Assembly: GCA_030650025.1 (NCBI GenBank) | Contig: JAUSEN010000025.1 | Location: 601-64,600, forward strand | Length of the DNA stretch: 64,000 bases | Direction of reading: 5' to 3' | DNA from: Candidatus Magasanikiibacteriota bacterium | GTDB lineage: Bacteria > Patescibacteriota > Patescibacteriia > Magasanikbacterales > GWA2-37-8 | In this document: positions 1 to 64,000 of the stretch, piece after piece | How the letters are laid out: every line of letters starts with the position of its first letter | How positions within the stretch are numbered: position 1 is the stretch's first letter | Notes under the pieces: model-generated | Databases searched by the model: none | Told to the model about the DNA's origin: nothing | The model's input: only the letters and a program-made list of their open reading frames with translations | Program-made: the position numbers and the translations under genes

Positions 1-103
1 TTTAATATCGGAAACCGAATTGCTAAAAAGCGTTCGCGCTGCTCGCCAGGAATACCTAGCAGGGCACTCCGTTAAGGCTAAGTCGCTGGCCGATTTGTTA
101 TGA
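1..103 (+). CDS. Partial (C-terminal) putative type II antitoxin; the gene starts upstream of the window.
   Basis: The open frame runs from the window start to a TGA at 101-103. That stop overlaps the ATG of the downstream RelE-like gene (ATGA overlap), as is usual for toxin-antitoxin pairs. Confidence 0.35.
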   Translation, partial: LISETELLKSVRAARQEYLAGHSVKAKSLADLL

Positions 104-372
104 TAATTGGTTCGATTGTTTATTCGTCAAAATTTGTTCGCGAATTACGGCAGTTGCCAAACGAGATAGCCACAGTAGCCATAAGAAAAGAAAAAATTTT
201 CCGAGACAACCCCCTATATCCTTCGCTTCGCCTTCATGCTTTGCAAGGCAAACTAAAAGGACTGTGGTCAATCTCAATTACGGGCGGCTATAGGATTATT
301 TTTGAACGCGAATCAAATGGCGAGATTTTGTTTATCTCAGTCGGTAAGCATGATATTTACCGAAATTTGTAA
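100..372 (+). CDS. Type II toxin-antitoxin system RelE/ParE-family toxin.
   Basis: The 90-aa product has RelE/StbE-like signatures (LHALQGKLKGLWSISITGGYRIIFE...ILFISVGKHDIY). Its start is coupled to the upstream ORF stop. Confidence 0.65.
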   Translation: MIIGSIVYSSKFVRELRQLPNEIATVAIRKEKIFRDNPLYPSLRLHALQGKLKGLWSISITGGYRIIFERESNGEILFISVGKHDIYRNL

Positions 373-381
373 CTGTCCTCT

Positions 382-1137
382 TTAATCTCTAGCCAAAACC
401 AGACTCCACAGTTCCTGCGTACCAGCCGCTTGTAGGGCCGCGGCGCAGGCGCGGAGCGTGGCGCCGGTCGTAAACACATCGTCTACTAAAATTACCTGTT
501 CCGGAGCGGGTTTATTTTTAGAATAGGCAAAAGCGCCTCTCATGTTTACCGCGCGCTCTTCTTTGCCAAGTTTGGTTTGCTGTTTGGTGGCGCGTACCCG
601 CTGTAAATCCACTCCGTTTATTTCTAAATCCATTTTTTGAGCAAAAATCTCGGCTAAGTCAGCGGCCAAATTAAAACCGCGGCTCCGCGCGCGCCGCGGG
701 AAAAGCGGCACGGGGATAACGACAGCGCGCCCCAAAGACTTGATCTCAAGAGGGGCAATAATTTTTTCCCAAACCGCGCGAATACTCCGAGCGTGGTTAT
801 ATTTATAAAGCTTAATTAACTTAGAAGCGGCCCGGCTAGACTGGTAGTCAAACAGCGCGGTGACGCCGAATTTAGGAATACGGTCGCAGTGAGAGCACGT
901 TGCCCATAGTTTAAGCGGCGCGCTACACTGGTTGCAAAAATTTTGTAAGCGCGCCGGTTCTTTAGCTTGGCAAGAAGCGCACCACCACTCCCCTTCTTGG
1001 CCACAAACTACGCAAAAAACCGGAAACAGCACGCCAGAGGCGTACTGTTTTATTTTAACAAGATTAATCATACAGTCAGAGCGGAGAATATCCTGAAGTT
1101 TATTTTTGGACTTCGTAAGAATCCACCAGCCAATCAC
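382..1137 (-). CDS. comFC: ComF family protein: double Zn-ribbon plus phosphoribosyltransferase domain.
   Basis: N-terminal CxxC...CxxC pairs (CVVCGQ...CASCQ, CNQC..CSHC) and a C-terminal PRTase motif (ILVDDVFTTGATL). Confidence 0.8.
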   Translation of the reverse strand: MIGWWILTKSKNKLQDILRSDCMINLVKIKQYASGVLFPVFCVVCGQEGEWWCASCQAKEPARLQNFCNQCSAPLKLWATCSHCDRIPKFGVTALFDYQSSRAASKLIKLYKYNHARSIRAVWEKIIAPLEIKSLGRAVVIPVPLFPRRARSRGFNLAADLAEIFAQKMDLEINGVDLQRVRATKQQTKLGKEERAVNMRGAFAYSKNKPAPEQVILVDDVFTTGATLRACAAALQAAGTQELWSLVLARD

Positions 1138-1711
1138 CAGAGTCTTTGATTAAAGTGACGACAATGTTTTGGTTAGTCACGGTAATTTGGCCGTTTTTTT
1201 CGAGAGTATTGCGAACTTGGAGTGTGGCGACAGCGGTTGGCGGGTCCCACTTAGTTAGCTCACTAACAAAAACTTCGGCGGTATTGCCGACAAATGGCCC
1301 GGCGGGTTGCGGGGTGCCAACTTTGGCGCCAATCCGCTGCCACATTTTTTGAGTGACGAGGGATTTTACTTCCACGATATTTTGCCATTTATTGTCCGTG
1401 GAATAAGAATTGTAGCGTTCCACAAAAATTACGGCTAGCTGGCGCACACCGCTTTGCTCGGCTTCAAGAGTGGTCTGCTTGGCCGGTGGCGCGGTAACTA
1501 CCCCAAGGCTCGGAGGATTCGTTAGGGCCGGCAACCGCTCTTCCACAGTATTGCTGTCGATAATATTGGCGGGCGCGGTCGGCGTGTTAGTAATGCCGAG
1601 AGCGGGCGGGGCGGCGGCGCGCTTGCTCCGAACCAAGAGGGCGATGCTAATGCCAAGAATCACGAGAACAGCCAAGCTAATCACTATAAATAGGCGGGTG
1701 CGGAGTGACAT
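1100..1711 (-). CDS. Membrane-anchored hypothetical protein with an N-terminal TM helix.
   Basis: ORF with a hydrophobic N-terminus (LFIVISLAVLVILGISIALLV). It sits in an operon between the VirB4 ATPase gene and comFC. Confidence 0.5.
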   Translation of the reverse strand: MSLRTRLFIVISLAVLVILGISIALLVRSKRAAAPPALGITNTPTAPANIIDSNTVEERLPALTNPPSLGVVTAPPAKQTTLEAEQSGVRQLAVIFVERYNSYSTDNKWQNIVEVKSLVTQKMWQRIGAKVGTPQPAGPFVGNTAEVFVSELTKWDPPTAVATLQVRNTLEKNGQITVTNQNIVVTLIKDSGDWLVDSYEVQK

Positions 1712-1729
1712 AAAGGCAAAAATTAAGAA

Positions 1730-3604
1730 TTACGGCTTCATTTGAGCTTCAAATTCGCGTTTCGATTGCTCGATTTGCAAAAGCTGTTCAGGATTCGTGG
1801 TAACGATCTGATCCTCGGTGTAAGACGCGACTACTTTGATGGCGGCATGTTTTTGACCGGCAAAGAAGATACCTTCGCCAACTCCGGATTCCAAAAGCAA
1901 ATACTTTTCGCTTTCCGTGAGCATAAAAGTTTTTTGCACTTGGTCCACGGCCGAGGGCGACTGCTTGAGAAGGAGCTGAAGCGCCGAGTTCGAGACAATC
2001 GCTTGGCCGTATTGGCTCTTTAAAAAGTCGTTAACATCCTGGGTAATAGTCGTGACGCCAAGGTAATATTTGCGACAGCGTTTAACGAGGGCGTAAATAA
2101 AGCGGGCGCTATCCTCGTTTTGCATAAGCCACCAGGCTTCGTCAATGACTAGGATGCGTTTTTTGCGCTCGCTCCTAACCACATTCCAAATATAATTAAC
2201 AATGGCGTAAATCGCCATAGGGCGGAGTTCGTCTTCGAGGTCGCGGACGCTAAAAACCACCAATTGGTTCCTCATTTCTACGTTCGTTGGCGAATTAAAA
2301 AGCCCAGAAAACGTGCCTTCGGTATATTTTTTAAGTTTTAAAACTAACTCACCGGAGCCTTCCATGCCTTCTAAAATTTCCGCTAAATCTTGCATGATCG
2401 GCGGCTTCACGGTAGTGAGGTCCGCGTCCGCCGTGATGTCTTTTTTAGCGTAGGTTTCAATCAGGGCGCGATCCAAAATTGAATCTTGCTCGGTAGTAAC
2501 GCCGCCGAGCATAATGCGGAGTAGCCCTTTCATAGTAATGACAGCGCCGCGGATAATGTCGTCCACCGCGACTTCTTGGCCGACCGGCCGAGGCAAGTCA
2601 AAGGGATTAACTTTGCTCTCGGAAGAGAGCGAGATATTAACATAAGTACCACCGACCGCGTCCGAGAGATGCTTGTACTCCATTTCCGGGTCAATGACGA
2701 TAACATCGACGCCAAACATCATGGTGCGCAAAATCTCCAGTTTGATGGCATAGCTTTTGCCTGAACCGGCCATGGCAAACACCACCATGTTGCCGTTTTG
2801 GAGACTAAAGCGGTCAAACAAAATCAAGCTGTTATTATGGCGATTAATGCCGTACAAAATGCCATCATCACTCGTGAGTTCCGCGGAGATAAACGGGAAC
2901 GACGCGGCGATCGGGCTCGAGTTCATGTTAAAGGCAATCATGAGCTCGTCGTTAGCCAGCGGCAGGGTGGAATTAAACCCTTGTTCGGCCTGGAACAAAA
3001 CTTTGCGGCTCGTAATTAATTTGGAGCCAAAAATATTTTCAATATCTTCGGAGATCTGGTCTAATTTTTCTTTGGTTTCGCAATAAATGGTGGCGTAAAA
3101 CGCGAATTGGAAAAAGTGCTCCACCCCTTGCGTTAAGTTGTCGCGCAATTGCTCGATGTCGCGCAGGGCGGTTTCTCTAACCGGGTCGCGCGGCGCGCCT
3201 TTTTCCGCATCGGAATTAATTTGGGCTTCCAAGGCGCCGACTTTATTTTTTAATTGTTTTAAAATAATAGCGGATTTAACCGGATAGAAAAACATCGCCA
3301 TGTCCATGGTGAGGGACATGCTGATAATCGGCGAGCTCCAGCCGATGGAAATATAGCGCGGGTATGAAACCACGAAAATTGTTCGAGCAAAAACCGAGCC
3401 GAGCTGGAGAAAACTCGATTCCACGTTAAAGGCGGCCGGGGCTACCAGATCGCGAATGGAAACCACGCCTTCGCGATAGACGCGCTCTTCTTCCAGCGTC
3501 ATGAGCTCGGAGGCGGCCTTGGTAGCCAGTTTGGCCTCGTCCTGCTCCAGTTTGCCGGCAGTCGCTTTATATTTGGAAACGTTAGTGGGGCGAAAAGCCA
3601 TCAT
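1730..3604 (-). CDS. virB4: VirB4/TrbE/CagE-family type IV secretion ATPase (ATPase core).
   Basis: Walker A (AMAGSGKS), DEAWW Walker B-like segment and a TraC/VirB4 C-terminal region. The start is placed at MMAF (ATG at 3602-3604), one nt after the TAG of the upstream ORF. Confidence 0.75.
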   Translation of the reverse strand: MMAFRPTNVSKYKATAGKLEQDEAKLATKAASELMTLEEERVYREGVVSIRDLVAPAAFNVESSFLQLGSVFARTIFVVSYPRYISIGWSSPIISMSLTMDMAMFFYPVKSAIILKQLKNKVGALEAQINSDAEKGAPRDPVRETALRDIEQLRDNLTQGVEHFFQFAFYATIYCETKEKLDQISEDIENIFGSKLITSRKVLFQAEQGFNSTLPLANDELMIAFNMNSSPIAASFPFISAELTSDDGILYGINRHNNSLILFDRFSLQNGNMVVFAMAGSGKSYAIKLEILRTMMFGVDVIVIDPEMEYKHLSDAVGGTYVNISLSSESKVNPFDLPRPVGQEVAVDDIIRGAVITMKGLLRIMLGGVTTEQDSILDRALIETYAKKDITADADLTTVKPPIMQDLAEILEGMEGSGELVLKLKKYTEGTFSGLFNSPTNVEMRNQLVVFSVRDLEDELRPMAIYAIVNYIWNVVRSERKKRILVIDEAWWLMQNEDSARFIYALVKRCRKYYLGVTTITQDVNDFLKSQYGQAIVSNSALQLLLKQSPSAVDQVQKTFMLTESEKYLLLESGVGEGIFFAGQKHAAIKVVASYTEDQIVTTNPEQLLQIEQSKREFEAQMKP

Positions 3605-3605
3605 A

Positions 3606-4292
3606 CTAAGATTGGTCAACTTCCATTTTATTAAGGGGCGGGATCTGTTCGGACAGGGCAATATCAGGGTTATAGGTTGAATAGAGGAGTTCGATTAGGG
3701 ACTGCGTGTCTAGCCTAACGGTCGTGAGACCCATGCTGGTTAAGCCGGATTCAATTTGGCGAAGGCGCTGGTCGAGGTCGTACTTGCGTTTTAAAAAACG
3801 CTCGCCTTTGAGCCGCACGGTAATGGCCGGGTTAATAACTTCCATGGCACGCGCCCAAAAACTCTTATTTTTATTGCTTAAAGGGTCATAGGGAACTACT
3901 ACGTAGAATTGCTTACTCATAATTTCGCCGAGCGACACCAATTCCGAAACAAACGAGCGATAATCAGACATTTGAGCGCGGAGGAGTTCGTTGCTTTGGG
4001 CGCGTTCTTTGGCGATTAATTTATCTAAGTAAGGCTTAATTTGCAGGCGGCGCGACTGCATCACGACCTGCAGAGGGTGCTCGAGCGAATTCAAGAAAGA
4101 AACATACGTAGAAATAATCGCGTTCTGCTCATCTTCGTTTTTTAAAGCGAAATTTAAACTCGAAACCATGAGGACAGCGCGAAGCGTTCCGTCCTTCATA
4201 ATAATAGTGTCGTTTCTGATTTCGGAAAAAAGCAAATGCAACTGCGCGGGCACTGTCTTCTTTTTTTGTTTGGCGGCTTTTTTGTTCTTCAT
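3606..4292 (-). CDS. VirB4 N-terminal-domain protein encoded separately (CagE/TrbE/VirB4 N-domain-like).
   Basis: The 228-aa product resembles the VirB4 N-terminal region (IIMKDGTLRAVLMVSSLNFALKNEDEQNAI...). It is translationally coupled (TAG-n-ATG) to the ATPase core. Confidence 0.55.
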   Translation of the reverse strand: MKNKKAAKQKKKTVPAQLHLLFSEIRNDTIIMKDGTLRAVLMVSSLNFALKNEDEQNAIISTYVSFLNSLEHPLQVVMQSRRLQIKPYLDKLIAKERAQSNELLRAQMSDYRSFVSELVSLGEIMSKQFYVVVPYDPLSNKNKSFWARAMEVINPAITVRLKGERFLKRKYDLDQRLRQIESGLTSMGLTTVRLDTQSLIELLYSTYNPDIALSEQIPPLNKMEVDQS

Positions 4293-4300
4293 GTGATTTA

Positions 4301-4380
4301 TGTCATCTTGAGCGAAGCGAAAGATCTAAGAAACATGATTTATTTTTACGCTTAGATTCTTCGCTACGCTCAGAATGACA
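4301..4380. repeat. Intergenic MITE-like long hairpin element, copy A (about 30-bp imperfect inverted arms TGTCATCTTGAGCGAAGCGAAAGATCTAAG ... CTTAGATTCTTCGCTACGCTCAGAATGACA).
   Basis: Near-palindromic arms with a 20-nt loop, lying between cistrons. Related copies occur at 13115-13194 and 56084-56189. Confidence 0.7.
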
Positions 4381-4387
4381 ATTATTT

Positions 4388-4819
4388 TTATTCGGCTTTA
4401 TAATAACCACCGGTATTTACTAAAAGCGTCAGGTCGCGAATGCGATTATAGGAAATATGTTTGATCTCCGGCGGCGCCTCGATGGGCAGGACTTTATTCT
4501 CGCGCATGATGGTTTTTATTTCCTTGTCGCTATAACCTTTATTCCAAACCCGGCGGCTCGGCCGCCGTAGAGTTTGAAAAATATTAAGCACAAAGTAATG
4601 AAAAACTTGCCCGTTTATTTTAACAAATGCGAGCACAAGTGAGAAGCCGCCAATTACGGCAAGAGCAAAAATGAAAAGCGTGGTGTCCACTAATTTAAAA
4701 GTAATAAATAAAACCAAGCCCGCCACCAGTAAAATAATAAATTGGCGGGTGGTGACGGGGCCAAAAATCTTGTCTTCCACATCAATAAATTGAGGGACGG
4801 TAAATTGATTCATGGTCAA
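4388..4819 (-). CDS. PrgI-family (VirB3-like) small membrane protein of Gram-positive-type T4SS.
   Basis: The N-terminus (VPQFIDVEDKIFGPVTTRQF) is followed by two TM helices. It lies adjacent to the VirB4 genes. Confidence 0.55.
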   Translation of the reverse strand: MTMNQFTVPQFIDVEDKIFGPVTTRQFIILLVAGLVLFITFKLVDTTLFIFALAVIGGFSLVLAFVKINGQVFHYFVLNIFQTLRRPSRRVWNKGYSDKEIKTIMRENKVLPIEAPPEIKHISYNRIRDLTLLVNTGGYYKAE

Positions 4820-4823
4820 AAAT

Positions 4824-5858
4824 TTAAGAGTTTAGTTCTTGATTCAAATGGGCAATGGCCAAAACCTCTTCGGGCGTTATGCCGCCGGCCGTATTGGCCG
4901 CGGCTGTGGCTAGCGATTTATTGTTTTGCGCCGCGCTCGCCAAGAATTTTATATAATCGCTAAACAAGGGGGACTCGCGCCAGGCAGTGAGAGAATCCAG
5001 ATAAAAAAGAATGGACTCTTCGCGCAGGTTTAAAAACTTTTGGCGGAGCCGGGAAGCGGCTTCGGCCGGGGCGCTCCCCAGGCGGCGCAGGTCGATTAAA
5101 TTGAATAAACGGATTTCGTCAATCGGGCTAACTTCAACATCGCGGCTAACGACGTCATTCATCGGCACTTTAGCGAGCGGCCCCTTCGAAATTTTAAATA
5201 AAGCGCTCGGCGCCGGAGCGGATGGTTTATTAACTAAAACCGGAATGCCCGGCTCGGCTGGAGGTTGGCGCTTTATCTGCGCTTCTAAATTAGAGGGGGC
5301 CAAAAGAGCGGCGCAGGCGGCTTCAAGTTCGTTGGCTTCTGGCTCTGCCAGAGCAAGCCCGCCCTGCAGAAGCGGGCGCATGGCAGCGTCTTTGGTCTGG
5401 GCGGTAGTGCGCACGTCTTTAAGGCGCAGTTGCGCGAGACTGCGCAGGCGATTAACAAAATCCGCCGGGACGGTAAAGCTCAAACTGGTGATGACTTTAT
5501 CCACCTGGTCCACGCGCGGGGCGCTCACTGCTACCAAATCATCGGCTTTAGAAATAGGGGCATCTTCTTCTAAAAGCGAGGTGTGCCAATCGCTGCTGGC
5601 ATTATTGATTTTAACAGGAATTGGCCGATCTTTGGGCTTAACAGGCTTAATAAGAGGAGGCCTGCTGACCGCTGGAGCAGATGCCTGTCGAGCAGGCAAA
5701 TTAACGCTAACAGCTTGAAGCGCGGCTGGTTTGACAACTGCTGGTACGGCGGCGCTTGGCTCTGGCGCAGGCTTTAAATTTTTAAGCACGCTAGAAAGCG
5801 GCACGCGCTCGGTGGTGCCGTCTTTTTTCTTAACAAGAATAGTTGGTTCCGGAGGCAT
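4824..5858 (-). CDS. Hypothetical protein, Pro/Ala-rich, within the T4SS-like operon.
   Basis: 344-aa ORF co-directional with and tightly spaced against its neighbours. No recognisable domain. Confidence 0.5.
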   Translation of the reverse strand: MPPEPTILVKKKDGTTERVPLSSVLKNLKPAPEPSAAVPAVVKPAALQAVSVNLPARQASAPAVSRPPLIKPVKPKDRPIPVKINNASSDWHTSLLEEDAPISKADDLVAVSAPRVDQVDKVITSLSFTVPADFVNRLRSLAQLRLKDVRTTAQTKDAAMRPLLQGGLALAEPEANELEAACAALLAPSNLEAQIKRQPPAEPGIPVLVNKPSAPAPSALFKISKGPLAKVPMNDVVSRDVEVSPIDEIRLFNLIDLRRLGSAPAEAASRLRQKFLNLREESILFYLDSLTAWRESPLFSDYIKFLASAAQNNKSLATAAANTAGGITPEEVLAIAHLNQELNS

Positions 5859-5864
5859 AAATTA

Positions 5865-6854
5865 TTATGACAAGATATCTTTCTGGCGCAAGTGCAAAAT
5901 TATAGAAAATACTTCACGCAGCCAATTAACGAGGTGCTCGACGCCGGCCGTGGCAGGATAGACAGAAGCCAAAAACATTTCTTCGGCCAGAGTGGCTACT
6001 TTTTCGGTAGATAGTTTAGCGATATAATCGGCCAAAATTTGGTGCAGGCCCTTCACGGCGGACAATTTGGCATTGAGCGGCACGACTTCGTTATTATTGT
6101 TAGTGACAGCGCGGCCGATAAAGTCGGAAACAGCGTCGGCCTTATCGTTGGCAATGGCAAAAATGATAGTATCTTGGAGCCAAGCGCGCACGGGCACACC
6201 CGCGACAATACCGGAATAAAAATAGCTGGTGAGAAGGGTGGCTTGCTTGTCCTCCGGCAATTCTTTAAACCCAGCCCAAATAATTTGCAAAATCAGAGCG
6301 TAAATTAAAGCGCCGTCCCAGGAAAATGTTTCCGTAATCAAATCCAGGGGTTTAGCGGCCAAAGTGCCATATAAAATCTCGGCTACGTCTTTGGCCTTGT
6401 GACCCTCGGCATAGTCGTGCAGACTATGCAAGAAAACCATGTCATTATAGTAATCCGCGCCCTGGAGCACGTCTTGCAGTTCGCTCTCGGCATAAGAGGG
6501 GGTGGCGCTAAGGCGCGGCAGGCGCCCAGAGGCAGCGCAAACCATATTGAGCTGAAAAATTAAATCGGTCTGTATGCCCTCGTCGGTCGGCGCGGCCAAA
6601 AATGCCGCTAACATGCCTGGGTCTAAACTGCGGATGGCTTCGCGCTCAAAAATGCCGGAAAAAACATTGTTAGTGTCGGCGGAGGAAAATAAATCGCGCA
6701 AGGCCAAAACATGAGCCACGATTTCGTTTATAGCCGCGCTCTCTAGCGCCTTGAGCTCGCTGGCGCGCTCGGCGATAATACTCAAAGCGCCCGCCACCTC
6801 GGGCCAGGGGTGGGAGCGGTAAGCGAAGAATGATTGGCGAATTGGGTCGGGCAT
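5865..6854 (-). CDS. Hypothetical protein, paralog A of the 7206..8468 product.
   Basis: Shares the motif LLT(S/N)YF..(I/L)V.GVPVR..L with the downstream 420-aa ORF. Confidence 0.55.
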   Translation of the reverse strand: MPDPIRQSFFAYRSHPWPEVAGALSIIAERASELKALESAAINEIVAHVLALRDLFSSADTNNVFSGIFEREAIRSLDPGMLAAFLAAPTDEGIQTDLIFQLNMVCAASGRLPRLSATPSYAESELQDVLQGADYYNDMVFLHSLHDYAEGHKAKDVAEILYGTLAAKPLDLITETFSWDGALIYALILQIIWAGFKELPEDKQATLLTSYFYSGIVAGVPVRAWLQDTIIFAIANDKADAVSDFIGRAVTNNNNEVVPLNAKLSAVKGLHQILADYIAKLSTEKVATLAEEMFLASVYPATAGVEHLVNWLREVFSIILHLRQKDILS

Positions 6855-7205
6855 ATTTTATGCTTATATTTTACCACGAATTCTGACAAATACGAAGTGC
6901 CTTTTAGAATATTCGCTTTTGACCAATTACAAACTAAAAAGCTTGGCCATTTCACGATACTTTACATTTTGCATGGGGTATTATACAAGTATAGTTATAG
7001 AAAATCATATGCTAATTTATAAGTCAAATGTGCTCTGTATTTGATTTAAATTAAAGTCAAGTATAATTTACCTGTGAAATTAGCTTTTTAAGCTTATTTA
7101 AGCAAAAAATACGCGCTATCACTGCATATATTATGCTAAAAATCTGTACCTAAAATACACATTTTAAACCAAATTGCGAGGTTTCTCTCTTCGCCCCTTT
7201 CCGTA

Positions 7206-8468
7206 CTACTTCGAAACCGCTTCATTCCATTTAAACTCGCCGGTGGCTTCGTCGAATTCTACATCGCCATCTGACGGCTTTAGAATTTTATTTGTTAATA
7301 GAAAATCTTTAAACGCGAACAACTCCCCCGCTAAATTGCTATTGGTCTTGGTTTCAGCGTCCGAGACTAACTGCGTCATGAGTTGCGCGGGGGTAACCAC
7401 AAGGTTACCGCTCTTAAAATAATCAGTGACCCTAGAATATTGTTTAGTATAAAAACAAAATACCAAGAGAATCATTTGTTTAACGAAGTCATCGTCTCCA
7501 AAGTCGGCATCGAATTGAAACTGGTTTATCAAATCTGCACTTTCAATGCCACAAAATATAGTCAAAGCCTCTTCAAGATAAGCCGACGCAAACAATGACG
7601 GTGCATTTGCCATCTGTTCTTTCACAAAGCCTTTAACAAAAATTACGTAATCAAAATTCGGTTCTTGCTCGTGCTTTTTCTCTATTATAACACCGCAATT
7701 TTTAACTAATTTTCCAAATTCAAAATTTTCTTTATTATCAGAGAATTGGTAGGATTCCTGGTTGCTGTTTAGACAATCGAGTAGAAAAACATCAAAAGAA
7801 ACGTACCTCTGAACCATATAGCTTTTTTCAAACAAAAAAGCTTCGAGAACAGAGCGCACTGGGACGCCTACCAAGATTGAAAAGAAAAAATAATTTGTTA
7901 AAAGTATTTCTTGCTGATCAAAACTTAAAAAGGCAAACTCACTCCAAAGACAGAATAAAAATACAACAAGTGTGATCAGTTCCGCAAAAGTATACTGACT
8001 TTTCTTTTGCTCTAAATATTCGTTCAGGTAAACAATAACGGCCGGAAGATAGGCCCTCAATTCCTTACTAGTGTACCCCAGAAAGTTGCTAACCGTGTAA
8101 AGCGCCTTAGCGCGGTCGTAACCTTCAAAATTTACCGCTAAACAATTCGTAAATTCTTGATGAGTGTAGGACACAATTCCAGTTTGGCTAGCACCAAGTG
8201 CCGCCGACATTAATTCTAATGAATCTAACAACGACCTAGCATCTTCGGCGGTGTTGCCTTTGTCTTTAATTTCTAAAAGTCCAGCCAGCTTAATTATCGC
8301 GCCGCGATAAGCCGAAAAATAATCTGTTACGGGATTGACAGAATAATTTTCCATAAACCAAGAAGCTTCCAAACTAATGATCGCAAGTTCCTTAAGTTTT
8401 TCTTCGCTGTCTTCACGCGGCTGCGAGAAACAATCTAATATAGATTTTTGGTTGTATTCTTTTTCCAT
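7206..8468 (-). CDS. Hypothetical protein, paralog B. It is markedly AT-rich relative to its neighbours.
   Basis: 420-aa ORF with the shared LLTNYFFFSILVGVPVRSVL motif. Local G+C is visibly lower than in the flanking genes. Confidence 0.55.
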   Translation of the reverse strand: MEKEYNQKSILDCFSQPREDSEEKLKELAIISLEASWFMENYSVNPVTDYFSAYRGAIIKLAGLLEIKDKGNTAEDARSLLDSLELMSAALGASQTGIVSYTHQEFTNCLAVNFEGYDRAKALYTVSNFLGYTSKELRAYLPAVIVYLNEYLEQKKSQYTFAELITLVVFLFCLWSEFAFLSFDQQEILLTNYFFFSILVGVPVRSVLEAFLFEKSYMVQRYVSFDVFLLDCLNSNQESYQFSDNKENFEFGKLVKNCGVIIEKKHEQEPNFDYVIFVKGFVKEQMANAPSLFASAYLEEALTIFCGIESADLINQFQFDADFGDDDFVKQMILLVFCFYTKQYSRVTDYFKSGNLVVTPAQLMTQLVSDAETKTNSNLAGELFAFKDFLLTNKILKPSDGDVEFDEATGEFKWNEAVSK

Positions 8469-8476
8469 ATACTAAA

Positions 8477-11400
8477 TTATGTTGGTTCTTCTTCTTCAAC
8501 AGTTGGAGTAGACGGTATTGGCGGGGTAGTGGTTGTTGTGCCAGCGGGCCCAGCCCCTCCAGTTCCACCACCTTTACCGCCTCCGGTTCCACCGCTGGGT
8601 GGCCTACTGAACGTGACACGCATGTTCTCAGCCTGTTTAATGCTAGACTTCACTTCATCGGAAGCAGCTTTGGCTTTAGTTTTTGTCAGAACTTTTAGTG
8701 CTTCTTCCTGCTGTTTCGTTCTAGTGGCCAAAGCCTTTAATTGTTTTATTTCATCATCAATATATTTTATCATGCTTACCGCCACCTCATCGACACCGCC
8801 ACCAGCAATAGTTGTGCCCTCAATTCTCCCGTTTAAAATACCAGCTTCAGCTAGTTCCTTTTTAGTACCATGGCGAGCTCCATTGGCTAAAGCGACAGTC
8901 AAAAATTGATGTTCCATGGTCGCAAAAAAGTTTTCAATTGTACGGGCGACGCCTAAAACAGAGTCACCTTCACCAATCTGTTTTAAACGCTTTGCATCAC
9001 CACCGAGCATAACTTTACCATCTTTGCCTAGCTCACTATCTAAAGAAAGTAAATCTTTAGTTCTGTCTTGCGCTCTTTGGTTTAAAGAAGCAATGGTCGT
9101 AACTTGCACGATGTTAGAGGTGCTGAAACGTTCCTCGTCAATGGCTTTGTGCCCTGTTGCTCCATCCATTGTAGATACGGCGTGCGGCGTCATTTTTACG
9201 CTTTCGTTTTTCTTCTTTTGTTGCCTTTCAAAATCGACTTGTTCGGCGTGCGTTACAAAACGCATGAGGCCATCAACGCCACGACGCATAAAACCAGACT
9301 GTTGGAAATGCCCGCCTTGGACACCAGATCTTTGGAACTCGTCTTGCAAAGCGATAAGGCGACCTTGGTGCTTTACAAAAAAACTTTTAAAATCCTCTTC
9401 TTTCTGATAGGCCCCAATTTTTGGCGCCGCAGATGCAAAATATTTCTTTTGGGCATCCTCGTACGAAGTTCCATCGGCTGCTGCAACATCCAAAATTTTC
9501 TTATGCGTCATCACTAAATCAGTATCTCCACCTGAGACCGTATGGTAGGCAAGCAAGGCGTTGGTATCTCCACTATTAGTGCTGGTCCATTTGCCTTCCA
9601 TGTTTTTCTTGGCTATCCCCATTCTTTCCCAATCCGCTCGAAGCGCCAAAAGCTCTTGTCTTTGCTCTTCTTTGCCCGTCCCCACTGCAGATTCCCAAGC
9701 AGCAGGGGTATCGAGAATTTCAAATTTCTTCATGGCCGAACCAAGAACAGCATCATCTACATTACAACCACGGCCAGTTCCAAGCAAGGTAGCAAACCCG
9801 TTTAATGTTACCTGTTCGGCATCGATCTCATCTTGAAGGCTCTTAAATCCTGCGGGCGTCAATTTGCCATCATGGCGTTTTTTGGAAACTAAAGCCCAGT
9901 TTTGTAGCAAGTTATCGCCGCGACCTTCATCACCAGCGCGAGCCTGATCTTCGGATTCGGCCTTCGCATATTGCTCTTCACCGGACCGAGGTTTTCCATA
10001 ACCGCGGTATTTCATATCAACCAAAAGCATTTCTGAGTCGGATTCTACATCTTTTTTAAATAAAGCACTTAGCTTTTCTGAATTCGCAGACAAAGCGGAG
10101 TTCTTGGCAGCTTCTACATACCTGCGCAGTGCTACTGGTTGTTTTTGATCATCGATAAATGCTTTAACATCGTCACCATTTTTAAAATCTTCCATCTTTT
10201 TACGCGCCAAAAAGAATTGCTCCTTAACGTGTTCACTCTTAATATGCTTCCCGTAGTTCTCGGCCGTGGAAATTTCAATTTCAGCATCGGCTAATCTCTT
10301 AATGATAGCAGTGCCCTCTGGTTCCCGAGCAAAATCCTTTTGCTTTTCCGATTCCATCGCACTGATTTCCTTTTCAAACAATCCTTGTCTGGCTTTCAGT
10401 TTAGCTTCTTCCTCAAGTTCGTGCTGCCCTTTTGAACCAGCAAAAAACTCTTTCTCTTTCTCCTTCTTCACCGTCTCTAACTTCTTCTCTTCCAAATGCG
10501 CCGCTTTTTCGCTTTCAATCGTCTTCACAATTTCCTTCAAGCCTTCGGGCAGTTTGGTGGCGATTTGGGTCATGGCCTCGCCTTCCACGCGCTTAAATTC
10601 GGCTTCTTGAGTTTTAACGCGAAGATCAGCCAAAATTTTAGCTTGCAAAGATTGCTGGCCCTTCTTACTTTGAGCAAACTTATTTTTGGCAGCGGCGGTG
10701 ATTAGCTTGCTACCAGCTTCGGTAGCTTCGGCACGGCCTTCGTGGCCAGCAATTTGGTCGGCCATTGATTCTTTCCAATCTTGGAAACGGCCATCTTTAA
10801 AACGCGCGTTTCCTAAAACAAGCTTCTCACCGACTGCTTTATATTCACGAGTTTTGGCTTGGGAGCGTTTGCCTTCGGCTTCGAGCTCGCCTTGTTCAAT
10901 ACGGTCTTCGGCATTCACCATAGGACCTTCGAACCTTTGGAAGAAATGCGTGGGGATACCGGTGGTGCGCTTCATCATTAATTCATCGCGCACTTTGGCC
11001 TGGTTCTCGGTTTTTTCCAAACGCTTTTTGCTTTCTAAAACCTGGCCATAACTGCTATTGGCCCAGCGTTGGAAAAAGCCGCGGCTGCCTTTCCCCTCTT
11101 CAAAATCATATCCAACGTCTTCTTTTCTAATTTGTCTTATTGTACGTGCGTCCTCTCTGTTCGTGGTTGTACCTTTGCCATCCTTTGTTTTATAGAGCTT
11201 GTCCCCATTCCTATCCCTCAAAACTTTGCCGTTTTCATCTGTAGCCTCCTCTGCGACATCTTCAGTTTCATAAACTGCCTCACTTTTTTCTATGGTCGCT
11301 TTTCCTTCCTTATTTTTATAGAGTGTATTGCCGTCTTTGTCTACGGCGGCGCGCGCCAATCTTTCGTCTGTGGTTTCGTTACCACGAGCATCATAATAAA

Positions 11401-13099
11401 CAGCCTTACCCTCTTCATCAACTTTCGCTTTGCCCCCTTCAATTACAGCGTCTTTAATCGCAGCTAGAACTGGTTCAAATTTTCTAGCAAAATCATAACG
11501 GTCGGACCCGTCGTCATTTTTTACCCTAATAAGCTGGCCATTGTTGGCGGCTTTGGCAGCCTCGATGTCGGTGGTGCCTTTGGTTTCATACAAAAATTTG
11601 CCTTTGCCGTCGCGAGCTTGAACCAGCTGGTCGTTTTCCTTCTTAGCTAAGGCTTCGTCGGTAGTAGTACCACCGCCTTCAGCTCGCTCATAAACTTTTT
11701 TCTGAGATAATTGGTAAACGGCCTCTTTCTTTTTGCGCGGGCCGCCGCGCGCCCAATCGTCGTAGCCAGCTTTTTGGCGTTTGGCAAAATCGCCGAGCAT
11801 TGTCCAGCGGTCTTTGAGGCGCAGGATTGGTGCCCGCGTAGCCAAGAAGCCTAAACCGCCGAGAGTAGCCGCGCCCGCGGCTTTAATACCACCCGCGCCC
11901 TTTTCGTAGAGCCAGCGGCCAGCCACATAGCCGGTCGCGATGGTGGCGACTTTCTTGCCAAAGCTCGAGACCGCGGTTAAAGCCGAGCCCGAGGAGCCGC
12001 CAATTTGCGAAGCTACTTGCGCGCCAGCTAAAAGCATGCCAATCGCGATTACAAAATTGGCCATTTTATTCCACTTGAGCGAATCGCCAATACCAGCGCT
12101 TTGGAAGTCGCCTGGTAAACTTTCACCAGCGCCTAAAATAGTGGCATCGTCTTGAATTTTATTTACGTCCGGAATGCTGGAATAGGCCGCGATTTGCGAG
12201 TTAACATCGCCATTAGTGAGCGACACGAAGGAAAGCCAGATAAAAAAGAGCAAAACCGGGCCGGTGACTAAATCATCGCCAAACTCGGTCCACCACTGGC
12301 TAGAAAATTTTTGCGTAAGAGGAATGGCGCTTAAAACAAAAGCCAGAGGCGAGAGCACGATTAAAACCCAGAGGCGGACCAGCCGAGCGGTCAGCATGAA
12401 GACAAAAATGGCTAGAGTCATCATGAGCATGCCGGCAAAAACCGCGGCCGCGACGCTCGCGGTAAACACGCCGGGCTCGGTTATATTCGAGCCCTCGGTA
12501 GTGCCTTTAAAACGCCAAATACTGCCGAGGTTAAACATGTTGATGAGGTTGCCGCCAGCGGTCGCGACAATGCCATTCACAAACGTGTTCATGACGATTT
12601 GGGAAGCGTCAATAAACAAGCCACAGATAATCCGGCTGAAGTTAACCAAAATGGCGGCCAAGACAAATTTAACGATTAATTTTTTCCACTCATACTGCTC
12701 GATGCCGAGGATGGTGCCGAAAGCGATGATAAGCAAAACTACCACGAAGAACATGTTGGTAATATCGCGCACCATGACCCAGCCAATGTTGACGGTCGTG
12801 GAATCGAGGTAGCCGTTGTAAGCGGAAATTTGAATAATAAAAGCCAAAAAGAACAGAGCGAGGCGGATCATCCACTGGGCAAAGGTGAGAAGAAGCGTGG
12901 AAACAATTTTGAGAAACCAATTGGGGTTAGAGAGGGCGGTTTGAAGCTGTTCTAATTCTGAGCCAGCAGTGGCCTGGTGCGGTAAAATCACGGTCACAAA
13001 AAGCGCCAGGCACAGAGCGGCCGCCAAAAACCAGAGCGCGCGCTTGTGGCTGACTCTGGCTTCGATGCGATTAACGAGTTTTAGAAAATACTGCTTCAT
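8477..13099 (-). CDS. Giant VirB6/TrbL-like polytopic membrane protein with a long charged, repeat-containing C-terminal extension.
   Basis: The N-terminal 400 aa or so carry multiple TM helices. Next come roughly 6 degenerate (D/N)G..LYKTK(D/E)GK repeats, then a K/E-rich coiled-coil and a Gly/Thr/Pro-rich tail. The start is placed at MKQYFLK (13097-13099), because the upstream ATG at 13118-13120 lies inside the hairpin element. An alternative start is 13120. Confidence 0.6.
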   Translation of the reverse strand: MKQYFLKLVNRIEARVSHKRALWFLAAALCLALFVTVILPHQATAGSELEQLQTALSNPNWFLKIVSTLLLTFAQWMIRLALFFLAFIIQISAYNGYLDSTTVNIGWVMVRDITNMFFVVVLLIIAFGTILGIEQYEWKKLIVKFVLAAILVNFSRIICGLFIDASQIVMNTFVNGIVATAGGNLINMFNLGSIWRFKGTTEGSNITEPGVFTASVAAAVFAGMLMMTLAIFVFMLTARLVRLWVLIVLSPLAFVLSAIPLTQKFSSQWWTEFGDDLVTGPVLLFFIWLSFVSLTNGDVNSQIAAYSSIPDVNKIQDDATILGAGESLPGDFQSAGIGDSLKWNKMANFVIAIGMLLAGAQVASQIGGSSGSALTAVSSFGKKVATIATGYVAGRWLYEKGAGGIKAAGAATLGGLGFLATRAPILRLKDRWTMLGDFAKRQKAGYDDWARGGPRKKKEAVYQLSQKKVYERAEGGGTTTDEALAKKENDQLVQARDGKGKFLYETKGTTDIEAAKAANNGQLIRVKNDDGSDRYDFARKFEPVLAAIKDAVIEGGKAKVDEEGKAVYYDARGNETTDERLARAAVDKDGNTLYKNKEGKATIEKSEAVYETEDVAEEATDENGKVLRDRNGDKLYKTKDGKGTTTNREDARTIRQIRKEDVGYDFEEGKGSRGFFQRWANSSYGQVLESKKRLEKTENQAKVRDELMMKRTTGIPTHFFQRFEGPMVNAEDRIEQGELEAEGKRSQAKTREYKAVGEKLVLGNARFKDGRFQDWKESMADQIAGHEGRAEATEAGSKLITAAAKNKFAQSKKGQQSLQAKILADLRVKTQEAEFKRVEGEAMTQIATKLPEGLKEIVKTIESEKAAHLEEKKLETVKKEKEKEFFAGSKGQHELEEEAKLKARQGLFEKEISAMESEKQKDFAREPEGTAIIKRLADAEIEISTAENYGKHIKSEHVKEQFFLARKKMEDFKNGDDVKAFIDDQKQPVALRRYVEAAKNSALSANSEKLSALFKKDVESDSEMLLVDMKYRGYGKPRSGEEQYAKAESEDQARAGDEGRGDNLLQNWALVSKKRHDGKLTPAGFKSLQDEIDAEQVTLNGFATLLGTGRGCNVDDAVLGSAMKKFEILDTPAAWESAVGTGKEEQRQELLALRADWERMGIAKKNMEGKWTSTNSGDTNALLAYHTVSGGDTDLVMTHKKILDVAAADGTSYEDAQKKYFASAAPKIGAYQKEEDFKSFFVKHQGRLIALQDEFQRSGVQGGHFQQSGFMRRGVDGLMRFVTHAEQVDFERQQKKKNESVKMTPHAVSTMDGATGHKAIDEERFSTSNIVQVTTIASLNQRAQDRTKDLLSLDSELGKDGKVMLGGDAKRLKQIGEGDSVLGVARTIENFFATMEHQFLTVALANGARHGTKKELAEAGILNGRIEGTTIAGGGVDEVAVSMIKYIDDEIKQLKALATRTKQQEEALKVLTKTKAKAASDEVKSSIKQAENMRVTFSRPPSGGTGGGKGGGTGGAGPAGTTTTTPPIPSTPTVEEEEPT

Positions 13100-13114
13100 T
13101 TTATTTATTTTACC

Positions 13115-13194
13115 TGTCATCTTGAGCGAAGCGAAAGATCTAAGCGTATATTTGGCAAACTTGACTTAGATTCTTCGCTCTGCTCAGAATGACA
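13115..13194. repeat. Intergenic MITE-like long hairpin element, copy B.
   Basis: Same arm sequences as 4301-4380 with a different loop. It overlaps the most upstream ATG of the VirB6-like ORF. Confidence 0.7.
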
Positions 13195-13218
13195 ATCGTG
13201 ATAATATAATATTAACTC

Positions 13219-16200
13219 TTATTCAGTAGGTTTAACGTATAATTTGCCTCCAAAATTGACCCAAGGCAAGGGCGAGTTCGGGTCAGCGCATTGATCGGGC
13301 CCAGCGCCGTCATTACCATCGTAACAGCCACTGCCTACGTTTCCTAAACAAGAACCGGCACACCAGCCCCAATTGTCTTTAACTTGCACCCGGGGTTTAT
13401 AAATACAACAGCCTTCGGGGAAGCGTTCGGGCAAACGGCCGCAGTCACTCGAGCTCGGGTGATAGGTTTTGTCGCCTTTAACACACTGGTAGTCGTGTTC
13501 GAATTGGAAATAAGAGTTGTCGCAAGAACGGTTTACAATCAAGCCAAATTCCGCCGCGGAATTTTCGGGCACGCATTGGCTAACCGTGGGGCAGCCCGGG
13601 TTTTGGTACGAGCAAGATAACTTGGTTGTGCCATCAGCCGCCAATACCGGAGCGCCGCTCGGAGTTTTACAGTTGCCGGGAGTAACTTTATCCGGAGCCG
13701 AGCAAATTGTCTGCACTTGTCCGCGCTGGTTGCGGAAAGCGCCTAGCCCAGGGTCGGTTACCATACCATCGCCCCAGTCCACCTTAATTTGGCGAATAGG
13801 CATTTGTTCTTTATACGCGGCCGCGTAAAAACGGGTGGTGGCGCGCTCGGCATAGTCGCCAAACAGATAGATGTCGCCGGTTGAGGTGTTGTTCACGCTA
13901 ATCGCGCCCGGGGCGCCTTCAATACAGTTGGCATCTTGGTCTGCCTCGGCGCAATTGACGGCGTAGACAGTGGGGGCTTTCGGGGTAACGCCATTGAGGC
14001 CGGTTCTAGTTATATTAAAGGTTGGCGCCAGGCCGCTAGTTAAATATTGCGAACCATTAAAATCATAAATATCAAAGACTTTGGCAAATAACTGAATTAC
14101 GTTGGTTCGGCCGGTAATGCCAACACCTACTTTGGCAAAATCTATGGCATTAGTGATTAAGTTTACGTCCTTATCGCCATCGTAACCAGGGCAAGCCCCG
14201 CCCAAACCGTCTTTACAACTATAGGGGTAGCCGGGCGTTAGCAAAACCGACTTATTTTTATCACCCGTATCTCTGTATACTTCGCCAAGCTTATCGTAAT
14301 TACACTCCCCGACATTAGGCGGGCATTGGTATTTGCTGGCGTCTTTTGGATCTTTACCAATTTTGTCGGCTTTAGTAAATAAAATAGTTTCGAATTTGTC
14401 AGCCGGGTTGCCAGTCGCGAGCGCGCCGAACGGCTCGGGTTTGGTGGTGTAATTGACCAGTGTCAGGTTGCCGTTGTTGTCCTTATCATATTTTAAATTA
14501 GAAACAACATATTGGCTTTTATTGGCATTGCCAATCCACAAACGGTCTGTCCAAGCTACCGCGCTAATCGGGTCAGTATAATTTACTTTGGCGCTAACCA
14601 CCGATTTACACCATTCTTTAAATTTGAAAAAGACGTGATATCCTACGCTACCACTACCAGGAGAATCGTCGCAATATGCTGTGTAATAACCCAAAAATGC
14701 GTGTGTAGCCGGGTCGAACCTAACTCTGATAGCATGCCAATTGCCTCCACACCTGCCTGGCAAAGAGTTACATTCTTGGTGGGGGGCATCATCTTTAGCG
14801 CCACTGGGGCAAATCTGGCTTCCCTTAACCCTGGTTGACCAAATACCAATATTTTCGGAGCCATTATTTTCTTGGCTCGGCAATTCCACGCCGCTCGCAT
14901 ACATCTTGCTCCCAAAAATATTTCCGCTAAAAGCGTTACAGCTGTTTTTATTCTGGCCATTGTAGGCATAACAAAAATCACCAACTGTCCCTGGCGTGTT
15001 AGGCTGGGCATCGTTAGGAATGCCATCGCTAGGGCTAGTAAAAATATATGGGAAAGTGCTACCCTCATGCTTGTGAGCACTGCTATAAGCAATAACCCAG
15101 TCAGTGCCTCTGCCCATATATTTACCAGCCACAGCCACACCTGGCCGGTAAGCATTATCATTAGCCCCGCCACCTTGAATTGTGATTGCTCGATAATAAG
15201 ACTGGTAGACAGTTTTATTTTTATTAGGGTCATTAGGCCAGATGCTAAAGGTAGCATCGTTGGCTGGGTCTTGGCTGTCTCCGCTCGTCACTTTAAAATC
15301 AATTCTTTCCACGTCTTCCATAATAACACCAATTTCATTGTCAACCGGTTGTACGAAAGAACGTGAAAATTGCCCAAGATTGTCGTTCTCCCAGGGGGCA
15401 GTACCACGACTGGAAAGAATTCCTAACCCAATTCCCATTCTACGAGTATAAAAATTCTTCGCCGAAGTACCATCGGGATCAGCTGGAGTCTCCCAGTCTA
15501 CCACTTTGCCATTGCCCGCTCCGTTTGAAGCTAAGCAGTACAGCGGAGCACCTTGATAACCCGCGTCAGTATGCTGATTATTAACATCCGCCGCGCCGTT
15601 GAGAGTATCCACCGGCCACCAGGTGAGGCAGGGGTGTTCGCTTGGGAGGCCGTTCAGGGGACGGGAAATATCCGGCTCCAGGCAATAGCCACTCCAGCCC
15701 AGGTGCGGGTCAACGCGTTTAAGTTTTTGGCAAGCGCCATCAATTGATGATATGTCACCTTTGTCTTTCTCGAAAATATTATCTTTATTAATTTCTATCT
15801 TATGACAGTCCCTGTCGGCTTCGCAATCCATACCATCGCGATCCCCTCCTTGGCAGAGGCCTTTGGGCACTTCGCCCGGTTGATTGCCCAAAATCCCCAA
15901 TGGAATTTTGGAGTTTTTGGAATTAATGACAATGGGAACTTGGTTAGGCCGCGCGTAGTTCCAAAATTTATTGATAAAATCGCCATACTGGGCGCGAGTA
16001 TAGTTACATTCGCAGAGGTTGGCAGTGAGCTTCCAGGAGGAGGGCAAATTGCCTTCGTTGCAGTAATTGACGCCTTTAAATAAGTTGGTGGCTTTGGCAA
16101 TGCTCGGCTGGTTCGGGAAGGGCGAGTCCTGCTCGGGGTACGCGCGGCAAATTTGCGAGGGCGCGCTATCCATGAGGCGCACATCGGGGAGGCCCCCGGG

Positions 16201-19200
16201 GGTCGCGACGCATACGCCGCTCCTAGCGCAAACGCCAGGTTGCGCGGCAGTGCCGCACGGCGCGAGCTCCTTGCAAGGAACATTAAATTCGCCCCCTAAA
16301 TCGCACTCCGAGAGATCACTCGGCACGCAGGCTGAATCCGTGGAAGTGGGGCTTTTGTTAACGCAAATCTTGTCGCCGCCAATGCTTTTATCGCCGCCGC
16401 AGGCGACTACTTTTACTAAACGCCAGGCCGGAGTCGAGGTGGGGTTATTAATATTGATTTGGCGCAAGGTTTCAATCGGGAGAGTGTTCAGGAGGGAATA
16501 ACCCGAATAATCCTGGCCAGTCCAGCCGACGTTACGCGTGACATAGACAGATTCGTCTAAGACACGAGGAGGAGGGTCGTTAATTTTGTAGGTAACCCAA
16601 TGGGCGCAAGTAGCATAAGAGCCTTTGGCCTTGCTGGGCAGAGCCCGGTCGCAACGAGCCACCTGGTCGCAGACTTTCTTAAAATTGCCAGTATTCTGGT
16701 CGCGCACGGTGTGCGAAGAGACGCACTGGATCCACTCGCCGCACATCCGGTCCTGTTTTACTTGAATAATAATGTTAGAATCATTGCCATTCGGGTCCGA
16801 AGCGGCCGGGACTAAATTGCCGTCCTTGTTTTCGCTATTTTTGTAACTTAAATCCGTGGACCAATATTTGTTGGGATTATCGGTTTTTTCAAACAGCGCG
16901 CAACCATATTTTTGGCTGGCCTGCCCCGCGCAATCGCCAGCCGAGATTTTTTTGTTATTTATAAAATAATGGCGCTCGTCATTGTCCGCGTGATCCACAA
17001 ACTCGGTGCACTGGTTCCACTCGTCCGGGCAAGAACCGACAAAATTTTGATAAGTTGACGTAGCGCCATAGGACCACAGGCCGTAAACCCCGTCCGCGTC
17101 AAGATATGATGGGTAGCACGGGACATTGGCCGCGAGGTCGCAAGAGTCGCCACCGCCGCAATCCGTATTCTTAACACAAAGGGCAGAGCTTTTTTTACAG
17201 TAACCAACTCCCTCTCTAAACCAGCCGCTATTTTTGGAAACAATATTTCTGACTTTCACATCCACATCCGCGCGATATTGGCAAAGGCCCTGCCCGCTTT
17301 GGAGAGGGTCTTTAAAGTAAAAGTCACCGCCGGCATTATCTTTATATTGGCCGCAAAAGAGCGCTTCCGCGTAGCAGAGCTGGTCGTTATACTCGGCCGG
17401 ACTATTTTTAATGGTGGTGGTAACATATTCAGGGCCGGTCGGAGTGTCTTTTAGTTTGCCGGCGTACATACAGCCTAAATCCGGCTCGGTGCAAGTGGCC
17501 CCTTTATTGGCTACTAAAAAGATGGGCGCGGTGGAAGAAGTGTCCGCGGGGACAGTGACAGTCGAAGTCACAACCGTGCCGCCGCCGTTTTGAATCGCGA
17601 TTAGAGAGAATTCCGCGGGAACGGTTTTAATATAACAACCGCTCCGCCCCACTTCGATCTGGCACTTGGGGTTTTTCTGGCCGAGTTTAAGATCTAGTGT
17701 TTTCCATGCCCCAGATAACCCGGGCATCCAAATATTATAATAGCGTTCGCCAGTGTCGCCCAAGGTATTAAAGCTGTCAATGACGCCAACACAGCCAATG
17801 GCATTTTCTCGGCACAAAAAGCTAAAGCCAGTGAGATTCACGCGTTGACCAACCGGGTTAGAATAAGCGCGGCAACCAAGCGCCGCCCCTGGCAAGTTAT
17901 CGTCCGTATTATCGTCGCAAGCAGAGCTGACTTTAAGGGTATTTTTCTTGATAAATATATTTTCAGCCACTTCCACTAACCTAACATTGTCTAAATATAT
18001 ACTGCCATTTTGGGTGAGAGCAAAGGCTAATCTAAAATTAGTGGTAGCAGGGTTATTGCCATTTGGAGTTAATTCCACCGGCCCTAAACTATAGTAATTC
18101 CAGGTGTCGCCAAGGCTAAGCGTGCCAAAAGCTTTGGTATATAAGCCATCGGCGGAATCCAGGCGTATATCAGTGGCAACGCCGCTGCCCTTGGCCCAAA
18201 AGCTAAGAATATAGGTATTGCCAGAAGCCAGTTCTAATTTTTTAAATACCTGGCCGGCTCCGGAATACCCGAGAGATTGGCCGGCGGGCTGGGTGGACTC
18301 GCGGGTGATGCTTATAGAACCACCCAAAATTGCCCAATCTTTTAAGAGAGCGGGCGTATTGGTGGCAATGTCGCTAAGTTCAAAAGTGTTTGGAAAATCA
18401 GCCATTACTTTGACATTATTGCCGGCGTTGCCTTTGTACTCGCGACAGCTATTGGCAGTCTCGGCGCAAGCGCGGCTCTCGCCAGCGCTATTCTTAGCGT
18501 CTTTAGGCAAACCATAGTAGTAGCACTGGCCATCTTTATATTCGCCGCTTTGGAAGCAGACCTGGCAGATATTGTCGGTTTTATTCCAAAACCCGTGGTA
18601 GATGCCGTTCTCTTCAGTGCAAGTGTTCTCGTTAATAGCGGGCACATTGTAAAGCTCGGTATTATTTAGCCGGTAACGCTGGCAAGAATCCGTAACCGGA
18701 ATAAGTCTAGAAAGCAAGCGATAAAAAACCCGGCCGCGGTCGTCGTTAAACTGGCGGCAATCCGGGTCAAAGGTTGGATTTTGGCTTTGCGCTTTATAAA
18801 CTGCTTCAGAGCAGAGGTCGGCAAACTTCTGGCGATCCGCCAAAGTGCCATATAAATATTTAGGCGCGCCAATTTGATTATTAGGGTTATTGATAATTGG
18901 TAAATTGTCTTCAACAGCAATGTTCTCTACCAAGCGATAGGTTTTAAGCTGAATACCGGTAAGAGCCGTGCTTTCGTAAGTAATGAAATTTTTGCCAGTA
19001 TTGACGCTGGAAGGAACGCAGGCGCGCAGATGCGTAAAATAATCCACCTGTTCCACTTGGTCTCCGGTAATATTGCCCACATTGGTAAACCCGGTACAGC
19101 CGGCGTCAGCAGGGGCGCAGGCTTCGCCGGAAGAGGGAATAATATAAGCCACATCTTGCCCGCCAGAGAAATTGCTGGGCATTTCGCGGTAACTGTCATA

Positions 19201-21456
19201 GCCCACACAAGAGGCATCGCATAAATTATCCACGCCGTATTTGCCGGGGATCGGGCGGCGATCGCCTGAAAGCGGAGTATACAAGTTACACCCCACTTCG
19301 CTCTTAATACAGGCTGATGAATACTGGCTGCAAGCGGGAGAAGCCGGCAATTGACGCAATTCTACCGGGGTATCGGGCCACTGGACGCCAAGCGCAACTT
19401 TATCAGCATCATAACAGCCCAAATACTCGGGGGCTTTTTTGAGAAACAGAGTAATGTCGGTCGAGGAAGCGTAAGCAAAGGCGCTGCAACCTTGTGAGTT
19501 AGGGGAACAACTTTCGGAAACAGATTTGTTAAAATAAATGCCATTATTAACACCCGCGTTCTGGCCCGGGCCCTGCCAACCACCATTTAGTTTGGTTAAG
19601 CTAAAATAATTACAACCCACATTTTGCGCCGAGCACCAGCCAGTGTCGAGCGTGCGGTAGATGTAAGAAGCGCTTTGATTCGTTTCGGAATTATTAAAAG
19701 TACGGCAGGTGCGAAATTCGGCCGGGCACTCGTCCGCGTCAAACTTCCAGGTATTTTTTTCGCGCGTGCAATAAGCGTAAGAGACGCACTGGCCTTTGAT
19801 GTCAAAAGCCACACAAGTAGAAAGGTCGGCACAGTCTTGGTTCCTCTGCGGGATGCCCTCGCTCAAGGGCTGTGGCCCCCACACCGAAGCATTACAACGA
19901 GTAGGTTCGAGTTTCAGCACCCAATTGGGGTCAATGAGATGGCAAAAAGGCTTGTTAACCGGGTCATAAATAATATTACCGGCTTCATCGCGCAGGCAGT
20001 CGTTGAAACCTTTAACCACTTGTTCCAAAGTCCAAGGGCGGTCCGGGTCGCTAAGCTTGGCCGCGATTTCAAATCCCAGTGGCAAAACGCGGATTTGGCG
20101 CAAGACCCGGATGTTGGCGTAGCAATAACTTTTTTCGAAACATTTTTTATCCATGTTTTCAGCCACGCGAGTCGGGGGCAGAAGTTGCTTGCTACCATCC
20201 AAAGCCCCGCTCTTCAAGGCGGCCGCGATAGTGGTGGGGCTGCCAACTTCGGTTTGTTTTAAAGCTTCCACTAATTTTTGATCAGCCCGGCAATTGTAAG
20301 TATTCTGGAGGCCATCGGGGCAAGCGGCGAGTTCGCCGGTTAAATCATAGTTATCAATCGGTTTAATTAGCGCGGTTTGCAAAATGCTTTCAAAATAAAT
20401 TTGCGCTTGGCGGCGCCCGCCAACAACACCCGTGCTCTCGTAGGCAGCCGCCCCGCCGCCGCCTAAACAAGCGGAAGAACCATCTTTACAGCCAATACCA
20501 AAAGGCAAAACACCTTGTTCTTGGTAATTTTTGACCATGGTACTAACCAACGTATTTACGAAAATGCTTAAAATAGTTGGCAAAACCTTAATATCCCCTT
20601 TGGAGAGAAGCGCGGCGATTTGCTGTTCGTCTTTTTCTTGTTGGGTGGAAGGCGTGTTAGACTCTAACTCTTTTTTAACATTACCAGCCGGGAGTTTAAT
20701 TTGGTCGGAAATTATACCAGCCACTGGCTTGGCCCCTCCACCTTCGAGGCGTTGCAATTCTTCGCCCGCCATTTTAACAGCCACGGTTTGATCTATAAGT
20801 TGTTTAGTGCCCAAATAAATTCCAAAATCAGTTTGGTCGGCGCTGCTCATGGCCGAGTTAAACTGATCCTGAATGTCATTGCCAAAACCGCTCCAGCGGC
20901 TTTTGTGGGCTTCGGCATCGCCCCAGTTTTTGGTAAATTCGGTAAAACTACAAGACGGCTTTTGTTGGCCAGCGTCCCCGCCACGCCCGCCAAAACCGCC
21001 AAACCCAGGCATCCGGAGACCCACCTTCATGGCGAGGTCTACTTTAATATCAGGAATTTTGCAAAGATTAAGGCCGATGCCAGTGCGCTTGTCGGCCAAG
21101 GATTCTATGGCCGCGCCAAAAGCTTCATTACCGACATCGGACATGTACGACCCGAAACCTTTGTTAAACGCCAGCGCGCCTTGGCCTTTGCCGCCGGAGG
21201 CGAGCCAGACAGCGGCGTCATAAGACACTTTGCGGATAACATATGTAACCAAACGAATGACGGCATTCAAAACCGCGGTTTTTAAAATTTCCCAAATCTG
21301 CAATAAAATATCTTTGATTTGCCCGGGGATATCAGTAGCGATAGTCGCAATTACTTGAGCATGAGCAGGAGGAGGAAAGCTAAACGAGCCTAGCAAAGCG
21401 CTAAGGGATACTAAGACCAGAAGAACGCTGGCGCTTAATTTCCTAAATCGCGACAT
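13219..21456 (-). CDS. Giant (2745 aa) secreted Cys-rich surface protein with a jelly-roll/CBM-like region. Putative adhesin associated with the T4SS-like locus.
   Basis: Signal peptide (MSRFRKLSASVLLVLVSLSALLG...AHA), hundreds of Cys in paired patterns, Gly/Asn/Thr-rich sequence and an uninterrupted 8.2-kb frame. The start is 4 nt downstream of the preceding gene. Confidence 0.85.
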   Translation of the reverse strand: MSRFRKLSASVLLVLVSLSALLGSFSFPPPAHAQVIATIATDIPGQIKDILLQIWEILKTAVLNAVIRLVTYVIRKVSYDAAVWLASGGKGQGALAFNKGFGSYMSDVGNEAFGAAIESLADKRTGIGLNLCKIPDIKVDLAMKVGLRMPGFGGFGGRGGDAGQQKPSCSFTEFTKNWGDAEAHKSRWSGFGNDIQDQFNSAMSSADQTDFGIYLGTKQLIDQTVAVKMAGEELQRLEGGGAKPVAGIISDQIKLPAGNVKKELESNTPSTQQEKDEQQIAALLSKGDIKVLPTILSIFVNTLVSTMVKNYQEQGVLPFGIGCKDGSSACLGGGGAAAYESTGVVGGRRQAQIYFESILQTALIKPIDNYDLTGELAACPDGLQNTYNCRADQKLVEALKQTEVGSPTTIAAALKSGALDGSKQLLPPTRVAENMDKKCFEKSYCYANIRVLRQIRVLPLGFEIAAKLSDPDRPWTLEQVVKGFNDCLRDEAGNIIYDPVNKPFCHLIDPNWVLKLEPTRCNASVWGPQPLSEGIPQRNQDCADLSTCVAFDIKGQCVSYAYCTREKNTWKFDADECPAEFRTCRTFNNSETNQSASYIYRTLDTGWCSAQNVGCNYFSLTKLNGGWQGPGQNAGVNNGIYFNKSVSESCSPNSQGCSAFAYASSTDITLFLKKAPEYLGCYDADKVALGVQWPDTPVELRQLPASPACSQYSSACIKSEVGCNLYTPLSGDRRPIPGKYGVDNLCDASCVGYDSYREMPSNFSGGQDVAYIIPSSGEACAPADAGCTGFTNVGNITGDQVEQVDYFTHLRACVPSSVNTGKNFITYESTALTGIQLKTYRLVENIAVEDNLPIINNPNNQIGAPKYLYGTLADRQKFADLCSEAVYKAQSQNPTFDPDCRQFNDDRGRVFYRLLSRLIPVTDSCQRYRLNNTELYNVPAINENTCTEENGIYHGFWNKTDNICQVCFQSGEYKDGQCYYYGLPKDAKNSAGESRACAETANSCREYKGNAGNNVKVMADFPNTFELSDIATNTPALLKDWAILGGSISITRESTQPAGQSLGYSGAGQVFKKLELASGNTYILSFWAKGSGVATDIRLDSADGLYTKAFGTLSLGDTWNYYSLGPVELTPNGNNPATTNFRLAFALTQNGSIYLDNVRLVEVAENIFIKKNTLKVSSACDDNTDDNLPGAALGCRAYSNPVGQRVNLTGFSFLCRENAIGCVGVIDSFNTLGDTGERYYNIWMPGLSGAWKTLDLKLGQKNPKCQIEVGRSGCYIKTVPAEFSLIAIQNGGGTVVTSTVTVPADTSSTAPIFLVANKGATCTEPDLGCMYAGKLKDTPTGPEYVTTTIKNSPAEYNDQLCYAEALFCGQYKDNAGGDFYFKDPLQSGQGLCQYRADVDVKVRNIVSKNSGWFREGVGYCKKSSALCVKNTDCGGGDSCDLAANVPCYPSYLDADGVYGLWSYGATSTYQNFVGSCPDEWNQCTEFVDHADNDERHYFINNKKISAGDCAGQASQKYGCALFEKTDNPNKYWSTDLSYKNSENKDGNLVPAASDPNGNDSNIIIQVKQDRMCGEWIQCVSSHTVRDQNTGNFKKVCDQVARCDRALPSKAKGSYATCAHWVTYKINDPPPRVLDESVYVTRNVGWTGQDYSGYSLLNTLPIETLRQININNPTSTPAWRLVKVVACGGDKSIGGDKICVNKSPTSTDSACVPSDLSECDLGGEFNVPCKELAPCGTAAQPGVCARSGVCVATPGGLPDVRLMDSAPSQICRAYPEQDSPFPNQPSIAKATNLFKGVNYCNEGNLPSSWKLTANLCECNYTRAQYGDFINKFWNYARPNQVPIVINSKNSKIPLGILGNQPGEVPKGLCQGGDRDGMDCEADRDCHKIEINKDNIFEKDKGDISSIDGACQKLKRVDPHLGWSGYCLEPDISRPLNGLPSEHPCLTWWPVDTLNGAADVNNQHTDAGYQGAPLYCLASNGAGNGKVVDWETPADPDGTSAKNFYTRRMGIGLGILSSRGTAPWENDNLGQFSRSFVQPVDNEIGVIMEDVERIDFKVTSGDSQDPANDATFSIWPNDPNKNKTVYQSYYRAITIQGGGANDNAYRPGVAVAGKYMGRGTDWVIAYSSAHKHEGSTFPYIFTSPSDGIPNDAQPNTPGTVGDFCYAYNGQNKNSCNAFSGNIFGSKMYASGVELPSQENNGSENIGIWSTRVKGSQICPSGAKDDAPHQECNSLPGRCGGNWHAIRVRFDPATHAFLGYYTAYCDDSPGSGSVGYHVFFKFKEWCKSVVSAKVNYTDPISAVAWTDRLWIGNANKSQYVVSNLKYDKDNNGNLTLVNYTTKPEPFGALATGNPADKFETILFTKADKIGKDPKDASKYQCPPNVGECNYDKLGEVYRDTGDKNKSVLLTPGYPYSCKDGLGGACPGYDGDKDVNLITNAIDFAKVGVGITGRTNVIQLFAKVFDIYDFNGSQYLTSGLAPTFNITRTGLNGVTPKAPTVYAVNCAEADQDANCIEGAPGAISVNNTSTGDIYLFGDYAERATTRFYAAAYKEQMPIRQIKVDWGDGMVTDPGLGAFRNQRGQVQTICSAPDKVTPGNCKTPSGAPVLAADGTTKLSCSYQNPGCPTVSQCVPENSAAEFGLIVNRSCDNSYFQFEHDYQCVKGDKTYHPSSSDCGRLPERFPEGCCIYKPRVQVKDNWGWCAGSCLGNVGSGCYDGNDGAGPDQCADPNSPLPWVNFGGKLYVKPTE

Positions 21457-21460
21457 AATT

Positions 21461-22168
21461 TTATGGGGTCGGCGAAATATTTATTAAAGTCGTGCTCACG
21501 CTTGAAGAGCGGCCAACGCCCACATTCGCGGCGCGCTGAATTTGCTCTAGTTGCGAACGGGTACTGGTGGCCGCCAAAATTTGCCCGCCCATTAACTTTA
21601 ACTGATCGTCGTTAATTTTATCGAGCGTCGCCTTGTCCATCCCTCCGGATAAAAGCAAACCGCGCAATTGCTTGGGGTCCTGCAAAATCGCCACTAGGTC
21701 GGGCGGCGGTTCTCCCAATTGCGCCGCGAGGGCCGCGGCGGTGGAAGAGGCGTCACTCACAGCGAGGCTTTGCTCGGACGCGGCCGGGGCCACGCAATCC
21801 TGGCCCTTGGGGCAAAGCGGCAGCCCTTTGGCCAAAACTTCGCGATCACTCATGCCATAACTAAAGGTATCAAATAAATATGGCGAAGTGCCATAAACAT
21901 AGAGCTCGTCAAAATCGTTTATCTCGTCGTGATCAGTGTCGCGGTAACGCAAAGCATCAATCGTGGCCACTTGATTCTTGAGGTCCACCGGCGGCTCGTT
22001 ATTTAAAGCCAAGGGGCCGTACATGGTATTGCGAATTTGCACTAGCCCCAGCCCAACACTTAAAAACGCAAAAACCACGAGCAACGAAAACCCGATTTTT
22101 TGCTCTTTGGTTAGGGAGTCCGGAAGGACCGCCATAATTAAAAAACTTAAGTTGGCACTTAAGTTCAT
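21461..22168 (-). CDS. Membrane-anchored hypothetical protein. First gene of the giant-protein operon.
   Basis: 235-aa ORF with a TM helix (FSLLVVFAFLSVGLGLV). It is tightly coupled to the giant gene. Confidence 0.55.
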   Translation of the reverse strand: MNLSANLSFLIMAVLPDSLTKEQKIGFSLLVVFAFLSVGLGLVQIRNTMYGPLALNNEPPVDLKNQVATIDALRYRDTDHDEINDFDELYVYGTSPYLFDTFSYGMSDREVLAKGLPLCPKGQDCVAPAASEQSLAVSDASSTAAALAAQLGEPPPDLVAILQDPKQLRGLLLSGGMDKATLDKINDDQLKLMGGQILAATSTRSQLEQIQRAANVGVGRSSSVSTTLINISPTP

Positions 22169-22221
22169 TATAGCACAATTTTATAAGACAAGTAAGTGGA
22201 TAACCACTTAAAAAATAAGAA

Positions 22222-23178
22222 CTACAAAGAAGCACTTAAATCCAGCCAATTGGGCAAACTTAACTCTTGCGCGCGAGCGGTTTTGGTAAGGCCAAATGAC
22301 TCTAACAGAGCCATTATTTTGCCACTATCCCCTGCCGGAATTAGAGATTTTAAATTTTTTAACAAAACCTTACGTTTACTAGAAAATCCGAGCCGCGCCA
22401 GTTTAAATAATTTAGATATTTCTTGAGAAGAGAGGCCGGGGGTTTTGGGTGTTAGCTTAATAACAGCCGAATCCACCCTCGGCACTGGCCAGAAAGACTC
22501 GCGAGGAACAGGAAAAACGATGGCTGGCTTTGAGTAAAGCTGAACAGACAAGGCCAAAAGGGACATCGCACCTGGCAGAGCGCAAATTCTCTCCGCCACT
22601 TCCCGCTGGATCATCAAAATCATTTCGCTTGGAGGATTACTAGATTCTAAAAACATTTTTATAAGCGGTGAGGTAATTTGGTACGGGATATTGGCGATGA
22701 CTTTGTATGGACTCACCACCTCTGCTTCCAGCAAAACCTTCCCCTGCCCTGTCCTCGACGTGTATCCTCCCCCCTGCCCCCTCCATTGCGATGGAGGGGG
22801 AGTGGCAATTCCCCTCCCCTTCGCAAAGGGGAGGGCGAGGGTGGGGTTAAAGCGATTCAAAACATTACCCCAAATAATTTCTAAATTATTTATTTTTTTT
22901 TCCTGAATATTATTTTCCCAATAATCTTGTAACTTTTTTTCAATCTCAAAACCAAACACTCTCCCAGCTTGCTCCGCGAGCGAGAGGGTGAGAGTGCCAA
23001 ACCCGGGCCCGACTTCTACCACCGTATCTTGTTTACTTAAATTCGCCACGGCCAAAATTTTATTAATTACCTCGGCGTCTATCAAAAAATTTTGGCCGTA
23101 TTGCTTACTCGGCCGCAGGCCATATTTTTGGCAAAGATGCTTTAGGTGGTCGGGGTTAAAGAGTTTAGTATTATCCAT
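22222..23178 (-). CDS. rsmA: 16S rRNA (adenine1518/1519-N6)-dimethyltransferase RsmA/KsgA carrying an in-frame GC-rich insertion.
   Basis: The N-terminus (QNFLIDAEVINKI..VVEVGPGFGTLT) is typical of KsgA. An inserted segment LALPFAKGRGIATPPPSQWRGQGGGY is encoded by the repeat element. Confidence 0.9.
   Translation of the reverse strand: MDNTKLFNPDHLKHLCQKYGLRPSKQYGQNFLIDAEVINKILAVANLSKQDTVVEVGPGFGTLTLSLAEQAGRVFGFEIEKKLQDYWENNIQEKKINNLEIIWGNVLNRFNPTLALPFAKGRGIATPPPSQWRGQGGGYTSRTGQGKVLLEAEVVSPYKVIANIPYQITSPLIKMFLESSNPPSEMILMIQREVAERICALPGAMSLLALSVQLYSKPAIVFPVPRESFWPVPRVDSAVIKLTPKTPGLSSQEISKLFKLARLGFSSKRKVLLKNLKSLIPAGDSGKIMALLESFGLTKTARAQELSLPNWLDLSASL
22766..22848. mobile_element. Intragenic GC-rich two-hairpin palindromic element, copy 1 (in rsmA).
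   Basis: Module B (CCCTCCATTGCGATGGAGGG) plus module A (CCCCTCCCCTTCGCAAAGGGGAGGG) with a shared ACCCCACCCTCGCCC flank. It is in-frame with no stop codons. Confidence 0.75.
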
Positions 23179-23180
23179 AA

Positions 23181-24278
23181 TTATTTTTTGATAATCACAC
23201 CGATGTCCGCATTAACTTCAACCAAATCTCCTGTTTTTAATAATTTAGTAACGTCTCTAACGCCGATAATGCAGGGAGTCCCCAGTTCACGGGCTACTAT
23301 GGCCGCGTGGCTCGTGAGGCCGCCTGTTTCGGTAACTAAGGCCGCGGCCAGCTTTATGGCAGGCAGGTACTCGACGGCAGTATACGGTGCTACTAAAATA
23401 TCACCTCGCTTCATTCGCCGTATCGCGGCCGTGCTATTTTTTACAACTATAACTCTCCCCGCCGCTACTCCACGCCGGGCTATTTGCCCCCGCAGTGTAT
23501 TGTTACTATTGCTCACTAAAAGTTCTTTAAATCGGCCGCGCTTTAAAAACTGGAGAGCAGCTTTACCCGCGTATATTTTTAATTTTTTTTCTTCGTAAAA
23601 TAAAATGGTTATTTTTTTACGGGCGTTAATTAGTCGACCAGCTATTTTACCGCGCCTTAGACCCAGAATAATCTCTGGTATGGTTAGATACTCAATATCA
23701 TTGGCACGGAGTCTTAAAATTTTAGCAATGGCTCCAAATAAATTATTACAATTATTCCGGCGACGCGCGAGTAATTTAGAAACATCTTCTTTAATATATG
23801 CGCCAACTTGGATAATTTTATTTAAGTTATTCGTGGGTTTACTATTTATACCACCAACTAACTCACTAAATAAATGCAATAGATTGCTCATGGCGTCTAA
23901 GGGAGCAGCCAGTTCTCGAATTTTGACTAAATCCCTTCCCGCCTCTCTACTGTTACTTTTATTATATTTAACTCGAGCGATTTGATCTAAAAACTTTTTT
24001 AATTTTTTACTTCGTGCCTTATATTCGACGAAAATAATTTTTATCCATGTTTTGCTACGCAATTTATTTTGGTAAACGGATTTTAAATTATTAATATCGT
24101 CTACAAGTCCATATTTTTCTTGCCAGCCATTTTTAATGATTGATAAAATACGGTATTGCGCGCCCACATATTTTTTAAACCACTTAAAAAATAATTCATC
24201 GGCGTAATTAAGGGCAACCAGCGGCGCTAAGTTGTTGCTAAAAAATAATTGGTATTGTTTGCGGCGAAAATTGATCAT
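23181..24278 (-). CDS. PEP-utilising-enzyme mobile-domain protein.
   Basis: C-terminal motif VTETGGLTSHAAIVARELGTPCIIG, typical of the phosphohistidine swivelling domain of PEP synthase/PPDK. Confidence 0.55.
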   Translation of the reverse strand: MINFRRKQYQLFFSNNLAPLVALNYADELFFKWFKKYVGAQYRILSIIKNGWQEKYGLVDDINNLKSVYQNKLRSKTWIKIIFVEYKARSKKLKKFLDQIARVKYNKSNSREAGRDLVKIRELAAPLDAMSNLLHLFSELVGGINSKPTNNLNKIIQVGAYIKEDVSKLLARRRNNCNNLFGAIAKILRLRANDIEYLTIPEIILGLRRGKIAGRLINARKKITILFYEEKKLKIYAGKAALQFLKRGRFKELLVSNSNNTLRGQIARRGVAAGRVIVVKNSTAAIRRMKRGDILVAPYTAVEYLPAIKLAAALVTETGGLTSHAAIVARELGTPCIIGVRDVTKLLKTGDLVEVNADIGVIIKK

Positions 24279-24290
24279 ACTTTTAATAAA

Positions 24291-25427
24291 TTATTCTGGT
24301 AGCAAACCAGCACTCGTATACCGATTACTCGCATTCCACATCAGCCACCCCGCGTCAGTGTATTTTTCAATCTCGTCTATTTGCGCGCGAATTTTGACTG
24401 CATCATAAACCGCCCCTAAATTAAAGGCCTGAATCCAAGGCCGCAGTTTGGCCCGCTGGCCAGTAAATTTAGGCATTCCGAGTTTAAGACCATGGGCAAA
24501 TACTTCACCCGGGTGCGCGGCAGGATTTTGGAAACCTAAATGACCGCGCGGGTAATGCGAAGGGTACATCATGGGAGAAATATAATCAGTGGAGCTCACG
24601 GCGTCCACAATACGCTGACCGATATTAAGATCAAAATTATTTTTCGCTTCCATGGTTAAACCAAACATGTCGAGCGAGAGCCACACCGGCTCGTTAGCCA
24701 ATTCGCTACTTAACGTTTGATAAAATTCCCGCATGATTTGGGATTTAGCGCGGCCACCCATGTTATAAACCACGCGGCTCATATCGCCGTCCGAAGGGAA
24801 GCGCACATAATCAAAATTTATTTCGTCAAACCCAAAATCCGCCACTTCCCTGGCAATATCAAAATTATATTTCCAGACTTCGCGGCGTGTCGGATCCACC
24901 CAAGAGAGGCCGCGATGGTCCCGCCACACCAAATTATCTTTATCTTTTATGGCCCAACCAGGCTTTTTGGCGGCCAAAACCGGATCCTGAAAAACAGTTT
25001 GCCGAGCAATTACGTAAATATTTTTGTCATGCAGTTTTTTTATGATGCCGGGCAAATCTGGTAATAAATTTCTCGATAAACCATTTTTCTTGGCCAGAGG
25101 CACGCGGCTTTTATACAAAATATATCCCGTGTAATCTTTGATGTCTATGATCACGGCATTTAATTCTGTCTCATCGATTAATTTTATTATCTCATCGAGT
25201 TTTTTGGGGTCGCTCGCGGAATAAGCGGTAAGATACAAGCCTTTGGCAGTTTGGGCCGGCGGCTTTGCCTTGGGTTTGTTCTCGAGTAAAAAGGCCAAGG
25301 GGCTAAATACGCTCGGCGTGGCATAACTCGTTTCACTGTTCGCGGCTTGCCACTGAAATAAAATAGCGCCCGCGCCTAAAAGCGCGGCTAAGACGGAAAT
25401 TAAAATGTAATTACGCGAGGTCAACAT
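24291..25427 (-). CDS. Putative TIM-barrel glycoside-hydrolase-like protein (GHL/DUF4015-like) with an N-terminal TM anchor.
   Basis: 378-aa ORF. The segment WVDPTRREVWKYNFDIAREVADFGFDEINFDYVRFP resembles the DUF4015 putative glycosyl hydrolase family. Recalled similarity only. Confidence 0.4.
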   Translation of the reverse strand: MLTSRNYILISVLAALLGAGAILFQWQAANSETSYATPSVFSPLAFLLENKPKAKPPAQTAKGLYLTAYSASDPKKLDEIIKLIDETELNAVIIDIKDYTGYILYKSRVPLAKKNGLSRNLLPDLPGIIKKLHDKNIYVIARQTVFQDPVLAAKKPGWAIKDKDNLVWRDHRGLSWVDPTRREVWKYNFDIAREVADFGFDEINFDYVRFPSDGDMSRVVYNMGGRAKSQIMREFYQTLSSELANEPVWLSLDMFGLTMEAKNNFDLNIGQRIVDAVSSTDYISPMMYPSHYPRGHLGFQNPAAHPGEVFAHGLKLGMPKFTGQRAKLRPWIQAFNLGAVYDAVKIRAQIDEIEKYTDAGWLMWNASNRYTSAGLLPE

Positions 25428-26535
25428 ATACTTCGCCTTGGCGCAAAATTTTTATTTTGCTATTTAAGACGCTAACTAATGTACTCGGTTTATTTTTTGT
25501 CAAGATGCCATAATCGAGCATAATATCCGGCTGATATTCTTGATTTTTAAATTGCTCGGCGAGTATCTTAGCGTCATAAATCTCACCGGCATCCGATAAA
25601 TTAGCCGATGTGGCCACGAGAGGCCGACCAATTTTTTCGGTAATTGATTTTAGAAGAGGGTGCGTGGTAACGCGCAGGGCGATGGTGCCAGCCTGCGATA
25701 TCACACCTCTCGCGATGCCACTGCCAATCCTCCCCCCCGCCCCCTCCATTGCTATGGAGGGGGGGACGCGATCTCTGTTTTTAAAAACTTCATCTATAAT
25801 TGAATCTAAAACAGCATCTAAATTATTAAAGACCTGTAAATTATCGAATCTAATAACTTTATAGCCAGAATCTACCAACCACTTAGTGCGTAGTCTGTCC
25901 TTTTCTACTTGATCTTTATCCACATAATGCACATCACCATCTAATTCGATAACTAGTTTTGTGTCGGGTTGAAAAAAATCAACTATGTAAGAGCCTACCC
26001 CATGCTGACGTCTAAATCTGATACCGTTCAATCGCTTATCCCGTAAATGATTCCAAAGAATTAACTCGGCTTTCGTTTGATTTTTTCTAAGTTCCCGGCG
26101 TCTTACTAAGCTAGATATGTAACCAGCTATTCGCTCAAATCGAAATTCGCGTCCCCTCCCCTTAGCAAAGGGGAGGGTAGGGTGGGGTCTGGTATCGCCA
26201 TCGGCCAATCCACCCCCTACCCCCTCCATTGCTATGGAGGAGGGGTGACGATACTCCCCCACCACCGTCAAAGCCCCGGGCCAATATTTTTTAGAAATTT
26301 CTTCTAACTGCTTGCTCCACGCTAAATATTTTTTTGCTTCGGCAATGCTCGGCACGACCACTAGGAGCGGCTTCTTAAAATCCCGGCCTTTAATTTTAAA
26401 AATTTTGTCTACGGCTTGTTGGTTAGTGGCATCACACCCGAGACCATACGACGTTTCGGTGGGAAAAACAATAATCTTGCCATTCAGTATATCGACGACG
26501 AGCTCGGCTAAATTACACTCGGTTAAAATTTTCAT
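25411..26535 (-). CDS. tsaC: L-threonylcarbamoyladenylate synthase TsaC/YrdC interrupted in-frame by a DUF559 endonuclease-like domain flanked by palindromic repeat modules.
   Basis: YrdC N-terminal part (FPTETSYGLGCDATN...) and C-terminal part (TIALRVTTHPLL...PLVATSANLS...). Between them lies the DUF559 motif set (TKAELILWNHL...FRRQHGVGSYIVDFF...VIELDGDVH...VIRF). Confidence 0.85.
   Translation of the reverse strand: MKILTECNLAELVVDILNGKIIVFPTETSYGLGCDATNQQAVDKIFKIKGRDFKKPLLVVVPSIAEAKKYLAWSKQLEEISKKYWPGALTVVGEYRHPSSIAMEGVGGGLADGDTRPHPTLPFAKGRGREFRFERIAGYISSLVRRRELRKNQTKAELILWNHLRDKRLNGIRFRRQHGVGSYIVDFFQPDTKLVIELDGDVHYVDKDQVEKDRLRTKWLVDSGYKVIRFDNLQVFNNLDAVLDSIIDEVFKNRDRVPPSIAMEGAGGRIGSGIARGVISQAGTIALRVTTHPLLKSITEKIGRPLVATSANLSDAGEIYDAKILAEQFKNQEYQPDIMLDYGILTKNKPSTLVSVLNSKIKILRQGEVYVDLA
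25728..25770. mobile_element. Intragenic palindromic element module B, copy 2b (tsaC, distal flank of the DUF559 insert).
   Basis: CCTCCCCCCCGCCCCCTCCATTGCTATGGAGGGGGGG. It encodes PPSIAMEGAGG in-frame. Confidence 0.7.
25771..26150 (-). other. Embedded DUF559 (Vsr-like / PD-(D/E)xK-fold) endonuclease domain inside tsaC.
   Basis: About 125-aa segment matching the DUF559 consensus (LR..qT.aE..LW..L......FrRQ...g.YivDF......viElDG..H......D..R...L...G..viRf). Confidence 0.7.
26150..26250. mobile_element. Intragenic palindromic element (modules A+B), copy 2a (tsaC, proximal flank of the DUF559 insert).
   Basis: CCCCTCCCCTTAGCAAAGGGGAGGG ... CCCCTCCATTGCTATGGAGGAGGGG. It encodes PSSIAMEGVGGG...LPFAKGRG. 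Confidence 0.75.
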
Positions 26536-26536
26536 A

Positions 26537-26887
26537 CTAAACTTCAACTTCTTTCCAAACAATCTCAATGGCATTAAAATATTCTTTGGTAAATTTTACG
26601 AGCACTTCTGGATCAAATGGCTTGCAAGTATAACAATCGACAGTAAACAGTGGCGGATTTGTTGGATAACTATAAAAATGACTACCGGAAGATTTCCAAT
26701 GAATCCAACCACCATAACCCATGTCATGAGCGCTATAGGCAATGGGCTCAGATAGTACTTCCATTTTGCAAACTTCAGCAATCGCGAGTAAATATTTTTT
26801 AATTTCCTCTGGTTCAACAATCTTCTGTGTGGTACCCTCAATAATTACTCGCTGTCTAATTAAATTTGGCGCTAAATTTTTCCACAT
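26537..26887 (-). CDS. S-adenosylmethionine decarboxylase-like (pyruvoyl-dependent, SpeH/SpeD small type) protein.
   Basis: Motifs KSSGSHFYSYP...FTVDCYTCKPFD resemble the ESHxxxHTxPE...VDxFTCG signature of AdoMetDC proenzymes. Confidence 0.45.
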   Translation of the reverse strand: MWKNLAPNLIRQRVIIEGTTQKIVEPEEIKKYLLAIAEVCKMEVLSEPIAYSAHDMGYGGWIHWKSSGSHFYSYPTNPPLFTVDCYTCKPFDPEVLVKFTKEYFNAIEIVWKEVEV

Positions 26888-26900
26888 ATATTAAAATTAC

Positions 26901-27890
26901 TTACACCAACAAATTCGTAATCAATTTTATCATCATGTCTTTTTCCTTCGGGTTACTTTCGGCAACCAACAACGCTAATGCCACCAGTGTAGTATCGGAA
27001 ATTTTGCGCTCACCGGTTTTGCGCCACAAATATTTATTGCGTTCCAAAAAATACACAAACAAAAGCGCGCCGGTGCGTTTATTGCCATCGGCAAAAGGGT
27101 GATCTTTAATTACGAGGTACAGCAAATTGGCAGCTTTTTCTTCGACCGAATTATAAAGCTCGACCCCGCCAAATGTTTGGTAGAGCGCACCTAAAATACT
27201 TTTAAACTTATCGCCGTATTCTTGGCCAAACAAGTCGCCGGCCTCGCCTTTTTCTATCAGCTTCAATTTTGTTTCGTCAACAAGCTTGCGAGCGATATCA
27301 TAATTGAGTATGATGCTCGGCTTTTTATTTTTCTTGAGTGCGAGCGTACCTTTGTCATATTGGTAAAACAACGACAAAGACGTGGCGTAATCTTCTATCA
27401 CACTCAACAATTCTTGAGTCTGCCCCGCAAGCTCTGGGCGAGCGGCTTTCTCGCGCATAAACACAACAGCTTTTTGAAGGTCATTTAGCCGCGTCTGTTG
27501 TTCTTGCAGGCGCTTTTGGTTAATGGTGTAACCTTGTACAAGATGGCTACGCAAAACTTTGGTGGCCCAAATACGGAATTGGCTGGCCTGTTTGGAATTT
27601 ACGCGGTAGCCAACAGAAAGAATGGCATCGAGATTATATGCCAATACTTCATAGACCTTGCCGTCTTCGGCAGTATGTGCAAATTTTGCACATACTGAAT
27701 TTTCTCTTAGCTCAGCAGAAAGAAAAATATTTTTTAAGTGTTTGCCAACAACAGATCTATCGACTCCAAAAACATCGCCGATTTGCTTTTGCGTAGCCCA
27801 AATTGTTTCCTGCTTAAAATCGCCCTTAAACTCAATCGCTCCAGTCTTAGTCTGGTACACAACAACTTCTTTTTGTTTAATTTTTTTCAT
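26901..27890 (-). CDS. Fic/DOC family protein fused to an N-terminal RhuM-like domain.
   Basis: Fic motif HPFADGNKRTGAL. The N-terminus (VVVYQTKTGAIEF..ETIWATQKQIGDVFGVDRSVVGKHLKNIF) is RhuM-like. Confidence 0.7.
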   Translation of the reverse strand: MKKIKQKEVVVYQTKTGAIEFKGDFKQETIWATQKQIGDVFGVDRSVVGKHLKNIFLSAELRENSVCAKFAHTAEDGKVYEVLAYNLDAILSVGYRVNSKQASQFRIWATKVLRSHLVQGYTINQKRLQEQQTRLNDLQKAVVFMREKAARPELAGQTQELLSVIEDYATSLSLFYQYDKGTLALKKNKKPSIILNYDIARKLVDETKLKLIEKGEAGDLFGQEYGDKFKSILGALYQTFGGVELYNSVEEKAANLLYLVIKDHPFADGNKRTGALLFVYFLERNKYLWRKTGERKISDTTLVALALLVAESNPKEKDMMIKLITNLLV

Positions 27891-27892
27891 AA

Positions 27893-29014
27893 TTAGCGCT
27901 GCTCTTTAATCCACCGCAAATACGCTTCAGAGAGCGGCAATAACTTGCCTTCTAAAACACTCTCCGGATCCGTGGATTTATATTCTGTCCGGTGGTCGTT
28001 AACCATGTGGTAAGGGTGCAAGACGTAAGAACGAATCTGGTTGCCCCACTCCGCGCTTTTCCATTCGCCGCGCAGTTCTTGCCGCGCCGCGGCCTTTTTC
28101 TCTTCTTCTAATTTAAATAATTTTGATTTTAAAATCTTCATGGCCATGTCTTTGTTTTGCGTCTGGCTCCGTTCGTTTTGGCACTGAACAGTAATATTTG
28201 TCGGTAGATGCACGATGCGGACGGCCGAATAAGTGGTGTTGACACTCTGGCCGCCTTTGCCGCCGCTCATAAAAGTGTCAATGCGCAAGTCATCGGGTTT
28301 AATTTCAAGGGTGACTGCTTCGGCAATTTCGGGAATAACTTCTACCGAAGCAAAGCTGGTGTGGCGCATTTTTTCGGCGTCAAACGGCGAGATGCGCACC
28401 AAGCGGTGCACGCCGTGCTCGCTTTTTAAATATCCATAGGCATGGCGGCCAGTAACTTCAAAAGTGATGGATTTATAACCGGCTTCTTGCCCGCGGGATT
28501 CGTCTAAAATTTTTACTGGCCAATTTTGGGATTCACAAAAACGAAAAATCATGCGCACCAGCATCTCGGCCCAATCTTGCGCCTCGGTGCCGCCGCTCCC
28601 GGCATGCACGGCCACAATCGCGCCATTCGTGTCGTACGGGCCATTTAATAACAGAACAAATTCGTAGTCGGTAAATTGCTTCTCAAGTTCGGCAGTTTGT
28701 TTGGCAATTTCTGTAATCAATGATTCGTCCCGTTGTAGGGGCGGGGTTGCCCCGCCCCTGGGCGCGGAGATCGCGCCCCTACACAATTCAATAAGATCTT
28801 GCACCTGTTTTTCTAGTTCACCCCACTTATCCACCTCTCTTTTAATATCTTGATAATCTTGCGAGATAGTCTGCGCGGTTTTAGGATCTTGCCAAAATCC
28901 AGAGCTATTCATCTCGCCCTCTAATTGTTGTAATTTTATTTTTAGCTCGGGCAATTTCAAAAGCGCGGTCGTAGCCGCGATTTTAGTTTGGAGATTATTT
29001 AAGCGATCTAACAT
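27893..29014 (-). CDS. prfB: Peptide chain release factor 2. The ORF is continuous with no programmed frameshift, and it carries an in-frame nested GC palindrome.
   Basis: SPF motif (RISPFD) and GGQ motif (GGQSVNTT). 373 aa in one frame. Confidence 0.9.
   Translation of the reverse strand: MLDRLNNLQTKIAATTALLKLPELKIKLQQLEGEMNSSGFWQDPKTAQTISQDYQDIKREVDKWGELEKQVQDLIELCRGAISAPRGGATPPLQRDESLITEIAKQTAELEKQFTDYEFVLLLNGPYDTNGAIVAVHAGSGGTEAQDWAEMLVRMIFRFCESQNWPVKILDESRGQEAGYKSITFEVTGRHAYGYLKSEHGVHRLVRISPFDAEKMRHTSFASVEVIPEIAEAVTLEIKPDDLRIDTFMSGGKGGQSVNTTYSAVRIVHLPTNITVQCQNERSQTQNKDMAMKILKSKLFKLEEEKKAAARQELRGEWKSAEWGNQIRSYVLHPYHMVNDHRTEYKSTDPESVLEGKLLPLSEAYLRWIKEQR
28731..28786. repeat. Nested GC-rich palindrome in-frame inside prfB (family 2).
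   Basis: TGTAGGGGCGGGGTTGCCCCGCCCCTGGGCGCGGAGATCGCGCCCCTACA. The outer stem encloses two inner hairpins. It encodes ISAPRGGATPPLQ. Confidence 0.6.
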
Positions 29015-29131
29015 AATTTTGATACGTCATTGCGAGGAGGGAACGAAGTGACCGACAAAGCAATCTTATCATTATTTATTGCAAGGATTGCTTCGTCAGC
29101 GCCTTAACGGCGCTTCCTCGCAATGACAACG

Positions 29132-29614
29132 CTAAAAAATTTTATCTAAACCAACAGTCAGAACTAAAATTACAACGTTATAAACCACCACCCCCGCGAA
29201 TAAATATGGCAGGGCGTGTTGTTTTTTAAAACCGAGGAGGAAGGCGATAAAAGCCGCGGTAAAAGCGCCGTTTACCGGAGTCGGGATACTTAAAAAAAGA
29301 AACAAGCCGATTAAGCCGTATTTTTCATAGCGCGCAAACTTTTTCTGGATATGATTTATAACTCGCACCCAATGCTTGCCAAATAACGCGTGCGCCGAAA
29401 CCCAAGCGTGGAATTTTTCACTAACTGACAAAATAATAAAAATTGGCACCATGTTACCGACAATAACCAACAAAAAAGCCAGCCAGATCGGTAATTTAAA
29501 AACCGCGATCGCGACCGGGAGCGCGATACGCTCAGCCACTGGAACCATTGCCATGAGAAGCGTGGCAATCTCTGGTGGAAATGCCGAAAACCAAGCTACA
29601 AAAGTTTGAGCCAT
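29132..29614 (-). CDS. Small multidrug-export-like membrane protein (PF06695-like).
   Basis: Start moved to MAQTFVAWF. About 160 aa of four-TM hydrophobic protein. A TTGTCA-17-TACACT promoter-like sequence lies upstream. Confidence 0.5.
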   Translation of the reverse strand: MAQTFVAWFSAFPPEIATLLMAMVPVAERIALPVAIAVFKLPIWLAFLLVIVGNMVPIFIILSVSEKFHAWVSAHALFGKHWVRVINHIQKKFARYEKYGLIGLFLFLSIPTPVNGAFTAAFIAFLLGFKKQHALPYLFAGVVVYNVVILVLTVGLDKIF

Positions 29615-29680
29615 ACTAACAGTAGTGTAATGTATTTTGGCTATCTTGACAATTATTGTGTTTGTTTGTGGATAAACCGC

Positions 29681-29710
29681 TTGACAATCATGCTGACTCC
29701 AAGGTATTAT
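29681..29710 (+). promoter_or_regulatory. Sigma70-like promoter (TTGACA-18-TATTAT) driving a short plus-strand transcript.
   Basis: Consensus -35 at 29681-29686 and -10 at 29705-29710. An intrinsic terminator (GAGCTCCCGCAAGGGAGTTC plus T8) lies at 29759-29786. Confidence 0.45.
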
Positions 29711-29948
29711 AGATAGCGACAAGTTTAGCAACGAGTACCAAAACTCGTACCGTTTCCAGAGCTCCCGCAAGGGAGTTCTTTTTTTTCTAGTGTTTTACTT
29801 AATGTTAATATGTGTACTATGCGGTTGCATTTTAAATAATACATTGGTATACTACGGCACGGTGGATTTGAGGGCCGAGTACGAGTGGTCTCGTAGCTAA
29901 ACTTGTCATTTTAGTTCCTGGGGATCGTAACCCCCTCGGTCCACCACC

Positions 29949-29976
29949 AAAAAATCCCGCTTTGCGGGATTTTTTG
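29949..29976. terminator. Bidirectional rho-independent terminator downstream of groEL.
   Basis: Hairpin ATCCCGC-TTTG-CGGGAT flanked by an A-run and a T-run. Confidence 0.65.
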
Positions 29977-29998
29977 ATTGATTAAAAATATTTTTGCT

Positions 29999-31654
<1,656 letters not shown>

Positions 31655-31673
31655 TTAATTATTTTTATTTAAT

Positions 31674-31985
31674 TTACTCAACCATCGCGATAACATCGCT
31701 CTTGTCTTCTTCTTTACCGACGTACAAAATCTTGTATTCCTCTTCATCCTTGCCTTTGCCGAGCTTAACTTCTTCGCCGCCCCACTTCTTATACATAACT
31801 CTATCCCCAACTTTTAAACCCATTTTTTTAACTTCTTCTCCCGTGCCAATGGCGATAACTGTGCCGTAGGCCTTTTTTTCTTTATCCATAGTTTGGGGAA
31901 GCACGATCCCCGAGGCGGTGACTGCTTCTTCTGAATCTGGCTTAACTAAAATGCGGTCCCCGAGCGGTTTGATGTTCATAGACAT
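31674..31985 (-). CDS. groES: Co-chaperonin GroES.
   Basis: 103 aa (IKPLGDRILVKP...) immediately upstream of groEL. Confidence 0.9.
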   Translation of the reverse strand: MSMNIKPLGDRILVKPDSEEAVTASGIVLPQTMDKEKKAYGTVIAIGTGEEVKKMGLKVGDRVMYKKWGGEEVKLGKGKDEEEYKILYVGKEEDKSDVIAMVE

Positions 31986-32176
31986 ATTTTTTAACTATAT
32001 AAATTGTTAGTTAAAATAAGCAAATTTAATCGACCCTTATTATCACTCCTGGTGTTTGAGTGCTAAATGTTTCTGCATTTTACAGTAATAAAAAAAACTG
32101 TCAAGAGGGGTGCCGCTAGCAATTTGTCCACAGACTTTGTATAATCATTGTATTCATTCAAACTCCTGTTATTCAT

Positions 32177-32848
32177 ATGGCTTTTAGTGAAGTTGAGGCA
32201 TTTCTTACTGGGGAACCATGGGTCCCATTTGAAAACCGGCCTAAGCTCGAATTACCTTCCCCGAGTGAGCGGCGAGCTCTTTTTGAAGAAGGACGTTTTG
32301 ATTTGGCGAATCGGGCGCGAGCTCAAATGACGCGCGGCGTTTCTTATCGCGAATTTAAAGTAGGTTGTTCAGTGCTGGCGTGGCACCCAACCGAGGGGCC
32401 AATCCTTTATGATGCCTATAATTTTAAACCAGTAAAAAAAGAGGAGAAGGGCGAAGCCAAACGTTGCGCCGAAAGAAACGCCATCCGTTTTGCAGAACAA
32501 GACGGCTGTGTTAAAATTATCGCTATCGTAACGGCTTCCCGAGAAAAGAGTGTTAGCGAGAAATATGACCACGATGTGCTGCACCCGTGCGAAGAATGCA
32601 GGTCGTTATTTAGAACTGTTCCGGCGATTGACCAAGATACGATTGTGTATAACATTCTCGATACCACGCCGCCACTACCGGACGAGGAAATAGCCCAGCA
32701 TAGAAAAGCGGTGATGGATTTTGTGGCTAGCACTTCTTTACCTCTTCCGGACAACACTATAATTCACCCGCCACTTAACACTGAATTCGATATCATGGCT
32801 GAAGAAAGAACGATGCAAGAACTGCAGGAGCTATACCGCGAAAAATAG
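32177..32848 (+). CDS. Cytidine/deoxycytidylate deaminase-family zinc-binding protein.
   Basis: CAERNAI and HPCEECRSL motifs ((C/H)AE ... PCxxC zinc ligands). Confidence 0.5.
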   Translation: MAFSEVEAFLTGEPWVPFENRPKLELPSPSERRALFEEGRFDLANRARAQMTRGVSYREFKVGCSVLAWHPTEGPILYDAYNFKPVKKEEKGEAKRCAERNAIRFAEQDGCVKIIAIVTASREKSVSEKYDHDVLHPCEECRSLFRTVPAIDQDTIVYNILDTTPPLPDEEIAQHRKAVMDFVASTSLPLPDNTIIHPPLNTEFDIMAEERTMQELQELYREK

Positions 32849-32856
32849 AAGACAGT

Positions 32857-34236
32857 TTATTCTGCGGATGATCTGCCGAGGCCAAGAGCCAAGACTCCCC
32901 ACCAGAGCATTTGGCCGGCATATAAACTCCACCAAAAATGGTCAAATAAAGCGGCTGCCAGCATGGCGGCAATAACCGCCAGCCAGAGCGGGTTTTGTTT
33001 TTTAATAAGGTTAATTATTGAGAAGCTTAAAAAAAACAGCAAAACAAAACCCAACAACCCGAGCTCGGCAAAAATTAGTAAATAAGTGTTGTGCACCTGG
33101 TCATAGGCCCAGCTAGAAAAATTTGGGTTATATTGCCGCAAGGCATATGTATAAAGCCCGGGGCCAGCGCCGAGCAGGAAATTCCGCGGAGTGGCGGATA
33201 TGAGCGCAGTCCAAGTACTTACTTGAGAAAAGCGGTCATTGATAGAACGCGCTTCGAGGGGGCCAGAGCCGGAGAGCCGCGTGGTAATAAGCGGCGAATA
33301 AATTGTGGCCAAAAGTAATGCCGTGGCGCCCAAAATAAACAAATTCCAGCGCCAAGCTATTTTTTGATATTTAACAACCTCGGGAGAATTTTGACGGCGC
33401 CAAATTATTATTCCTAAATAGACTAGGCCAGCGATTAAACCAACCCAGGCGCTCCGCGAAAAAGAAAAAAATAGGCCAGCGCTAATAAAAATTTGACCGA
33501 CCGCGAGCCCGAGCCGCTCGCGAACAGTTTTTACATGTAACGTTAAAATTACGCCTACTAAAAAGGCCGTTGCTAAAAATGCGCCCAGAATATTGGGCGA
33601 AGGAAAGGCGCCGTAAGCACGTAGCCACCTCTCGACTCCGCCTACAGCTGCGCTCGAGATGCCTACGGCACCAGTCTCAATTACGAAATCTCCTAAATTA
33701 GCGGCTGAATGCGCGGCGAGGCCAAGCCATTTGCTCGCCATCACGCTTTGCGAAAAAAATTGCCAAATAGCGAGTAACCCCTGCCCTACCCCGCCGAGCC
33801 AGAAAGCGTAAAGCGCGCGGCGATTTTCGCTTTGAGTCAAGGTTAACTCGTGAACTATAACAATTAAACACAGACCCTCCAGGACCCTAAAAATCGTATT
33901 ATACGAAATATCGGGAAACGGACTCAAGAATAGATAAAACGCCAGTAATAAAAAAATGCTGATTAAAATAATTAAGCGAGAAAAATTTTTGCTAAGATTA
34001 ATTTTTTCTAAAACTTGCGCCCAGGAGCGGCGCGAAAAAATTATCGGGAGGCCCACCCCCAAGATCACTACCCACAAAATTAATTCCGTGGCATAAAGGC
34101 TAGAGCGGCCATATTCCAGCAAACGGCCGCTAAAAAATGAGCTCTCGCTGTATATCAACCGCGTTTGCCAGGGGAGCAAAAATAAAAAGGAGTATAGAAA
34201 ATATAAAATTATTTGACGGGTTTTCGTTAGATTCAT
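32857..34236 (-). CDS. O-antigen ligase (WaaL/Wzy_C) family membrane protein.
   Basis: Polytopic (roughly 10 TM helices) with a Wzy_C-like periplasmic loop (QVHNTYLLIFAELGLLG). Confidence 0.6.
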   Translation of the reverse strand: MNLTKTRQIILYFLYSFLFLLPWQTRLIYSESSFFSGRLLEYGRSSLYATELILWVVILGVGLPIIFSRRSWAQVLEKINLSKNFSRLIILISIFLLLAFYLFLSPFPDISYNTIFRVLEGLCLIVIVHELTLTQSENRRALYAFWLGGVGQGLLAIWQFFSQSVMASKWLGLAAHSAANLGDFVIETGAVGISSAAVGGVERWLRAYGAFPSPNILGAFLATAFLVGVILTLHVKTVRERLGLAVGQIFISAGLFFSFSRSAWVGLIAGLVYLGIIIWRRQNSPEVVKYQKIAWRWNLFILGATALLLATIYSPLITTRLSGSGPLEARSINDRFSQVSTWTALISATPRNFLLGAGPGLYTYALRQYNPNFSSWAYDQVHNTYLLIFAELGLLGFVLLFFLSFSIINLIKKQNPLWLAVIAAMLAAALFDHFWWSLYAGQMLWWGVLALGLGRSSAE

Positions 34237-34351
34237 ATTTTCGAGCTAGTACAATTGACAAGTATTTTTTCGCTTTTCTCGTGCGCGAGCACTCGAGGCG
34301 ACCCGCCTTGGGCGGGTCAAACCCGCTCGAAAACTCTCATCGCCTTAATAC

Positions 34352-35278
34352 TCAAATTAACAAATCGCCACATTTGGCCAGCCATTTATCGCGCAGAACG
34401 CGGCGGAGGTCGTGCTCGTGAAATTTCAAAATACCATCGGCGATGATAACGTTTTTATCGGGTTTTTTGGCGGCATCTTTGAGAGCGTAAGATAATTTCA
34501 TCAGCTGGATTTTTTTGGTGTCATTTTCAATAATGTTACCATAACTTCCGCGCCACATGGGCTCGGCCAGACGCTGCCACAACCCTGGTTTGCCAAGAGC
34601 GGGCGGCAGGATGGCGCCTTTGGCGTTGGGTAAAAACTTATCTAGCCAGCGGTTGGTTTTTAAAATTTGGGCGTAAAAAGCTTCGGGGTCAAAGAGCGGA
34701 ATAAGGGTAAGCGCCCAGTATGCCAAGTAAACGTCGTCTGGCGCAATGGCGAGAGGAGATAAATCCAAATGTTTGGAATCCAAAAAAAATGACAGGCAAA
34801 TTTTATTGGCCGAATGTAATTTGCCAATGCGCTGGAGAGTCAATTTTAAAATTAGGTTGGCAAAAAAGCGCGCTACCCAAATGCGCCCCGGAACGGTGAT
34901 GATAAACAGATCAATATCGCTCTTTTCGCGGGGCGAACCGAATGCTACCGAATTGCAAACAAAGACCGCTTTAATAAAAGGGACTTGGCGGAGCCACTTG
35001 ACCGCGGCCCTAGCCCTTTTAATTTTTTGGTCGCTGATGGCCACGCGCCGCCGGCGTTCCTCGACTATTGTTTCTCGGCCGCTTAAAAAATAATAACCGA
35101 ATTTATTGCCAATTTTCTCCGGCGGCAGATTGTCTAATATATTTTCCAATTCTAGTTTGCCGGCAGAGGGCGGCGACCAAGCGTAGCGAAAAATTTCTTC
35201 CCTGGTTAAGGGCAGATCGAATAAATCAAAAAAACTCAAGGCCCTAATAATTGACTCTAAAAAAACACCTTGGTTCAT
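34352..35278 (-). CDS. Nucleotidyltransferase-fold hypothetical protein.
   Basis: Pol-beta-type NTase motif (GSPREKSDIDLFIIT). Confidence 0.4.
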   Translation of the reverse strand: MNQGVFLESIIRALSFFDLFDLPLTREEIFRYAWSPPSAGKLELENILDNLPPEKIGNKFGYYFLSGRETIVEERRRRVAISDQKIKRARAAVKWLRQVPFIKAVFVCNSVAFGSPREKSDIDLFIITVPGRIWVARFFANLILKLTLQRIGKLHSANKICLSFFLDSKHLDLSPLAIAPDDVYLAYWALTLIPLFDPEAFYAQILKTNRWLDKFLPNAKGAILPPALGKPGLWQRLAEPMWRGSYGNIIENDTKKIQLMKLSYALKDAAKKPDKNVIIADGILKFHEHDLRRVLRDKWLAKCGDLLI

Positions 35279-35283
35279 AGTTC

Positions 35284-35991
35284 TTAGGTCGAAGGAGTTT
35301 CACCTTTGTCTGCTATTTCCGCTTCCTCGGAATTAAGCAAAAATACAAACTCTTCGCCGCCTATCATAACCTTCCAGCCAAAAAAATCACCGTCGCCGTG
35401 GCCCGGAGTAGCTTCTTTGGTATGGTAAATATCATCAACTTTTACTCTTTCTAAACCTCTAAGGGGGCCAAAAATTCGGCGTAAATTTTCCTGCCTGGTT
35501 CCCTGCTCAATCAAAAAGTAACGATCGGCGTGCTGCACTCCGGCAATGTTTTCTAGTTCCGATGGGAGTTCAGTATTAGTTACTACTGCTAGGCGATCGC
35601 TGTTATTAATAAACAGGTTGGCAATGGCCATATTACTGCGCAGTTCAAATTGAGTTTGCTCTCTGGCGGTTTTCCCAATAGCGGTTAAATCGGCAACGTC
35701 CACTTCTGAATTCTCCCCGCTCTCAAGCAAAGAATCTTTAATTTTAGCAACAGCCGCGCTTTCTGTCTGCTGGCGGAGAGCATCGAGTTTCGGAGAGATA
35801 TCTCGTTCCCAGCTAAATTCGCGTGTGGTTAATGCCGCGCCGTTGGGACCTAAAAAATGGCGATACCGATCGGAGCGAAAACGAGCCACGTGCTCTAGGT
35901 TTACCCCCGGAATTCCTCTCCAATCCCCGCCGTGCCTCGCTTCCCCCTCCGGCCGCGGTCCACCTCGCTCCATAGAATTAGCGTTACTCAT
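35284..35991 (-). CDS. Hypothetical protein.
   Basis: 235-aa ORF, co-directional and tightly spaced. No recognisable motif. Confidence 0.4.
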   Translation of the reverse strand: MSNANSMERGGPRPEGEARHGGDWRGIPGVNLEHVARFRSDRYRHFLGPNGAALTTREFSWERDISPKLDALRQQTESAAVAKIKDSLLESGENSEVDVADLTAIGKTAREQTQFELRSNMAIANLFINNSDRLAVVTNTELPSELENIAGVQHADRYFLIEQGTRQENLRRIFGPLRGLERVKVDDIYHTKEATPGHGDGDFFGWKVMIGGEEFVFLLNSEEAEIADKGETPST

Positions 35992-35995
35992 AGAT

Positions 35996-36304
35996 TTATT
36001 TTTCTTCCGCCATAGAAGCGGCGCCTCCCAAGGCGGATTGTGAAGCCAGGTTTTTAACTACCGAAGAGCGCGTGCCAGGCTCTGCCAGCGAGGCGTCGTA
36101 TACAATTAAACGATCGGCTAATATTTGTTTAACTTGATTGGGTTTTATCAATTTTTCACCACCCGCAAAAAACCCGACCCGCACCAGATAAGCATTGATC
36201 GCGTGCGCCTCGCAATCGAGCGTGGCATCAACTACTTTACCGATCTTAACGCCAGACTCTGTCACAACCGGAAGCCCCAAAAGGTTGCGGAGAGTGATTT
36301 GCAT
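35996..36304 (-). CDS. PRC-barrel domain protein.
   Basis: 102 aa; LGLPVVTESGVKIGKVVDATLD is PRC-barrel-like. Confidence 0.4.
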   Translation of the reverse strand: MQITLRNLLGLPVVTESGVKIGKVVDATLDCEAHAINAYLVRVGFFAGGEKLIKPNQVKQILADRLIVYDASLAEPGTRSSVVKNLASQSALGGAASMAEEK

Positions 36305-36313
36305 ACTAAATCT

Positions 36314-37096
36314 CTATTTTTTAATCTCGAGCGCGGTCGCGGGCACATCCGAAACTACTGAAACTGCTAAGGCTTTATTTTTTTGTCGCGAAAAAAGAAT
36401 CATTTGTTGGGCGACCATTAAGGCCGTGCTAAAAAACCAATAAAGCGTAAGGCCGGCCTGAAGCTTCATACCGATAATCACAGTCATAGCAGGCATGAGA
36501 TATAACATTTGTTTGTTCATCATGGCCATCATGTTCTCGTCTTTGCCGCCAGCTCCAGCGGCCGGCGGGGAGGGTTTCCGAATCATCATTTTGGCTTGCC
36601 AGAATTGAGCGGCGCCAGCGAGCACCGCGAGCGCGATACTAGGTTTGGCGAGATCAAAAAAACCCAGAGACATTTGTTTGATTACTTCGGGATTATGCAC
36701 AAACGGATACAAATTGGCCGCGAGGTTTTGGCCAGCGAGCCCATCGCGCAACACCAAGTACAGCGCGATCAAGATCGGCAGTTGGATTAAAATAGGCAAA
36801 CAGCTCGTGAGCGGGTTGACCTTGTGCTCTTTGTAAAGCTTCATGGTCTCTTGCGCTAGGCGCTGTTGATCGGAGCCAAACTCTTTTTTAAGCGCGTCCA
36901 TTTTGGGCTGGAGCTCTTGCATGGATTTTTGCGCTTTAATCGACGAGTTGGTGAGCGGGTACAAAACTAACCGGATAATTATCGTGATAACCAAAATTAC
37001 AATGCCAACATCGTGCCCGGGAATAATATTATAGAGTACGACAAAAGCATTAAAAATCGGTTTATACAAAATTGCGTTAAATAAAGCCATGAACAT
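36314..37096 (-). CDS. yidC: Membrane protein insertase YidC (short form).
   Basis: YidC/Oxa1 core with conserved helices (LYPLT....Q..M..LQPKM..LK). Confidence 0.85.
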   Translation of the reverse strand: MFMALFNAILYKPIFNAFVVLYNIIPGHDVGIVILVITIIIRLVLYPLTNSSIKAQKSMQELQPKMDALKKEFGSDQQRLAQETMKLYKEHKVNPLTSCLPILIQLPILIALYLVLRDGLAGQNLAANLYPFVHNPEVIKQMSLGFFDLAKPSIALAVLAGAAQFWQAKMMIRKPSPPAAGAGGKDENMMAMMNKQMLYLMPAMTVIIGMKLQAGLTLYWFFSTALMVAQQMILFSRQKNKALAVSVVSDVPATALEIKK

Positions 37097-37105
37097 AATA
37101 ATTTA

Positions 37106-38362
37106 TTATTCGGATTTAGACTCTTCGGATTTAACTTCGGAAGTAGCGTCTGCGGTTGGGGCAACGCTCTCTTCGACCGGAGCCACAACTTCTGGCGGCG
37201 CGCCCGCTTGCAGAACGTTAATGCGCCAGCCCGTGAGCTCCGAAGCCAAGCGCACATTTTGGCCATTGCGGCCAATGGACAGCGAGTATTGCTCGGGGGC
37301 AACGGTAACATTGGCGGACTTTCCTTCTTCGTTGAGTTCCACGTCCACTACTTTGGCGGGAGAGAGCGCGTGCATAACATATTCGCGCTGGTCCTCGCTC
37401 CAAAGGACAATATCGATTTTCTCGCCGCCTAATTCTTCGATAATCGTATTAATGCGGCCGCCGCGCTGTCCAATGCAAGAACCGATGGGGTCAATTTGGG
37501 GGTCAGTAGCAAACACGGCCACTTTGCTGCGCCAGCCGGCATCGCGGGCAATGCCTTTGATTTCAATCTTACCATCCTGCAGTTCAGGAATTTCTTGCTT
37601 AAAAATTTCGGCTACCATGCCGGTATGGGCGCGCGAGAGAATAATTTCCGGGCCGCGCGCGGTCATCTCAACGGCGATAACATAAAACTTCAGGCGGGCG
37701 CCGGGGCGGTAGTGCTCGTTATAAATGGCCTGATCGCCCGGCATGATGCCGGTGACTTTGCCTAAATCCACTAAAACTTTGCGGCCTTCGGCGCGCTGGA
37801 CAGTGCCCATAATAATCTGGCCTTCTTGACCTTTAAAATCGCCAAACACCATAGTGCGCTCGGCCTCGCGCACTTTTTGAATAATCACCTGTTTGGCGGT
37901 TTGCGCGGCCATGCGCCCAAAAGCATGCGGGATCTCAAGCGGAATCTCCAAGACTTCGGTGATCTTAGCGTTCTTTTTGAAGCCCTTAGCCTCGGAGAGC
38001 ATGACTTCGGTCTTGGGGTTGAAGCGCGGCAGATCCGCGGTTTCTTCTTCGGTTAACTCGCGATCTTCTTCTCTGGCCTTTTCCCGGCGCGCCGAGAGTT
38101 CTTCTTGGGCCTTCTCTAAAGTATCGGGGTCGATATCATCCACCACGGTTTTAATGTCCCAAGCCTGCATATCGCCCGTGTCGGGGTCGAATTTTACTTT
38201 AATGTTTTGCTGTTTGTTGCCAAAATCTTTGCGATAGGCGGCGGCAAGGGCGGCTTCGATAGTTTCCATGACGGCTTCGTAAGACAAATTTTTTTCATCG
38301 CAGAGCGACTGAATGGCTTTAGTAATTTCGGACATAAGAATTTGCGGACAAATTCTCTCCAC
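37106..38362 (-). CDS. nusA: Transcription termination/antitermination factor NusA.
   Basis: N-terminal domain plus S1 and KH domains, with an acidic C-terminal tail. Confidence 0.9.
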   Translation of the reverse strand: MERICPQILMSEITKAIQSLCDEKNLSYEAVMETIEAALAAAYRKDFGNKQQNIKVKFDPDTGDMQAWDIKTVVDDIDPDTLEKAQEELSARREKAREEDRELTEEETADLPRFNPKTEVMLSEAKGFKKNAKITEVLEIPLEIPHAFGRMAAQTAKQVIIQKVREAERTMVFGDFKGQEGQIIMGTVQRAEGRKVLVDLGKVTGIMPGDQAIYNEHYRPGARLKFYVIAVEMTARGPEIILSRAHTGMVAEIFKQEIPELQDGKIEIKGIARDAGWRSKVAVFATDPQIDPIGSCIGQRGGRINTIIEELGGEKIDIVLWSEDQREYVMHALSPAKVVDVELNEEGKSANVTVAPEQYSLSIGRNGQNVRLASELTGWRINVLQAGAPPEVVAPVEESVAPTADATSEVKSEESKSE

Positions 38363-38475
38363 TCGCGTGGAGCGATTTATCCATTAGTTAACGTGGCAAT
38401 ATTATACCACAAAATAATTAAACAAAAAAGCGACTGTGTTAACAGTTGCTTTATAATGAGTTTACTATAACAGGT

Positions 38476-39516
38476 TTATAAAATTATGTCAATATCGCCT
38501 AAAATATCGGTACGTAAGATATTCGCCCCAGCACGCTCTAAATGCTTGATAACTCTGGGGCTCGGGTGGCCGAATTTATTTTTCTGGCCAGATGAAATTA
38601 TGGCTGTTCTAGGATTAACTTTGCTTAAAAAATCCTCGCCGCTCGAGCTGTTGCTCCCGTGATGCCCGACTTTTAAGATGTCAGATTTTAGAGTAGGGCA
38701 ACCAGCACTAGACCCCACCCTCGCCCTCCCCTTTGCTAAGGGGAGGGGAATCGTTGGTGTAGTTACTGATGGCTCTCCCCTCCTTAGCAAAGGAGGGGTT
38801 GGGGGAGGTTTGGCTACACTGCAATATTTCTCTATCAACACTTGCTCGAGCGGTTCTTCGGCGTCGCCGGTAAATAAAAAAGTTTTTCCACTCGGCGCCG
38901 TTAATTTAAACACTATTGAATAATTATTACTTTCGGCGTCCGCGAGCGGCAAGCCCAAATCTTCACCCGGCGACAAAAATTCGAGCGTACTGCTCGCGAT
39001 TTCCAGTTTAGCGAATCCATTGACAACCACCTGGCGAGCCCGACTCGCTTCTACAGTGGCATTAAACTCTCGCCAGTATGGATTATATTCTTTGGATTGG
39101 CCATTCAAAATAATAGTGCCCACCTGGTAGCGGCGCAAAACTTCAACGCAACCGCCATAATGGTCTAGATCCGGATGGGTGACTAATAAATAATCAATTT
39201 TTTTGTTAAACATGGGCAAGGCACGGCCTAGTTTAAACAAAATTGTTTTATCCGGGCCACAATCAACTAACATCTTTTCATCATTGCCAAAATTTATTAA
39301 ACTGCTGTCGCCTTGGCCGACATCAAAAAAAGTAACGCGAAATTTTTTATCTTGCTCGTTCTCTTTCTCTAGATAGCTAACAAACAAAAAAATTGTGCTG
39401 GACAACACGCAAATAATTATAAATACCCAAAATAAATTTTTGTTTTTCTGCATAAGCATAGACAGTTTTGTCATTTCGACCGAGCCCGCAGGGCGAGCGG
39501 AGAAATCTCTGTCCAA
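38476..39516 (-). CDS. ComEC-type metallo-beta-lactamase domain protein (membrane-anchored), carrying an in-frame repeat element.
   Basis: N-terminal TM helix and MBL motifs (LLVTHPDLDHYGG; KVGHHGS). Confidence 0.6.
   Translation of the reverse strand: MDRDFSARPAGSVEMTKLSMLMQKNKNLFWVFIIICVLSSTIFLFVSYLEKENEQDKKFRVTFFDVGQGDSSLINFGNDEKMLVDCGPDKTILFKLGRALPMFNKKIDYLLVTHPDLDHYGGCVEVLRRYQVGTIILNGQSKEYNPYWREFNATVEASRARQVVVNGFAKLEIASSTLEFLSPGEDLGLPLADAESNNYSIVFKLTAPSGKTFLFTGDAEEPLEQVLIEKYCSVAKPPPTPPLLRRGEPSVTTPTIPLPLAKGRARVGSSAGCPTLKSDILKVGHHGSNSSSGEDFLSKVNPRTAIISSGQKNKFGHPSPRVIKHLERAGANILRTDILGDIDIIL
38712..38812. mobile_element. Intragenic palindromic element (two A modules), copy 3.
   Basis: GACCCCACCCTCGCCCTCCCCTTTGCTAAGGGGAGGGGAATCG is 41/41 identical to the truB copy. 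A second A' module is CTCCCCTCCTTAGCAAAGGAGGGG. Confidence 0.75.
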
Positions 39517-39563
39517 TTTATTAAGAGAGAGAGATTCCTCCTGCGACGTCGGAATGACAGGCT

Positions 39564-40232
39564 CTATTTGCTCGCTAACAAAATTTGATTAATCCACCCT
39601 GCACCAGGCGCGCCAACGCGCGCCGATGCAGGGCTCTGCTCTTCTCTTGTGCGCACAATTATCTCTTTCTCTACGGTAAACGCCAAAGCTTCTAAGATGC
39701 CTCGAATTTGCTCGGGGCGGTGGTAATAAGACTCAATCAAGATGGGGCCGTATTTAGTCTTAACCTCCGGCGGTTTTCGTTGGTTAATATTGGTAACCAA
39801 AAATTGCCCCTTGTCTTTTAAAACGCGATGCACTTCGGTAAAAAAAACCGCGGGGTCTTTAAGGTGCACAATTAAAAATGCGGCCGTTACTAAATCAAAG
39901 TGATTATTCGGAAACGGAAGGCTCTCGGCATCAGCTAAAATAGTTTGAATCTTATTATTTTTTTTGGAAATTTTAGAGAGCATTTGCGCCGAAATATCGA
40001 GCGCCGTTACCGTGGCCCCTAATTTTAAAAGCTGGAGCGACAGCCGCCCCGTGCCCGCGCCAACATCCAGCACCCTCTGGCCAGTTAAATCCCCAAGCGT
40101 CGGGAGGATTTTTCCTTTCTCAAAACTATCTAAAAATTTTTCTTTGGCATCATAATAAGGCGCGGCTAGGTCGTAACCGTGGGCGCTGTCTAAAAGCGGA
40201 ATTTTTTTAGGCATATGATTTGACAAAATCAT
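39564..40232 (-). CDS. Class I SAM-dependent methyltransferase.
   Basis: Motif I VLDVGAGTGRLS. The C-terminus contains an in-frame nested GC palindrome (39596-39636: CCCTGCACCAGGCGCGCCAACGCGCGCCGATGCAGGG). Confidence 0.75.
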   Translation of the reverse strand: MILSNHMPKKIPLLDSAHGYDLAAPYYDAKEKFLDSFEKGKILPTLGDLTGQRVLDVGAGTGRLSLQLLKLGATVTALDISAQMLSKISKKNNKIQTILADAESLPFPNNHFDLVTAAFLIVHLKDPAVFFTEVHRVLKDKGQFLVTNINQRKPPEVKTKYGPILIESYYHRPEQIRGILEALAFTVEKEIIVRTREEQSPASARVGAPGAGWINQILLASK

Positions 40233-40317
40233 GCAATTTAACGAAATTGTGTCGAGTTGCGTCCTTTAAAACTCGACCCGCGCAATGTCATTTGAAGCGC
40301 GGCGCAAGTGGTCTTAA

Positions 40318-42000
40318 TTATACCGTATCCTGCCGTTTGGCGGCAATGATATAAACCAGAAGGCCATACAAAATTAGCATCACCCACCACTCTATTTTTA
40401 TTTCCACGGCCGCGTATTTTAAATTGGCGAACCATTCGACGACAAACAGAAAAGCGCGGGAGACTAAAACCACAGGCGCGCCAAAAATAATGCCGAGTGG
40501 CAGATAAATTATCCCGCCAATTAGAGACACGAAACCGCCCAGCATGAGAAACGGCACACTCCAGAGCAATAACACGTTAACCACCGGCGCTACGAGTGAA
40601 ATTAACCCAAACTGATACAACATAAGAGGGAGCGTCATGACAATGGCCGAAATTGTTTGTACAAGAATATTACTGCCTTGCAAAAGCACGTCATTGCGAG
40701 GAACGAGCGAAGCGAGCGACGAAGCAATCTCTGTGTTATTGCCAAAAGATTGCTTCGTCCTCCTCCCCGCTACGCGGGTTATTGTCCTCGCAATGACGTC
40801 TGCGAAGACTGGCGATAAATAAACTAACCCAATCGTCGCTAAAAACGAAAGCTGGAAACCGGCGTCATACAATAAAATATAGGGTGAAATTAAAACCATC
40901 AGCGCGGCTGTGAAGCTTAAACCCGGGCCCATACTAGAGAGCCGCCCTAAATATTGCGCGAGTAGTACCAAAGCGCCCATGACAGCCGCGCGCACGACCG
41001 AAGCCGTAGCGCCAGTCATAATTACAAAACAAAACAAGACGAAGAGCGTGGCCCAAAATGCCTGCCGCCGCCAAAGCCCAATTAAAATTAAAATGCTCAT
41101 TAAGGCGCTCGCGATTATCGTAATATTAAAACCAGACACTGCCAAAACATGCGAGAGGCCGGTACGCTGAAAGGATTTTTTTAAACTCTCTGGGAACCCG
41201 CTCGAACCGCCAAACAAAAGCCCATTTATAAAACTATTCTCCGGCTCGGCCCAAATTTGCGAGGCCGTTGAGAAAAATACGCTCCGGACCCAATATATTT
41301 TAGAACCAATAAATTTTACAGGGCCTTCATAATTTTGGCTTATTCCTGAAAGAAAAGTAACACTCCGGACATCGTTGCAAACCGCTTGAATATTGCGACT
41401 CGCCAGATATCGATCGTAACGAAAGTTATTGCTCGCTTTATATTCGGCCGCCTGGCCGGCTGCCTGACGACTCCTCGGTTTTGGTACCTCTACAAAACAA
41501 CCGAAGGCCAGCGTATCGCCGTAAGTAAATTTATTGGCCAGAGATGTTTTTAACAAAATTTTTCCGTTCACGCTCTGACGCACCAATTCTATGCCCTCCC
41601 CCACTATACCAACTGTTTTAACTTTCACAACATATTCAAGGCTACTAATTTTTTCTTCGGGGTACTTGGCCACCTCGCCTGTAATGTTTATTTTCTGACC
41701 ATTATAGTAACAAATATTGTTAAAATTAGCGCAATCAAAACCGGTTACACTAACGCGCCAGAGACCAAACATAAAAAATAAACAGGCCAGTAGAAAAAAT
41801 CTGGCGAAAATATTTTTCCAAAATAAAATTGCGCCGGCCAATACCACAAACAGCCCGGCGTACCAATAAATACCGGGAGCAAGTGTGACGAAATCGGAAA
41901 ATAGCGAACCCGCGGCGATGCCGCCTAAAAATAAAACGCAAAACGCGATGAACGTTTGGCTGGGGGAAATAATTATTTTTTTAAGCCACGCGCGCGGCAT
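40318..42000 (-). CDS. comEC: ComEC/Rec2 family competence channel protein (DUF4131 plus Competence domain).
   Basis: Polytopic. Competence-domain motif GLSHVLAVSGFNITII. Confidence 0.8.
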   Translation of the reverse strand: MPRAWLKKIIISPSQTFIAFCVLFLGGIAAGSLFSDFVTLAPGIYWYAGLFVVLAGAILFWKNIFARFFLLACLFFMFGLWRVSVTGFDCANFNNICYYNGQKINITGEVAKYPEEKISSLEYVVKVKTVGIVGEGIELVRQSVNGKILLKTSLANKFTYGDTLAFGCFVEVPKPRSRQAAGQAAEYKASNNFRYDRYLASRNIQAVCNDVRSVTFLSGISQNYEGPVKFIGSKIYWVRSVFFSTASQIWAEPENSFINGLLFGGSSGFPESLKKSFQRTGLSHVLAVSGFNITIIASALMSILILIGLWRRQAFWATLFVLFCFVIMTGATASVVRAAVMGALVLLAQYLGRLSSMGPGLSFTAALMVLISPYILLYDAGFQLSFLATIGLVYLSPVFADVIARTITRVAGRRTKQSFGNNTEIASSLASLVPRNDVLLQGSNILVQTISAIVMTLPLMLYQFGLISLVAPVVNVLLLWSVPFLMLGGFVSLIGGIIYLPLGIIFGAPVVLVSRAFLFVVEWFANLKYAAVEIKIEWWVMLILYGLLVYIIAAKRQDTV

Positions 42001-42003
42001 AAA

Positions 42004-42639
42004 CTAAAATTCTCGGGGCTCGCCATTGTTCAACACTTCCCAATTTAAACCCGCGGCTTTAAATTCGCGCTCGGCGTTTGGGGTATAGGGATTAGCAGTA
42101 ACCAAAAAACCATCATGGATGGGAAACATGATTTTAGGATTTATAGCGATACCAAACTCTAGAGTATGGGCTAGGTCGGTCCAGGGAGCGACTAAAGGCA
42201 AGGCGAGAATAGCAACTGGCTCCTCTGGCAATTCGTATGAATCTCCAGGGTGGAACAATTGACCAGCGATAATAAAACCAACATTGTCGCAGATGGGCAT
42301 GGTTTTATAAATAAAAGCGTGTTTCTCGCCAAAACCCTTAATACTGACCGTTTTTACTTGCACGACCTCTCCATTTTTCAAAATACTAGCCACAACACCC
42401 TCGGCTTTGGCTTTAGCAACGACCGTAGGATTGGTAAAAATTTTAGCTCCAGGATTATTTTTTAAAATATTTTTGATATTCGAAATATAAAAATGGTCGC
42501 CGTGCTCATGCGTAATTAAAATAGCGTCAATATTTTTTAAATCTGGCGGCACCACACTCCACATGCCCGGATCAATTAAAATTCCGGCATCCGCTTCTTC
42601 TACTAATAAACACGAGTGGCCGAATTTGGTGATTTTCAT
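42004..42639 (-). CDS. MBL-fold metallo-hydrolase.
   Basis: HxHxDH motif (ITHEHGDHF). Confidence 0.7.
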   Translation of the reverse strand: MKITKFGHSCLLVEEADAGILIDPGMWSVVPPDLKNIDAILITHEHGDHFYISNIKNILKNNPGAKIFTNPTVVAKAKAEGVVASILKNGEVVQVKTVSIKGFGEKHAFIYKTMPICDNVGFIIAGQLFHPGDSYELPEEPVAILALPLVAPWTDLAHTLEFGIAINPKIMFPIHDGFLVTANPYTPNAEREFKAAGLNWEVLNNGEPREF

Positions 42640-42656
42640 ATTTAAATTAATACCCG

Positions 42657-43262
42657 TTATTTTAGAATCGCTTTATATAAAATCTTACGCACCGTACATT
42701 TATCTCCAAAATGCCCAATCGCCAAAGCGCTGGCATTAAAGTTTATTGGCAACTTAATTGTTTTTATTTTTGAGGTGCGAAGAGTTATGTGCGGACTGAA
42801 TTTTTTGCCAATCGAAGTTTTTAAATATTTTTTTACCCAGAGTTTAGTAATCGGATTAAAGTGCTCCCCCGGTTTAATATAAAACATTTTTTTCTCGGCT
42901 TGCCTACTCGTCAGCGGCGTGGCGGCCGCGATAATTTTATTTTGTAAGTACCTTAGTTTTTTTGTAATCTCTAAATCTAAAAAATGCATCGGCTCCCCCG
43001 CCATTACGTCACTGTTAAATCGAGTCAATTTCAGTGGCAGGCTAGCATACTCGGCCGCAATGTTTTTAACTACCCAGGCCACTTTTAATAAATTTTTTTC
43101 TGATACCACCCCAAAAAATAAAGAAATGTGGGGCAAATTATCTTTTAAATTCAAAGGAAAGGGATACCTGTCTAGATGCGAAAACTTACGACTAATTTTA
43201 ACACACCGCCGCATTATATTTTTGGGCGGCAGTACTATAATATCAATCGCGTAATTTTTCAT
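42657..43262 (-). CDS. 2H phosphoesterase (LigT / 2'-5' RNA ligase-like) family protein.
   Basis: Two H-x-(S/T)-x motifs (PHISLFFG and PHITLRTS). Confidence 0.5.
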   Translation of the reverse strand: MKNYAIDIIVLPPKNIMRRCVKISRKFSHLDRYPFPLNLKDNLPHISLFFGVVSEKNLLKVAWVVKNIAAEYASLPLKLTRFNSDVMAGEPMHFLDLEITKKLRYLQNKIIAAATPLTSRQAEKKMFYIKPGEHFNPITKLWVKKYLKTSIGKKFSPHITLRTSKIKTIKLPINFNASALAIGHFGDKCTVRKILYKAILK

Positions 43263-43286
43263 ATCAACACCAACGCTTAACTAAAT

Positions 43287-46200
43287 TTAAACCACCACAC
43301 TCACTAATCTCCCCTTAACATAGATGATCTTCTTCGGCGTTTTACCTTCTAACCACTTGTGAATTTTTTCTGACTCTAGCGCTAATTTTTTGATTTCGTC
43401 TTCGGAAATATCGGGCGCCACTGTTAATTCATCGCGCACTTTGCCGTTGATTTGAATGACGATGGTAATAATTGATTCTTTGGCGAGCTCGGGGTCAAAC
43501 TGTGGCCAGGCCGAATATGCAAGAGGCGTACCGTCACCAAATTTAGACCATAACTCCTCGGCAAGATGCGGCGCAAAAGGTGAAAGTAATTGAATGAGTG
43601 TTGAGTAGTGAGTAGGGAGTAGCGAAATTTGTTTGGTCATTTCATTAACCAATTCCATCAACTTCGCAATCGCGGTATTAAATCGCATCGCTTCAATATC
43701 TTCGGAAACTTTTTTAATGGTTTGGTGAAGAATAGAAAGGGTTTGCCTTTGCGAGACCTCCCCCCACCCCTCCTTTGCTAAGGAGGGGGGAGCGAGCCCC
43801 CTCTCCATCGCAATGGAGAGGGCGGGGGGTGAGGATTCGCCTATCTTCTCCTGCAACCCCCATACCTTCTCTAAAAACCGCCGCACGCCAACTAGGCCGT
43901 TGGTATCCCACATCACGGCCTGATCAAACGGGCCCATAAACATAATATAGCAACGGAAAGCATCGGCCCCGAATTTTTCTATCATTTCGTCCGGGTTAAT
44001 TACGTTGCCGCGCGATTTGCTCATTTTTTCCCCATCCGGCCCCAAAATCATGCCGTGGCTAGTGCGTTTTTTATACGGCTCGCTCGTGGGCACCACGCCA
44101 ATATCAAATAAAAACTGATTCCAAAAACGGGAATATAATAAATGCAAAACAGTGTGTTCCATACCGCCATTGTACCAATCCACTGGAGTCCAGTACCGTA
44201 ATTTTTCTGGCGAAGCAAATTCTTTATCGTTGTTGGGATCAGTATAACGTAGAAAATACCAAGACGACCCGGCCCAGTTCGGCATAGTGTCAGTTTCGCG
44301 TCTCGCCTCTCCACCACAGCGTGGGCAGGTGGTGTTTACCCAACTAGTCATGGTCGCGAGCGGCGACTCGCCCGTGTCGGTGGGCTGGTATTTTGCGACG
44401 GCGGGGAGTTCTAACGGCAATTCACTTTCGGGGAGAGGAACCCAGCCGGTATGTTTACTCTGTAAAAATAAATCTAATAAAACTGGAATTTCAGGTTCAA
44501 CCGTAAAATGTTCGTAGCCAGAAACTGTTTGAACTTGCCAGCCCTCTGGTAACACGTCGTGACCAACGGAATGAACACTTGGATCATCGTTAGAAAAAAT
44601 TGCGTTGCCACTAAAAACCTTATTTTTTATTTTCTGCCAGTCAAGTGGTGCGTTCCAAAACGATTGAACTGTTGAATAATCTCTCTCTGGTTTCTTTTTC
44701 TTTTTAATCTCAAGATCCTCGTCGGTCAATGTTGCCAGCGCGGGCGCAACCAGATAAAGATAACCAATTTTATTTTTTAATTTTTCTAATAAGTGTAAGG
44801 CTGCTTTGCCACCAAGGCTGTGACCAACAATAACATCATCTTCGCCAAGCTGTTTAGCTAGAGGCAATAATTCTTCAAGCCATTTTTCTAATATCGGCCT
44901 ATCGGTAGTGGTCATTGTTGGGGTCATCACCTCGAAGCCTCTTAATTCTAATTCTTTCTTTACCCAAGGTAGCCAATTTTTATCAGCTCTGCCCGTGAAG
45001 CCATGAATAATCAAAACTTTCTGCTTTTTATTTTTACAATTCTCGCAATACACCAGCGGAATCGGCTCGCCCCAGTAATGCTGGCGCGAAAACACCCAGT
45101 CGCGCAGTTTGTAATTTACTTGTCGCTTGCCCCACCCTTTGGCTTCAATGTAATCCATTATTTTATTTTTTGCTTCCATGATCGGCAAGCCGTTGAGAAA
45201 CTCGCTATTTACCATGGCACCAGTTTCTTCCTGAACCTGCTCTGGCTTGGTGATTGGCGATGCATCGCCATCGGGCCCAACCACCACGCGGATAATCTCC
45301 AGGCCCATCTCAATCGCAAATTCAAAATTGCGTAGATCGTGACCAGGAACGCCAACCAGGGCGCCAGTGCCAACATTGCCTAAAACAAAATCACTCACAT
45401 ACATTGGCATCTTAAACCCAGTGAGCTGATTAATCGCATACCAGCCGGTGAACACACCCGTTTTTTTCTTTCCGGCCTGGGCGCGCTCCATATCGGTCTT
45501 TTTCTTTGTTTCGGCAATATATTTTTCGACTTTAACGCGCTCTGGAAACTTTTCTAAATTTTCGATTACAAACTTGCCATCGGGAGCCAGAGCAATAAAC
45601 GTAGCGCCAAAATTTGTATCTGGCCGCGTGGTGAAAACAGTAACCGGCGCGCCCGATCCTTCAACTTCGTATGTAATGTTTATGCCTTCGCTCCGCCCAA
45701 TCCAGTTCTCCTGTTGCACGCGCGCGGGGGTAATATAGTCAACGGTTTTTAAGCCCTCCAAAAGCTTGTCGGCATATTTGGTAATCGCGAGCATCCACTG
45801 GTCTTTATCACGCTGTTCAACCGGCGTGCCACAGCGCTCGCAACAACCATTTATCACTTCTTCGTTCGCGAGGCCGGTTTTGTCCTTGGGGCACCAATTG
45901 ATAGGCAGATTTTTCTTATAGGCCAAGCCGTGCTTAAAAAACTGTAGAAACATTTGTTGTGTCCATTTATAATACGCGGGGTCGGAAGTATTTACCTGGC
46001 GCGACCAATCAAAACTATACCCCAGAGCTTTGAGCTGACGGGTAAAATTCGCAATATTTTTAGCCGTCACCTCCGCGGGCGGCCGACCCGTCTTAATCGC
46101 AAAATTTTCAGTCGGGAGGCCAAAAGCGTCAAAGCCAATGGGATATAAAACATTGTAGCCTTCCATGCGACGCTTCCGGCTTACAATGTCCATGGCCGTA

Positions 46201-46376
46201 AACGGCCTAGGATGGCCGACATGCAGGCCTTCGGCCGATGGGTAAGGAAATTCTATGAGAGAATAAAACTTTTTTTCCGCATGCTTAAAATCTTCCGTAA
46301 CTTCAAAAGTTTTCTGGTCTTCCCAAAATTTCTGCCATTTCTTTTCTATCTTATGAGGATCGTATTTTTTTGGCAT
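43287..46376 (-). CDS. leuS: Leucine--tRNA ligase carrying an inserted alpha/beta-hydrolase domain and an in-frame repeat element.
   Basis: HIGH region (PYPSAEGLHVGH), CP1 editing domain, KMSKS. 1029 aa, against about 860 aa for typical LeuRS. Confidence 0.9.
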   Translation of the reverse strand: MPKKYDPHKIEKKWQKFWEDQKTFEVTEDFKHAEKKFYSLIEFPYPSAEGLHVGHPRPFTAMDIVSRKRRMEGYNVLYPIGFDAFGLPTENFAIKTGRPPAEVTAKNIANFTRQLKALGYSFDWSRQVNTSDPAYYKWTQQMFLQFFKHGLAYKKNLPINWCPKDKTGLANEEVINGCCERCGTPVEQRDKDQWMLAITKYADKLLEGLKTVDYITPARVQQENWIGRSEGINITYEVEGSGAPVTVFTTRPDTNFGATFIALAPDGKFVIENLEKFPERVKVEKYIAETKKKTDMERAQAGKKKTGVFTGWYAINQLTGFKMPMYVSDFVLGNVGTGALVGVPGHDLRNFEFAIEMGLEIIRVVVGPDGDASPITKPEQVQEETGAMVNSEFLNGLPIMEAKNKIMDYIEAKGWGKRQVNYKLRDWVFSRQHYWGEPIPLVYCENCKNKKQKVLIIHGFTGRADKNWLPWVKKELELRGFEVMTPTMTTTDRPILEKWLEELLPLAKQLGEDDVIVGHSLGGKAALHLLEKLKNKIGYLYLVAPALATLTDEDLEIKKKKKPERDYSTVQSFWNAPLDWQKIKNKVFSGNAIFSNDDPSVHSVGHDVLPEGWQVQTVSGYEHFTVEPEIPVLLDLFLQSKHTGWVPLPESELPLELPAVAKYQPTDTGESPLATMTSWVNTTCPRCGGEARRETDTMPNWAGSSWYFLRYTDPNNDKEFASPEKLRYWTPVDWYNGGMEHTVLHLLYSRFWNQFLFDIGVVPTSEPYKKRTSHGMILGPDGEKMSKSRGNVINPDEMIEKFGADAFRCYIMFMGPFDQAVMWDTNGLVGVRRFLEKVWGLQEKIGESSPPALSIAMERGLAPPSLAKEGWGEVSQRQTLSILHQTIKKVSEDIEAMRFNTAIAKLMELVNEMTKQISLLPTHYSTLIQLLSPFAPHLAEELWSKFGDGTPLAYSAWPQFDPELAKESIITIVIQINGKVRDELTVAPDISEDEIKKLALESEKIHKWLEGKTPKKIIYVKGRLVSVVV
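43757..43838. mobile_element. Intragenic palindromic element (A-variant plus B-variant), copy 4, in leuS.
   Basis: CCCCTCCTTTGCTAAGGAGGGG ... CCCTCTCCATCGCAATGGAGAGGG. It encodes SPPALSIAMERGLAPPSLAKEGWG. Confidence 0.7.
44460..45040 (-). other. RBBP9/YdeN-type serine hydrolase (alpha/beta-hydrolase) domain inserted into LeuRS between WGEPIP and RETDTMP.
   Basis: VLIIHGFTGRADKNWLPW...VIVGHSLGGKAAL (GxSxG nucleophile elbow) ...LVAP...NDDPSVH..GYEHF. Confidence 0.65.
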
Positions 46377-46445
46377 AAAACAAAATAATCAATGCGTTGC
46401 ATCTAAATCGTAGTTTAGCTTATAACTGCGAGGAAATCAACCCCT

Positions 46446-47276
46446 TTATTTGTTAAACAAATCCATTAACTTGGGATGTAATTTGGGGTTGGCGATAACC
46501 ATATCTTTCCGCCCGCGTTGCCAAATATTACCCTCGCAATCGGTGGCGCGCGCGCCGGCTTCAGTCGCTATCACGAACGCGGCCAAAAAATCATGGTACA
46601 TTGGCCCGTTTTTAAGCACCGCATCCATACGGCCGGCGGCCACATAGCAAGCCCCGAGCATACTGCCGTAATTAAAAATCCATTTGCCGCGCTCCCCCAT
46701 TAAATTATTATAGAACCGCAGATAGTCTGGGTATTTTTCGGAATCATAAGGCGAACCAGTGTTCATGTGGCCCGGGCTAAAATCCATAAAACTATTCTGC
46801 ACATCATCGTTTTCGTTCACAGTAATTTTTTTATCATTTAAAAAAGCGCCCTTCCCAGCCTCGGCAAAATACAACTCATCGTTCATGGCATCGTAAATCG
46901 CTCCCAAAAAAGGCTGGCCATTTTTTGTAATTCCGATCATCACGCACCAATGAGAAATTTTATTGGCAAAATTTCTGGTGCCGTCAATGGGGTCTATCAC
47001 CCACGTGTACTCCGCGCCAGGATTAATTTCGCCGGCACGCTCTTCGGTAATAATGCCGTGGTCCGGGAATTTTTCTTTTATTTTGTTAACCAAAAAAATT
47101 TCCGTTTCTTTATCGGCAACTGTCACGATGTCAGAGGGGCTGGATTTATAGGCGTGCGCAACGCCCTCTAAATAATAACCTTTAGCCAAAAACCCAGCTT
47201 CTTTAATAATGTCTTGAAGAAATTTTTGCATAAAATCAATTAAATGGCCGTACCGAGTGTGGCCATTGTATCTCAA
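46446..47276 (-). CDS. Inositol monophosphatase family protein (SuhB/CysQ-like).
   Basis: WVIDPIDGTRNF and DxxxGxxxF motifs. Confidence 0.8.
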   Translation of the reverse strand: MRYNGHTRYGHLIDFMQKFLQDIIKEAGFLAKGYYLEGVAHAYKSSPSDIVTVADKETEIFLVNKIKEKFPDHGIITEERAGEINPGAEYTWVIDPIDGTRNFANKISHWCVMIGITKNGQPFLGAIYDAMNDELYFAEAGKGAFLNDKKITVNENDDVQNSFMDFSPGHMNTGSPYDSEKYPDYLRFYNNLMGERGKWIFNYGSMLGACYVAAGRMDAVLKNGPMYHDFLAAFVIATEAGARATDCEGNIWQRGRKDMVIANPKLHPKLMDLFNK

Positions 47277-47291
47277 AAAAACACTTTGATT

Positions 47292-47549
47292 TTAACGATA
47301 CACATCTTTCCGGTGGCCGATAGTAGCAAGCAAGGCGGTTTCCGGAGCCACAAACATAAACAAAACACGATATTCCCTTGTAATACGAAAAGAAAACGCC
47401 GCCGTTTCACCTTTTAATTTTTTGGTATGCAAACGCGGATCACGCCAGCTCGTTTTAAAAAACAGTTCCTGCTCTCTAAATTTATCCTGGATATTCAAGG
47501 GCAACTTATGAAAACGCTTATAAAACTCTTCGGCGTACAAAATTTTCAT
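47292..47549 (-). CDS. Type II toxin-antitoxin RelE/ParE-family toxin.
   Basis: About 85 aa from MKILYAEEF. The FSFRITREYRVLF...IGHRKDVYR signature matches. The start overlaps the upstream ORF stop. Confidence 0.55.
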   Translation of the reverse strand: MKILYAEEFYKRFHKLPLNIQDKFREQELFFKTSWRDPRLHTKKLKGETAAFSFRITREYRVLFMFVAPETALLATIGHRKDVYR

Positions 47550-47782
47550 AATGCGGTGCGTACCCGCCCCGCCCGCCAATCCTTAACGCCGCGCTTAAAC
47601 GAGGAACGCAAACTGCGCGGCTCGCGGTAATCAATAAACGAATCTTGAGGAAACGTAACGGCCAGCTCCTCCAGAATATACTGAGAAAACTCAGTAAGTG
47701 ACAAACCATAATTTAACGCCAACCGGTTCAGGCGTTCTTTAGTTGGTCTGGCTAGGGTAACCGTAACATTAGAAAAAACCAT
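47546..47782 (-). CDS. Putative ribbon-helix-helix antitoxin paired with the downstream RelE-like toxin.
   Basis: 78 aa with an RHH-like segment (ARPTKERLNRLALNYGLSLTEFSQYILEE). ATGA overlap with the toxin. Confidence 0.5.
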   Translation of the reverse strand: MVFSNVTVTLARPTKERLNRLALNYGLSLTEFSQYILEELAVTFPQDSFIDYREPRSLRSSFKRGVKDWRAGRVRTAL

Positions 47783-47862
47783 ATTTTTTAGGGAATTAAA
47801 ATCTAATTGCCTTTACATACCAGTAGTATAACAGAAATATACAGCTCGTCAACCGCAACCGG

Positions 47863-48966
47863 TTACCGTTGGCATCTCGGGCAAAAATGCGTCCCTCGGC
47901 CAGCAATTTTAATTTTTTTAATTATTTCCTCGCATTTTTTGCACTTTTCTCCGTCTCTGTCATAGACATTTAAAAAATCCGTATAATTGCCTTTTTTACC
48001 ACTCGAATCGAGGAAATTACGAAACGTCGTACCGCGATGTTTAAGGGCGGCGCGCAGAATTTTAGGGATCGCCAAAAATAATTTTTTTTGTTCTAATTTG
48101 GTAACCGCGCCAACGCGCCGATTAGGACGAACGCCGGCGGCAAAGCAAACTTCGTCCACATAAATATTCCCGAGTCCGGCGATAAGTTCTTGGTTTAAAA
48201 GCAGGGCTTTTAGATTTGTATTCTGACGTTTTTTAAAGAGTAAAGAAAAATATGCAAAAGTGAATCCTCCCCCTGCCCCCTCCATTGCGATGGAGGGGGG
48301 TCGCGATTTCCCTCCCCTTCGCAAAGGGGAGGGCGACCCGCCCGAATCGCTACGCGAAGCGTTGCGGGCAGGGGGTGGGGTCTCGATCGGTTCGGGACCA
48401 AATTTTTTTAGCGCTCTCTCGACGTCCTGCGCAGTTGCTAATTTCATGTAACCAAACAAACGCAGGTCGTTAAAAAATAACTCTCCTCCATCTTGGAACG
48501 CAAAGGCGATACGCGTATGCTTATTCGGTAGGCATTCAATGTCGCTTTCCGACAATTTGTGCCCGCCGGCCACGATTTCCACCCCGCCCTTTTTTTCCCG
48601 CTCATCACCGCCATAAAGGCGGGATCCCGCCACGAGGCGGTGATCACCGCCATAAAGGCGGGATCCCGCCACGAGGCGGCGATAAATTAACTGGCCGGTC
48701 ATTTTAAGATGTACTAACAAACTTTGGGCTCCGTGCTTCAATCTAAAAATCATCAGCTTCCCGCGCCGATCAATGTCTCTAAAACTATTGCCCGTGAGAG
48801 CTTGAATAAATTTTGTACTCTGGCCGCCAACGCTCGTTTTTTTATAAACCTTAACTTGAACAATTTTTTTGTTCAAGATTTTATGGCGCAAGTCTTGACG
48901 AATAGTCTCTACCTCTGGTAGTTCGGGCATAGAATTACACTGTATCAAAATTACAAAATTTCGCAA
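47863..48966 (-). CDS. mutM: Formamidopyrimidine-DNA glycosylase (Fpg/MutM) with a tandem 13-aa duplication and an in-frame repeat element.
   Basis: PELPEVE N-terminus and a C-terminal zinc finger (CxxC...CPRC). Confidence 0.85.
   Translation of the reverse strand: MRNFVILIQCNSMPELPEVETIRQDLRHKILNKKIVQVKVYKKTSVGGQSTKFIQALTGNSFRDIDRRGKLMIFRLKHGAQSLLVHLKMTGQLIYRRLVAGSRLYGGDHRLVAGSRLYGGDEREKKGGVEIVAGGHKLSESDIECLPNKHTRIAFAFQDGGELFFNDLRLFGYMKLATAQDVERALKKFGPEPIETPPPARNASRSDSGGSPSPLRRGGKSRPPSIAMEGAGGGFTFAYFSLLFKKRQNTNLKALLLNQELIAGLGNIYVDEVCFAAGVRPNRRVGAVTKLEQKKLFLAIPKILRAALKHRGTTFRNFLDSSGKKGNYTDFLNVYDRDGEKCKKCEEIIKKIKIAGRGTHFCPRCQR
48264..48390. mobile_element. Intragenic palindromic element (B+A plus an extra small hairpin), copy 5, in mutM.
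   Basis: CCCTCCATTGCGATGGAGGGGGG ... CCCTCCCCTTCGCAAAGGGGAGGG ... GACCCCACC. It encodes PSPLRRGGKSRPPSIAMEGAGGG. Confidence 0.75.
48603..48680. repeat. Perfect-to-near-perfect tandem duplication (2 x 39 bp) inside mutM.
   Basis: ATCACCGCCATAAAGGCGGGATCCCGCCACGAGGCGG(T/C)G repeated head-to-tail. It encodes HRLVAGSRLYGGD twice. Confidence 0.85.
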
Positions 48967-49016
48967 TTAAAAAATCCCAAGAATTTAACTCGGGATTTTA
49001 TATCATAAAACAATAA

Positions 49017-49394
49017 TTATAAACTTTTTGCCATAAACGCCTTTAATTTTTCTTTGGGCATGCCGCCGAGAGTTTGTTCAGCGACAGCGCCGTTTTTGAA
49101 CATAATAAAAGTAGGAATGCTCATGACGTTATAGGTTTGAGCGGTATTCGGATTCTCATCCACGTTTAATTTACCAATTTTAATTTTGGTTTTATCGAGT
49201 TCGCTAGAGAGCTCGGCAACAATCGGGCCCATCATCCGGCAGGGGCCGCACCAGGGCGCCCAAAAATCCACAAAGACGGGCACAGCCGATTTTAAAACTT
49301 CGGCGTCAAAATTAGCGTCAGTGAAAACATTGTCCATATTATTTAACAAAATTGATTGATTGGATTGATTGTAAGGTGGTTGATATTTTATCAA
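49017..49394 (-). CDS. trxA: Thioredoxin.
   Basis: WCGPC active site; 125 aa. Confidence 0.9.
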   Translation of the reverse strand: MIKYQPPYNQSNQSILLNNMDNVFTDANFDAEVLKSAVPVFVDFWAPWCGPCRMMGPIVAELSSELDKTKIKIGKLNVDENPNTAQTYNVMSIPTFIMFKNGAVAEQTLGGMPKEKLKAFMAKSL

Positions 49395-49404
49395 AATTTT
49401 GGTT

Positions 49405-51423
49405 TTAGCTCAAGACCAGCTTTTTCTCTTTCTTTTCTTCTTTATACGCTTCGAGAACGTCGCCCTCTTCGATTTTTAATTTACCTTCAAACTGCAGGCC
49501 GCATTCACTGCCGCTGGGGATTTCGTTCACGGCCTGTTTGCCGCTCTGAAGCTGGACCAATTTGCCTAGGCCAATAATCTCACCATCACGTTTAACACGC
49601 ACTTTGGCTTCTTTAACCAATTTACCGCTTTCGACGCGAGCGCCGACGATCATAACTTTTTTATCACTGCGGAATATTTGCAAAACTTTGGCGTTACCAA
49701 GTTCGGTTGTGATGAGTTCGGGATTTAGTAATTTCTGCAATTCTTCTTTAAGATCATCGAATAAATCGTAAATAATTTTGTGCTGCCTAAAAATAATATT
49801 ATTTTTTTGAATCATTTCAAAAGCGACCGGAGTAGTGGTGGTATTAAAACCGTAAATAATAGCGCCGCTCGCCATGGCTCTCTGAACATCATCCGCCGTG
49901 ATATTGCCCAGGCCCTTGGCCACGATTTTAACGCCCACTTCTTCGTTTTTAATCTTTTCAATAGAGCCAACGATGGCTTCGAGCGACCCAAGAGTGTCGG
50001 CCTTAATAACCATGTTAAAATTTTTGTGGCCTTCTTCGGCCGCGGCCTCTTGCTGGGCGGCGGAAACGCGCTGTTCGGCGCCGGTTTGAGTGGCGCGTTT
50101 AGCGCGAACGTCCACGACCTCGGCCGAGTCAGCCTGGCTTAAATCCAAGACATCGCCGACTTGAGGGGCAATTTTAAAACCTAAAATGCGAACTGGGGTA
50201 GAAGGAGGGGCGGCGGTAATATCTTTACCATGATGATCTTTGAGCGCGCGGGCTTTGCCATAAATTTCGCCATTAATAACGAGCGGGTCGTTCACGCGCA
50301 AAGTTCCGGTTTGGACCAAAATAGTCGCGACCGGCCCTTGACCCTTATCCACATGAGCTTCAATAACCGTGCCGGCGGCCGGACGAATGGGGTTGGCCTT
50401 GATACTGCCCTCGTTAACAGCCGCGACCGCGAGCAAAGCATCGAGAAGCTTATCAATATTTTTATTTTCTTTGGCCGAGATTTCTACCATGGGAGTGTCG
50501 CCACTCCAGTCCTCGGGAATAATGTTGTGCTGGGCTAAATCGTTTTTAACTTTTTGCACATCGGCTCCAGGTTTATCGATCTTATTTATCGCAACCACGA
50601 GAGGAAGTTTGGCGGCCTTAATAATGTTAATGGCTTCCACGGTTTGCGGCTTGACAGAATCATCGGCCGCTACCACCAAAATGGCGATGTCCGCCACTTT
50701 GGCGCCGCGGCTCCGCATGACTGTGAAAGCTTCGTGGCCGGGAGTGTCAATAAACGTTAGAAGTTTTTTGGCTTTGGTTTTGGGGTCAGTCCAAACAGTT
50801 TGATAAGCGCCGATGTGCTGGGTAATACCACCGGCTTCGGTGGCCACCACATTGGCACTCCGAATGGCGTCGAGTAACTTGGTTTTGCCGTGGTCCACAT
50901 GACCCATAACCACAATCACGGGTGGGCGGGCGTCCGTGGCATCGGCTGTCAAACGCGTTTCGAGCTGGGCCACATGTTCGGAACTGCCTTCACTTTTATT
51001 TTCGGTAACAGCCGCGACCACGCTAAAGCCTAAATCACCGGCAATAATCGTCGCCGTATCACGGTCAATATTTTCGTTTTGGTTTACCAAGATGCCATTT
51101 TTCATTAGTTCCACGATAAGGGCATTCACCGGTGTTTGCAAGATGTCGGCCAGGGCGCGCACGGTTAATTTGTCGGGAAGGGCGATGGTCGCGCCGCTCG
51201 CCTTGCGGGCTTCTTTTTCTTTTAGTTTTTCTTTTTCTTTTTCTTCTTTTTCACGGCGCTCTAAAATAAAACGAATGCGGCGCCAATCTTTTTGGATCTG
51301 GGTGGCTACTTTGTCATCTATTTTTATGGCCTTGGCGCCAATATCAAAACCAAACTCCGGGAGGACAGACAAGAGCTTTTGGGGGTGGATATTTAGCTGG
51401 CGAGCAAGTTCGGAGACATTCAT
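49405..51423 (-). CDS. infB: Translation initiation factor IF-2.
   Basis: G-domain motifs (GHVDHGKT, DTPGH, NKID) and IF-2 C-terminal domains. Confidence 0.9.
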   Translation of the reverse strand: MNVSELARQLNIHPQKLLSVLPEFGFDIGAKAIKIDDKVATQIQKDWRRIRFILERREKEEKEKEKLKEKEARKASGATIALPDKLTVRALADILQTPVNALIVELMKNGILVNQNENIDRDTATIIAGDLGFSVVAAVTENKSEGSSEHVAQLETRLTADATDARPPVIVVMGHVDHGKTKLLDAIRSANVVATEAGGITQHIGAYQTVWTDPKTKAKKLLTFIDTPGHEAFTVMRSRGAKVADIAILVVAADDSVKPQTVEAINIIKAAKLPLVVAINKIDKPGADVQKVKNDLAQHNIIPEDWSGDTPMVEISAKENKNIDKLLDALLAVAAVNEGSIKANPIRPAAGTVIEAHVDKGQGPVATILVQTGTLRVNDPLVINGEIYGKARALKDHHGKDITAAPPSTPVRILGFKIAPQVGDVLDLSQADSAEVVDVRAKRATQTGAEQRVSAAQQEAAAEEGHKNFNMVIKADTLGSLEAIVGSIEKIKNEEVGVKIVAKGLGNITADDVQRAMASGAIIYGFNTTTTPVAFEMIQKNNIIFRQHKIIYDLFDDLKEELQKLLNPELITTELGNAKVLQIFRSDKKVMIVGARVESGKLVKEAKVRVKRDGEIIGLGKLVQLQSGKQAVNEIPSGSECGLQFEGKLKIEEGDVLEAYKEEKKEKKLVLS

Positions 51424-51616
51424 GAGTAAAAAAACTATAAGCCTTATTTAAATTTAGGCTAATCTGCGACTATTATATAGAAGAAACGAGTTTAAGTCAA
51501 TGGAAGGTATGACATGAAAGGCATGCCGGTAGGACATTTTAACTTCCGGTTGACATGAAAGGCACACAGTTTGACAAAATTCTAATACTACGCTATACTA
51601 AGTCGTTCTTTGAAAA

Positions 51617-51690
51617 TAATTGTGGTGGGGGGAAAAATGGCCAAAATATGGCTTTTTTTGTAAAATTCGCCATTTTTCCCCCCACCAATT
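51617..51690. repeat. Perfect 22-bp inverted repeat (AATTGTGGTGGGGGGAAAAATGGC / GCCATTTTTCCCCCCACCAATT) with a 28-nt spacer. It lies just upstream of the high-GC island.
   Basis: Read directly from the sequence. It lies between the infB start and the GC-island ORF. Confidence 0.8.
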
Positions 51691-51750
51691 CACCACAACC
51701 TTCACAAGAGCGCGTAATTCGGCGGGGAACGCTCTAGACAAGGATAGGAC

Positions 51751-52320
51751 ATGAAATGGAGCCACATCAAAGAACTGCTCGTCCGCCTCGTCGGCCGCGA
51801 GCGCAACCCCGGCACCGATGACAACCCCGAACGCGAGCAGAGCAACGACGGCCAGCCCCACGAGGTCGACGTCAGCGAGCTCCTCGGTGCGCTCTTGGGC
51901 GGCCTGGCCCACGTGCGGAGCACGCCGTTCGTGATCAAGATCACCGTCATGGCCGGTGGCGCGGATCTCTCGCAGTCCAACCTCGAGGGCGTTGTCTTCG
52001 ACCAGGAGTCCGACCACCCGTGGCGCACGCGGTGGGTCGTCGGCGGCGGGCTCGTGCTCGCCATCTCGGGCTGTACCACCTGCCAGCGCGAGAAGCTCGA
52101 GGTGGTCAACTTCGCGACCCACGACTGGGCGCTCGCGGAGACCCGGCGCCCGCGCCCGATCCGCATGGATGACGTGGCCAAGCTCACGGCCAAGCTCATC
52201 CAGCGCGGGGAGGACGTGCGCGCCCTCGCCGAGCTCGTGACCGAGGCCCAGCGTCTCTTCACGACGCTGGCCACGAAGGAGGAGCCGGCGCAGGCCACCA
52301 AGAGGCGCGGCCGGCGCTGA
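51751..52320 (+). CDS. Hypothetical protein encoded by a very high-GC foreign island, with codon usage unlike the rest of the window.
   Basis: 189-aa ORF. G/C is strongly enriched at third codon positions in this frame only. The surrounding genome is AT-richer. Confidence 0.55.
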   Translation: MKWSHIKELLVRLVGRERNPGTDDNPEREQSNDGQPHEVDVSELLGALLGGLAHVRSTPFVIKITVMAGGADLSQSNLEGVVFDQESDHPWRTRWVVGGGLVLAISGCTTCQREKLEVVNFATHDWALAETRRPRPIRMDDVAKLTAKLIQRGEDVRALAELVTEAQRLFTTLATKEEPAQATKRRGRR

Positions 52321-52460
52321 ACGGTCGAGGGGCAGTGGTGCGCGACGAAGAACCAATTCGTCGTCGCATCACCTTTTTGCGATAATTGAATCTAAGTTAG
52401 TTAACAACTTAAATTATCATTATCCCAAGAAGGTGACGACGAATTGAAGAAATTATATTA

Positions 52461-52490
52461 ACCCTGCACCGTTCTGGTGCAGGGTTTTTT
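52461..52490 (+). terminator. Rho-independent terminator (CCCTGCACC-GTTCT-GGTGCAGGG plus T6).
   Basis: Perfect 9-bp stem followed by a T-run, downstream of the GC-island ORF. Confidence 0.6.
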
Positions 52491-52552
52491 ATTTGCCCGG
52501 TTACTTGCTTTTTTTTATTTTTGCGATTATTCTAGTGGTATAAATATTTATT

Positions 52553-53320
52553 ATGACCCCTCTCCCTCCTGATTTCCTCCTCATCAACAAACCAGCGGGC
52601 TGGACCAGTTTTGACGTGGTGAATTTTATTAGAAAAAAAGCGCGCGTCGATTCTGGAAATAAAAAAATCCGTGTGGGCCACGCGGGCACGCTTGATCCGT
52701 TCGCCACCGGCCTCTTAATTGTAGGCGTGGGGCGGGAGGCAACTAAAAAATTAGATGAATTTAAAAATTTGCCCAAGACTTATCTGGCCACTATAAAATT
52801 GGGAGCGACCAGTGATACGGGAGATGTGACTGGAGTAATTACCGAGACCCCACCCTCGCCCTCCCCTTTGCTAAGGGGAGGGGAATCGCCCTCCTCCATC
52901 GCAATGGAGGGGGTAGGGGGAGGATTCGCCTTTGGCAAGGAGGGGCTGGGGGAAGTTTCGGAAAAACAAATCAAAAAAATCTTAAAACAATTTCTTGGCA
53001 AGCAAAGGCAAATTCCACCGATGTACTCGGCTAAAAAAATTGGCGGGCAGAGATTGTATAAATTAGCGCGCGCCGGAAAAACTATTAAACGAGAGCCGAG
53101 TGAAATTGAAATTTATAAAATCAAATTGCTCTCTTATGATTGGCCAATTCTAAAAATCGAAGTAACGTGCGGCGCGGGGACGTATATCCGTACTCTGGCC
53201 GAAGACATTGGCAAAAAACTGGGGACCATGGCCTACTGCCAAGAACTAACCCGCACTAAAATTGGTCCATATGCGCTAGAGCAAACCACTGATTTCCGAA
53301 GCAAGTCGCCAGCAGCTTGA
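52553..53320 (+). CDS. truB: tRNA pseudouridine(55) synthase TruB carrying an in-frame repeat element.
   Basis: GHAGTLDPFATGLL catalytic motif. A roughly 37-aa GC-rich insert lies in the middle. Confidence 0.9.
   Translation: MTPLPPDFLLINKPAGWTSFDVVNFIRKKARVDSGNKKIRVGHAGTLDPFATGLLIVGVGREATKKLDEFKNLPKTYLATIKLGATSDTGDVTGVITETPPSPSPLLRGGESPSSIAMEGVGGGFAFGKEGLGEVSEKQIKKILKQFLGKQRQIPPMYSAKKIGGQRLYKLARAGKTIKREPSEIEIYKIKLLSYDWPILKIEVTCGAGTYIRTLAEDIGKKLGTMAYCQELTRTKIGPYALEQTTDFRSKSPAA
52846..52955. mobile_element. Intragenic palindromic element (A plus B plus degenerate A), copy 6, in truB.
   Basis: GACCCCACCCTCGCCCTCCCCTTTGCTAAGGGGAGGGGAATCG ... CCTCCATCGCAATGGAGGGGG. It encodes PSPLLRGGESPSSIAMEGVGGG. 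Confidence 0.75.
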
Positions 53321-53375
53321 CAACTGCCGCTAACACTTCTACTATTACCCCTAATTCAACCGCAGGAGGACGCCC

Positions 53376-53552
53376 ATGACAACGAAAGGAAAATGCGGCG
53401 TCCCCAAGATGCCGCGGCAAGCGCCGCGCCCGCGACGTATCCCCCGCTTCTCGCGCCGGGTGATGCCGAAGAAGCGGCTCCGGCGTTTGCGCGCTGAAGC
53501 GCGCAGAAAGCAGCGCCGGAAAAAGGCGAAAAAAGAGAAAGGAAGAGGCTAA
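53376..53552 (+). CDS. Candidate small (58 aa) extremely basic Arg/Lys-rich protein in a GC-rich patch.
   Basis: AGGAGG lies 6 nt upstream of the ATG. Product MTTKGKCGVPKMPRQAPRPRRIPRFSRRVMPKKRLRRLRAEARRKQRRKKAKKEKGRG. It is below the ORF-track length cutoff. Confidence 0.3.
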   Translation: MTTKGKCGVPKMPRQAPRPRRIPRFSRRVMPKKRLRRLRAEARRKQRRKKAKKEKGRG

Positions 53553-53687
53553 AGCCGAAGGAGGACAACGACCCCAGGAAACTCGATGTGGCCCTGCCGT
53601 ACATACGCCCGGCCGCTCTTCTCCGCGGGGTCCACATCACTTTTAAACTTCGGCCCATTTTATTAAATGGACCGATTTTAATTAAAT

Positions 53688-53716
53688 TTGACAAAAACCG
53701 ACATTATTTCTAATAT
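53688..53716 (+). promoter_or_regulatory. Consensus sigma70-like promoter TTGACA-17-TAATAT.
   Basis: Read directly from the sequence. An ATG at 53748 follows. Confidence 0.5.
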
Positions 53717-53747
53717 ATCTCTAGGGTAAAGACATTAATTTTTTCTT

Positions 53748-53993
53748 ATGCCACGCCTAGAAATTCCCATAATACCAGTGCCGGGCAGGACACCTAATGG
53801 AGAGATGGAGCGCCGTAATAGAATCGAACGCGGCGAGGTTGATGTTGACACCAGGCAACAACCAGAAATCCGCGAGGCTCCGCACGGTCGCACCGCCGAA
53901 GAATGGAGACAGTGGCAAGACCATATCAGAAAACACCCCGAGGACGACCCCAACAAGAATCCAAATGCTGAACGCGGCGTTGCTTACTTGTAA
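53748..53993 (+). CDS. Hypothetical small hydrophilic protein (81 aa).
   Basis: ORF downstream of a strong promoter. No SD and no homology are recognised. Confidence 0.3.
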   Translation: MPRLEIPIIPVPGRTPNGEMERRNRIERGEVDVDTRQQPEIREAPHGRTAEEWRQWQDHIRKHPEDDPNKNPNAERGVAYL

Positions 53994-54423
53994 TTCAATC
54001 CACCACTTTCGCAAGATCTAAACCCTCATAAAACAAGGGTTTACCGTGCCTTGACTACCCCACTCCACTTATGATATGCTTAAGGCATAATTAATTAAAA
54101 GTTTTGGGGATAGTCCGAATAGGCATTTACAGTTTCTGAATTTGCCTTTACCAAGCCAAAAATTGCTTAAAACATGTACAGACACAACTCTTCATGGGCT
54201 TTAAAAACCTCTGAAGCGGCCTAAACCGCCGCGTGTTTTGCATAGCGAATAAGCGCTCTTCTGGCTTTTGGATAGTTCCTCAAAATTTTGAGGAACTTTT
54301 GTTAACGACCAGAATTTTCAAGACCGCTTAAGCGGGCGCAGAAAATTATGTGTCAGCCTGCCTACCGGCAGGCAGGTTAACAATCCGCCTGGGGCGGGAT
54401 AATTCAAATAATTTTTATTCATT

Positions 54424-55956
54424 ATGCCAATTAAGTGGATAATTGCCGGCATTGTGGCCGCGCTTTCGGGGGCCTTAGGCCTCGCGGTAGGTTATTATTT
54501 GCGCAAACAAATCGCGCGCGGCGAAGCTAACTCGGTAGAAGCTAAAGCCGAAACCATGCTTACCGAAGCGAAAAATAAACAGCAGGGTATTATTCTGGAA
54601 GGTAAAGAAAAGGCGGTGCAAGCGCTCGACGAAGTGAAACGCGAAGAACAACGCCTGCGCCAGGATTTGCAAAAAGAAAAACAGCGCCTGGAGCAACGCG
54701 AAAACACATTTGACCAAAAGCTCTTGGAAATCCAAGACAAAGAAGCCAAGCTGGTGGAAAAAATCGAACGCGTCAAACAAATCAAAGTAGAAATAGAAGG
54801 GCTCCGCGACCAACAAATTACTAAATTGCAAGAAGTGGCCGGGCTCTCTAAAGATGACGCTCGAGACGAGCTGTTAAAAAAGATCGAGGAAGTTAGTAAA
54901 ACCGACCTCTTGGGGCGCGTGATAAAACTGGAAAAAGAATCCACCGAGGTTTATGAAGAAAAAGCGCGCGAAATTCTCTCGGACTGCATGCAGAGGTGCG
55001 CTTCGTCGGTCGCGGCCGAGAACACGGCCACGATAGTCAACATTCCGAGCGAAGAAATGAAAGGGCGTATTATCGGCAAAGAAGGCCGCAATATTAAAAC
55101 CATTGAAAAACTAACGGGCTGTGAAATTGTGATTGACGACACGCCAGATTCTATTATCATCTCGGGCTTCTCCATGATTCGCCGCCAAATCGCGCGCTTA
55201 GCCCTGGAAAAACTGATTGCCGATGGCCGCATTCAGCCGGCGCGCATTGAGGAGTTTGTGGAAAAAGCCAAGCAGGATTTATCGCTCGATATTAAAAAAG
55301 CGGGCGAAGAAGCGCTCTATAAAATGGGCATTACGGGCATTGACCCAAAACTCGTTAATATTGTCGGCCGCCTTAAATATCGCACCAGCTATGGGCAGAG
55401 TGTCATGAACCATTCAATGGAAGTTGGCTATGTGTCTGGTATGATCGCTAACGAACTTGGCCTTAATGCCACGCTCGCCAAAAAATGCGGCTTCTTCCAT
55501 GATATTGGCAAAGCCGTGGACCATGAGACGCAAGGAAGCCACCCTGAAATTGGCCACCTGATCCTGAAGAAATTCAACATGGACGAGGACGTGGCCCAGG
55601 CCGCCCTAACGCATCACCACGACAAACCATATAACATCTACTCTTCTATTGCCAAAGCCGCGGACGCGATCTCGGCCTCGCGCGTCGGAGCCCGCCGCGA
55701 TTCGTACGAGCAATATGTTGCCCGCTTAGAAGACCTGGAGAAAACTGCCAGCTCGTTTACTGGTATTGAAAAGGTTTATGCCATTCAAGCTGGCCGTGAG
55801 GTGCGCATTTTTGTCCGTCCTAATGAAATTGACGATTACTCGGCCTTCCAACTCGCTAAAGATATCGCGCACAAAATTGAACAGGAGCTTAAATACCCGG
55901 GCGAAATCCGCGTTACTCTGATTCGCGAAACCCGCGTGGTCGAATACGCGAAATAA
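54424..55956 (+). CDS. rny: Ribonuclease Y.
   Basis: N-terminal TM helix, coiled-coil, KH domain and HD domain (HHHDKP..). Confidence 0.9.
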   Translation: MPIKWIIAGIVAALSGALGLAVGYYLRKQIARGEANSVEAKAETMLTEAKNKQQGIILEGKEKAVQALDEVKREEQRLRQDLQKEKQRLEQRENTFDQKLLEIQDKEAKLVEKIERVKQIKVEIEGLRDQQITKLQEVAGLSKDDARDELLKKIEEVSKTDLLGRVIKLEKESTEVYEEKAREILSDCMQRCASSVAAENTATIVNIPSEEMKGRIIGKEGRNIKTIEKLTGCEIVIDDTPDSIIISGFSMIRRQIARLALEKLIADGRIQPARIEEFVEKAKQDLSLDIKKAGEEALYKMGITGIDPKLVNIVGRLKYRTSYGQSVMNHSMEVGYVSGMIANELGLNATLAKKCGFFHDIGKAVDHETQGSHPEIGHLILKKFNMDEDVAQAALTHHHDKPYNIYSSIAKAADAISASRVGARRDSYEQYVARLEDLEKTASSFTGIEKVYAIQAGREVRIFVRPNEIDDYSAFQLAKDIAHKIEQELKYPGEIRVTLIRETRVVEYAK

Positions 55957-56083
55957 TTTGAAAAATTATGATTCAGGTGCCTGCAGTGTACCAGAGGTCG
56001 CCTTAGGCGACCGACTGGTACACTGTGGATAACTAATTTGCGCTAATTATAGCCGAACTTTGCGTCTAGTGCTATAATGACCT

Positions 56084-56189
56084 TGTCATTCTGAGCACAT
56101 TCGCTACGCTCAGTGTAAACTCCGCGAAGAATCTAAGGGCAAACAGGCAGAAAAAAACGCTTAGATCTTTCGCTTCGCTCAAGATGACA
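56084..56189. repeat. Intergenic MITE-like long hairpin element, copy C (opposite orientation, with a 26-nt internal insertion).
   Basis: TGTCATTCTGAGC...GCGAAGAATCTAAG ... CTTAGATCTTTCGCTTCGCTCAAGATGACAA. It starts immediately after an extended -10 (TGcTATAAT, 56070-56078) upstream of hup. Confidence 0.7.
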
Positions 56190-56224
56190 AATAATATAAA
56201 TATTTTATTTTTAAGCTAAGTTCT

Positions 56225-56506
56225 ATGAACAAAGCAGAGTTGGCCCAGGTGTTGGCCGAGAAATTAAATGTCTCTAAAAAAGAAGCCGAGGATATGCTTA
56301 ATATGTTTGTGGATGTGGTGATTGAGCAGTTAAAGAAAAACGAAGAGGTGGTGTTGACCGGCTTTGGCGCTTTTAGCGCCAAGATGCGCGCGGCCAGAAC
56401 CGGCGTGAACCCTCAAAACCCAACCCAAAAAATTCAGATCCCAGCGGTGCGCGTGCCTAAATTTAAGGCTGGCAAAGCACTCAAGGACGCGCTTAAGGCT
56501 ACTTAA
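56225..56506 (+). CDS. hup: DNA-binding protein HU.
   Basis: 93 aa with canonical HU sequence (MNKAELAQVLAEKLNVSKKEAEDMLN...GFGAFS...R.GVNPQ). Confidence 0.9.
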   Translation: MNKAELAQVLAEKLNVSKKEAEDMLNMFVDVVIEQLKKNEEVVLTGFGAFSAKMRAARTGVNPQNPTQKIQIPAVRVPKFKAGKALKDALKAT

Positions 56507-56530
56507 TTCTAGCTCTATATTTTATAATTA

Positions 56531-56562
56531 AAACCCTCTAAATTACAGAGGGTTTTATTTTG
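56531..56562 (+). terminator. Rho-independent terminator after hup.
   Basis: AACCCTCT-AAATTAC-AGAGGGTT followed by a T-run. Confidence 0.65.
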
Positions 56563-56603
56563 AAAATTAATTCTTAATTAATTTTATTCTTAATCAAGAA
56601 AAT

Positions 56604-57362
56604 ATGGAAGTTGCAAATGCAGCGACCGCGCCAAAATTACCCGGGTCTTGGGAATTATTTAAAAGCTCTTGGCAAACACTTTTGAATAATCGAAATTTGT
56701 TTGCCTGGCCAATCGTCATAGTATTTCTGATTGATTTTGTTTTTGGGATCGCGGAATATTTTACCGCTAGCCCGGCCATGATGTTGGCCAGTTGGTTGGT
56801 GGGGAAATTAGCAGAAATTTGGGTGCTAGTGGTAATCGCGAAAATAATAAAAGATCTCCACAGTAAAACCGGGGCCACTACCAACTATATGCAGGCGGCC
56901 TTGGCCTTACTCCCGGTAGCCACGGTGACAGCCGTCATTATGGGCCTTCTTAATGGCCTATTATACTTCGCGCTGATTGTGCCGGGCATTATCTTTAGTT
57001 TTTACTGGGCTTTTACTTTGTTCGCCCTAGCCGTGACCGACAAAAAATATAAAGCGGCCATGAACTATAGCAAATACTTAGTAAAGGGCAGAGCGGCGGT
57101 ATTATTTGGATATATGCTATTTTTTGCTATCGTCGGCGGGCTGATCGCACTCCTTCTGGTGGCGCCGGTCTTATTGATAGCCGGAACGTTTGAACAAAAT
57201 TTGTTAGTTGAATACTTGAATAACAACTTGGCCGCGGGGGTCTATGTTTTGGCGATTGCCGAGATATTTACCGCTTTTGGCTTAATATATACCGCGAAAT
57301 TATACTTAGCGTTTGAAGAAACCAAGCCGGCGGTGACAGCCACCCCAGTGGTGAAAGTTTAA
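56604..57362 (+). CDS. Polytopic membrane protein, function unknown.
   Basis: 252 aa with 5-6 hydrophobic helices. Confidence 0.55.
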   Translation: MEVANAATAPKLPGSWELFKSSWQTLLNNRNLFAWPIVIVFLIDFVFGIAEYFTASPAMMLASWLVGKLAEIWVLVVIAKIIKDLHSKTGATTNYMQAALALLPVATVTAVIMGLLNGLLYFALIVPGIIFSFYWAFTLFALAVTDKKYKAAMNYSKYLVKGRAAVLFGYMLFFAIVGGLIALLLVAPVLLIAGTFEQNLLVEYLNNNLAAGVYVLAIAEIFTAFGLIYTAKLYLAFEETKPAVTATPVVKV

Positions 57363-57372
57363 AAAAATTTGG

Positions 57373-58308
57373 CTAAGCGGCCTTAGCCATTTGGGTTCGC
57401 TCTTCTAAATCAAAGTCTTCTCCAAGTTTCTCCAGCAATTTATTATCAAAAGCGCCGCAAGAACTTAAATAACGGCGAACCTCGCTGTAAACCGAAATAT
57501 CTACCGGCTTCTTGCCAAAAGCGTAATCAATAAAAGCTTCGCCGCCGGCTCCCAGCCCTTTTCTATATTCTTCTTCGTGCGCGCGCAGTTGCGGCGTATC
57601 AGGGAGATTAGGCGGCTCCCACCGAAAAGTATAAAACAGATCAATTTCTGATTGGCTAAAAATTTTATCAAACGCGCGCAAACAGCCGCGTTCCGCGTCG
57701 CGTTCCAACAGTTGCGCTGGTAATCGCGCCAGCTGTTCCCGCTCAATTTGCTCGTGAACAGCAAACTTCGGCAATAAGCTTCCAAGCAATGCCTGCAAAG
57801 TTTCGGGGGTCTGTTTCCCGGTGAGAATATTTTCCGGTTCGTAAAAATTAACTAGCAGAGCCTCCAGCTTAGGATCGCGAAACTGGGCGGCATGCCGCAA
57901 TTCGTGTAGCAACATGGCTACTTCGCGAGGCGAACGGAGCGGCGGAATAATTATAATCTCGGGATCAAGCTCCCACCCGCATTGTTCTATCGTGCTATCA
58001 ACAATCACGGGTACGTGGTGCGGGTTAAATTGATCCAACAATTCAACAGTAGCGCCAGTGTCCGGGTGTTCCAGGATGCAACTCCGCAAACGCTGGCCGG
58101 CATAAGGCTCCAGCCCCGGAGCTTCCGACACCTCAAGCCTGGTCGGAGTGGTTTCCATTTCTACTGTTACCCGAGCGCGCACTTGGCCATGTAAATCGTG
58201 AAATTCATAGTAGTGCGTGGCTGTCTCCGGCGCTGGTCTTGCCTCGGGACGCCGGGCCAGCGCTGGTCTTGCCAGAGGCTGGGTTTCGGAACCCAATTGT
58301 TCGTACAT
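57373..58308 (-). CDS. Hypothetical protein with an HExxH motif (possible metallopeptidase-like).
   Basis: 311 aa; LLHELRHAAQF contains HELRH. Confidence 0.45.
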   Translation of the reverse strand: MYEQLGSETQPLARPALARRPEARPAPETATHYYEFHDLHGQVRARVTVEMETTPTRLEVSEAPGLEPYAGQRLRSCILEHPDTGATVELLDQFNPHHVPVIVDSTIEQCGWELDPEIIIIPPLRSPREVAMLLHELRHAAQFRDPKLEALLVNFYEPENILTGKQTPETLQALLGSLLPKFAVHEQIEREQLARLPAQLLERDAERGCLRAFDKIFSQSEIDLFYTFRWEPPNLPDTPQLRAHEEEYRKGLGAGGEAFIDYAFGKKPVDISVYSEVRRYLSSCGAFDNKLLEKLGEDFDLEERTQMAKAA

Positions 58309-58412
58309 AAATGGCTAATTATATTTTTAAATTTAAGTTAGTGACTTAGCTAGAGCGTATCTAATCATAAAATTACCACGAAGGCAAGCGCCAGACGCCC
58401 AGCCCAGTGCAG

Positions 58413-58441
58413 TTGACTTTTCTTAAAAAAAAATGTACACT
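58413..58441 (+). promoter_or_regulatory. Sigma70-like promoter TTGACT-17-TACACT upstream of tRNA-Glu.
   Basis: Read directly from the sequence. A roughly 125-nt leader containing the CCTGCCTACCGGCAGGCAGG palindrome precedes the tRNA. Confidence 0.45.
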
Positions 58442-58569
58442 TTGCTATGTTCGCTGAATTCGGTGGCTGTGCTATCCGAAGCTTTAGCGAAGTTTGCCTC
58501 GAGCGAAAAACGGCTTGCCCTGCCTACCGGCAGGCAGGCGTCCGTAGCTCGCCAGGGCGAGCGTAGGAC

Positions 58570-58644
58570 GGCCCCATCGTCTAATGGTTAGGACATTTCG
58601 CTTTCAATGAAAAAATACGGGTTCGATTCCCGTTGGGGCTACCA
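58570..58644 (+). tRNA. tRNA-Glu (anticodon UUC), CCA encoded.
   Basis: Cloverleaf: acceptor GGCCCCA/UGGGGCU, D-arm GUCUAAUGGUUAGGAC, anticodon loop CUUUCAA, T-arm ACGGGUUCGAUUCCCGU, then ACCA. Confidence 0.85.
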
Positions 58645-58971
58645 CGATAACACAGGTTCAAGTGACCGAGAGGGCTTGGACTTGGCAGATCACGCAAAAG
58701 ACATCCGAAATGGGTGTTTTTTGCTATCTAATTTTAAGGTTTACTTTTTGGCTTAAAAATGATATTATGTTAGTGTTTTTTGAGAAACCTGATTAATATT
58801 AACGTGCAAAAAATCACCGATCAACATGCCAAGTATTTTGCTTATGAGATGACAAAGCGCAGTTCTTCTAATAGTCTTGAAAAATTATCTTCTACATTAT
58901 CCAATGCTCAAGTCGATTTAAATCCCCATCAGATAGAAGCGGCTCTTTTCGCTTAAGGAATATTCTTTTGA

Positions 58972-61026
58972 TTGTCCCTTCTAGCTTACGGAAACAATTG
59001 GTGCTTATTAGGTAAAATGACACAATTTATGAGACACGAATATCCGGAGGAACAAGAGGCCATGCGGGCGACATTGGAGATGAAAATGAAGTCGTTGCTC
59101 AAATCCGGCGTTCCCACTAAAGAGATCGCTACTATTTTGGGCGCGGAAGAATTTTTACATATTACAAAATCTCGCAGTCAAAGACATAGCGATGTAACAG
59201 TTTTTGATTTTAAAGCTTTTATTGCAGCAGAAATAAAAAAAGCTAAGCCAATAAAATTGCCTGATGCTATAGAATTAAGACCCGAGGTTTTTTTACCTCC
59301 GGGAGCAGGCGAACTTCGAACCAGCGGTGAAGGAGGAGGCATCGAAGAGAAGGCAACTATTCATCGAACTAGATTTTTGATTGACCTCCTTACCTCATTG
59401 AATCTTGAGTATACTATTGTTCAGGGGACCAATACGGAGACTATGATGCGCGGCCAGAGCTACGCTGTTTTTATTGTTTCCACTAGAAAAAAAGCAGTTT
59501 TTGTAAATAACGAGGAAGGAAATGCTACTTTCATCTTGCACAATAACAACCCAGCTACCAATGAGTGGGAGCCGTATTCCCAATTGACCAAAGATCAACT
59601 CCAGGAGGAAGAGCATACTGGCCGTGTGTCTCGCCACGTTTGGCCGGGTAACCAAACGGCTTGGCAAAGTCAGATTGCGGATGCTTTAAACCTAGACTAT
59701 AAGCCCGTCGCACGGAATCCTCGCGATCAAACTGCTTCGCCAGTTAAGGAACAGGAAATTGATCTAGAACCTAAACAATCGCCTCCCGATGGGTGGGTGC
59801 CATTTTATAAGCTTGCGGCTGGGGCTGAAAAATCAAGGTTGTGGGTTGAAAAACGTTTGCCAGCACTTATAGCATCTCACCCCGAATGGTCAGGTAAGAA
59901 TTTTGAAGGTTTTAGTGGGGTATTTTACCCACCAGAATTGCTTGCTGAGTTAAGAAAAATGGCGACGGAGCTAGAAAAAGCACCAGAAGGTTGGTTGAGC
60001 GAGAAAGATGCAATTATTGCTATTAAAAGTAATAACTTGTTGCTACGGGCAACAGCTGCCCAGCTAGCAGAGAATCATCCAGAGTGGGCACCAAAACAAT
60101 TCGTGGGTAAATCCGGAATGCGCGGTACATTCTATCCGCCTGAATTGGTTGATGAGATAAAAAGGATAAAACAAGAAAAAAAAGAAGTTCCTCATGGGTG
60201 GCGTACGGCAAAGGACTTATCGCGATTTGTAACAAAAAATGTAGAATGGGTTGATGTTCGGATAAATAAAATTTTAGCTGACCATCCAGGTTGGATTGGA
60301 CGCGAATATCTGGATAGCCGTGGAAAGATGCGAATTTTTTATCCAGCAGAACTTGGTGCTGAGTTAAAGCAAATGGCGGAGGCTGTTGGTAAACCACCAG
60401 CAGGTTGGCTAAATATTGTGGGTATTGCAGAGAGTGTTCAAAAATCACCAAGATGGGTCGAGGAGCGTATTCCTAAATTAATAGAGCAGAATCCAGATTG
60501 GATTGGTAAGGAATATATTGGTAGAAATGGAAAAGTTGTAATGTCCTATCCTGGTGAACTTGTTGTTGAGCTTGACGCCTTAGCTAAAACAAAACAGAAA
60601 TCCCCTGAAGGGTGGATGACAACATCTGGTATAGCAACTTTTACCGGTCAAACATTTGATCGTGTAGAAAAACAAGTTGCACAACTGGCGGCTGTGCGTC
60701 CCGATTGGGTTAGCAGTGATTATCTCGACAAGGGTGGCCATGCTGGATTAGATCATTATTCTCCACAGTTGGTGAGCGAGATCCTGAAAATGAAAGAAGC
60801 TGTCGTCATAGCGCCAACTGGTTGGCTGAGTGAAGCAGGCATAGCAAAAGCTATTAATAAAGATGCTAGTTGGGTCAAGGCGAGAATCCCGGCAATTTTA
60901 AGCGAACATCCAGATTGGGCAAACGATAAATTTCAGGATAGAAGTGGTTTGCCAGGAATTAGGCAATATTCACCTAAACTTGTAGAACTATTGAGAAGTC
61001 TTACTCGGGAAAACCCATCTAAATGA
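58972..61026 (+). CDS. Tandem-repeat protein (six repeats of about 68 aa) of unknown function.
   Basis: The C-terminal 410 aa or so are built of the repeat P.GW......I........W V...I..L...HP(D/E)W......(D/G)..G....YP.ELV.E(L/I). Confidence 0.6.
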   Translation: MSLLAYGNNWCLLGKMTQFMRHEYPEEQEAMRATLEMKMKSLLKSGVPTKEIATILGAEEFLHITKSRSQRHSDVTVFDFKAFIAAEIKKAKPIKLPDAIELRPEVFLPPGAGELRTSGEGGGIEEKATIHRTRFLIDLLTSLNLEYTIVQGTNTETMMRGQSYAVFIVSTRKKAVFVNNEEGNATFILHNNNPATNEWEPYSQLTKDQLQEEEHTGRVSRHVWPGNQTAWQSQIADALNLDYKPVARNPRDQTASPVKEQEIDLEPKQSPPDGWVPFYKLAAGAEKSRLWVEKRLPALIASHPEWSGKNFEGFSGVFYPPELLAELRKMATELEKAPEGWLSEKDAIIAIKSNNLLLRATAAQLAENHPEWAPKQFVGKSGMRGTFYPPELVDEIKRIKQEKKEVPHGWRTAKDLSRFVTKNVEWVDVRINKILADHPGWIGREYLDSRGKMRIFYPAELGAELKQMAEAVGKPPAGWLNIVGIAESVQKSPRWVEERIPKLIEQNPDWIGKEYIGRNGKVVMSYPGELVVELDALAKTKQKSPEGWMTTSGIATFTGQTFDRVEKQVAQLAAVRPDWVSSDYLDKGGHAGLDHYSPQLVSEILKMKEAVVIAPTGWLSEAGIAKAINKDASWVKARIPAILSEHPDWANDKFQDRSGLPGIRQYSPKLVELLRSLTRENPSK

Positions 61027-61086
61027 GGCGTTGGTAAATCGCCCCTTTTGTGTCTCATTTGTCTTATTCTCATTTATAGATCTGCC

Positions 61087-61114
61087 TTGACTTTGCTTCT
61101 ATTTTTGCTATAAT
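61087..61114 (+). promoter_or_regulatory. Near-consensus promoter TTGACT-16-TATAAT.
   Basis: Read directly from the sequence. It drives the short transcript ending at the 61244-61276 terminator. Confidence 0.5.
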
Positions 61115-61120
61115 AACCCA

Positions 61121-61276
61121 AGATAATTACCGTAGACGCCTCAAATAGACCCCGACCGAGAGGGGTTGGTCAGGCCCGCGTGAGACAGCCAAATAAGACC
61201 TCAACGGTCTGATCCCTAGAGGTTATAGACCGAGTTGTTCTACAAAAAAATCCGCTTATTATAGCGGATTTTTTGT
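61121..61276 (+). ncRNA. Candidate small structured RNA (about 155 nt) with its own promoter and intrinsic terminator. It may be SRP RNA.
   Basis: Bounded by a promoter and the terminator ATCCGC-TTATTAT-AGCGGAT plus T5. Internal GGUCAGGCCCGCGUGAGACAGCCAAA resembles the SRP helix-8 region (GGUCAGGUCCGGAAGGAAGCAGCCAA). Confidence 0.3.
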
Positions 61277-61442
61277 ATCAAAATTGTTATGACCACTGGG
61301 GAAATCGAACCTAAACTAATTTGCTGAAAAAGCGTTATGATGTTATAATTTTTTTACAGTTAAAATTAGTCGCATTAAATATTAAATATTATGACAACTG
61401 AAACAGAGAATGGTGAAATTTGTTTAATCCACCGTCAATGGA

Positions 61443-62342
61443 GTGGCCTACCACGATAACACTTTCCGAAAACCGGAAACTCTTGTCTACAATATGGATA
61501 ACGAACGCGTTCGTCCCAAAGATATTTTTAGGGCTCAATATAGCACTACCGGCCCAATGGCTGATTTTTTTGCCGAGTTTGAACAGCTAAAAAAAGATTA
61601 CGACGGCATTAAGATTCCGGAACGCCTTCCTATAGCAGTCACAAAACAATCTGACTGCCAAGAATTATTCGACATCTCGCTTAATGCTTGGGTAGAAAAT
61701 TTTGACCGAGTCAAAATAAGTGGGGCTATAGACCGATTACGTGATCCAGAAATTTCGGAGAAAGAACGCCGCTCCATAATGAAATATTTTATGGAAGTCA
61801 GACGGATCGGGATTATTATACGTAATTCCTGGGCGGATTTTAACACTGATCACGGTGATGCTCCTAAAGTTCACCGCAAATTTATGAGCGCTATCGGCCG
61901 CGTACGCGACGGCATTAGGTTTACTCAAGAACCAGCCGTAATTTCGGCTGCCTTGTCTGAACTGCAAGCCACTCTGCGTGAATATCCCGATCCACGCCAA
62001 ATTTTTAAACTTAAACCCGCCACCCCAGCTTCATTTAGCCGCGCTTTCAGCGCGCGGGTAAAAATTTTAGAAAATTTGTTATCTAACAAAACCACGGCCA
62101 AAGAATTACATCAAGTCAGAATAAAGGGAATGCGGCCAATTTTCTCATTATATTTGCTTTTGTCCCTAAGAAGTCGTGACCAGGCGGCTATAGACACCTA
62201 CCTTGCCATTCGATACATTGACAAAGATTTGGGAAAGAAGAATGATCGCGTTGTTAAAGAAGAGATAAACGAAAACGACCAGCAACAGGCTAGCGATGAG
62301 TCCAAACAGATAGCGCGGGAATTGGTTGCTAAATTATACTAA
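61443..62342 (+). CDS. Hypothetical protein (possibly CHAD-domain-like).
   Basis: 299 aa. Segments VHRKFMSAIGRVRDGIRF and HQVRIKGMRPIFSLYLL resemble CHAD conserved-His helices. The similarity is weak. Confidence 0.45.
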   Translation: MAYHDNTFRKPETLVYNMDNERVRPKDIFRAQYSTTGPMADFFAEFEQLKKDYDGIKIPERLPIAVTKQSDCQELFDISLNAWVENFDRVKISGAIDRLRDPEISEKERRSIMKYFMEVRRIGIIIRNSWADFNTDHGDAPKVHRKFMSAIGRVRDGIRFTQEPAVISAALSELQATLREYPDPRQIFKLKPATPASFSRAFSARVKILENLLSNKTTAKELHQVRIKGMRPIFSLYLLLSLRSRDQAAIDTYLAIRYIDKDLGKKNDRVVKEEINENDQQQASDESKQIARELVAKLY

Positions 62343-62423
62343 AGCAATACTAAAGCAACTTCTTGCACAGCTTTCCTAAACATGTTAGGGTAAGTTAAAG
62401 CATTATTATTCTAATTAAAATGT

Positions 62424-64000
62424 ATGATTTTAGCTAAAAAATCGCTTTGGTATAGCATATTAACTTACCTAGTATTAAACACTTTTTTAGTAGGCATCCC
62501 AAGCGCCAACGCCACTATCGAAACCGTCTACATGTCCGCTGATTCTGTGTTGAGCCTGAACGAACCGAACAAGCACTTGGCCTGCAGTATGTACGGAGAC
62601 ATTGGCTCGTGGAACGCGTATGGTGGGCATGCTTACCGCTATATTGCTAAAGCTGATTTGAGTAACATCACTGCTAATCCGGCGCAAATAATTAAAGCGA
62701 GCTTTAATATCGACCGCGTCAGCAACAGCTGGGACGATAATGATAACTATGTCCTGCAACGCGTAACAGCGTCTTGGTCAAATACTGTTAACTGGGGAAA
62801 CCAGCCAAGCAGAGACCCGGGCACGATTGCGCCGACCGGCCCAATCTATGGCATATTTAGATTTGATATTACGCAAGTGGTGAAGAACTGGCTAAGCGAC
62901 CCGAGCAGTAACAACGGCGTAATTATTAAGAAGGTGAGTGAGGATTTAACTTTAGAAAGCAATAAAGGTTCGTTTGCCTGCGCCAGCTATAGCCCGAGTG
63001 GAGGCGAAAGCCGGCCAACTATTACCATAGAATCGTGTACTGAAGACGAATGGACTTGTGGCAGTTGGGGAACTTGCAGTCAAGCCGGCGCCCAAACCAG
63101 AAGCTGTAATAAAAGCGTGGACTGCCCAAATATTGATACTCCGACTAGCCCCGAAACCTCACAATCCTGCACACCACCCACTGCCCCAACTGCGCCGACT
63201 TCGCCCACTTCTCCGTCTACCCCGCCCCCAAGCACTTGCAACAGCGACACCTGGAATTGTAGCGACTGGAGCGTATGCTCGGCTTCTGGCCAGCAAACCC
63301 GCTCATGTAATTTAACGTATGATTGTTCCACGGCGCTGACACCTTCTCCAACTATGGCTCAGGGTTGTACGCCAAGTACTAACAACACGCCGAGTAGCCC
63401 GAGCATTCAGCCAACAACACCAAGTTGCGCGTCTGACACCTGGAACTGTAGCGACTGGAGCGTATGCTCGGCCTCTGGCCAGCAAACGCGCTCTTGTAAT
63501 TTAACGTATGACTGCGCGACCGCTTTGACCCCGGTTCCAGCGATTGCCCAAGGCTGCACGCCACCGAGCTCTGCTCCGGCCACGCCAACATCACCGACTG
63601 CGCCAACGTCCCCGACAGCTCCGATCGATAACACCTGCACGGCCGACACCTGGGCCTGTGGCGACTGGGATTACTGCTCGCTCTCGGGCGTGCAAGGGCG
63701 CACGTGCACTCGCACCTATAACTGCCCGAATGCCGAGACTCCCCCGCCAGCCACTTACCAATATTGCCAGGCGCCAGTACAACCGAAACCGGTTGACCCG
63801 AGTAGCCCAGACGCGGCCGCTAACCAAGACACGATTATTAAAGCCACGGTAAAATTGGTTTGCCCGGTGAGTGACACTATGGCCAGCCAAGGGAGCGGCA
63901 CGATAATAGACCAGAATGGCACAATCCTAACGAACAAACACGTCATTAACCAAACTGCTGGCTGTTTTGTGGGGTTTATCGATAAATATAGCGACGAACC
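62424..64000 (+). CDS. Secreted multidomain protein, partial (continues beyond the window): signal peptide, DNRLRE-like domain, 4 Cys-rich modules with PT linkers, then the start of a trypsin-like (S1) peptidase domain.
   Basis: Open frame from the ATG at 62424 to the window end. It is not in the ORF track because it has no stop. Modules C.SDTWNCSDWSVCSASGQQTRSCNLTYDC. TNKHVI His-box of S1 proteases. Confidence 0.7.
   Translation, partial: MILAKKSLWYSILTYLVLNTFLVGIPSANATIETVYMSADSVLSLNEPNKHLACSMYGDIGSWNAYGGHAYRYIAKADLSNITANPAQIIKASFNIDRVSNSWDDNDNYVLQRVTASWSNTVNWGNQPSRDPGTIAPTGPIYGIFRFDITQVVKNWLSDPSSNNGVIIKKVSEDLTLESNKGSFACASYSPSGGESRPTITIESCTEDEWTCGSWGTCSQAGAQTRSCNKSVDCPNIDTPTSPETSQSCTPPTAPTAPTSPTSPSTPPPSTCNSDTWNCSDWSVCSASGQQTRSCNLTYDCSTALTPSPTMAQGCTPSTNNTPSSPSIQPTTPSCASDTWNCSDWSVCSASGQQTRSCNLTYDCATALTPVPAIAQGCTPPSSAPATPTSPTAPTSPTAPIDNTCTADTWACGDWDYCSLSGVQGRTCTRTYNCPNAETPPPATYQYCQAPVQPKPVDPSSPDAAANQDTIIKATVKLVCPVSDTMASQGSGTIIDQNGTILTNKHVINQTAGCFVGFIDKYSDE

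What the first reader, a model, noticed from the sequence alone, without database searches (positions are those of the whole stretch)
44460..45040. LeuRS with an inserted RBBP9/YdeN-type serine-hydrolase domain
E. coli LeuRS has about 60 residues between WGEPIP and RETDT (the leucyl-specific domain region). Here there are about 215 residues. The extra sequence has the hallmarks of the Ser_hydrolase (PF06821) alpha/beta-hydrolase fold: IIHGFTG...NW, the GHSLGG nucleophile elbow, LVAP, and a distal D...H (NDDPSVH, GYEHF). There are no intein splice-junction residues. An aaRS carrying an apparently intact esterase-type catalytic triad is unusual. It could be a trans-editing or deacylase-like add-on, or a domesticated insertion.
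Basis: partly seen in the sequence, partly recalled or inferred. Interest (0 to 1): 0.65.

Follow-up and report, generated by a model that had tools for sequence, protein, structure and literature searches.

The report
Swappable serine-hydrolase cassette inside LeuRS
This candidate-phyla-radiation bacterium's leucyl-tRNA synthetase has a complete, apparently active esterase-type enzyme built into one of its zinc-knuckle loops, and related genomes exchange such enzyme modules like cassettes between otherwise identical synthetase genes, a behaviour I found described nowhere.

Summary
Window 43287-46376 (-) encodes a 1029-aa bacterial-type LeuRS with intact catalytic and CP1-editing motifs. Residues 448-643 (44448-45035) are a 196-aa PF06821 (YdeN/RBBP9) alpha/beta-hydrolase domain. 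It sits between the two CxxC pairs of the Zn2 knuckle (T. thermophilus C442|G443) with no host residues lost. This is not the leucine-specific domain, which this LeuRS lacks. Ser520, His623 and the HG motif are invariant in 99 same-site inserts. Models match YdeN/RBBP9 (TM 0.74-0.86), and dN/dS is 0.07-0.19.

The larger finding is that this is one case of a widespread, apparently undescribed system in Patescibacteria (51 GTDB species representatives, plus archaeon-labelled MAGs). LeuRS surface loops (Zn2, two CP1 sites, the LSD position) carry interchangeable cassettes, catalytic motifs intact where checked: Ser-hydrolase, NUDIX, HAD, methyltransferase, Ham1. Genes 97-100% identical in DNA carry hydrolase cassettes only about 45% identical, or NUDIX versus HAD, with codon-sharp borders. 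Cassette and host divergence are essentially uncorrelated.

Function is inferred. The leading reading is a tethered alpha-aminoacyl-ester hydrolase, based on RBBP9 chemistry and on hydrolase/tRNA-binding-domain fusions. The main rival is a passenger enzyme. Interest is high.

The parts
43287..46376 (-). LeuRS ORF, 1029 aa, bacterial type, host of the cassette
   Evidence: 703.9 bits to T. thermophilus LeuRS 1h3n. Full-length AlphaFold2 model has pLDDT 89.4 and pTM 0.85.
46212..46223 (-). HVGH (HIGH) class I signature, aa 52-55
   Evidence: H52, G54 and H55 are invariant in the 88-sequence alignment.
45147..45710 (-). CP1 editing domain, aa 223-410, with TTRPDT and GTG...HD motifs intact
   Evidence: PF13603 E=9.3e-53. 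T254 and D347 are invariant. Alignment to Tth LeuRS.
45036..45047 (-). First CxxC of the Zn2 knuckle (C444, C447). The cassette starts at the next codon.
   Evidence: C444 and C447 are invariant.
44448..45035 (-). Inserted PF06821 (YdeN/RBBP9) serine-hydrolase cassette, aa 448-643, including Lys-rich N-linker KNKKQK and C-linker QSKHT
   Evidence: Domain model has pLDDT 96.5. Top PDB fold hits are 1uxo (TM 0.82/0.86) and RBBP9 7oex (TM 0.74/0.78).
45003..45005 (-). His458 of the HG motif after strand 1 (oxyanion-hole motif by analogy with other alpha/beta hydrolases)
   Evidence: Invariant 64/64 and across 41 embedded and free-standing homologs.
44817..44819 (-). Ser520, nucleophile of GHSLGG; aligns with RBBP9 Ser75
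   Evidence: Invariant in 99/99 Zn2-site cassettes and 110/110 free-standing homologs.
44583..44585 (-). Asp598 (NDDPSV), the triad acid; aligns with RBBP9 Asp138
   Evidence: Asp in 69/99 Zn2-site cassettes. The remainder belong to a subtype that carries Asp at positions 544/595 instead.
44508..44510 (-). His623 (GYEHF), the triad histidine; aligns with RBBP9 His165
   Evidence: Invariant 99/99 and 64/64.
44316..44327 (-). Second CxxC of the Zn2 knuckle (C684, C687)
   Evidence: Invariant.
44013..44027 (-). KMSKS loop, aa 784-788. The leucine-specific domain that precedes it in Tth and E. coli LeuRS is absent.
   Evidence: In one search, query 779/784 aligns with Tth 579/637.
43752..43829 (-). 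GC-rich palindromic repeat element lying in frame inside LeuRS (aa about 850-875, SSPPALSIAMERGLAPPSLAKEGWGEV). It is a separate insertion and not part of the hydrolase.
   Evidence: Repeat family D1-D3. pLDDT 44-55 in the model. GC 0.56.
43401..43748 (-). Anticodon-binding domain, aa 877-992
   Evidence: PF08264 E=2.1e-23.

Best explanation
What it is (shown, confidence about 0.95). A complete YdeN/RBBP9-family serine hydrolase (Ser520-Asp598-His623, HG motif) is nested on short linkers in the tip of the Zn2 zinc knuckle of an otherwise normal LeuRS with intact editing motifs.

How it evolves (shown in relatives, confidence about 0.85). It is an autonomous, exchangeable cassette.
- Patescibacterial LeuRS genes carry small enzyme domains in a few permissive surface loops. 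Ser-hydrolase sits at Zn2 or in CP1. NUDIX, HAD or methyltransferase sit in CP1. Ham1 sits at the CP1 start. HAD or unknown domains sit at the LSD position.
- Recombination replaces these cassettes between genes that are otherwise 97-100% identical in DNA.
- Each cassette lineage is under purifying selection.

What it does (inferred, confidence about 0.4). The domain works as a tethered alpha-aminoacyl-ester (or amide) hydrolase through an acyl-Ser520 intermediate. Its likely substrates are aminoacyl esters of the kind handled by the synthetase: aminoacyl-tRNA 3' ends or aminoacyl-nucleoside/nucleotide species. In this reading it is a free-standing-type deacylase or 'house-cleaning' factor kept at LeuRS by tethering, not a docked, geometry-dependent second editing site.
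For: Identity of the domain:
- Pfam PF06821, 57.9 bits.
- PDB sequence hits to YdeN (3e-11) and RBBP9 (1e-4).
- Domain model pLDDT 96.5; best folds are 1uxo and RBBP9+Phe, TM 0.74-0.86.
- Ser, His and HG are invariant in 99 same-site cassettes and align with RBBP9 S75/H165.
- dN/dS of the cassette is 0.19 and 0.066 in two pairs.

Host is intact: HIGH, KMSKS, CP1 motifs and the four Zn2 cysteines are all present.

Cassette behaviour:
- 86 of 121 closest LeuRS have the insert at the same residue, in a mosaic pattern on the core tree.
- Cassette divergence is essentially uncorrelated with host divergence: Spearman 0.11, against 0.65 between the two host halves.
- In 7 of 10 pairs with less than 6% core divergence, the cassettes differ by 51-61%.
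- P0124, P0138 and P0140 have flanks 98-99.5% identical over 7-8 kb and gene DNA 97-100% identical up to the codon after KNKKQK and again from KNTGW. Yet they carry two hydrolase alleles (45% aa identity) and either HAD or NUDIX in CP1. Two of these variants recur in independent samples.
- The LeuRS core does not change when the cassette changes, so no co-adapted interface is needed.

Link to aminoacyl esters and tRNA:
- RBBP9 is reported as a valacyclovir-activating enzyme (title of Shenoy 2020, cited in PMC7730578). That valacyclovir is a valyl ester of a nucleoside analogue is from my own knowledge.
- Two 50%-identity clusters fuse PF06821 to the PF01588 tRNA-binding domain. One cluster fuses it to Smr.
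- PF06821 entered LeuRS at three different sites, and the Zn2-site cassettes fall into at least 4 clades interleaved with free-standing genes.
- 113 of 245 collected PF06821 domains lie at the three LeuRS sites.
Against: - No biochemical data exist for any bacterial PF06821 member.
- I could not read model coordinates. The distance and orientation of Ser520 relative to the synthetic site, the CP1 site and the tRNA CCA end are therefore unknown.
- CP1 editing is intact, so there is no obvious unmet editing need.
- The same loops also host NUDIX, HAD, Ham1 and methyltransferase domains. PF06821 is also fused to unrelated enzymes: adenylate kinase, IMPase, peptidase S51, and a glycosyltransferase. 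Both facts fit a plain passenger model.
- Close relatives lack the cassette entirely, so it is dispensable.
- Embedded cassettes are net acidic (median pI 6.3), so there is no sign of an RNA-binding surface of their own.
- The RBBP9 alpha-amine ligand Glu108 lies in a lid region that does not align reliably.
Confidence: 0.45

Rival explanations
1. Pure passenger. The hydrolase, like the NUDIX, HAD, Ham1 and methyltransferase cassettes, is an unrelated housekeeping or house-cleaning enzyme. It uses permissive LeuRS loops only as an expression and stability scaffold in a tiny genome. Its substrate has nothing to do with tRNA charging.
For: - Several unrelated small enzyme families occupy the same loops, with up to four modules in one LeuRS (P0228, 1536 aa).
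- Cassettes swap with no change in the LeuRS core.
- PF06821 is also fused to adenylate kinase, IMPase, NUDIX and peptidase S51, and is nested in a glycosyltransferase.
- Insert-free close relatives exist.
- The Zn2 tip also tolerates 20-47-aa peptides with no domain.
Against: - It does not explain why PF06821 entered LeuRS repeatedly, at three sites and in several lineages.
- It does not explain why nearly half of the collected PF06821 domains are in LeuRS while no other aaRS host was seen.
- It does not explain the PF06821/tRNA-binding-domain fusions.
Confidence: 0.33
2. Conflict or resistance module. The cassettes are detoxifying hydrolases kept at the target enzyme to destroy LeuRS-directed toxins, such as aminoacyl-adenylate mimics, or other translation-directed attacks. 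Diversifying selection drives their turnover.
For: - There is extreme allelic divergence on clonal backgrounds, with codon-sharp borders and three hydrolase alleles in one species-level cluster. This pattern is typical of loci under conflict.
- All common cassettes are hydrolases of ester or phospho-anhydride bonds.
- LeuRS is a known target of a natural adenylate-mimic toxin, agrocin 84/TM84 (abstract of PMC5059758).
Against: - No toxin, immunity gene or defence context lies next to LeuRS in the window or in related loci.
- No cassette relatives were found on viral contigs.
- Recombination among co-occurring naturally competent populations could produce the same mosaic without conflict.
- The hypothesis rests on analogy only.
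Confidence: 0.1
3. Leucine supply. The domain is an aminopeptidase that releases N-terminal hydrophobic residues from scavenged peptides next to the synthetase, feeding an amino-acid auxotroph.
For: - RBBP9 is an aminopeptidase for hydrophobic and aromatic N-terminal residues and traps Leu/Ile.
- PF06821 is fused to peptidase S51 (dipeptidase E family) in two clusters.
- The host is specifically LeuRS.
Against: - The insertion sites (Zn2, CP1) vary, so no channel geometry is conserved.
- Free diffusion of leucine makes tethering of little obvious value.
- It does not explain the tRNA-binding-domain fusions.
Confidence: 0.07
4. Neutral or selfish insertion with only a structural role, or no role, in which catalysis is irrelevant. 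This includes an intein-like or decaying mobile element.
For: - Patchy presence and absence, and horizontal exchange.
- These genomes tolerate in-frame junk such as palindromic repeats inside LeuRS, Fpg and ComEC.
Against: - Ser, His and HG are invariant in 99 cassettes at 25-60% overall identity.
- dN/dS is 0.07-0.19.
- The domain folds confidently.
- There are no intein junction residues and no HINT fold.
Confidence: 0.03

Closest known systems
B. subtilis YdeN (PDB 1uxo) and human RBBP9 (2qs9, 7oex): Pfam PF06821 Ser_hydrolase
   Same: Same family by profile, by sequence and by fold (TM 0.74-0.86). It is the same roughly 190-aa minimal alpha/beta-hydrolase. The Ser/Asp/His residues align with RBBP9 S75/D138/H165.
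   Different: The known members are free-standing proteins. Here the domain is nested inside another enzyme. The window copy and its closest relatives also carry a longer helical segment after strand 6 (aa about 548-585). The substrate is unknown, and the RBBP9 pocket residues Y99/F140 are not conserved.
aaRS editing modules: LeuRS/IleRS/ValRS CP1, ProRS INS, and free-standing trans-editing factors (YbaK, AlaX, Dtd)
   Same: A hydrolytic domain is inserted into, or works beside, a synthetase. It is plausibly directed at the aminoacyl ester bond. PF06821/tRNA-binding-domain fusions resemble the architecture of trans-editing factors.
   Different: There is no homology to any known editing fold. 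The canonical CP1 site is still intact. The module is dispensable, polymorphic and interchangeable with NUDIX/HAD-type modules. No editing activity has been shown.
Idiosyncratic insertion modules of LeuRS (ZN1, Zn2, leucine-specific domain) and lineage-specific insertions or appended domains in aaRS and RNA polymerase
   Same: It uses the same kind of permissive surface positions. The Zn2 module is a recognised discrete insertion of bacterial LeuRS (PMC9424281).
   Different: Known insertions are small structural or RNA-binding modules fixed within a lineage. Here, whole foreign enzymes are inserted and replaced between near-clonal genes.
Inteins
   Same: An in-frame element in an essential gene, with patchy distribution and precise borders.
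   Different: There are no splice-junction residues: the insert starts with Lys448 after Cys447 and ends ...KHT|G. There is no HINT fold. The domain is retained in the mature protein and folds as a hydrolase.
Integron gene cassettes, and in-frame palindromic elements such as Rickettsia RPEs (comparison from my own knowledge)
   Same: Interchangeable functional units at a fixed site. These genomes also carry in-frame palindromic repeats. In L064 a PF06821 domain inside a glycosyltransferase is bracketed by 36-nt direct repeats.
   Different: The cassettes here are protein domains read in frame within a host protein, not separate genes. No integrase or attC-like site was found. The LeuRS Zn2 junctions show only A-rich Lys-codon tracts.

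Membership tests
PF06821 Ser_hydrolase (YdeN/RBBP9) | Profile HMM score above the Pfam gathering cut-off | tested here: met
   57.9 bits against a cut-off of 22, E=1.6e-15, aa 454-619.
PF06821 Ser_hydrolase (YdeN/RBBP9) | Compact alpha/beta-hydrolase fold of about 190 aa, closest to YdeN/RBBP9 | tested here: met
   Domain model pLDDT 96.5, pTM 0.93. The top 7 PDB hits are 1uxo and RBBP9 chains, E 8e-13 to 2e-10, TM 0.73-0.86.
PF06821 Ser_hydrolase (YdeN/RBBP9) | G-x-S-x-G nucleophile elbow equivalent to RBBP9 Ser75 | tested here: met
   GHSLGG at aa 518-523. It aligns with GHSSGA of RBBP9. Ser is invariant in 99/99 embedded and 110/110 free-standing homologs.
PF06821 Ser_hydrolase (YdeN/RBBP9) | Asp and His of the triad equivalent to RBBP9 Asp138/His165 | tested here: met
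   D598 and H623 fall in the RBBP9 D138 and H165 columns.
PF06821 Ser_hydrolase (YdeN/RBBP9) | Serine-hydrolase activity and substrate | not testable with these tools
   Requires an enzyme assay.
Bacterial-type leucyl-tRNA synthetase | HIGH and KMSKS class I signatures | tested here: met
   HVGH at aa 52-55 and KMSKS at aa 784-788. Both are invariant or near-invariant in 88 relatives.
Bacterial-type leucyl-tRNA synthetase | CP1 editing domain with Thr-rich motif and catalytic Asp | tested here: met
   PF13603 E=9.3e-53. TTRPDT and GTG..HD align to Tth LeuRS. T254 and D347 are invariant.
Bacterial-type leucyl-tRNA synthetase | Zn2 four-cysteine knuckle | tested here: met
   C444/C447 and C684/C687 are invariant and align with the Tth CEAC...CPKC. 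The cassette lies between the two pairs.
Bacterial-type leucyl-tRNA synthetase | Leucine-specific domain before KMSKS (present in Tth and E. coli, not universal) | tested here: not met
   Query 779/784 aligns to Tth 579/637, so the roughly 57-aa domain is missing. RETDT-to-KMSKS spacing is 91 aa in most relatives.
Intein | N-terminal Cys/Ser/Thr, C-terminal His-Asn followed by Cys/Ser/Thr, and a HINT fold | tested here: not met
   The insert runs K448...T643 followed by G644. The fold is an alpha/beta hydrolase.
Known aaRS editing / trans-editing domains (CP1, INS/YbaK, AlaX, Dtd, ThrRS N2) | Homology to one of these folds | tested here: not met
   Only alpha/beta-hydrolase families match the insert in Pfam and in PDB fold space.
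Known aaRS editing / trans-editing domains (CP1, INS/YbaK, AlaX, Dtd, ThrRS N2) | Hydrolysis of mis-acylated tRNA | not testable with these tools
   Requires deacylation assays with S520A and CP1-dead controls.
Mobile gene cassette (integron, MITE-bracketed or homing element) | Dedicated recombination sites, flanking repeats or an associated recombinase/endonuclease | tested here: inconclusive
   The LeuRS Zn2 junctions show only A-rich Lys-codon tracts (TGT AAA AAT AAA AAR CAR AAA | ... | AAA AAT/CAT ACY GGC TGG). A glycosyltransferase-embedded copy in L064 is bracketed by 36-nt direct repeats. No recombinase lies next to LeuRS.

The most novel reading that the evidence does not exclude
Patescibacterial LeuRS may be a platform for in-frame exchange of whole enzyme domains, an 'integron within a protein'. 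Under this reading the hydrolase cassettes (Ser-hydrolase, NUDIX, HAD, Ham1) form a diversifying arsenal that acts on aminoacyl-tRNA or aminoacyl-adenylate-like molecules. The PF06821 module would then be a new, alpha/beta-hydrolase-based class of aminoacyl-ester proofreading or detoxification domain. It would be maintained by selection, possibly conflict with LeuRS-directed toxins, and not by descent.
Probability: 0.25. Interest if true: 0.95.

Novelty: new variant of a known kind. Interest (0 to 1): 0.82.

Why it matters
Aminoacyl-tRNA synthetases are among the most conserved enzymes known, and their insertion domains are normally treated as ancient and fixed. This case shows an essential synthetase used as a scaffold. 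Complete foreign enzymes are inserted into it, kept catalytically intact, and exchanged between strains whose surrounding DNA is 98-100% identical.

Three consequences follow.
- It is a new mode of accessory-genome variation (domain cassettes inside a protein) in the ultra-small CPR bacteria and in archaeon-labelled MAGs.
- It gives an orphan hydrolase family (YdeN/RBBP9) a directly testable link to aminoacyl-ester chemistry. The possible outcome is a previously unknown kind of tRNA quality-control or anti-toxin module.
- It maps naturally permissive insertion sites in LeuRS (Zn2 tip, two CP1 loops, the LSD position) that protein engineers could use.

It also warns that LeuRS, a common phylogenetic marker, is a recombination mosaic in these lineages.

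Tried and rejected
- Intein: rejected. There are no junction residues and the fold is a hydrolase.
- 'Leucine-specific domain' location: rejected. The site is Zn2, and the LSD is absent.
- Hydrolase as a replacement for a decayed CP1 editing site: rejected. CP1 motifs are invariant.
- Assembly artefact or chimera: rejected. The same architecture occurs in 51 species-representative genomes, and individual cassette variants recur in independent samples.
- Single ancient insertion with vertical descent: rejected. Cassette and core distances are essentially uncorrelated (r=0.11), and near-identical cores carry 51-61% divergent cassettes.
- Second hydrolase paralog in the window: none found.
- Exact-sequence look-up of the window's LeuRS: not on record. 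The closest metagenome relatives are only 77-78% identical in the flanking segment, so polymorphism could not be shown for this very species.
- Phage carriage: only one distant hit in IMG/VR.
- Basic or RNA-binding character of embedded cassettes: not seen. Median pI is 6.3 against 5.6 for free-standing copies, which is a weak difference.
- Geometry of Ser520 relative to the LeuRS active sites: could not be done, because model coordinates are not exposed by the tools.
- Alignment A2 was too diverse for the locus search.
- The first homolog search returned only proteins of 462 aa or less, so full-length hosts had to be found with the whole protein.
- Ten literature searches found no description of LeuRS with nested Ser-hydrolase, NUDIX or HAD domains. 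One attempted search was rejected for syntax. Two papers on LeuRS CP2/Zn2 were not held.
Full report
**1. The observation**

The region lies inside a single 1029-aa ORF on the minus strand, 43287..46376. Overlapping plus-strand ORFs (45003..45335 and others) are mechanical by-products.

Pfam-A finds the complete LeuRS architecture: PF00133, PF09334, the PF13603 editing domain at aa 223-410, and the PF08264 anticodon-binding domain. It also finds PF06821 Ser_hydrolase at aa 454-619 (E=1.6e-15, 57.9 bits, cut-off 22).

Against the PDB, the insert alone matches B. subtilis YdeN (1uxo, 3e-11) and human RBBP9 (1e-4).

The alignment of the whole protein to T. thermophilus LeuRS (1h3n, 704 bits) splits cleanly. 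Query 3-447 matches Tth 2-442, and query 644-779 matches Tth 443-579. So 196 residues (aa 448-643, window 44448..45035) are inserted between Tth C442 and G443 with no host residues lost.

**2. Where it sits**

The flanking CENC (aa 444-447) and CPRC (aa 684-687) are the four cysteines of the Zn2 zinc knuckle. All four are invariant in 88 relatives. Zn2 is a recognised discrete insertion module of bacterial LeuRS (PMC9424281).

The leucine-specific domain (Tth 580-636, just before KMSKS) is absent here: query 779/784 aligns with Tth 579/637.

The LeuRS itself looks fully functional:
- HVGH and KMSKS are present.
- The CP1 Thr-rich motif TTRPDT and the GTG...HD Asp are conserved.
- A full-length AlphaFold2 model is confident: pLDDT 89.4, pTM 0.85, and 93-98 over the insert.

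**3. Is the hydrolase real and intact?**

A domain-only model has pLDDT 96.5. Its seven best PDB matches are YdeN and RBBP9 chains (TM 0.73-0.86, E down to 8e-13).

In 64 same-site inserts, H458 (HG motif), S520, G522 and H623 are invariant. The same four are invariant when free-standing homologs are added.

I added the RBBP9 sequence to a 245-domain alignment. Its numbering reproduces S75, S76, Y99, L103, E108, D138, F140, L141 and H165 as given in PMC8866121, and residues 7-107 as printed. S520, D598 and H623 fall in the columns of the RBBP9 triad S75, D138 and H165. Ser and His are 99/99 in Zn2-site inserts and Asp is 69/99. The remainder form a subtype with Asp at positions 544/595.

Two pairs of moderately diverged cassettes give dN/dS of 0.19 and 0.066, similar to the LeuRS core.

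The domain is a bona fide serine hydrolase under selection.

It is not an intein. The insert starts at K448 and ends ...KHT|G, and it has no HINT fold.

**4. It is common in one part of the tree**

A search with the full protein returned 120 LeuRS (50-64% identity where the alignment covers the whole query). These come mostly from Magasanik-, Uhr- and Falkowbacteria and from unclassified Patescibacteria. Most of them carry PF06821.

Relative to an insert-free reference (P0197, 804 aa), 86 of 121 sequences have a 179-210-aa insert at exactly reference position 443. Insert-free relatives have a WGEPIP-to-RETDT spacing of 63-64 aa.

In GTDB species representatives, 163 stretches encode a relative of the cassette. 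Of the best 80, 51 lie at the Zn2 site of a LeuRS ORF and 2 lie inside CP1. Two of the Zn2-site loci are labelled as archaea (Woesearchaeota L054, 'Methanosarcinales' L051). They are a more divergent bacterial-type LeuRS with the same junction, CERCAKKKQK|VLIIHGF.

In a library of 1.84 billion representatives, the insert has 1688 relatives at E<=1e-3. The best-scoring ones are long LeuRS proteins.

Some automatic annotations already read 'leucyl-tRNA synthetase/predicted alpha/beta hydrolase family esterase'. However, ten full-text literature searches found no description of this architecture.

**5. LeuRS as a scaffold for several enzyme cassettes**

The same relatives carry other domains at a few fixed positions (reference numbering):
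- 207-210: unknown domain.
- 235-244, the start of CP1: Ser-hydrolase or Ham1.
- 364-377, inside CP1: NUDIX, HAD, methyltransferase or Ser-hydrolase, sometimes NUDIX+HAD in tandem.
- 443, Zn2: Ser-hydrolase.
- 518-531, the LSD position: HAD or unknown.

One protein (P0132) has NUDIX, HAD and Ser-hydrolase. P0228 (1536 aa) has four inserted segments. The NUDIX box and the HAD DxD motif are intact in the examples I read.

The Zn2 tip also carries 14-47-aa peptides in other relatives. It is therefore a generally permissive site.

**6. The cassettes are swapped**

This was the unexpected result.

Pairwise divergence of the hydrolase insert is essentially uncorrelated with divergence of the LeuRS core. 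Spearman r is 0.11 (0.08 and 0.14 for the two core halves), whereas the two core halves correlate at 0.65.

Of ten insert-bearing pairs with less than 6% core divergence, seven have cassettes 51-61% divergent.

P0124, P0138 and P0140 are identical over about 800 core residues. Yet P0124 carries one hydrolase allele while P0138 and P0140 carry another (45% identity). In addition, P0124 and P0140 have a HAD domain in CP1 where P0138 has a NUDIX domain.

Their contigs share synteny: HU, RNase Y, TruB, IF2, thioredoxin, LeuRS, ComEC. This is the same neighbourhood type as in the window, which has IF2 at 49408-51423 and ComEC at 40318-42000. The contigs are 98.2-99.5% identical in DNA outside the cassettes.

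Codon-threaded alignment shows 97-100% identity up to the codon after C-K-N-K-K-Q-K. Identity falls to 38-77% inside the cassette and returns to 97-100% from K-N-T-G-W onward. The CP1 cassette shows the same pattern.

Two of these variants were each found in two independent samples. P0123/P0128 and P0134/P0142 repeat the pattern.

The reverse also occurs. P0201 and P0204 have cores 17% divergent but cassettes only 2.4% divergent.

A neighbour-joining tree of 245 PF06821 domains places Zn2-site cassettes in at least four clades. These clades are interleaved with free-standing genes and with CP1-site cassettes. The tree is rough at this depth, but the subtypes are obvious in the alignment.

The simplest reading is repeated capture, followed by frequent homologous replacement that uses the conserved LeuRS flanks as homology arms.

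The LeuRS core does not change when the cassette changes. The cassette therefore needs no co-adapted interface, and it behaves as an autonomous module.

**7. What it does**

Nothing here is shown directly. The leads are as follows.

(a) Family chemistry. RBBP9 forms acyl-enzymes with single hydrophobic amino acids (Leu/Ile, Phe, Tyr, Trp). [quoted passage not shown] It has also been reported as a valacyclovir-activating enzyme (title of Shenoy et al. 2020, Mol Pharm 17:1706, listed in PMC7730578). That valacyclovir is a valyl ester of a nucleoside analogue is from my own knowledge. An aminoacyl-tRNA 3' end is an aminoacyl ester of a nucleoside.

(b) Fusion partners. Two clusters fuse PF06821 to the PF01588 tRNA-binding domain (P0396, P0379), and one fuses it to Smr. 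These point to translation. Fusions to peptidase S51, NUDIX, adenylate kinase and IMPase, and nesting in a glycosyltransferase, point elsewhere.

(c) Host specificity. Every long host I checked but one (P0278, 651 aa, no other domain found) was LeuRS, and no other aaRS appeared. PF06821 entered LeuRS at three sites.

Several facts argue against a precisely docked second editing site:
- The insertion sites vary.
- Cassettes are swappable and dispensable.
- CP1 is intact.
- The cassettes are net acidic.

I therefore favour a tethered aminoacyl-ester hydrolase that acts on aminoacyl-tRNA or aminoacyl-nucleoside/nucleotide species near LeuRS (about 0.4). A pure passenger enzyme is a close rival (about 0.33). 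The remaining rivals are a conflict/resistance module (about 0.1), a leucine-supplying aminopeptidase (about 0.07) and a neutral insertion (about 0.03).

I could not measure where Ser520 points, because the tools do not expose model coordinates.

**8. Comparison with known systems and novelty**

The domain is a member of PF06821, and all testable defining features are met. The host is a bacterial-type LeuRS that lacks the optional leucine-specific domain.

The combination is not a member of any known editing-domain family, and it is not an intein.

Insertion modules in synthetases are a known kind of feature. A nested alpha/beta hydrolase is a new variant. So are a set of interchangeable enzyme cassettes and strain-level replacement with codon-sharp borders.

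If the cassettes prove to act on aminoacyl-tRNA or on synthetase-directed toxins, the system would be new in kind.

**9. Limits**

- The window's own species has no near-identical relative in the collections. Swapping is therefore demonstrated in related species, not at this locus.
- Organism labels of many TPA MAGs ('uncultured Gammaproteobacteria') are unreliable.
- The trees are neighbour-joining on p-distances.
- All functional statements are inferences.

Noticed in passing
window 22770-22847, 25716-25781, 26153-26261, 38710-38814, 43752-43829, 48255-48340, 52845-52937: A dispersed family of GC-rich palindromic repeats, usually two hairpins such as CCCCTCCCCTTCGCAAAGGGGAGGG side by side. 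Two copies lie in frame inside ORFs: LeuRS (aa about 850-875, 'SSPPALSIAMERGLAPPSLAKEGWGEV', pLDDT below 55) and the Fpg/MutM-like ORF 47863..48966 ('PPSIAMEGAGGG'). They recall Rickettsia palindromic elements.
   Followed up: partly
window 29024-29066 and 40688-40730; window 4301-4330, 13115-13144, 56160-56189; locus L064 2957-2992 and 3542-3577: A second family of short repeats (ACGTCATTGCGAGGA...GAAGCAATCT) has one copy inside the ComEC ORF. In L064, two 36-nt direct copies of what looks like the same kind of repeat (TTGTCNNTGCGAGGAACGAAGTGACGAAGCAATCTC, translated ARNEVTKQS) bracket a PF06821 domain that sits in frame inside a glycosyltransferase. This is a possible mobilisation route for the hydrolase cassette.
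   Followed up: partly
window 48599-48676: A tandem 39-nt duplication inside the Fpg/MutM-like ORF produces RLVAGSRLYGGD twice.
   Followed up: no
window 44013-44040 (LeuRS aa 779-788): This LeuRS and most of its relatives lack the leucine-specific domain found before KMSKS in T. thermophilus and E. coli LeuRS. In a few relatives (P0133, P0173, P0226) that position carries a HAD domain or an unknown 170-230-aa domain.
   Followed up: partly
related proteins P0124-P0240, P0251-P0359 (no window coordinates): Relatives carry NUDIX, HAD, methyltransferase, Ham1 and unknown domains nested at two CP1 sites and at reference positions 207-210. Up to four modules occur in one LeuRS (P0228, 1536 aa). 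P0006 has a Ser-hydrolase in the C-terminal part of CP1, just before the conserved NYKLRDW motif, and an unidentified roughly 140-aa domain at the Zn2 site.
   Followed up: partly
proteins P0396, P0379, P0329, P0346, P0343, P0311, P0331, P0322, P0332; window 46446-47276: Free PF06821 domains are fused to tRNA_bind PF01588 (two clusters), Smr, adenylate kinase, inositol monophosphatase, peptidase S51 (two) and NUDIX (two). In the window, an inositol-monophosphatase-family gene lies directly upstream of LeuRS on the same strand.
   Followed up: partly
loci L054 and L051: MAGs labelled Woesearchaeota and Methanosarcinales encode a divergent bacterial-type LeuRS with a Ser-hydrolase at the same Zn2 junction. 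This could reflect cassette or gene transfer between CPR and DPANN, or it could be mis-binning.
   Followed up: no
loci L095, L098, L104-L109, L116, L122, L125-L127, L137, L142, L158, L168: Many metagenomic LeuRS relatives carry 20-47-aa peptides with no recognisable domain at the Zn2 tip. Some are Lys/Ser-rich or Gly-rich. The site is a general hot spot for insertions.
   Followed up: no
loci L001 versus L002/L004, downstream of LeuRS; window 42004-42639: A 211-aa metallo-beta-lactamase-fold gene between LeuRS and ComEC is present in L002 and L004, and in the window, but absent from the otherwise 98-99% identical L001.
   Followed up: no
window 42657-43262 (-): A 201-aa ORF between LeuRS and the MBL-fold gene has no Pfam hit. 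It contains two H-x-S/T-like motifs (PHISLFF, PHITLRT) reminiscent of 2H phosphoesterases/LigT. This was seen by eye only.
   Followed up: no
window 13219-21456 (-), 8477-13120 (-), 1730-3661 (-): There are two giant ORFs of 2745 aa and 1547 aa. The second has no Pfam match and the first was not scanned. Nearby is a TraG/VirD4-like P-loop ATPase ORF.
   Followed up: no

What the first reader, a model, noticed from the sequence alone, without database searches (positions are those of the whole stretch)
51617..52497. Very high-GC foreign island with its own ORF, flanked by a perfect 22-bp inverted repeat and a terminator
Bases about 51760-52330 are far more G+C-rich than the rest of the window. 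They are dominated by GCC/GAC/CTC/CGC codons, and third positions are almost all G/C in the plus frame of ORF 51751-52320. This matches actinobacterial-style codon usage. The island is preceded by a perfect 22-bp inverted repeat (51617-51690). It is followed by short inverted repeats (GCGACGAAGAACCAATTCGTCGTCGC ... GACGACGAATTG) and a clean terminator (52461-52490). Because codon usage is unameliorated, this is either a very recent horizontal acquisition from a high-GC donor or an assembly or contamination chimera. The 189-aa product has no motif I can recognise.
Basis: seen in the sequence. Interest (0 to 1): 0.7.

Follow-up and report, generated by a model that had tools for sequence, protein, structure and literature searches.

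The report
Foreign high-GC orphan gene insertion
A single 189-codon gene with the codon style of a very G+C-rich organism sits between two housekeeping genes (infB and truB) of a 46% G+C Magasanikbacteria (CPR) genome; it is most likely a real, very recent horizontal acquisition of a gene with no known relatives, which is a common kind of event.

Summary
Window 51777-52347 is 71% G+C against 44-46% around it, the highest value in the window. ORF 51751-52320 (+) has GC1/GC2/GC3 of 0.70/0.46/0.93, a real coding signature of a high-GC genome. The hairpins and the terminator exist. They are separate stem-loops, not terminal inverted repeats of one element, and the "perfect 22-bp" repeat is 21/22 (19 contiguous pairs).

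The window is a Candidatus Magasanikbacteria MAG. The gene lies between divergent infB and truB, an adjacency kept in all ten relatives examined. Seven have only about 19-225 nt there. Three carry other, unrelated orphan ORFs. None has this gene.

A separately built Logan contig is identical across both junctions, so an assembly chimera is unlikely.

The protein matches nothing credible: 1.84 billion representative proteins, Pfam, NCBIfam, PADLOC, PHROGs, PDB, phages, plasmids, viral and metagenome contigs. Structure models are low-confidence. The donor is therefore unidentified, and "actinobacterial" is plausible but unproven.

The gene appears to be set up for expression: a near-consensus promoter, a 5' hairpin, a Shine-Dalgarno sequence, structured 3' hairpins and a strong terminator.

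Verdict: a genuine, recent single-gene HGT islet of unknown function in a variable intergenic spot. It is a new member of a known kind, of modest interest.

The parts
51472..51500 (-). Near-consensus sigma-70-type promoter (TTGACT-17-TATAAT) facing infB (start codon at 51423)
   Evidence: 11 of 12 matches
51510..51564 (+). Two exact 14-nt direct repeats TGACATGAAAGGCA (51510-51523 and 51551-51564), 41 nt apart, between the divergent promoters. A 79% copy overlaps the ORF start (51747-51760). Possibly an operator; function is inferred only.
   Evidence: family D2
51571..51599 (+). Near-consensus promoter TTGACA-17-TATACT in AT-rich, host-like DNA, oriented toward the high-GC ORF
   Evidence: 11 of 12 matches; 7 promoter-like sites in the region against 0.9 expected
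51623..51687 (+). Strong stem-loop (19 perfect pairs plus extension, 21-nt loop) that would lie near the 5' end of the predicted transcript. It is single-copy.
   Evidence: 5'UTR fold z -4.4; no second copy in metagenome contigs
51740..51744 (+). Shine-Dalgarno-like AAGGA, 6 nt before the ATG
   Evidence: read from the sequence
51751..52320 (+). 189-codon ORF with GC3 0.93. The product is GenBank MDO8626687.1, 'hypothetical protein Q7K39_04545', with no homologues. Predicted to be soluble: pI 7.0, acidic disordered N-terminal region, beta core, two C-terminal helices, basic tail KRRGRR.
51777..52347 (.). High-GC segment by change-point fit (0.713 vs 0.441). The first ~9 codons and the RBS are compositionally host-like or intermediate.
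   Evidence: 3 of the 12 A/T-ending codons are in codons 2-8
52342..52367 (+). GC-rich hairpin just after the stop codon, GCGACGAAGAA/TTCGTCGTCGC. Its 3' arm can pair instead with 52435-52446.
52354..52446 (+). 93-nt quasi-palindrome. The outer stem is a perfect 12 bp (52354-52365/52435-52446). The inner AT-rich hairpin is 52369-52436.
   Evidence: I2, I4, I12; 76% self-complementarity over ~100 nt; z -5.9
52460..52495 (+). Intrinsic terminator (11-12 bp stem, T-run) that ends the ORF's transcript before truB (start 52553)
   Evidence: 3' region fold z -7.0

Best explanation
This is a genuine, very recent horizontal acquisition. About 0.6-0.7 kb of DNA from an unidentified organism or mobile element of about 70% G+C carries one complete protein-coding gene. 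It is inserted into the divergent infB/truB intergenic region of a Candidatus Magasanikbacteria (CPR/Patescibacteria) chromosome.

That region is compact in the nearest relatives and variably occupied by unrelated orphan genes in others, so it behaves as a permissive spot for small gene gains.

The gene appears to be set up for expression. A near-consensus host-type promoter lies upstream. A stable stem-loop lies close to the predicted 5' end of the transcript and may act as a 5' stabiliser (inferred). A Shine-Dalgarno sequence and ATG follow. After the stop codon come structured 3' hairpins and a strong intrinsic terminator that shields truB from read-through.

Inferred, not shown: entry by DNA uptake followed by illegitimate recombination. 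A ComEC competence channel is encoded 10 kb away, and no integrase, transposase, terminal repeats or target duplication are present.

The product is a 21-kDa soluble orphan protein whose biochemical role cannot be assigned. My guess, at low confidence, is a lineage-specific accessory or conflict-type protein, or a still-neutral passenger.
For: - Compositional outlier with correct coding periodicity, GC3>GC1>GC2 = 0.93/0.70/0.46, p 1e-22.
- Host genes have GC3 of 0.34-0.60.
- The MAG is identified as Ca. Magasanikbacteria.
- trx-infB(-)/truB(+)-rny synteny is conserved in relatives.
- The infB-truB gap is about 19 nt in the closest relative L119 (infB 80% identical), about 100 nt in L121, and 87-225 nt in L003, L005, L009 and L010. 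It is 846-1328 nt in L002, L004 and L007, which hold unrelated ORFs of host-like GC with no Pfam family.
- No relative encodes the protein.
- A separately built Logan contig is identical across both junctions and breaks only at a true repeat.
- Promoter and terminator.
- Structured UTRs.
- ComEC at 40321-42000 and housekeeping neighbours without mobility genes.
- Natural competence through ComEC is shown in Saccharibacteria (PMC10633639), and HGT is reported as common in aquifer Patescibacteria (PMC12455944).
Against: - No donor or homologue was found in about 15 billion proteins or in the phage, plasmid, viral and metagenome collections. Transfer is therefore inferred from composition and absence in relatives, not from phylogeny.
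- The nearest relative has TruB only 69% identical, so no empty site of the same species defines the junctions.
- Read coverage was not examined.
- The Logan contig may derive from the same reads as the MAG.
- Expression and the uptake route are inferred.
- Protein function is unknown: AF2 pLDDT is 45-52 and fold searches are incoherent.
Confidence: 0.75

Rival explanations
1. Assembly or contamination chimera: a fragment of a co-occurring high-GC genome was spliced into the CPR contig by the assembler or by chimeric library molecules.
For: - The compositional step is abrupt.
- The gene is a singleton seen in one sample only.
- Read-level support could not be checked.
Against: - A Logan contig built with a different pipeline is 100% identical over 3633 nt, including both junctions, and ends only at a real 31-nt or longer repeat.
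- The flanks are conserved neighbours, so two switches about 600 nt apart would have to return to exactly the same locus.
- No sequence repeated elsewhere in the window lies at either junction.
- The insert is one intact ORF placed between a promoter with SD and a terminator.
Confidence: 0.06
2. Cargo of a small mobile element with hairpin ends, such as an integron-type cassette with an attC-like palindrome, an IS200/IS605-type palindrome-associated element, or a MITE carrying a passenger gene.
For: - Strong hairpins lie on both sides of the ORF, including a 93-nt quasi-palindrome right after it.
- A 12-nt perfect complementarity links the GC-rich end to the AT-rich side (I4).
- The whole 1.13-kb spacer is extra relative to the closest relative.
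Against: - The two flanks share no terminal inverted repeat, and the only direct repeat between them is a weak 19-nt, 74% match (D5).
- No second copy of either hairpin exists in the window.
- The 5' hairpin has no second copy in the metagenome or viral collections; 65 single chance hits all lack a second arm.
- The 3' arm gave one isolated 20-mer hit in viral contigs, which was not examined further.
- I saw no RYYYAAC/GTTRRRY attC core sites when reading the sequence.
- No integrase or transposase was found among the neighbours scanned.
- Inserts at the same spot in relatives have no comparable hairpins.
Confidence: 0.08
3. Not a foreign protein gene at all: either a native gene with odd composition, or a G+C-rich structured non-coding RNA in which long ORFs arise by chance.
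For: - Long open frames occur in three frames of the segment, and 16% of shuffles reach 189 codons.
- The ranking among G/C-ending synonymous codons mostly matches the host's: GCC>GCG, CTC>CTG, CGC>CGG, GGC>GGG, ACC>ACG.
Against: - Strong three-base periodicity in the order expected for coding DNA, p 1e-22.
- No Rfam family reaches its gathering score.
- The body folds only marginally better than shuffles, z -2.2.
- No native gene in the window has GC3 above 0.67.
- No 400-nt window exceeds 0.63 G+C in 123 kb of relatives' loci.
- The other frames have no Pfam hit and junk-like composition.
Confidence: 0.03

Closest known systems
Compositionally atypical, horizontally acquired 'genomic islet' or ORFan gene (Lawrence-Ochman type unameliorated acquisition)
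   Same: - Sharp G+C and GC3 departure from the host.
- Absent from relatives at a syntenic site.
- A single accessory gene of unknown function.
   Different: - The contrast is extreme (GC3 0.93 vs about 0.5).
- No tRNA gene, integrase or flanking direct repeats.
- No homologue identifies the donor.
Natural-transformation-mediated gene gain in Patescibacteria (ComEC-dependent competence in Saccharibacteria, PMC10633639; HGT survey of aquifer Patescibacteria, PMC12455944)
   Same: - The host is a CPR bacterium that encodes ComEC.
- The insert is small, with no mobility genes.
   Different: - Competence has not been shown for Magasanikbacteria.
- The route is inferred here.
- The abstract of that survey says most individual transfers were between Patescibacteria, whereas this donor must be high-GC.
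Integron gene cassette (ORF plus attC)
   Same: One ORF followed closely by a long imperfect palindrome.
   Different: - No attC core sites.
- No intI found.
- No cassette array.
- The gene has a promoter immediately upstream.
Palindrome-associated transposable elements / MITEs
   Same: Subterminal hairpins on both sides of a short segment.
   Different: - The hairpins are unrelated to each other.
- The element is single-copy.
- No target-site duplication.
- No transposase.

Membership tests
Horizontally acquired genomic island/islet | Base composition and codon usage deviate from the host genome | tested here: met
   0.71 vs 0.465 G+C; GC3 0.93 vs 0.34-0.60 for host genes
Horizontally acquired genomic island/islet | Absent from the syntenic site in related genomes | tested here: met
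   Ten relatives keep the infB/truB adjacency and none has the gene. Seven have only ~19-225 nt there.
Horizontally acquired genomic island/islet | Phylogenetic affinity of the gene to a distant donor lineage | tested here: inconclusive
   No credible homologue exists to build a tree. The three weak hits are repeat-inflated matches to unrelated CARDB, integrase-SAM and Ig-repeat proteins.
Horizontally acquired genomic island/islet | Classical island hallmarks: adjacent tRNA gene, integrase, flanking direct repeats | tested here: not met
   The only tRNA is at 58570-58641. No mobility domains were found in the neighbours. The only flank-to-flank direct repeat is a weak 19-nt, 74% match.
Integron gene cassette | attC site with inverse-core RYYYAAC and core GTTRRRY at the ends of the palindrome | tested here: not met
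   The palindrome 52354-52446 begins CAATTCGTCGTC and ends GACGACGAATTG. I saw no core sites on reading the sequence.
Integron gene cassette | Neighbouring intI integrase and an array of cassettes | tested here: not met
   The neighbours are trx, infB, truB, RNase Y, Fpg, an inositol monophosphatase-family protein and LeuRS. There is a single ORF only.
Transposon / IS / MITE | Terminal inverted repeats and a target-site duplication | tested here: not met
   The inverted repeats are local hairpins. No left-right pairing was found.
Transposon / IS / MITE | Multiple copies in the genome or in other genomes | tested here: not met
   Both flanks are single-copy in the 64-kb window. The 18-mer of the 5' hairpin gives only single chance matches without a second arm. 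The rest of the genome was not available.
Structured non-coding RNA (Rfam families) | Match to a covariance model at its gathering score | tested here: not met
   No family matches in 51400-52560 at gathering score. The sub-threshold hits are generic hairpin matches.
Assembly chimera | Junctions lack independent support or coincide with repeats shared between genomes | tested here: not met
   The Logan contig spans both junctions with 100% identity. No in-window repeat lies at either junction. Read mapping is not possible with these tools.

The most novel reading that the evidence does not exclude
The infB/truB divergent spacer of Magasanikbacteria may be a recurrent gene-capture and expression site. 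It is empty in some lineages and holds different orphan genes in others. In this genome it may have just captured a gene taken up from a high-GC neighbour, possibly the physical host of this presumed epibiont. If so, the unameliorated gene would be a direct molecular pointer to the otherwise unknown host. The 12-nt perfect complementarity across the 3' GC/AT boundary would then be a scar of the joining reaction.
Probability: 0.15. Interest if true: 0.55.

Novelty: new member of a known kind. Interest (0 to 1): 0.3.

Why it matters
Horizontal gene gain in CPR/Patescibacteria is already documented, so the event itself is not surprising. Three things make this case useful.

- **Clean example.** It is an unusually clear case of an essentially unameliorated acquisition in a streamlined genome, with promoter, 5' hairpin, RBS and terminator visible.
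- **Variable site.** It marks a spacer between two core translation genes that turns over orphan genes across Magasanikbacteria.
- **Possible host clue.** If the donor could be found in the same sample, it might hint at which high-GC organism this uncultivated bacterium lives with.

The protein has no relatives among about 15 billion sequences, so it adds to the pool of orphan genes and says nothing yet about function.

Tried and rejected
**Homology searches, all negative**
- Pfam, NCBIfam, PADLOC and PHROGs for the 189-aa product. The only result was a PHROG hit at E 0.19.
- Word-indexed search of 5.8 billion proteins returned only the protein itself.
- Exhaustive phmmer against 1.84 billion representatives gave the protein itself plus three repeat-inflated hits to CARDB, Phage_int_SAM_1 and Ig-repeat proteins. 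I judged these spurious.
- tblastn and blastn against phages and plasmids gave no match.
- Back-translated pattern scans of viral and metagenome contigs gave nothing.
- phmmer against PDB gave only a designed repeat protein with sub-threshold stretches.
- Pfam on the three alternative frames gave nothing.

**Structure, uninformative**
- Two single-sequence AlphaFold2 runs gave pLDDT 45 and 52.

**Structured-RNA idea, rejected**
- Rfam gave nothing at gathering score.
- The body fold z-score is -2.2.

**Mobile-element idea, rejected**
- No terminal repeats or target duplication.
- The hairpins are single-copy.
- No hairpins flank the inserts in relatives.

**Searches for closer data**
- Search for a same-species empty site failed. 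The best TruB relative in the 5.8-billion-protein collection searched is 69% identical.
- A literature search for the SRA run found nothing.
- Donor assignment from codon usage was judged not diagnostic.

Full report
**What is there**

- 0.71 in the best 570-nt window, with an SD of 0.047 across windows.
- 0.7175 in 400-nt windows (z 4.7), against 0.6175 for the next highest peak elsewhere.
- A two-change-point fit places the high-GC block at 51777-52347, 0.713 inside against 0.441 outside.

ORF 51751-52320 (+) is 189 codons. Its G+C at codon positions 1, 2 and 3 is 0.70, 0.46 and 0.93. That is the order expected of a real gene from a genome of about 70% G+C, and the heterogeneity is highly significant (chi-square 100.9, p 1e-22).

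ORF length alone proves nothing. Three overlapping frames are open, and 16% of shuffles of the segment reach 189 codons. The periodicity singles out the + frame. The antisense frame that shares the wobble position has GC1 0.45 and GC2 0.69, which is the wrong order. The alternative frames hit no Pfam family.

Host genes in the window have GC3 of 0.34-0.60, and no ORF of 120 aa or more exceeds 0.67. In 123 kb of loci from related genomes, no 400-nt window exceeds 0.63 G+C.

**The repeats**

The 5' inverted repeat is real. Its arms are 51623-51644 and 51666-51687, with 19 contiguous pairs, then one mismatch and two more pairs, and a 21-nt loop. It is 21/22, not perfect.

Downstream of the stop codon there are three features:
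- a GC-rich hairpin (52342-52367);
- a long AT-rich hairpin (52369-52436), enclosed by a perfect 12-bp outer stem (52354-52365/52435-52446);
- a textbook intrinsic terminator (52460-52486 plus a T-run).

The 3' region folds far better than shuffles (z -7.0). The 5' leader gives z -4.4.

These are independent local stem-loops. The two flanks share no inverted repeat. The only direct repeat between them is a weak 19-nt, 74% match. The title's picture of an island "flanked by an inverted repeat" is therefore misleading.

**Genomic context**

The product is identical to GenBank MDO8626687.1, a hypothetical protein of a Candidatus Magasanikbacteria MAG on a 114-kb contig.

The neighbours are housekeeping genes. 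They are LeuRS, an inositol monophosphatase-family protein, Fpg, thioredoxin and infB on the minus strand, then the island, then truB and RNase Y on the plus strand. I found no integrase or transposase among the ten neighbours scanned. A ComEC competence protein lies at 40321-42000. The only tRNA gene is 6 kb away.

The trx-infB(-)/truB(+)-rny arrangement is conserved in Magasanikbacteria relatives fetched by TruB similarity. In this window the infB-truB spacer is 1129 nt. In the relatives it is:
- about 19 nt in the closest one, L119 (infB 80% and RNase Y 89% identical);
- about 100 nt in L121;
- 87-225 nt in L003, L005, L009 and L010;
- 846-1328 nt in L002, L004 and L007.

In those last three, the spacer holds different ORFs of host-like G+C with no Pfam family. 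They show no similarity to the island or its flanks.

So the spacer is a variable spot, and this particular gene is unique to this genome. No same-species genome exists in the collection searched, because the best TruB relative is 69% identical. The exact junctions therefore cannot be defined by comparison.

**Is it an artefact?**

A Logan assembly contig from run SRR13727527, built with a different pipeline, is 100% identical to window 49242-52874. It crosses both junctions. Its right end falls in a stretch of 31 nt or more that is repeated at 38710. That assembly therefore broke at a true repeat yet ran through the island boundaries.

A chimera would also need two template switches about 600 nt apart that return to the same conserved locus, leaving one intact ORF between a promoter and a terminator. 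I rate this at about 6%. I could not examine read depth, and the Logan contig may come from the same reads as the MAG.

**Is it an RNA or a mobile element?**

RNA: no Rfam family reaches its gathering score. The ORF body folds only slightly better than shuffles (z -2.2).

Mobile element:
- There are no terminal inverted repeats, target duplication or recombinase.
- Neither flank recurs in the window.
- An 18-mer from the 5' hairpin gives 65 single matches in metagenome contigs and 2 in viral contigs. None has the second arm, so I treat them as chance matches.
- A 20-mer from the 3' arm gave one isolated viral-contig hit, which I did not examine further.
- The palindrome lacks attC core motifs (read from the sequence).
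- Inserts in relatives have no comparable hairpins.

**The protein**

All sequence searches came back empty or spurious:
- Pfam, NCBIfam and PADLOC gave nothing, and PHROGs gave one hit at E 0.19.
- The 5.8-billion-protein search returned only the protein itself.
- The exhaustive phmmer search of 1.84 billion representatives added three hits at E 4e-8 to 4e-4. They owe their scores to 6-8 repeated short stretches in CARDB-repeat, Phage_int_SAM_1-repeat and Ig-repeat proteins, each matching a different part of the query. I treat them as spurious.
- Phages and plasmids, viral and metagenome contigs and PDB sequences gave nothing credible.

Single-sequence AlphaFold2 models are poor, with pLDDT 45 and 52. 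They suggest an N-terminal helix, an acidic disordered stretch, a six-strand beta meander and two C-terminal helices. Fold searches are incoherent.

The protein is soluble-looking, with pI 7.0, no tyrosine, and a basic KRRGRR tail. Its function cannot be assigned.

**Donor**

Codon choice is CTC 16 vs CTG 3, CGC 13 vs CGG 4, GGC 11, GCC 10 vs GCG 6, with 177 of 189 codons ending in G or C.

From my own knowledge of codon tables, this fits CTC-preferring high-GC lineages, including some Actinobacteria. It is not diagnostic. With no homologue, "actinobacterial" remains a guess. A phage or other mobile element of a high-GC organism would fit the orphan status equally well.

**How it probably works (shown versus inferred)**

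Shown:
- a near-consensus promoter TTGACA-17-TATACT at 51571-51599 in AT-rich DNA, pointing at the ORF;
- a divergent TTGACT-17-TATAAT promoter for infB;
- AAGGA 6 nt before the ATG;
- a strong terminator before truB.

Inferred:
- The transcript starts near 51606, so the 51623-51687 stem-loop lies close to its 5' end. A 5' mRNA stabiliser is a plausible role.
- Two exact TGACATGAAAGGCA repeats lie between the promoters, with a 79% copy over the start codon. They could be an operator.
- The left compositional boundary lies between about 51690 and 51777. Three of the twelve A/T-ending codons are in codons 2-8. This could reflect normal 5' codon bias, or a junction inside the ORF that recruited a local start codon.
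- The perfect 12-nt complementarity between the GC-rich end (52354-52365) and AT-rich DNA 70 nt downstream may be a scar of the joining event or part of a regulatory alternative fold.
- The most economical route is DNA uptake and illegitimate recombination. ComEC is present and mobility genes are absent. ComEC-dependent competence has been demonstrated in Saccharibacteria (PMC10633639), and HGT is reported as frequent in aquifer Patescibacteria (PMC12455944).

**Verdict**

The chimera reading is unlikely but not excluded without reads. The actinobacterial origin is unproven.

This is a new example of a known kind of event: an unameliorated single-gene islet carrying an orphan gene. Interest is modest at 0.3. 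The most novel reading still open is that this spacer is a recurrent gene-capture site and that the gene came from the organism's high-GC host. I put that at about 15%.

Noticed in passing
window 22811-22836, 26153-26178, 38715-38808, 48309-48334, 52850-52945: A family of short G/C-rich palindromic repeats with core CCCTCCCCTT-NNNN-AAGGGGAGGG gives 11 half-site matches against 0.9 expected. By coordinates, the copies fall inside long ORFs listed. In truB the repeat adds an in-frame ~29-aa segment (LLRGGESPSSIAMEGVGGGFAFGKEGLGE) that five close homologues lack. The closest homologue has a shorter SPLLRGG module at the same place. Fpg is also lengthened at a copy. This resembles Rickettsia-palindromic-element-like in-frame insertions, here in a CPR genome.
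   Followed up: partly
window 43290-46376 (-): The leucyl-tRNA synthetase (1029 aa) carries an inserted serine-hydrolase / alpha-beta-hydrolase domain (PF06821, residues 454-619, E 1.6e-15) between the editing domain and the anticodon-binding domain.
   Followed up: no
window 53376-53552 (+): A local G+C peak of 0.62-0.645 lies just after truB. It holds a 58-codon ORF with a GGAGG ribosome-binding site, encoding an extremely Arg/Lys-rich peptide (MTTKGKCGVPKMPRQAPRPRRIPRFSRRVMPKKRLRRLRAEARRKQRRKKAKKEKGRG). It has no Pfam family.
   Followed up: no
window 51424-52552 compared with L002 4900-6000, L004 5155-6000, L007 4673-6000, L119 1530-1548: The divergent infB/truB spacer ranges from about 19 nt to 1.3 kb among Magasanikbacteria. 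Where it is long, it holds unrelated lineage-specific orphan ORFs, including two paralogous hydrophobic (possibly membrane) proteins in L002. It looks like a small hot spot of gene turnover next to core translation genes.
   Followed up: partly
window 62420-64000 (+): An ORF that runs off the window end encodes repeated Cys-rich modules (…CxxDTWNCSDWSVCSASGQQTRSCNLTYDC…) separated by Pro/Thr/Ser linkers. The region has elevated G+C (0.595). I read this from the sequence only.
   Followed up: no
window 52536-52555: truB appears to have an extended -10 promoter (TGgTATAAA at 52536-52544) only ~9 nt before its ATG at 52553, which suggests a leaderless or near-leaderless mRNA. I read this from the sequence; the scan tool did not call it.
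   Followed up: no
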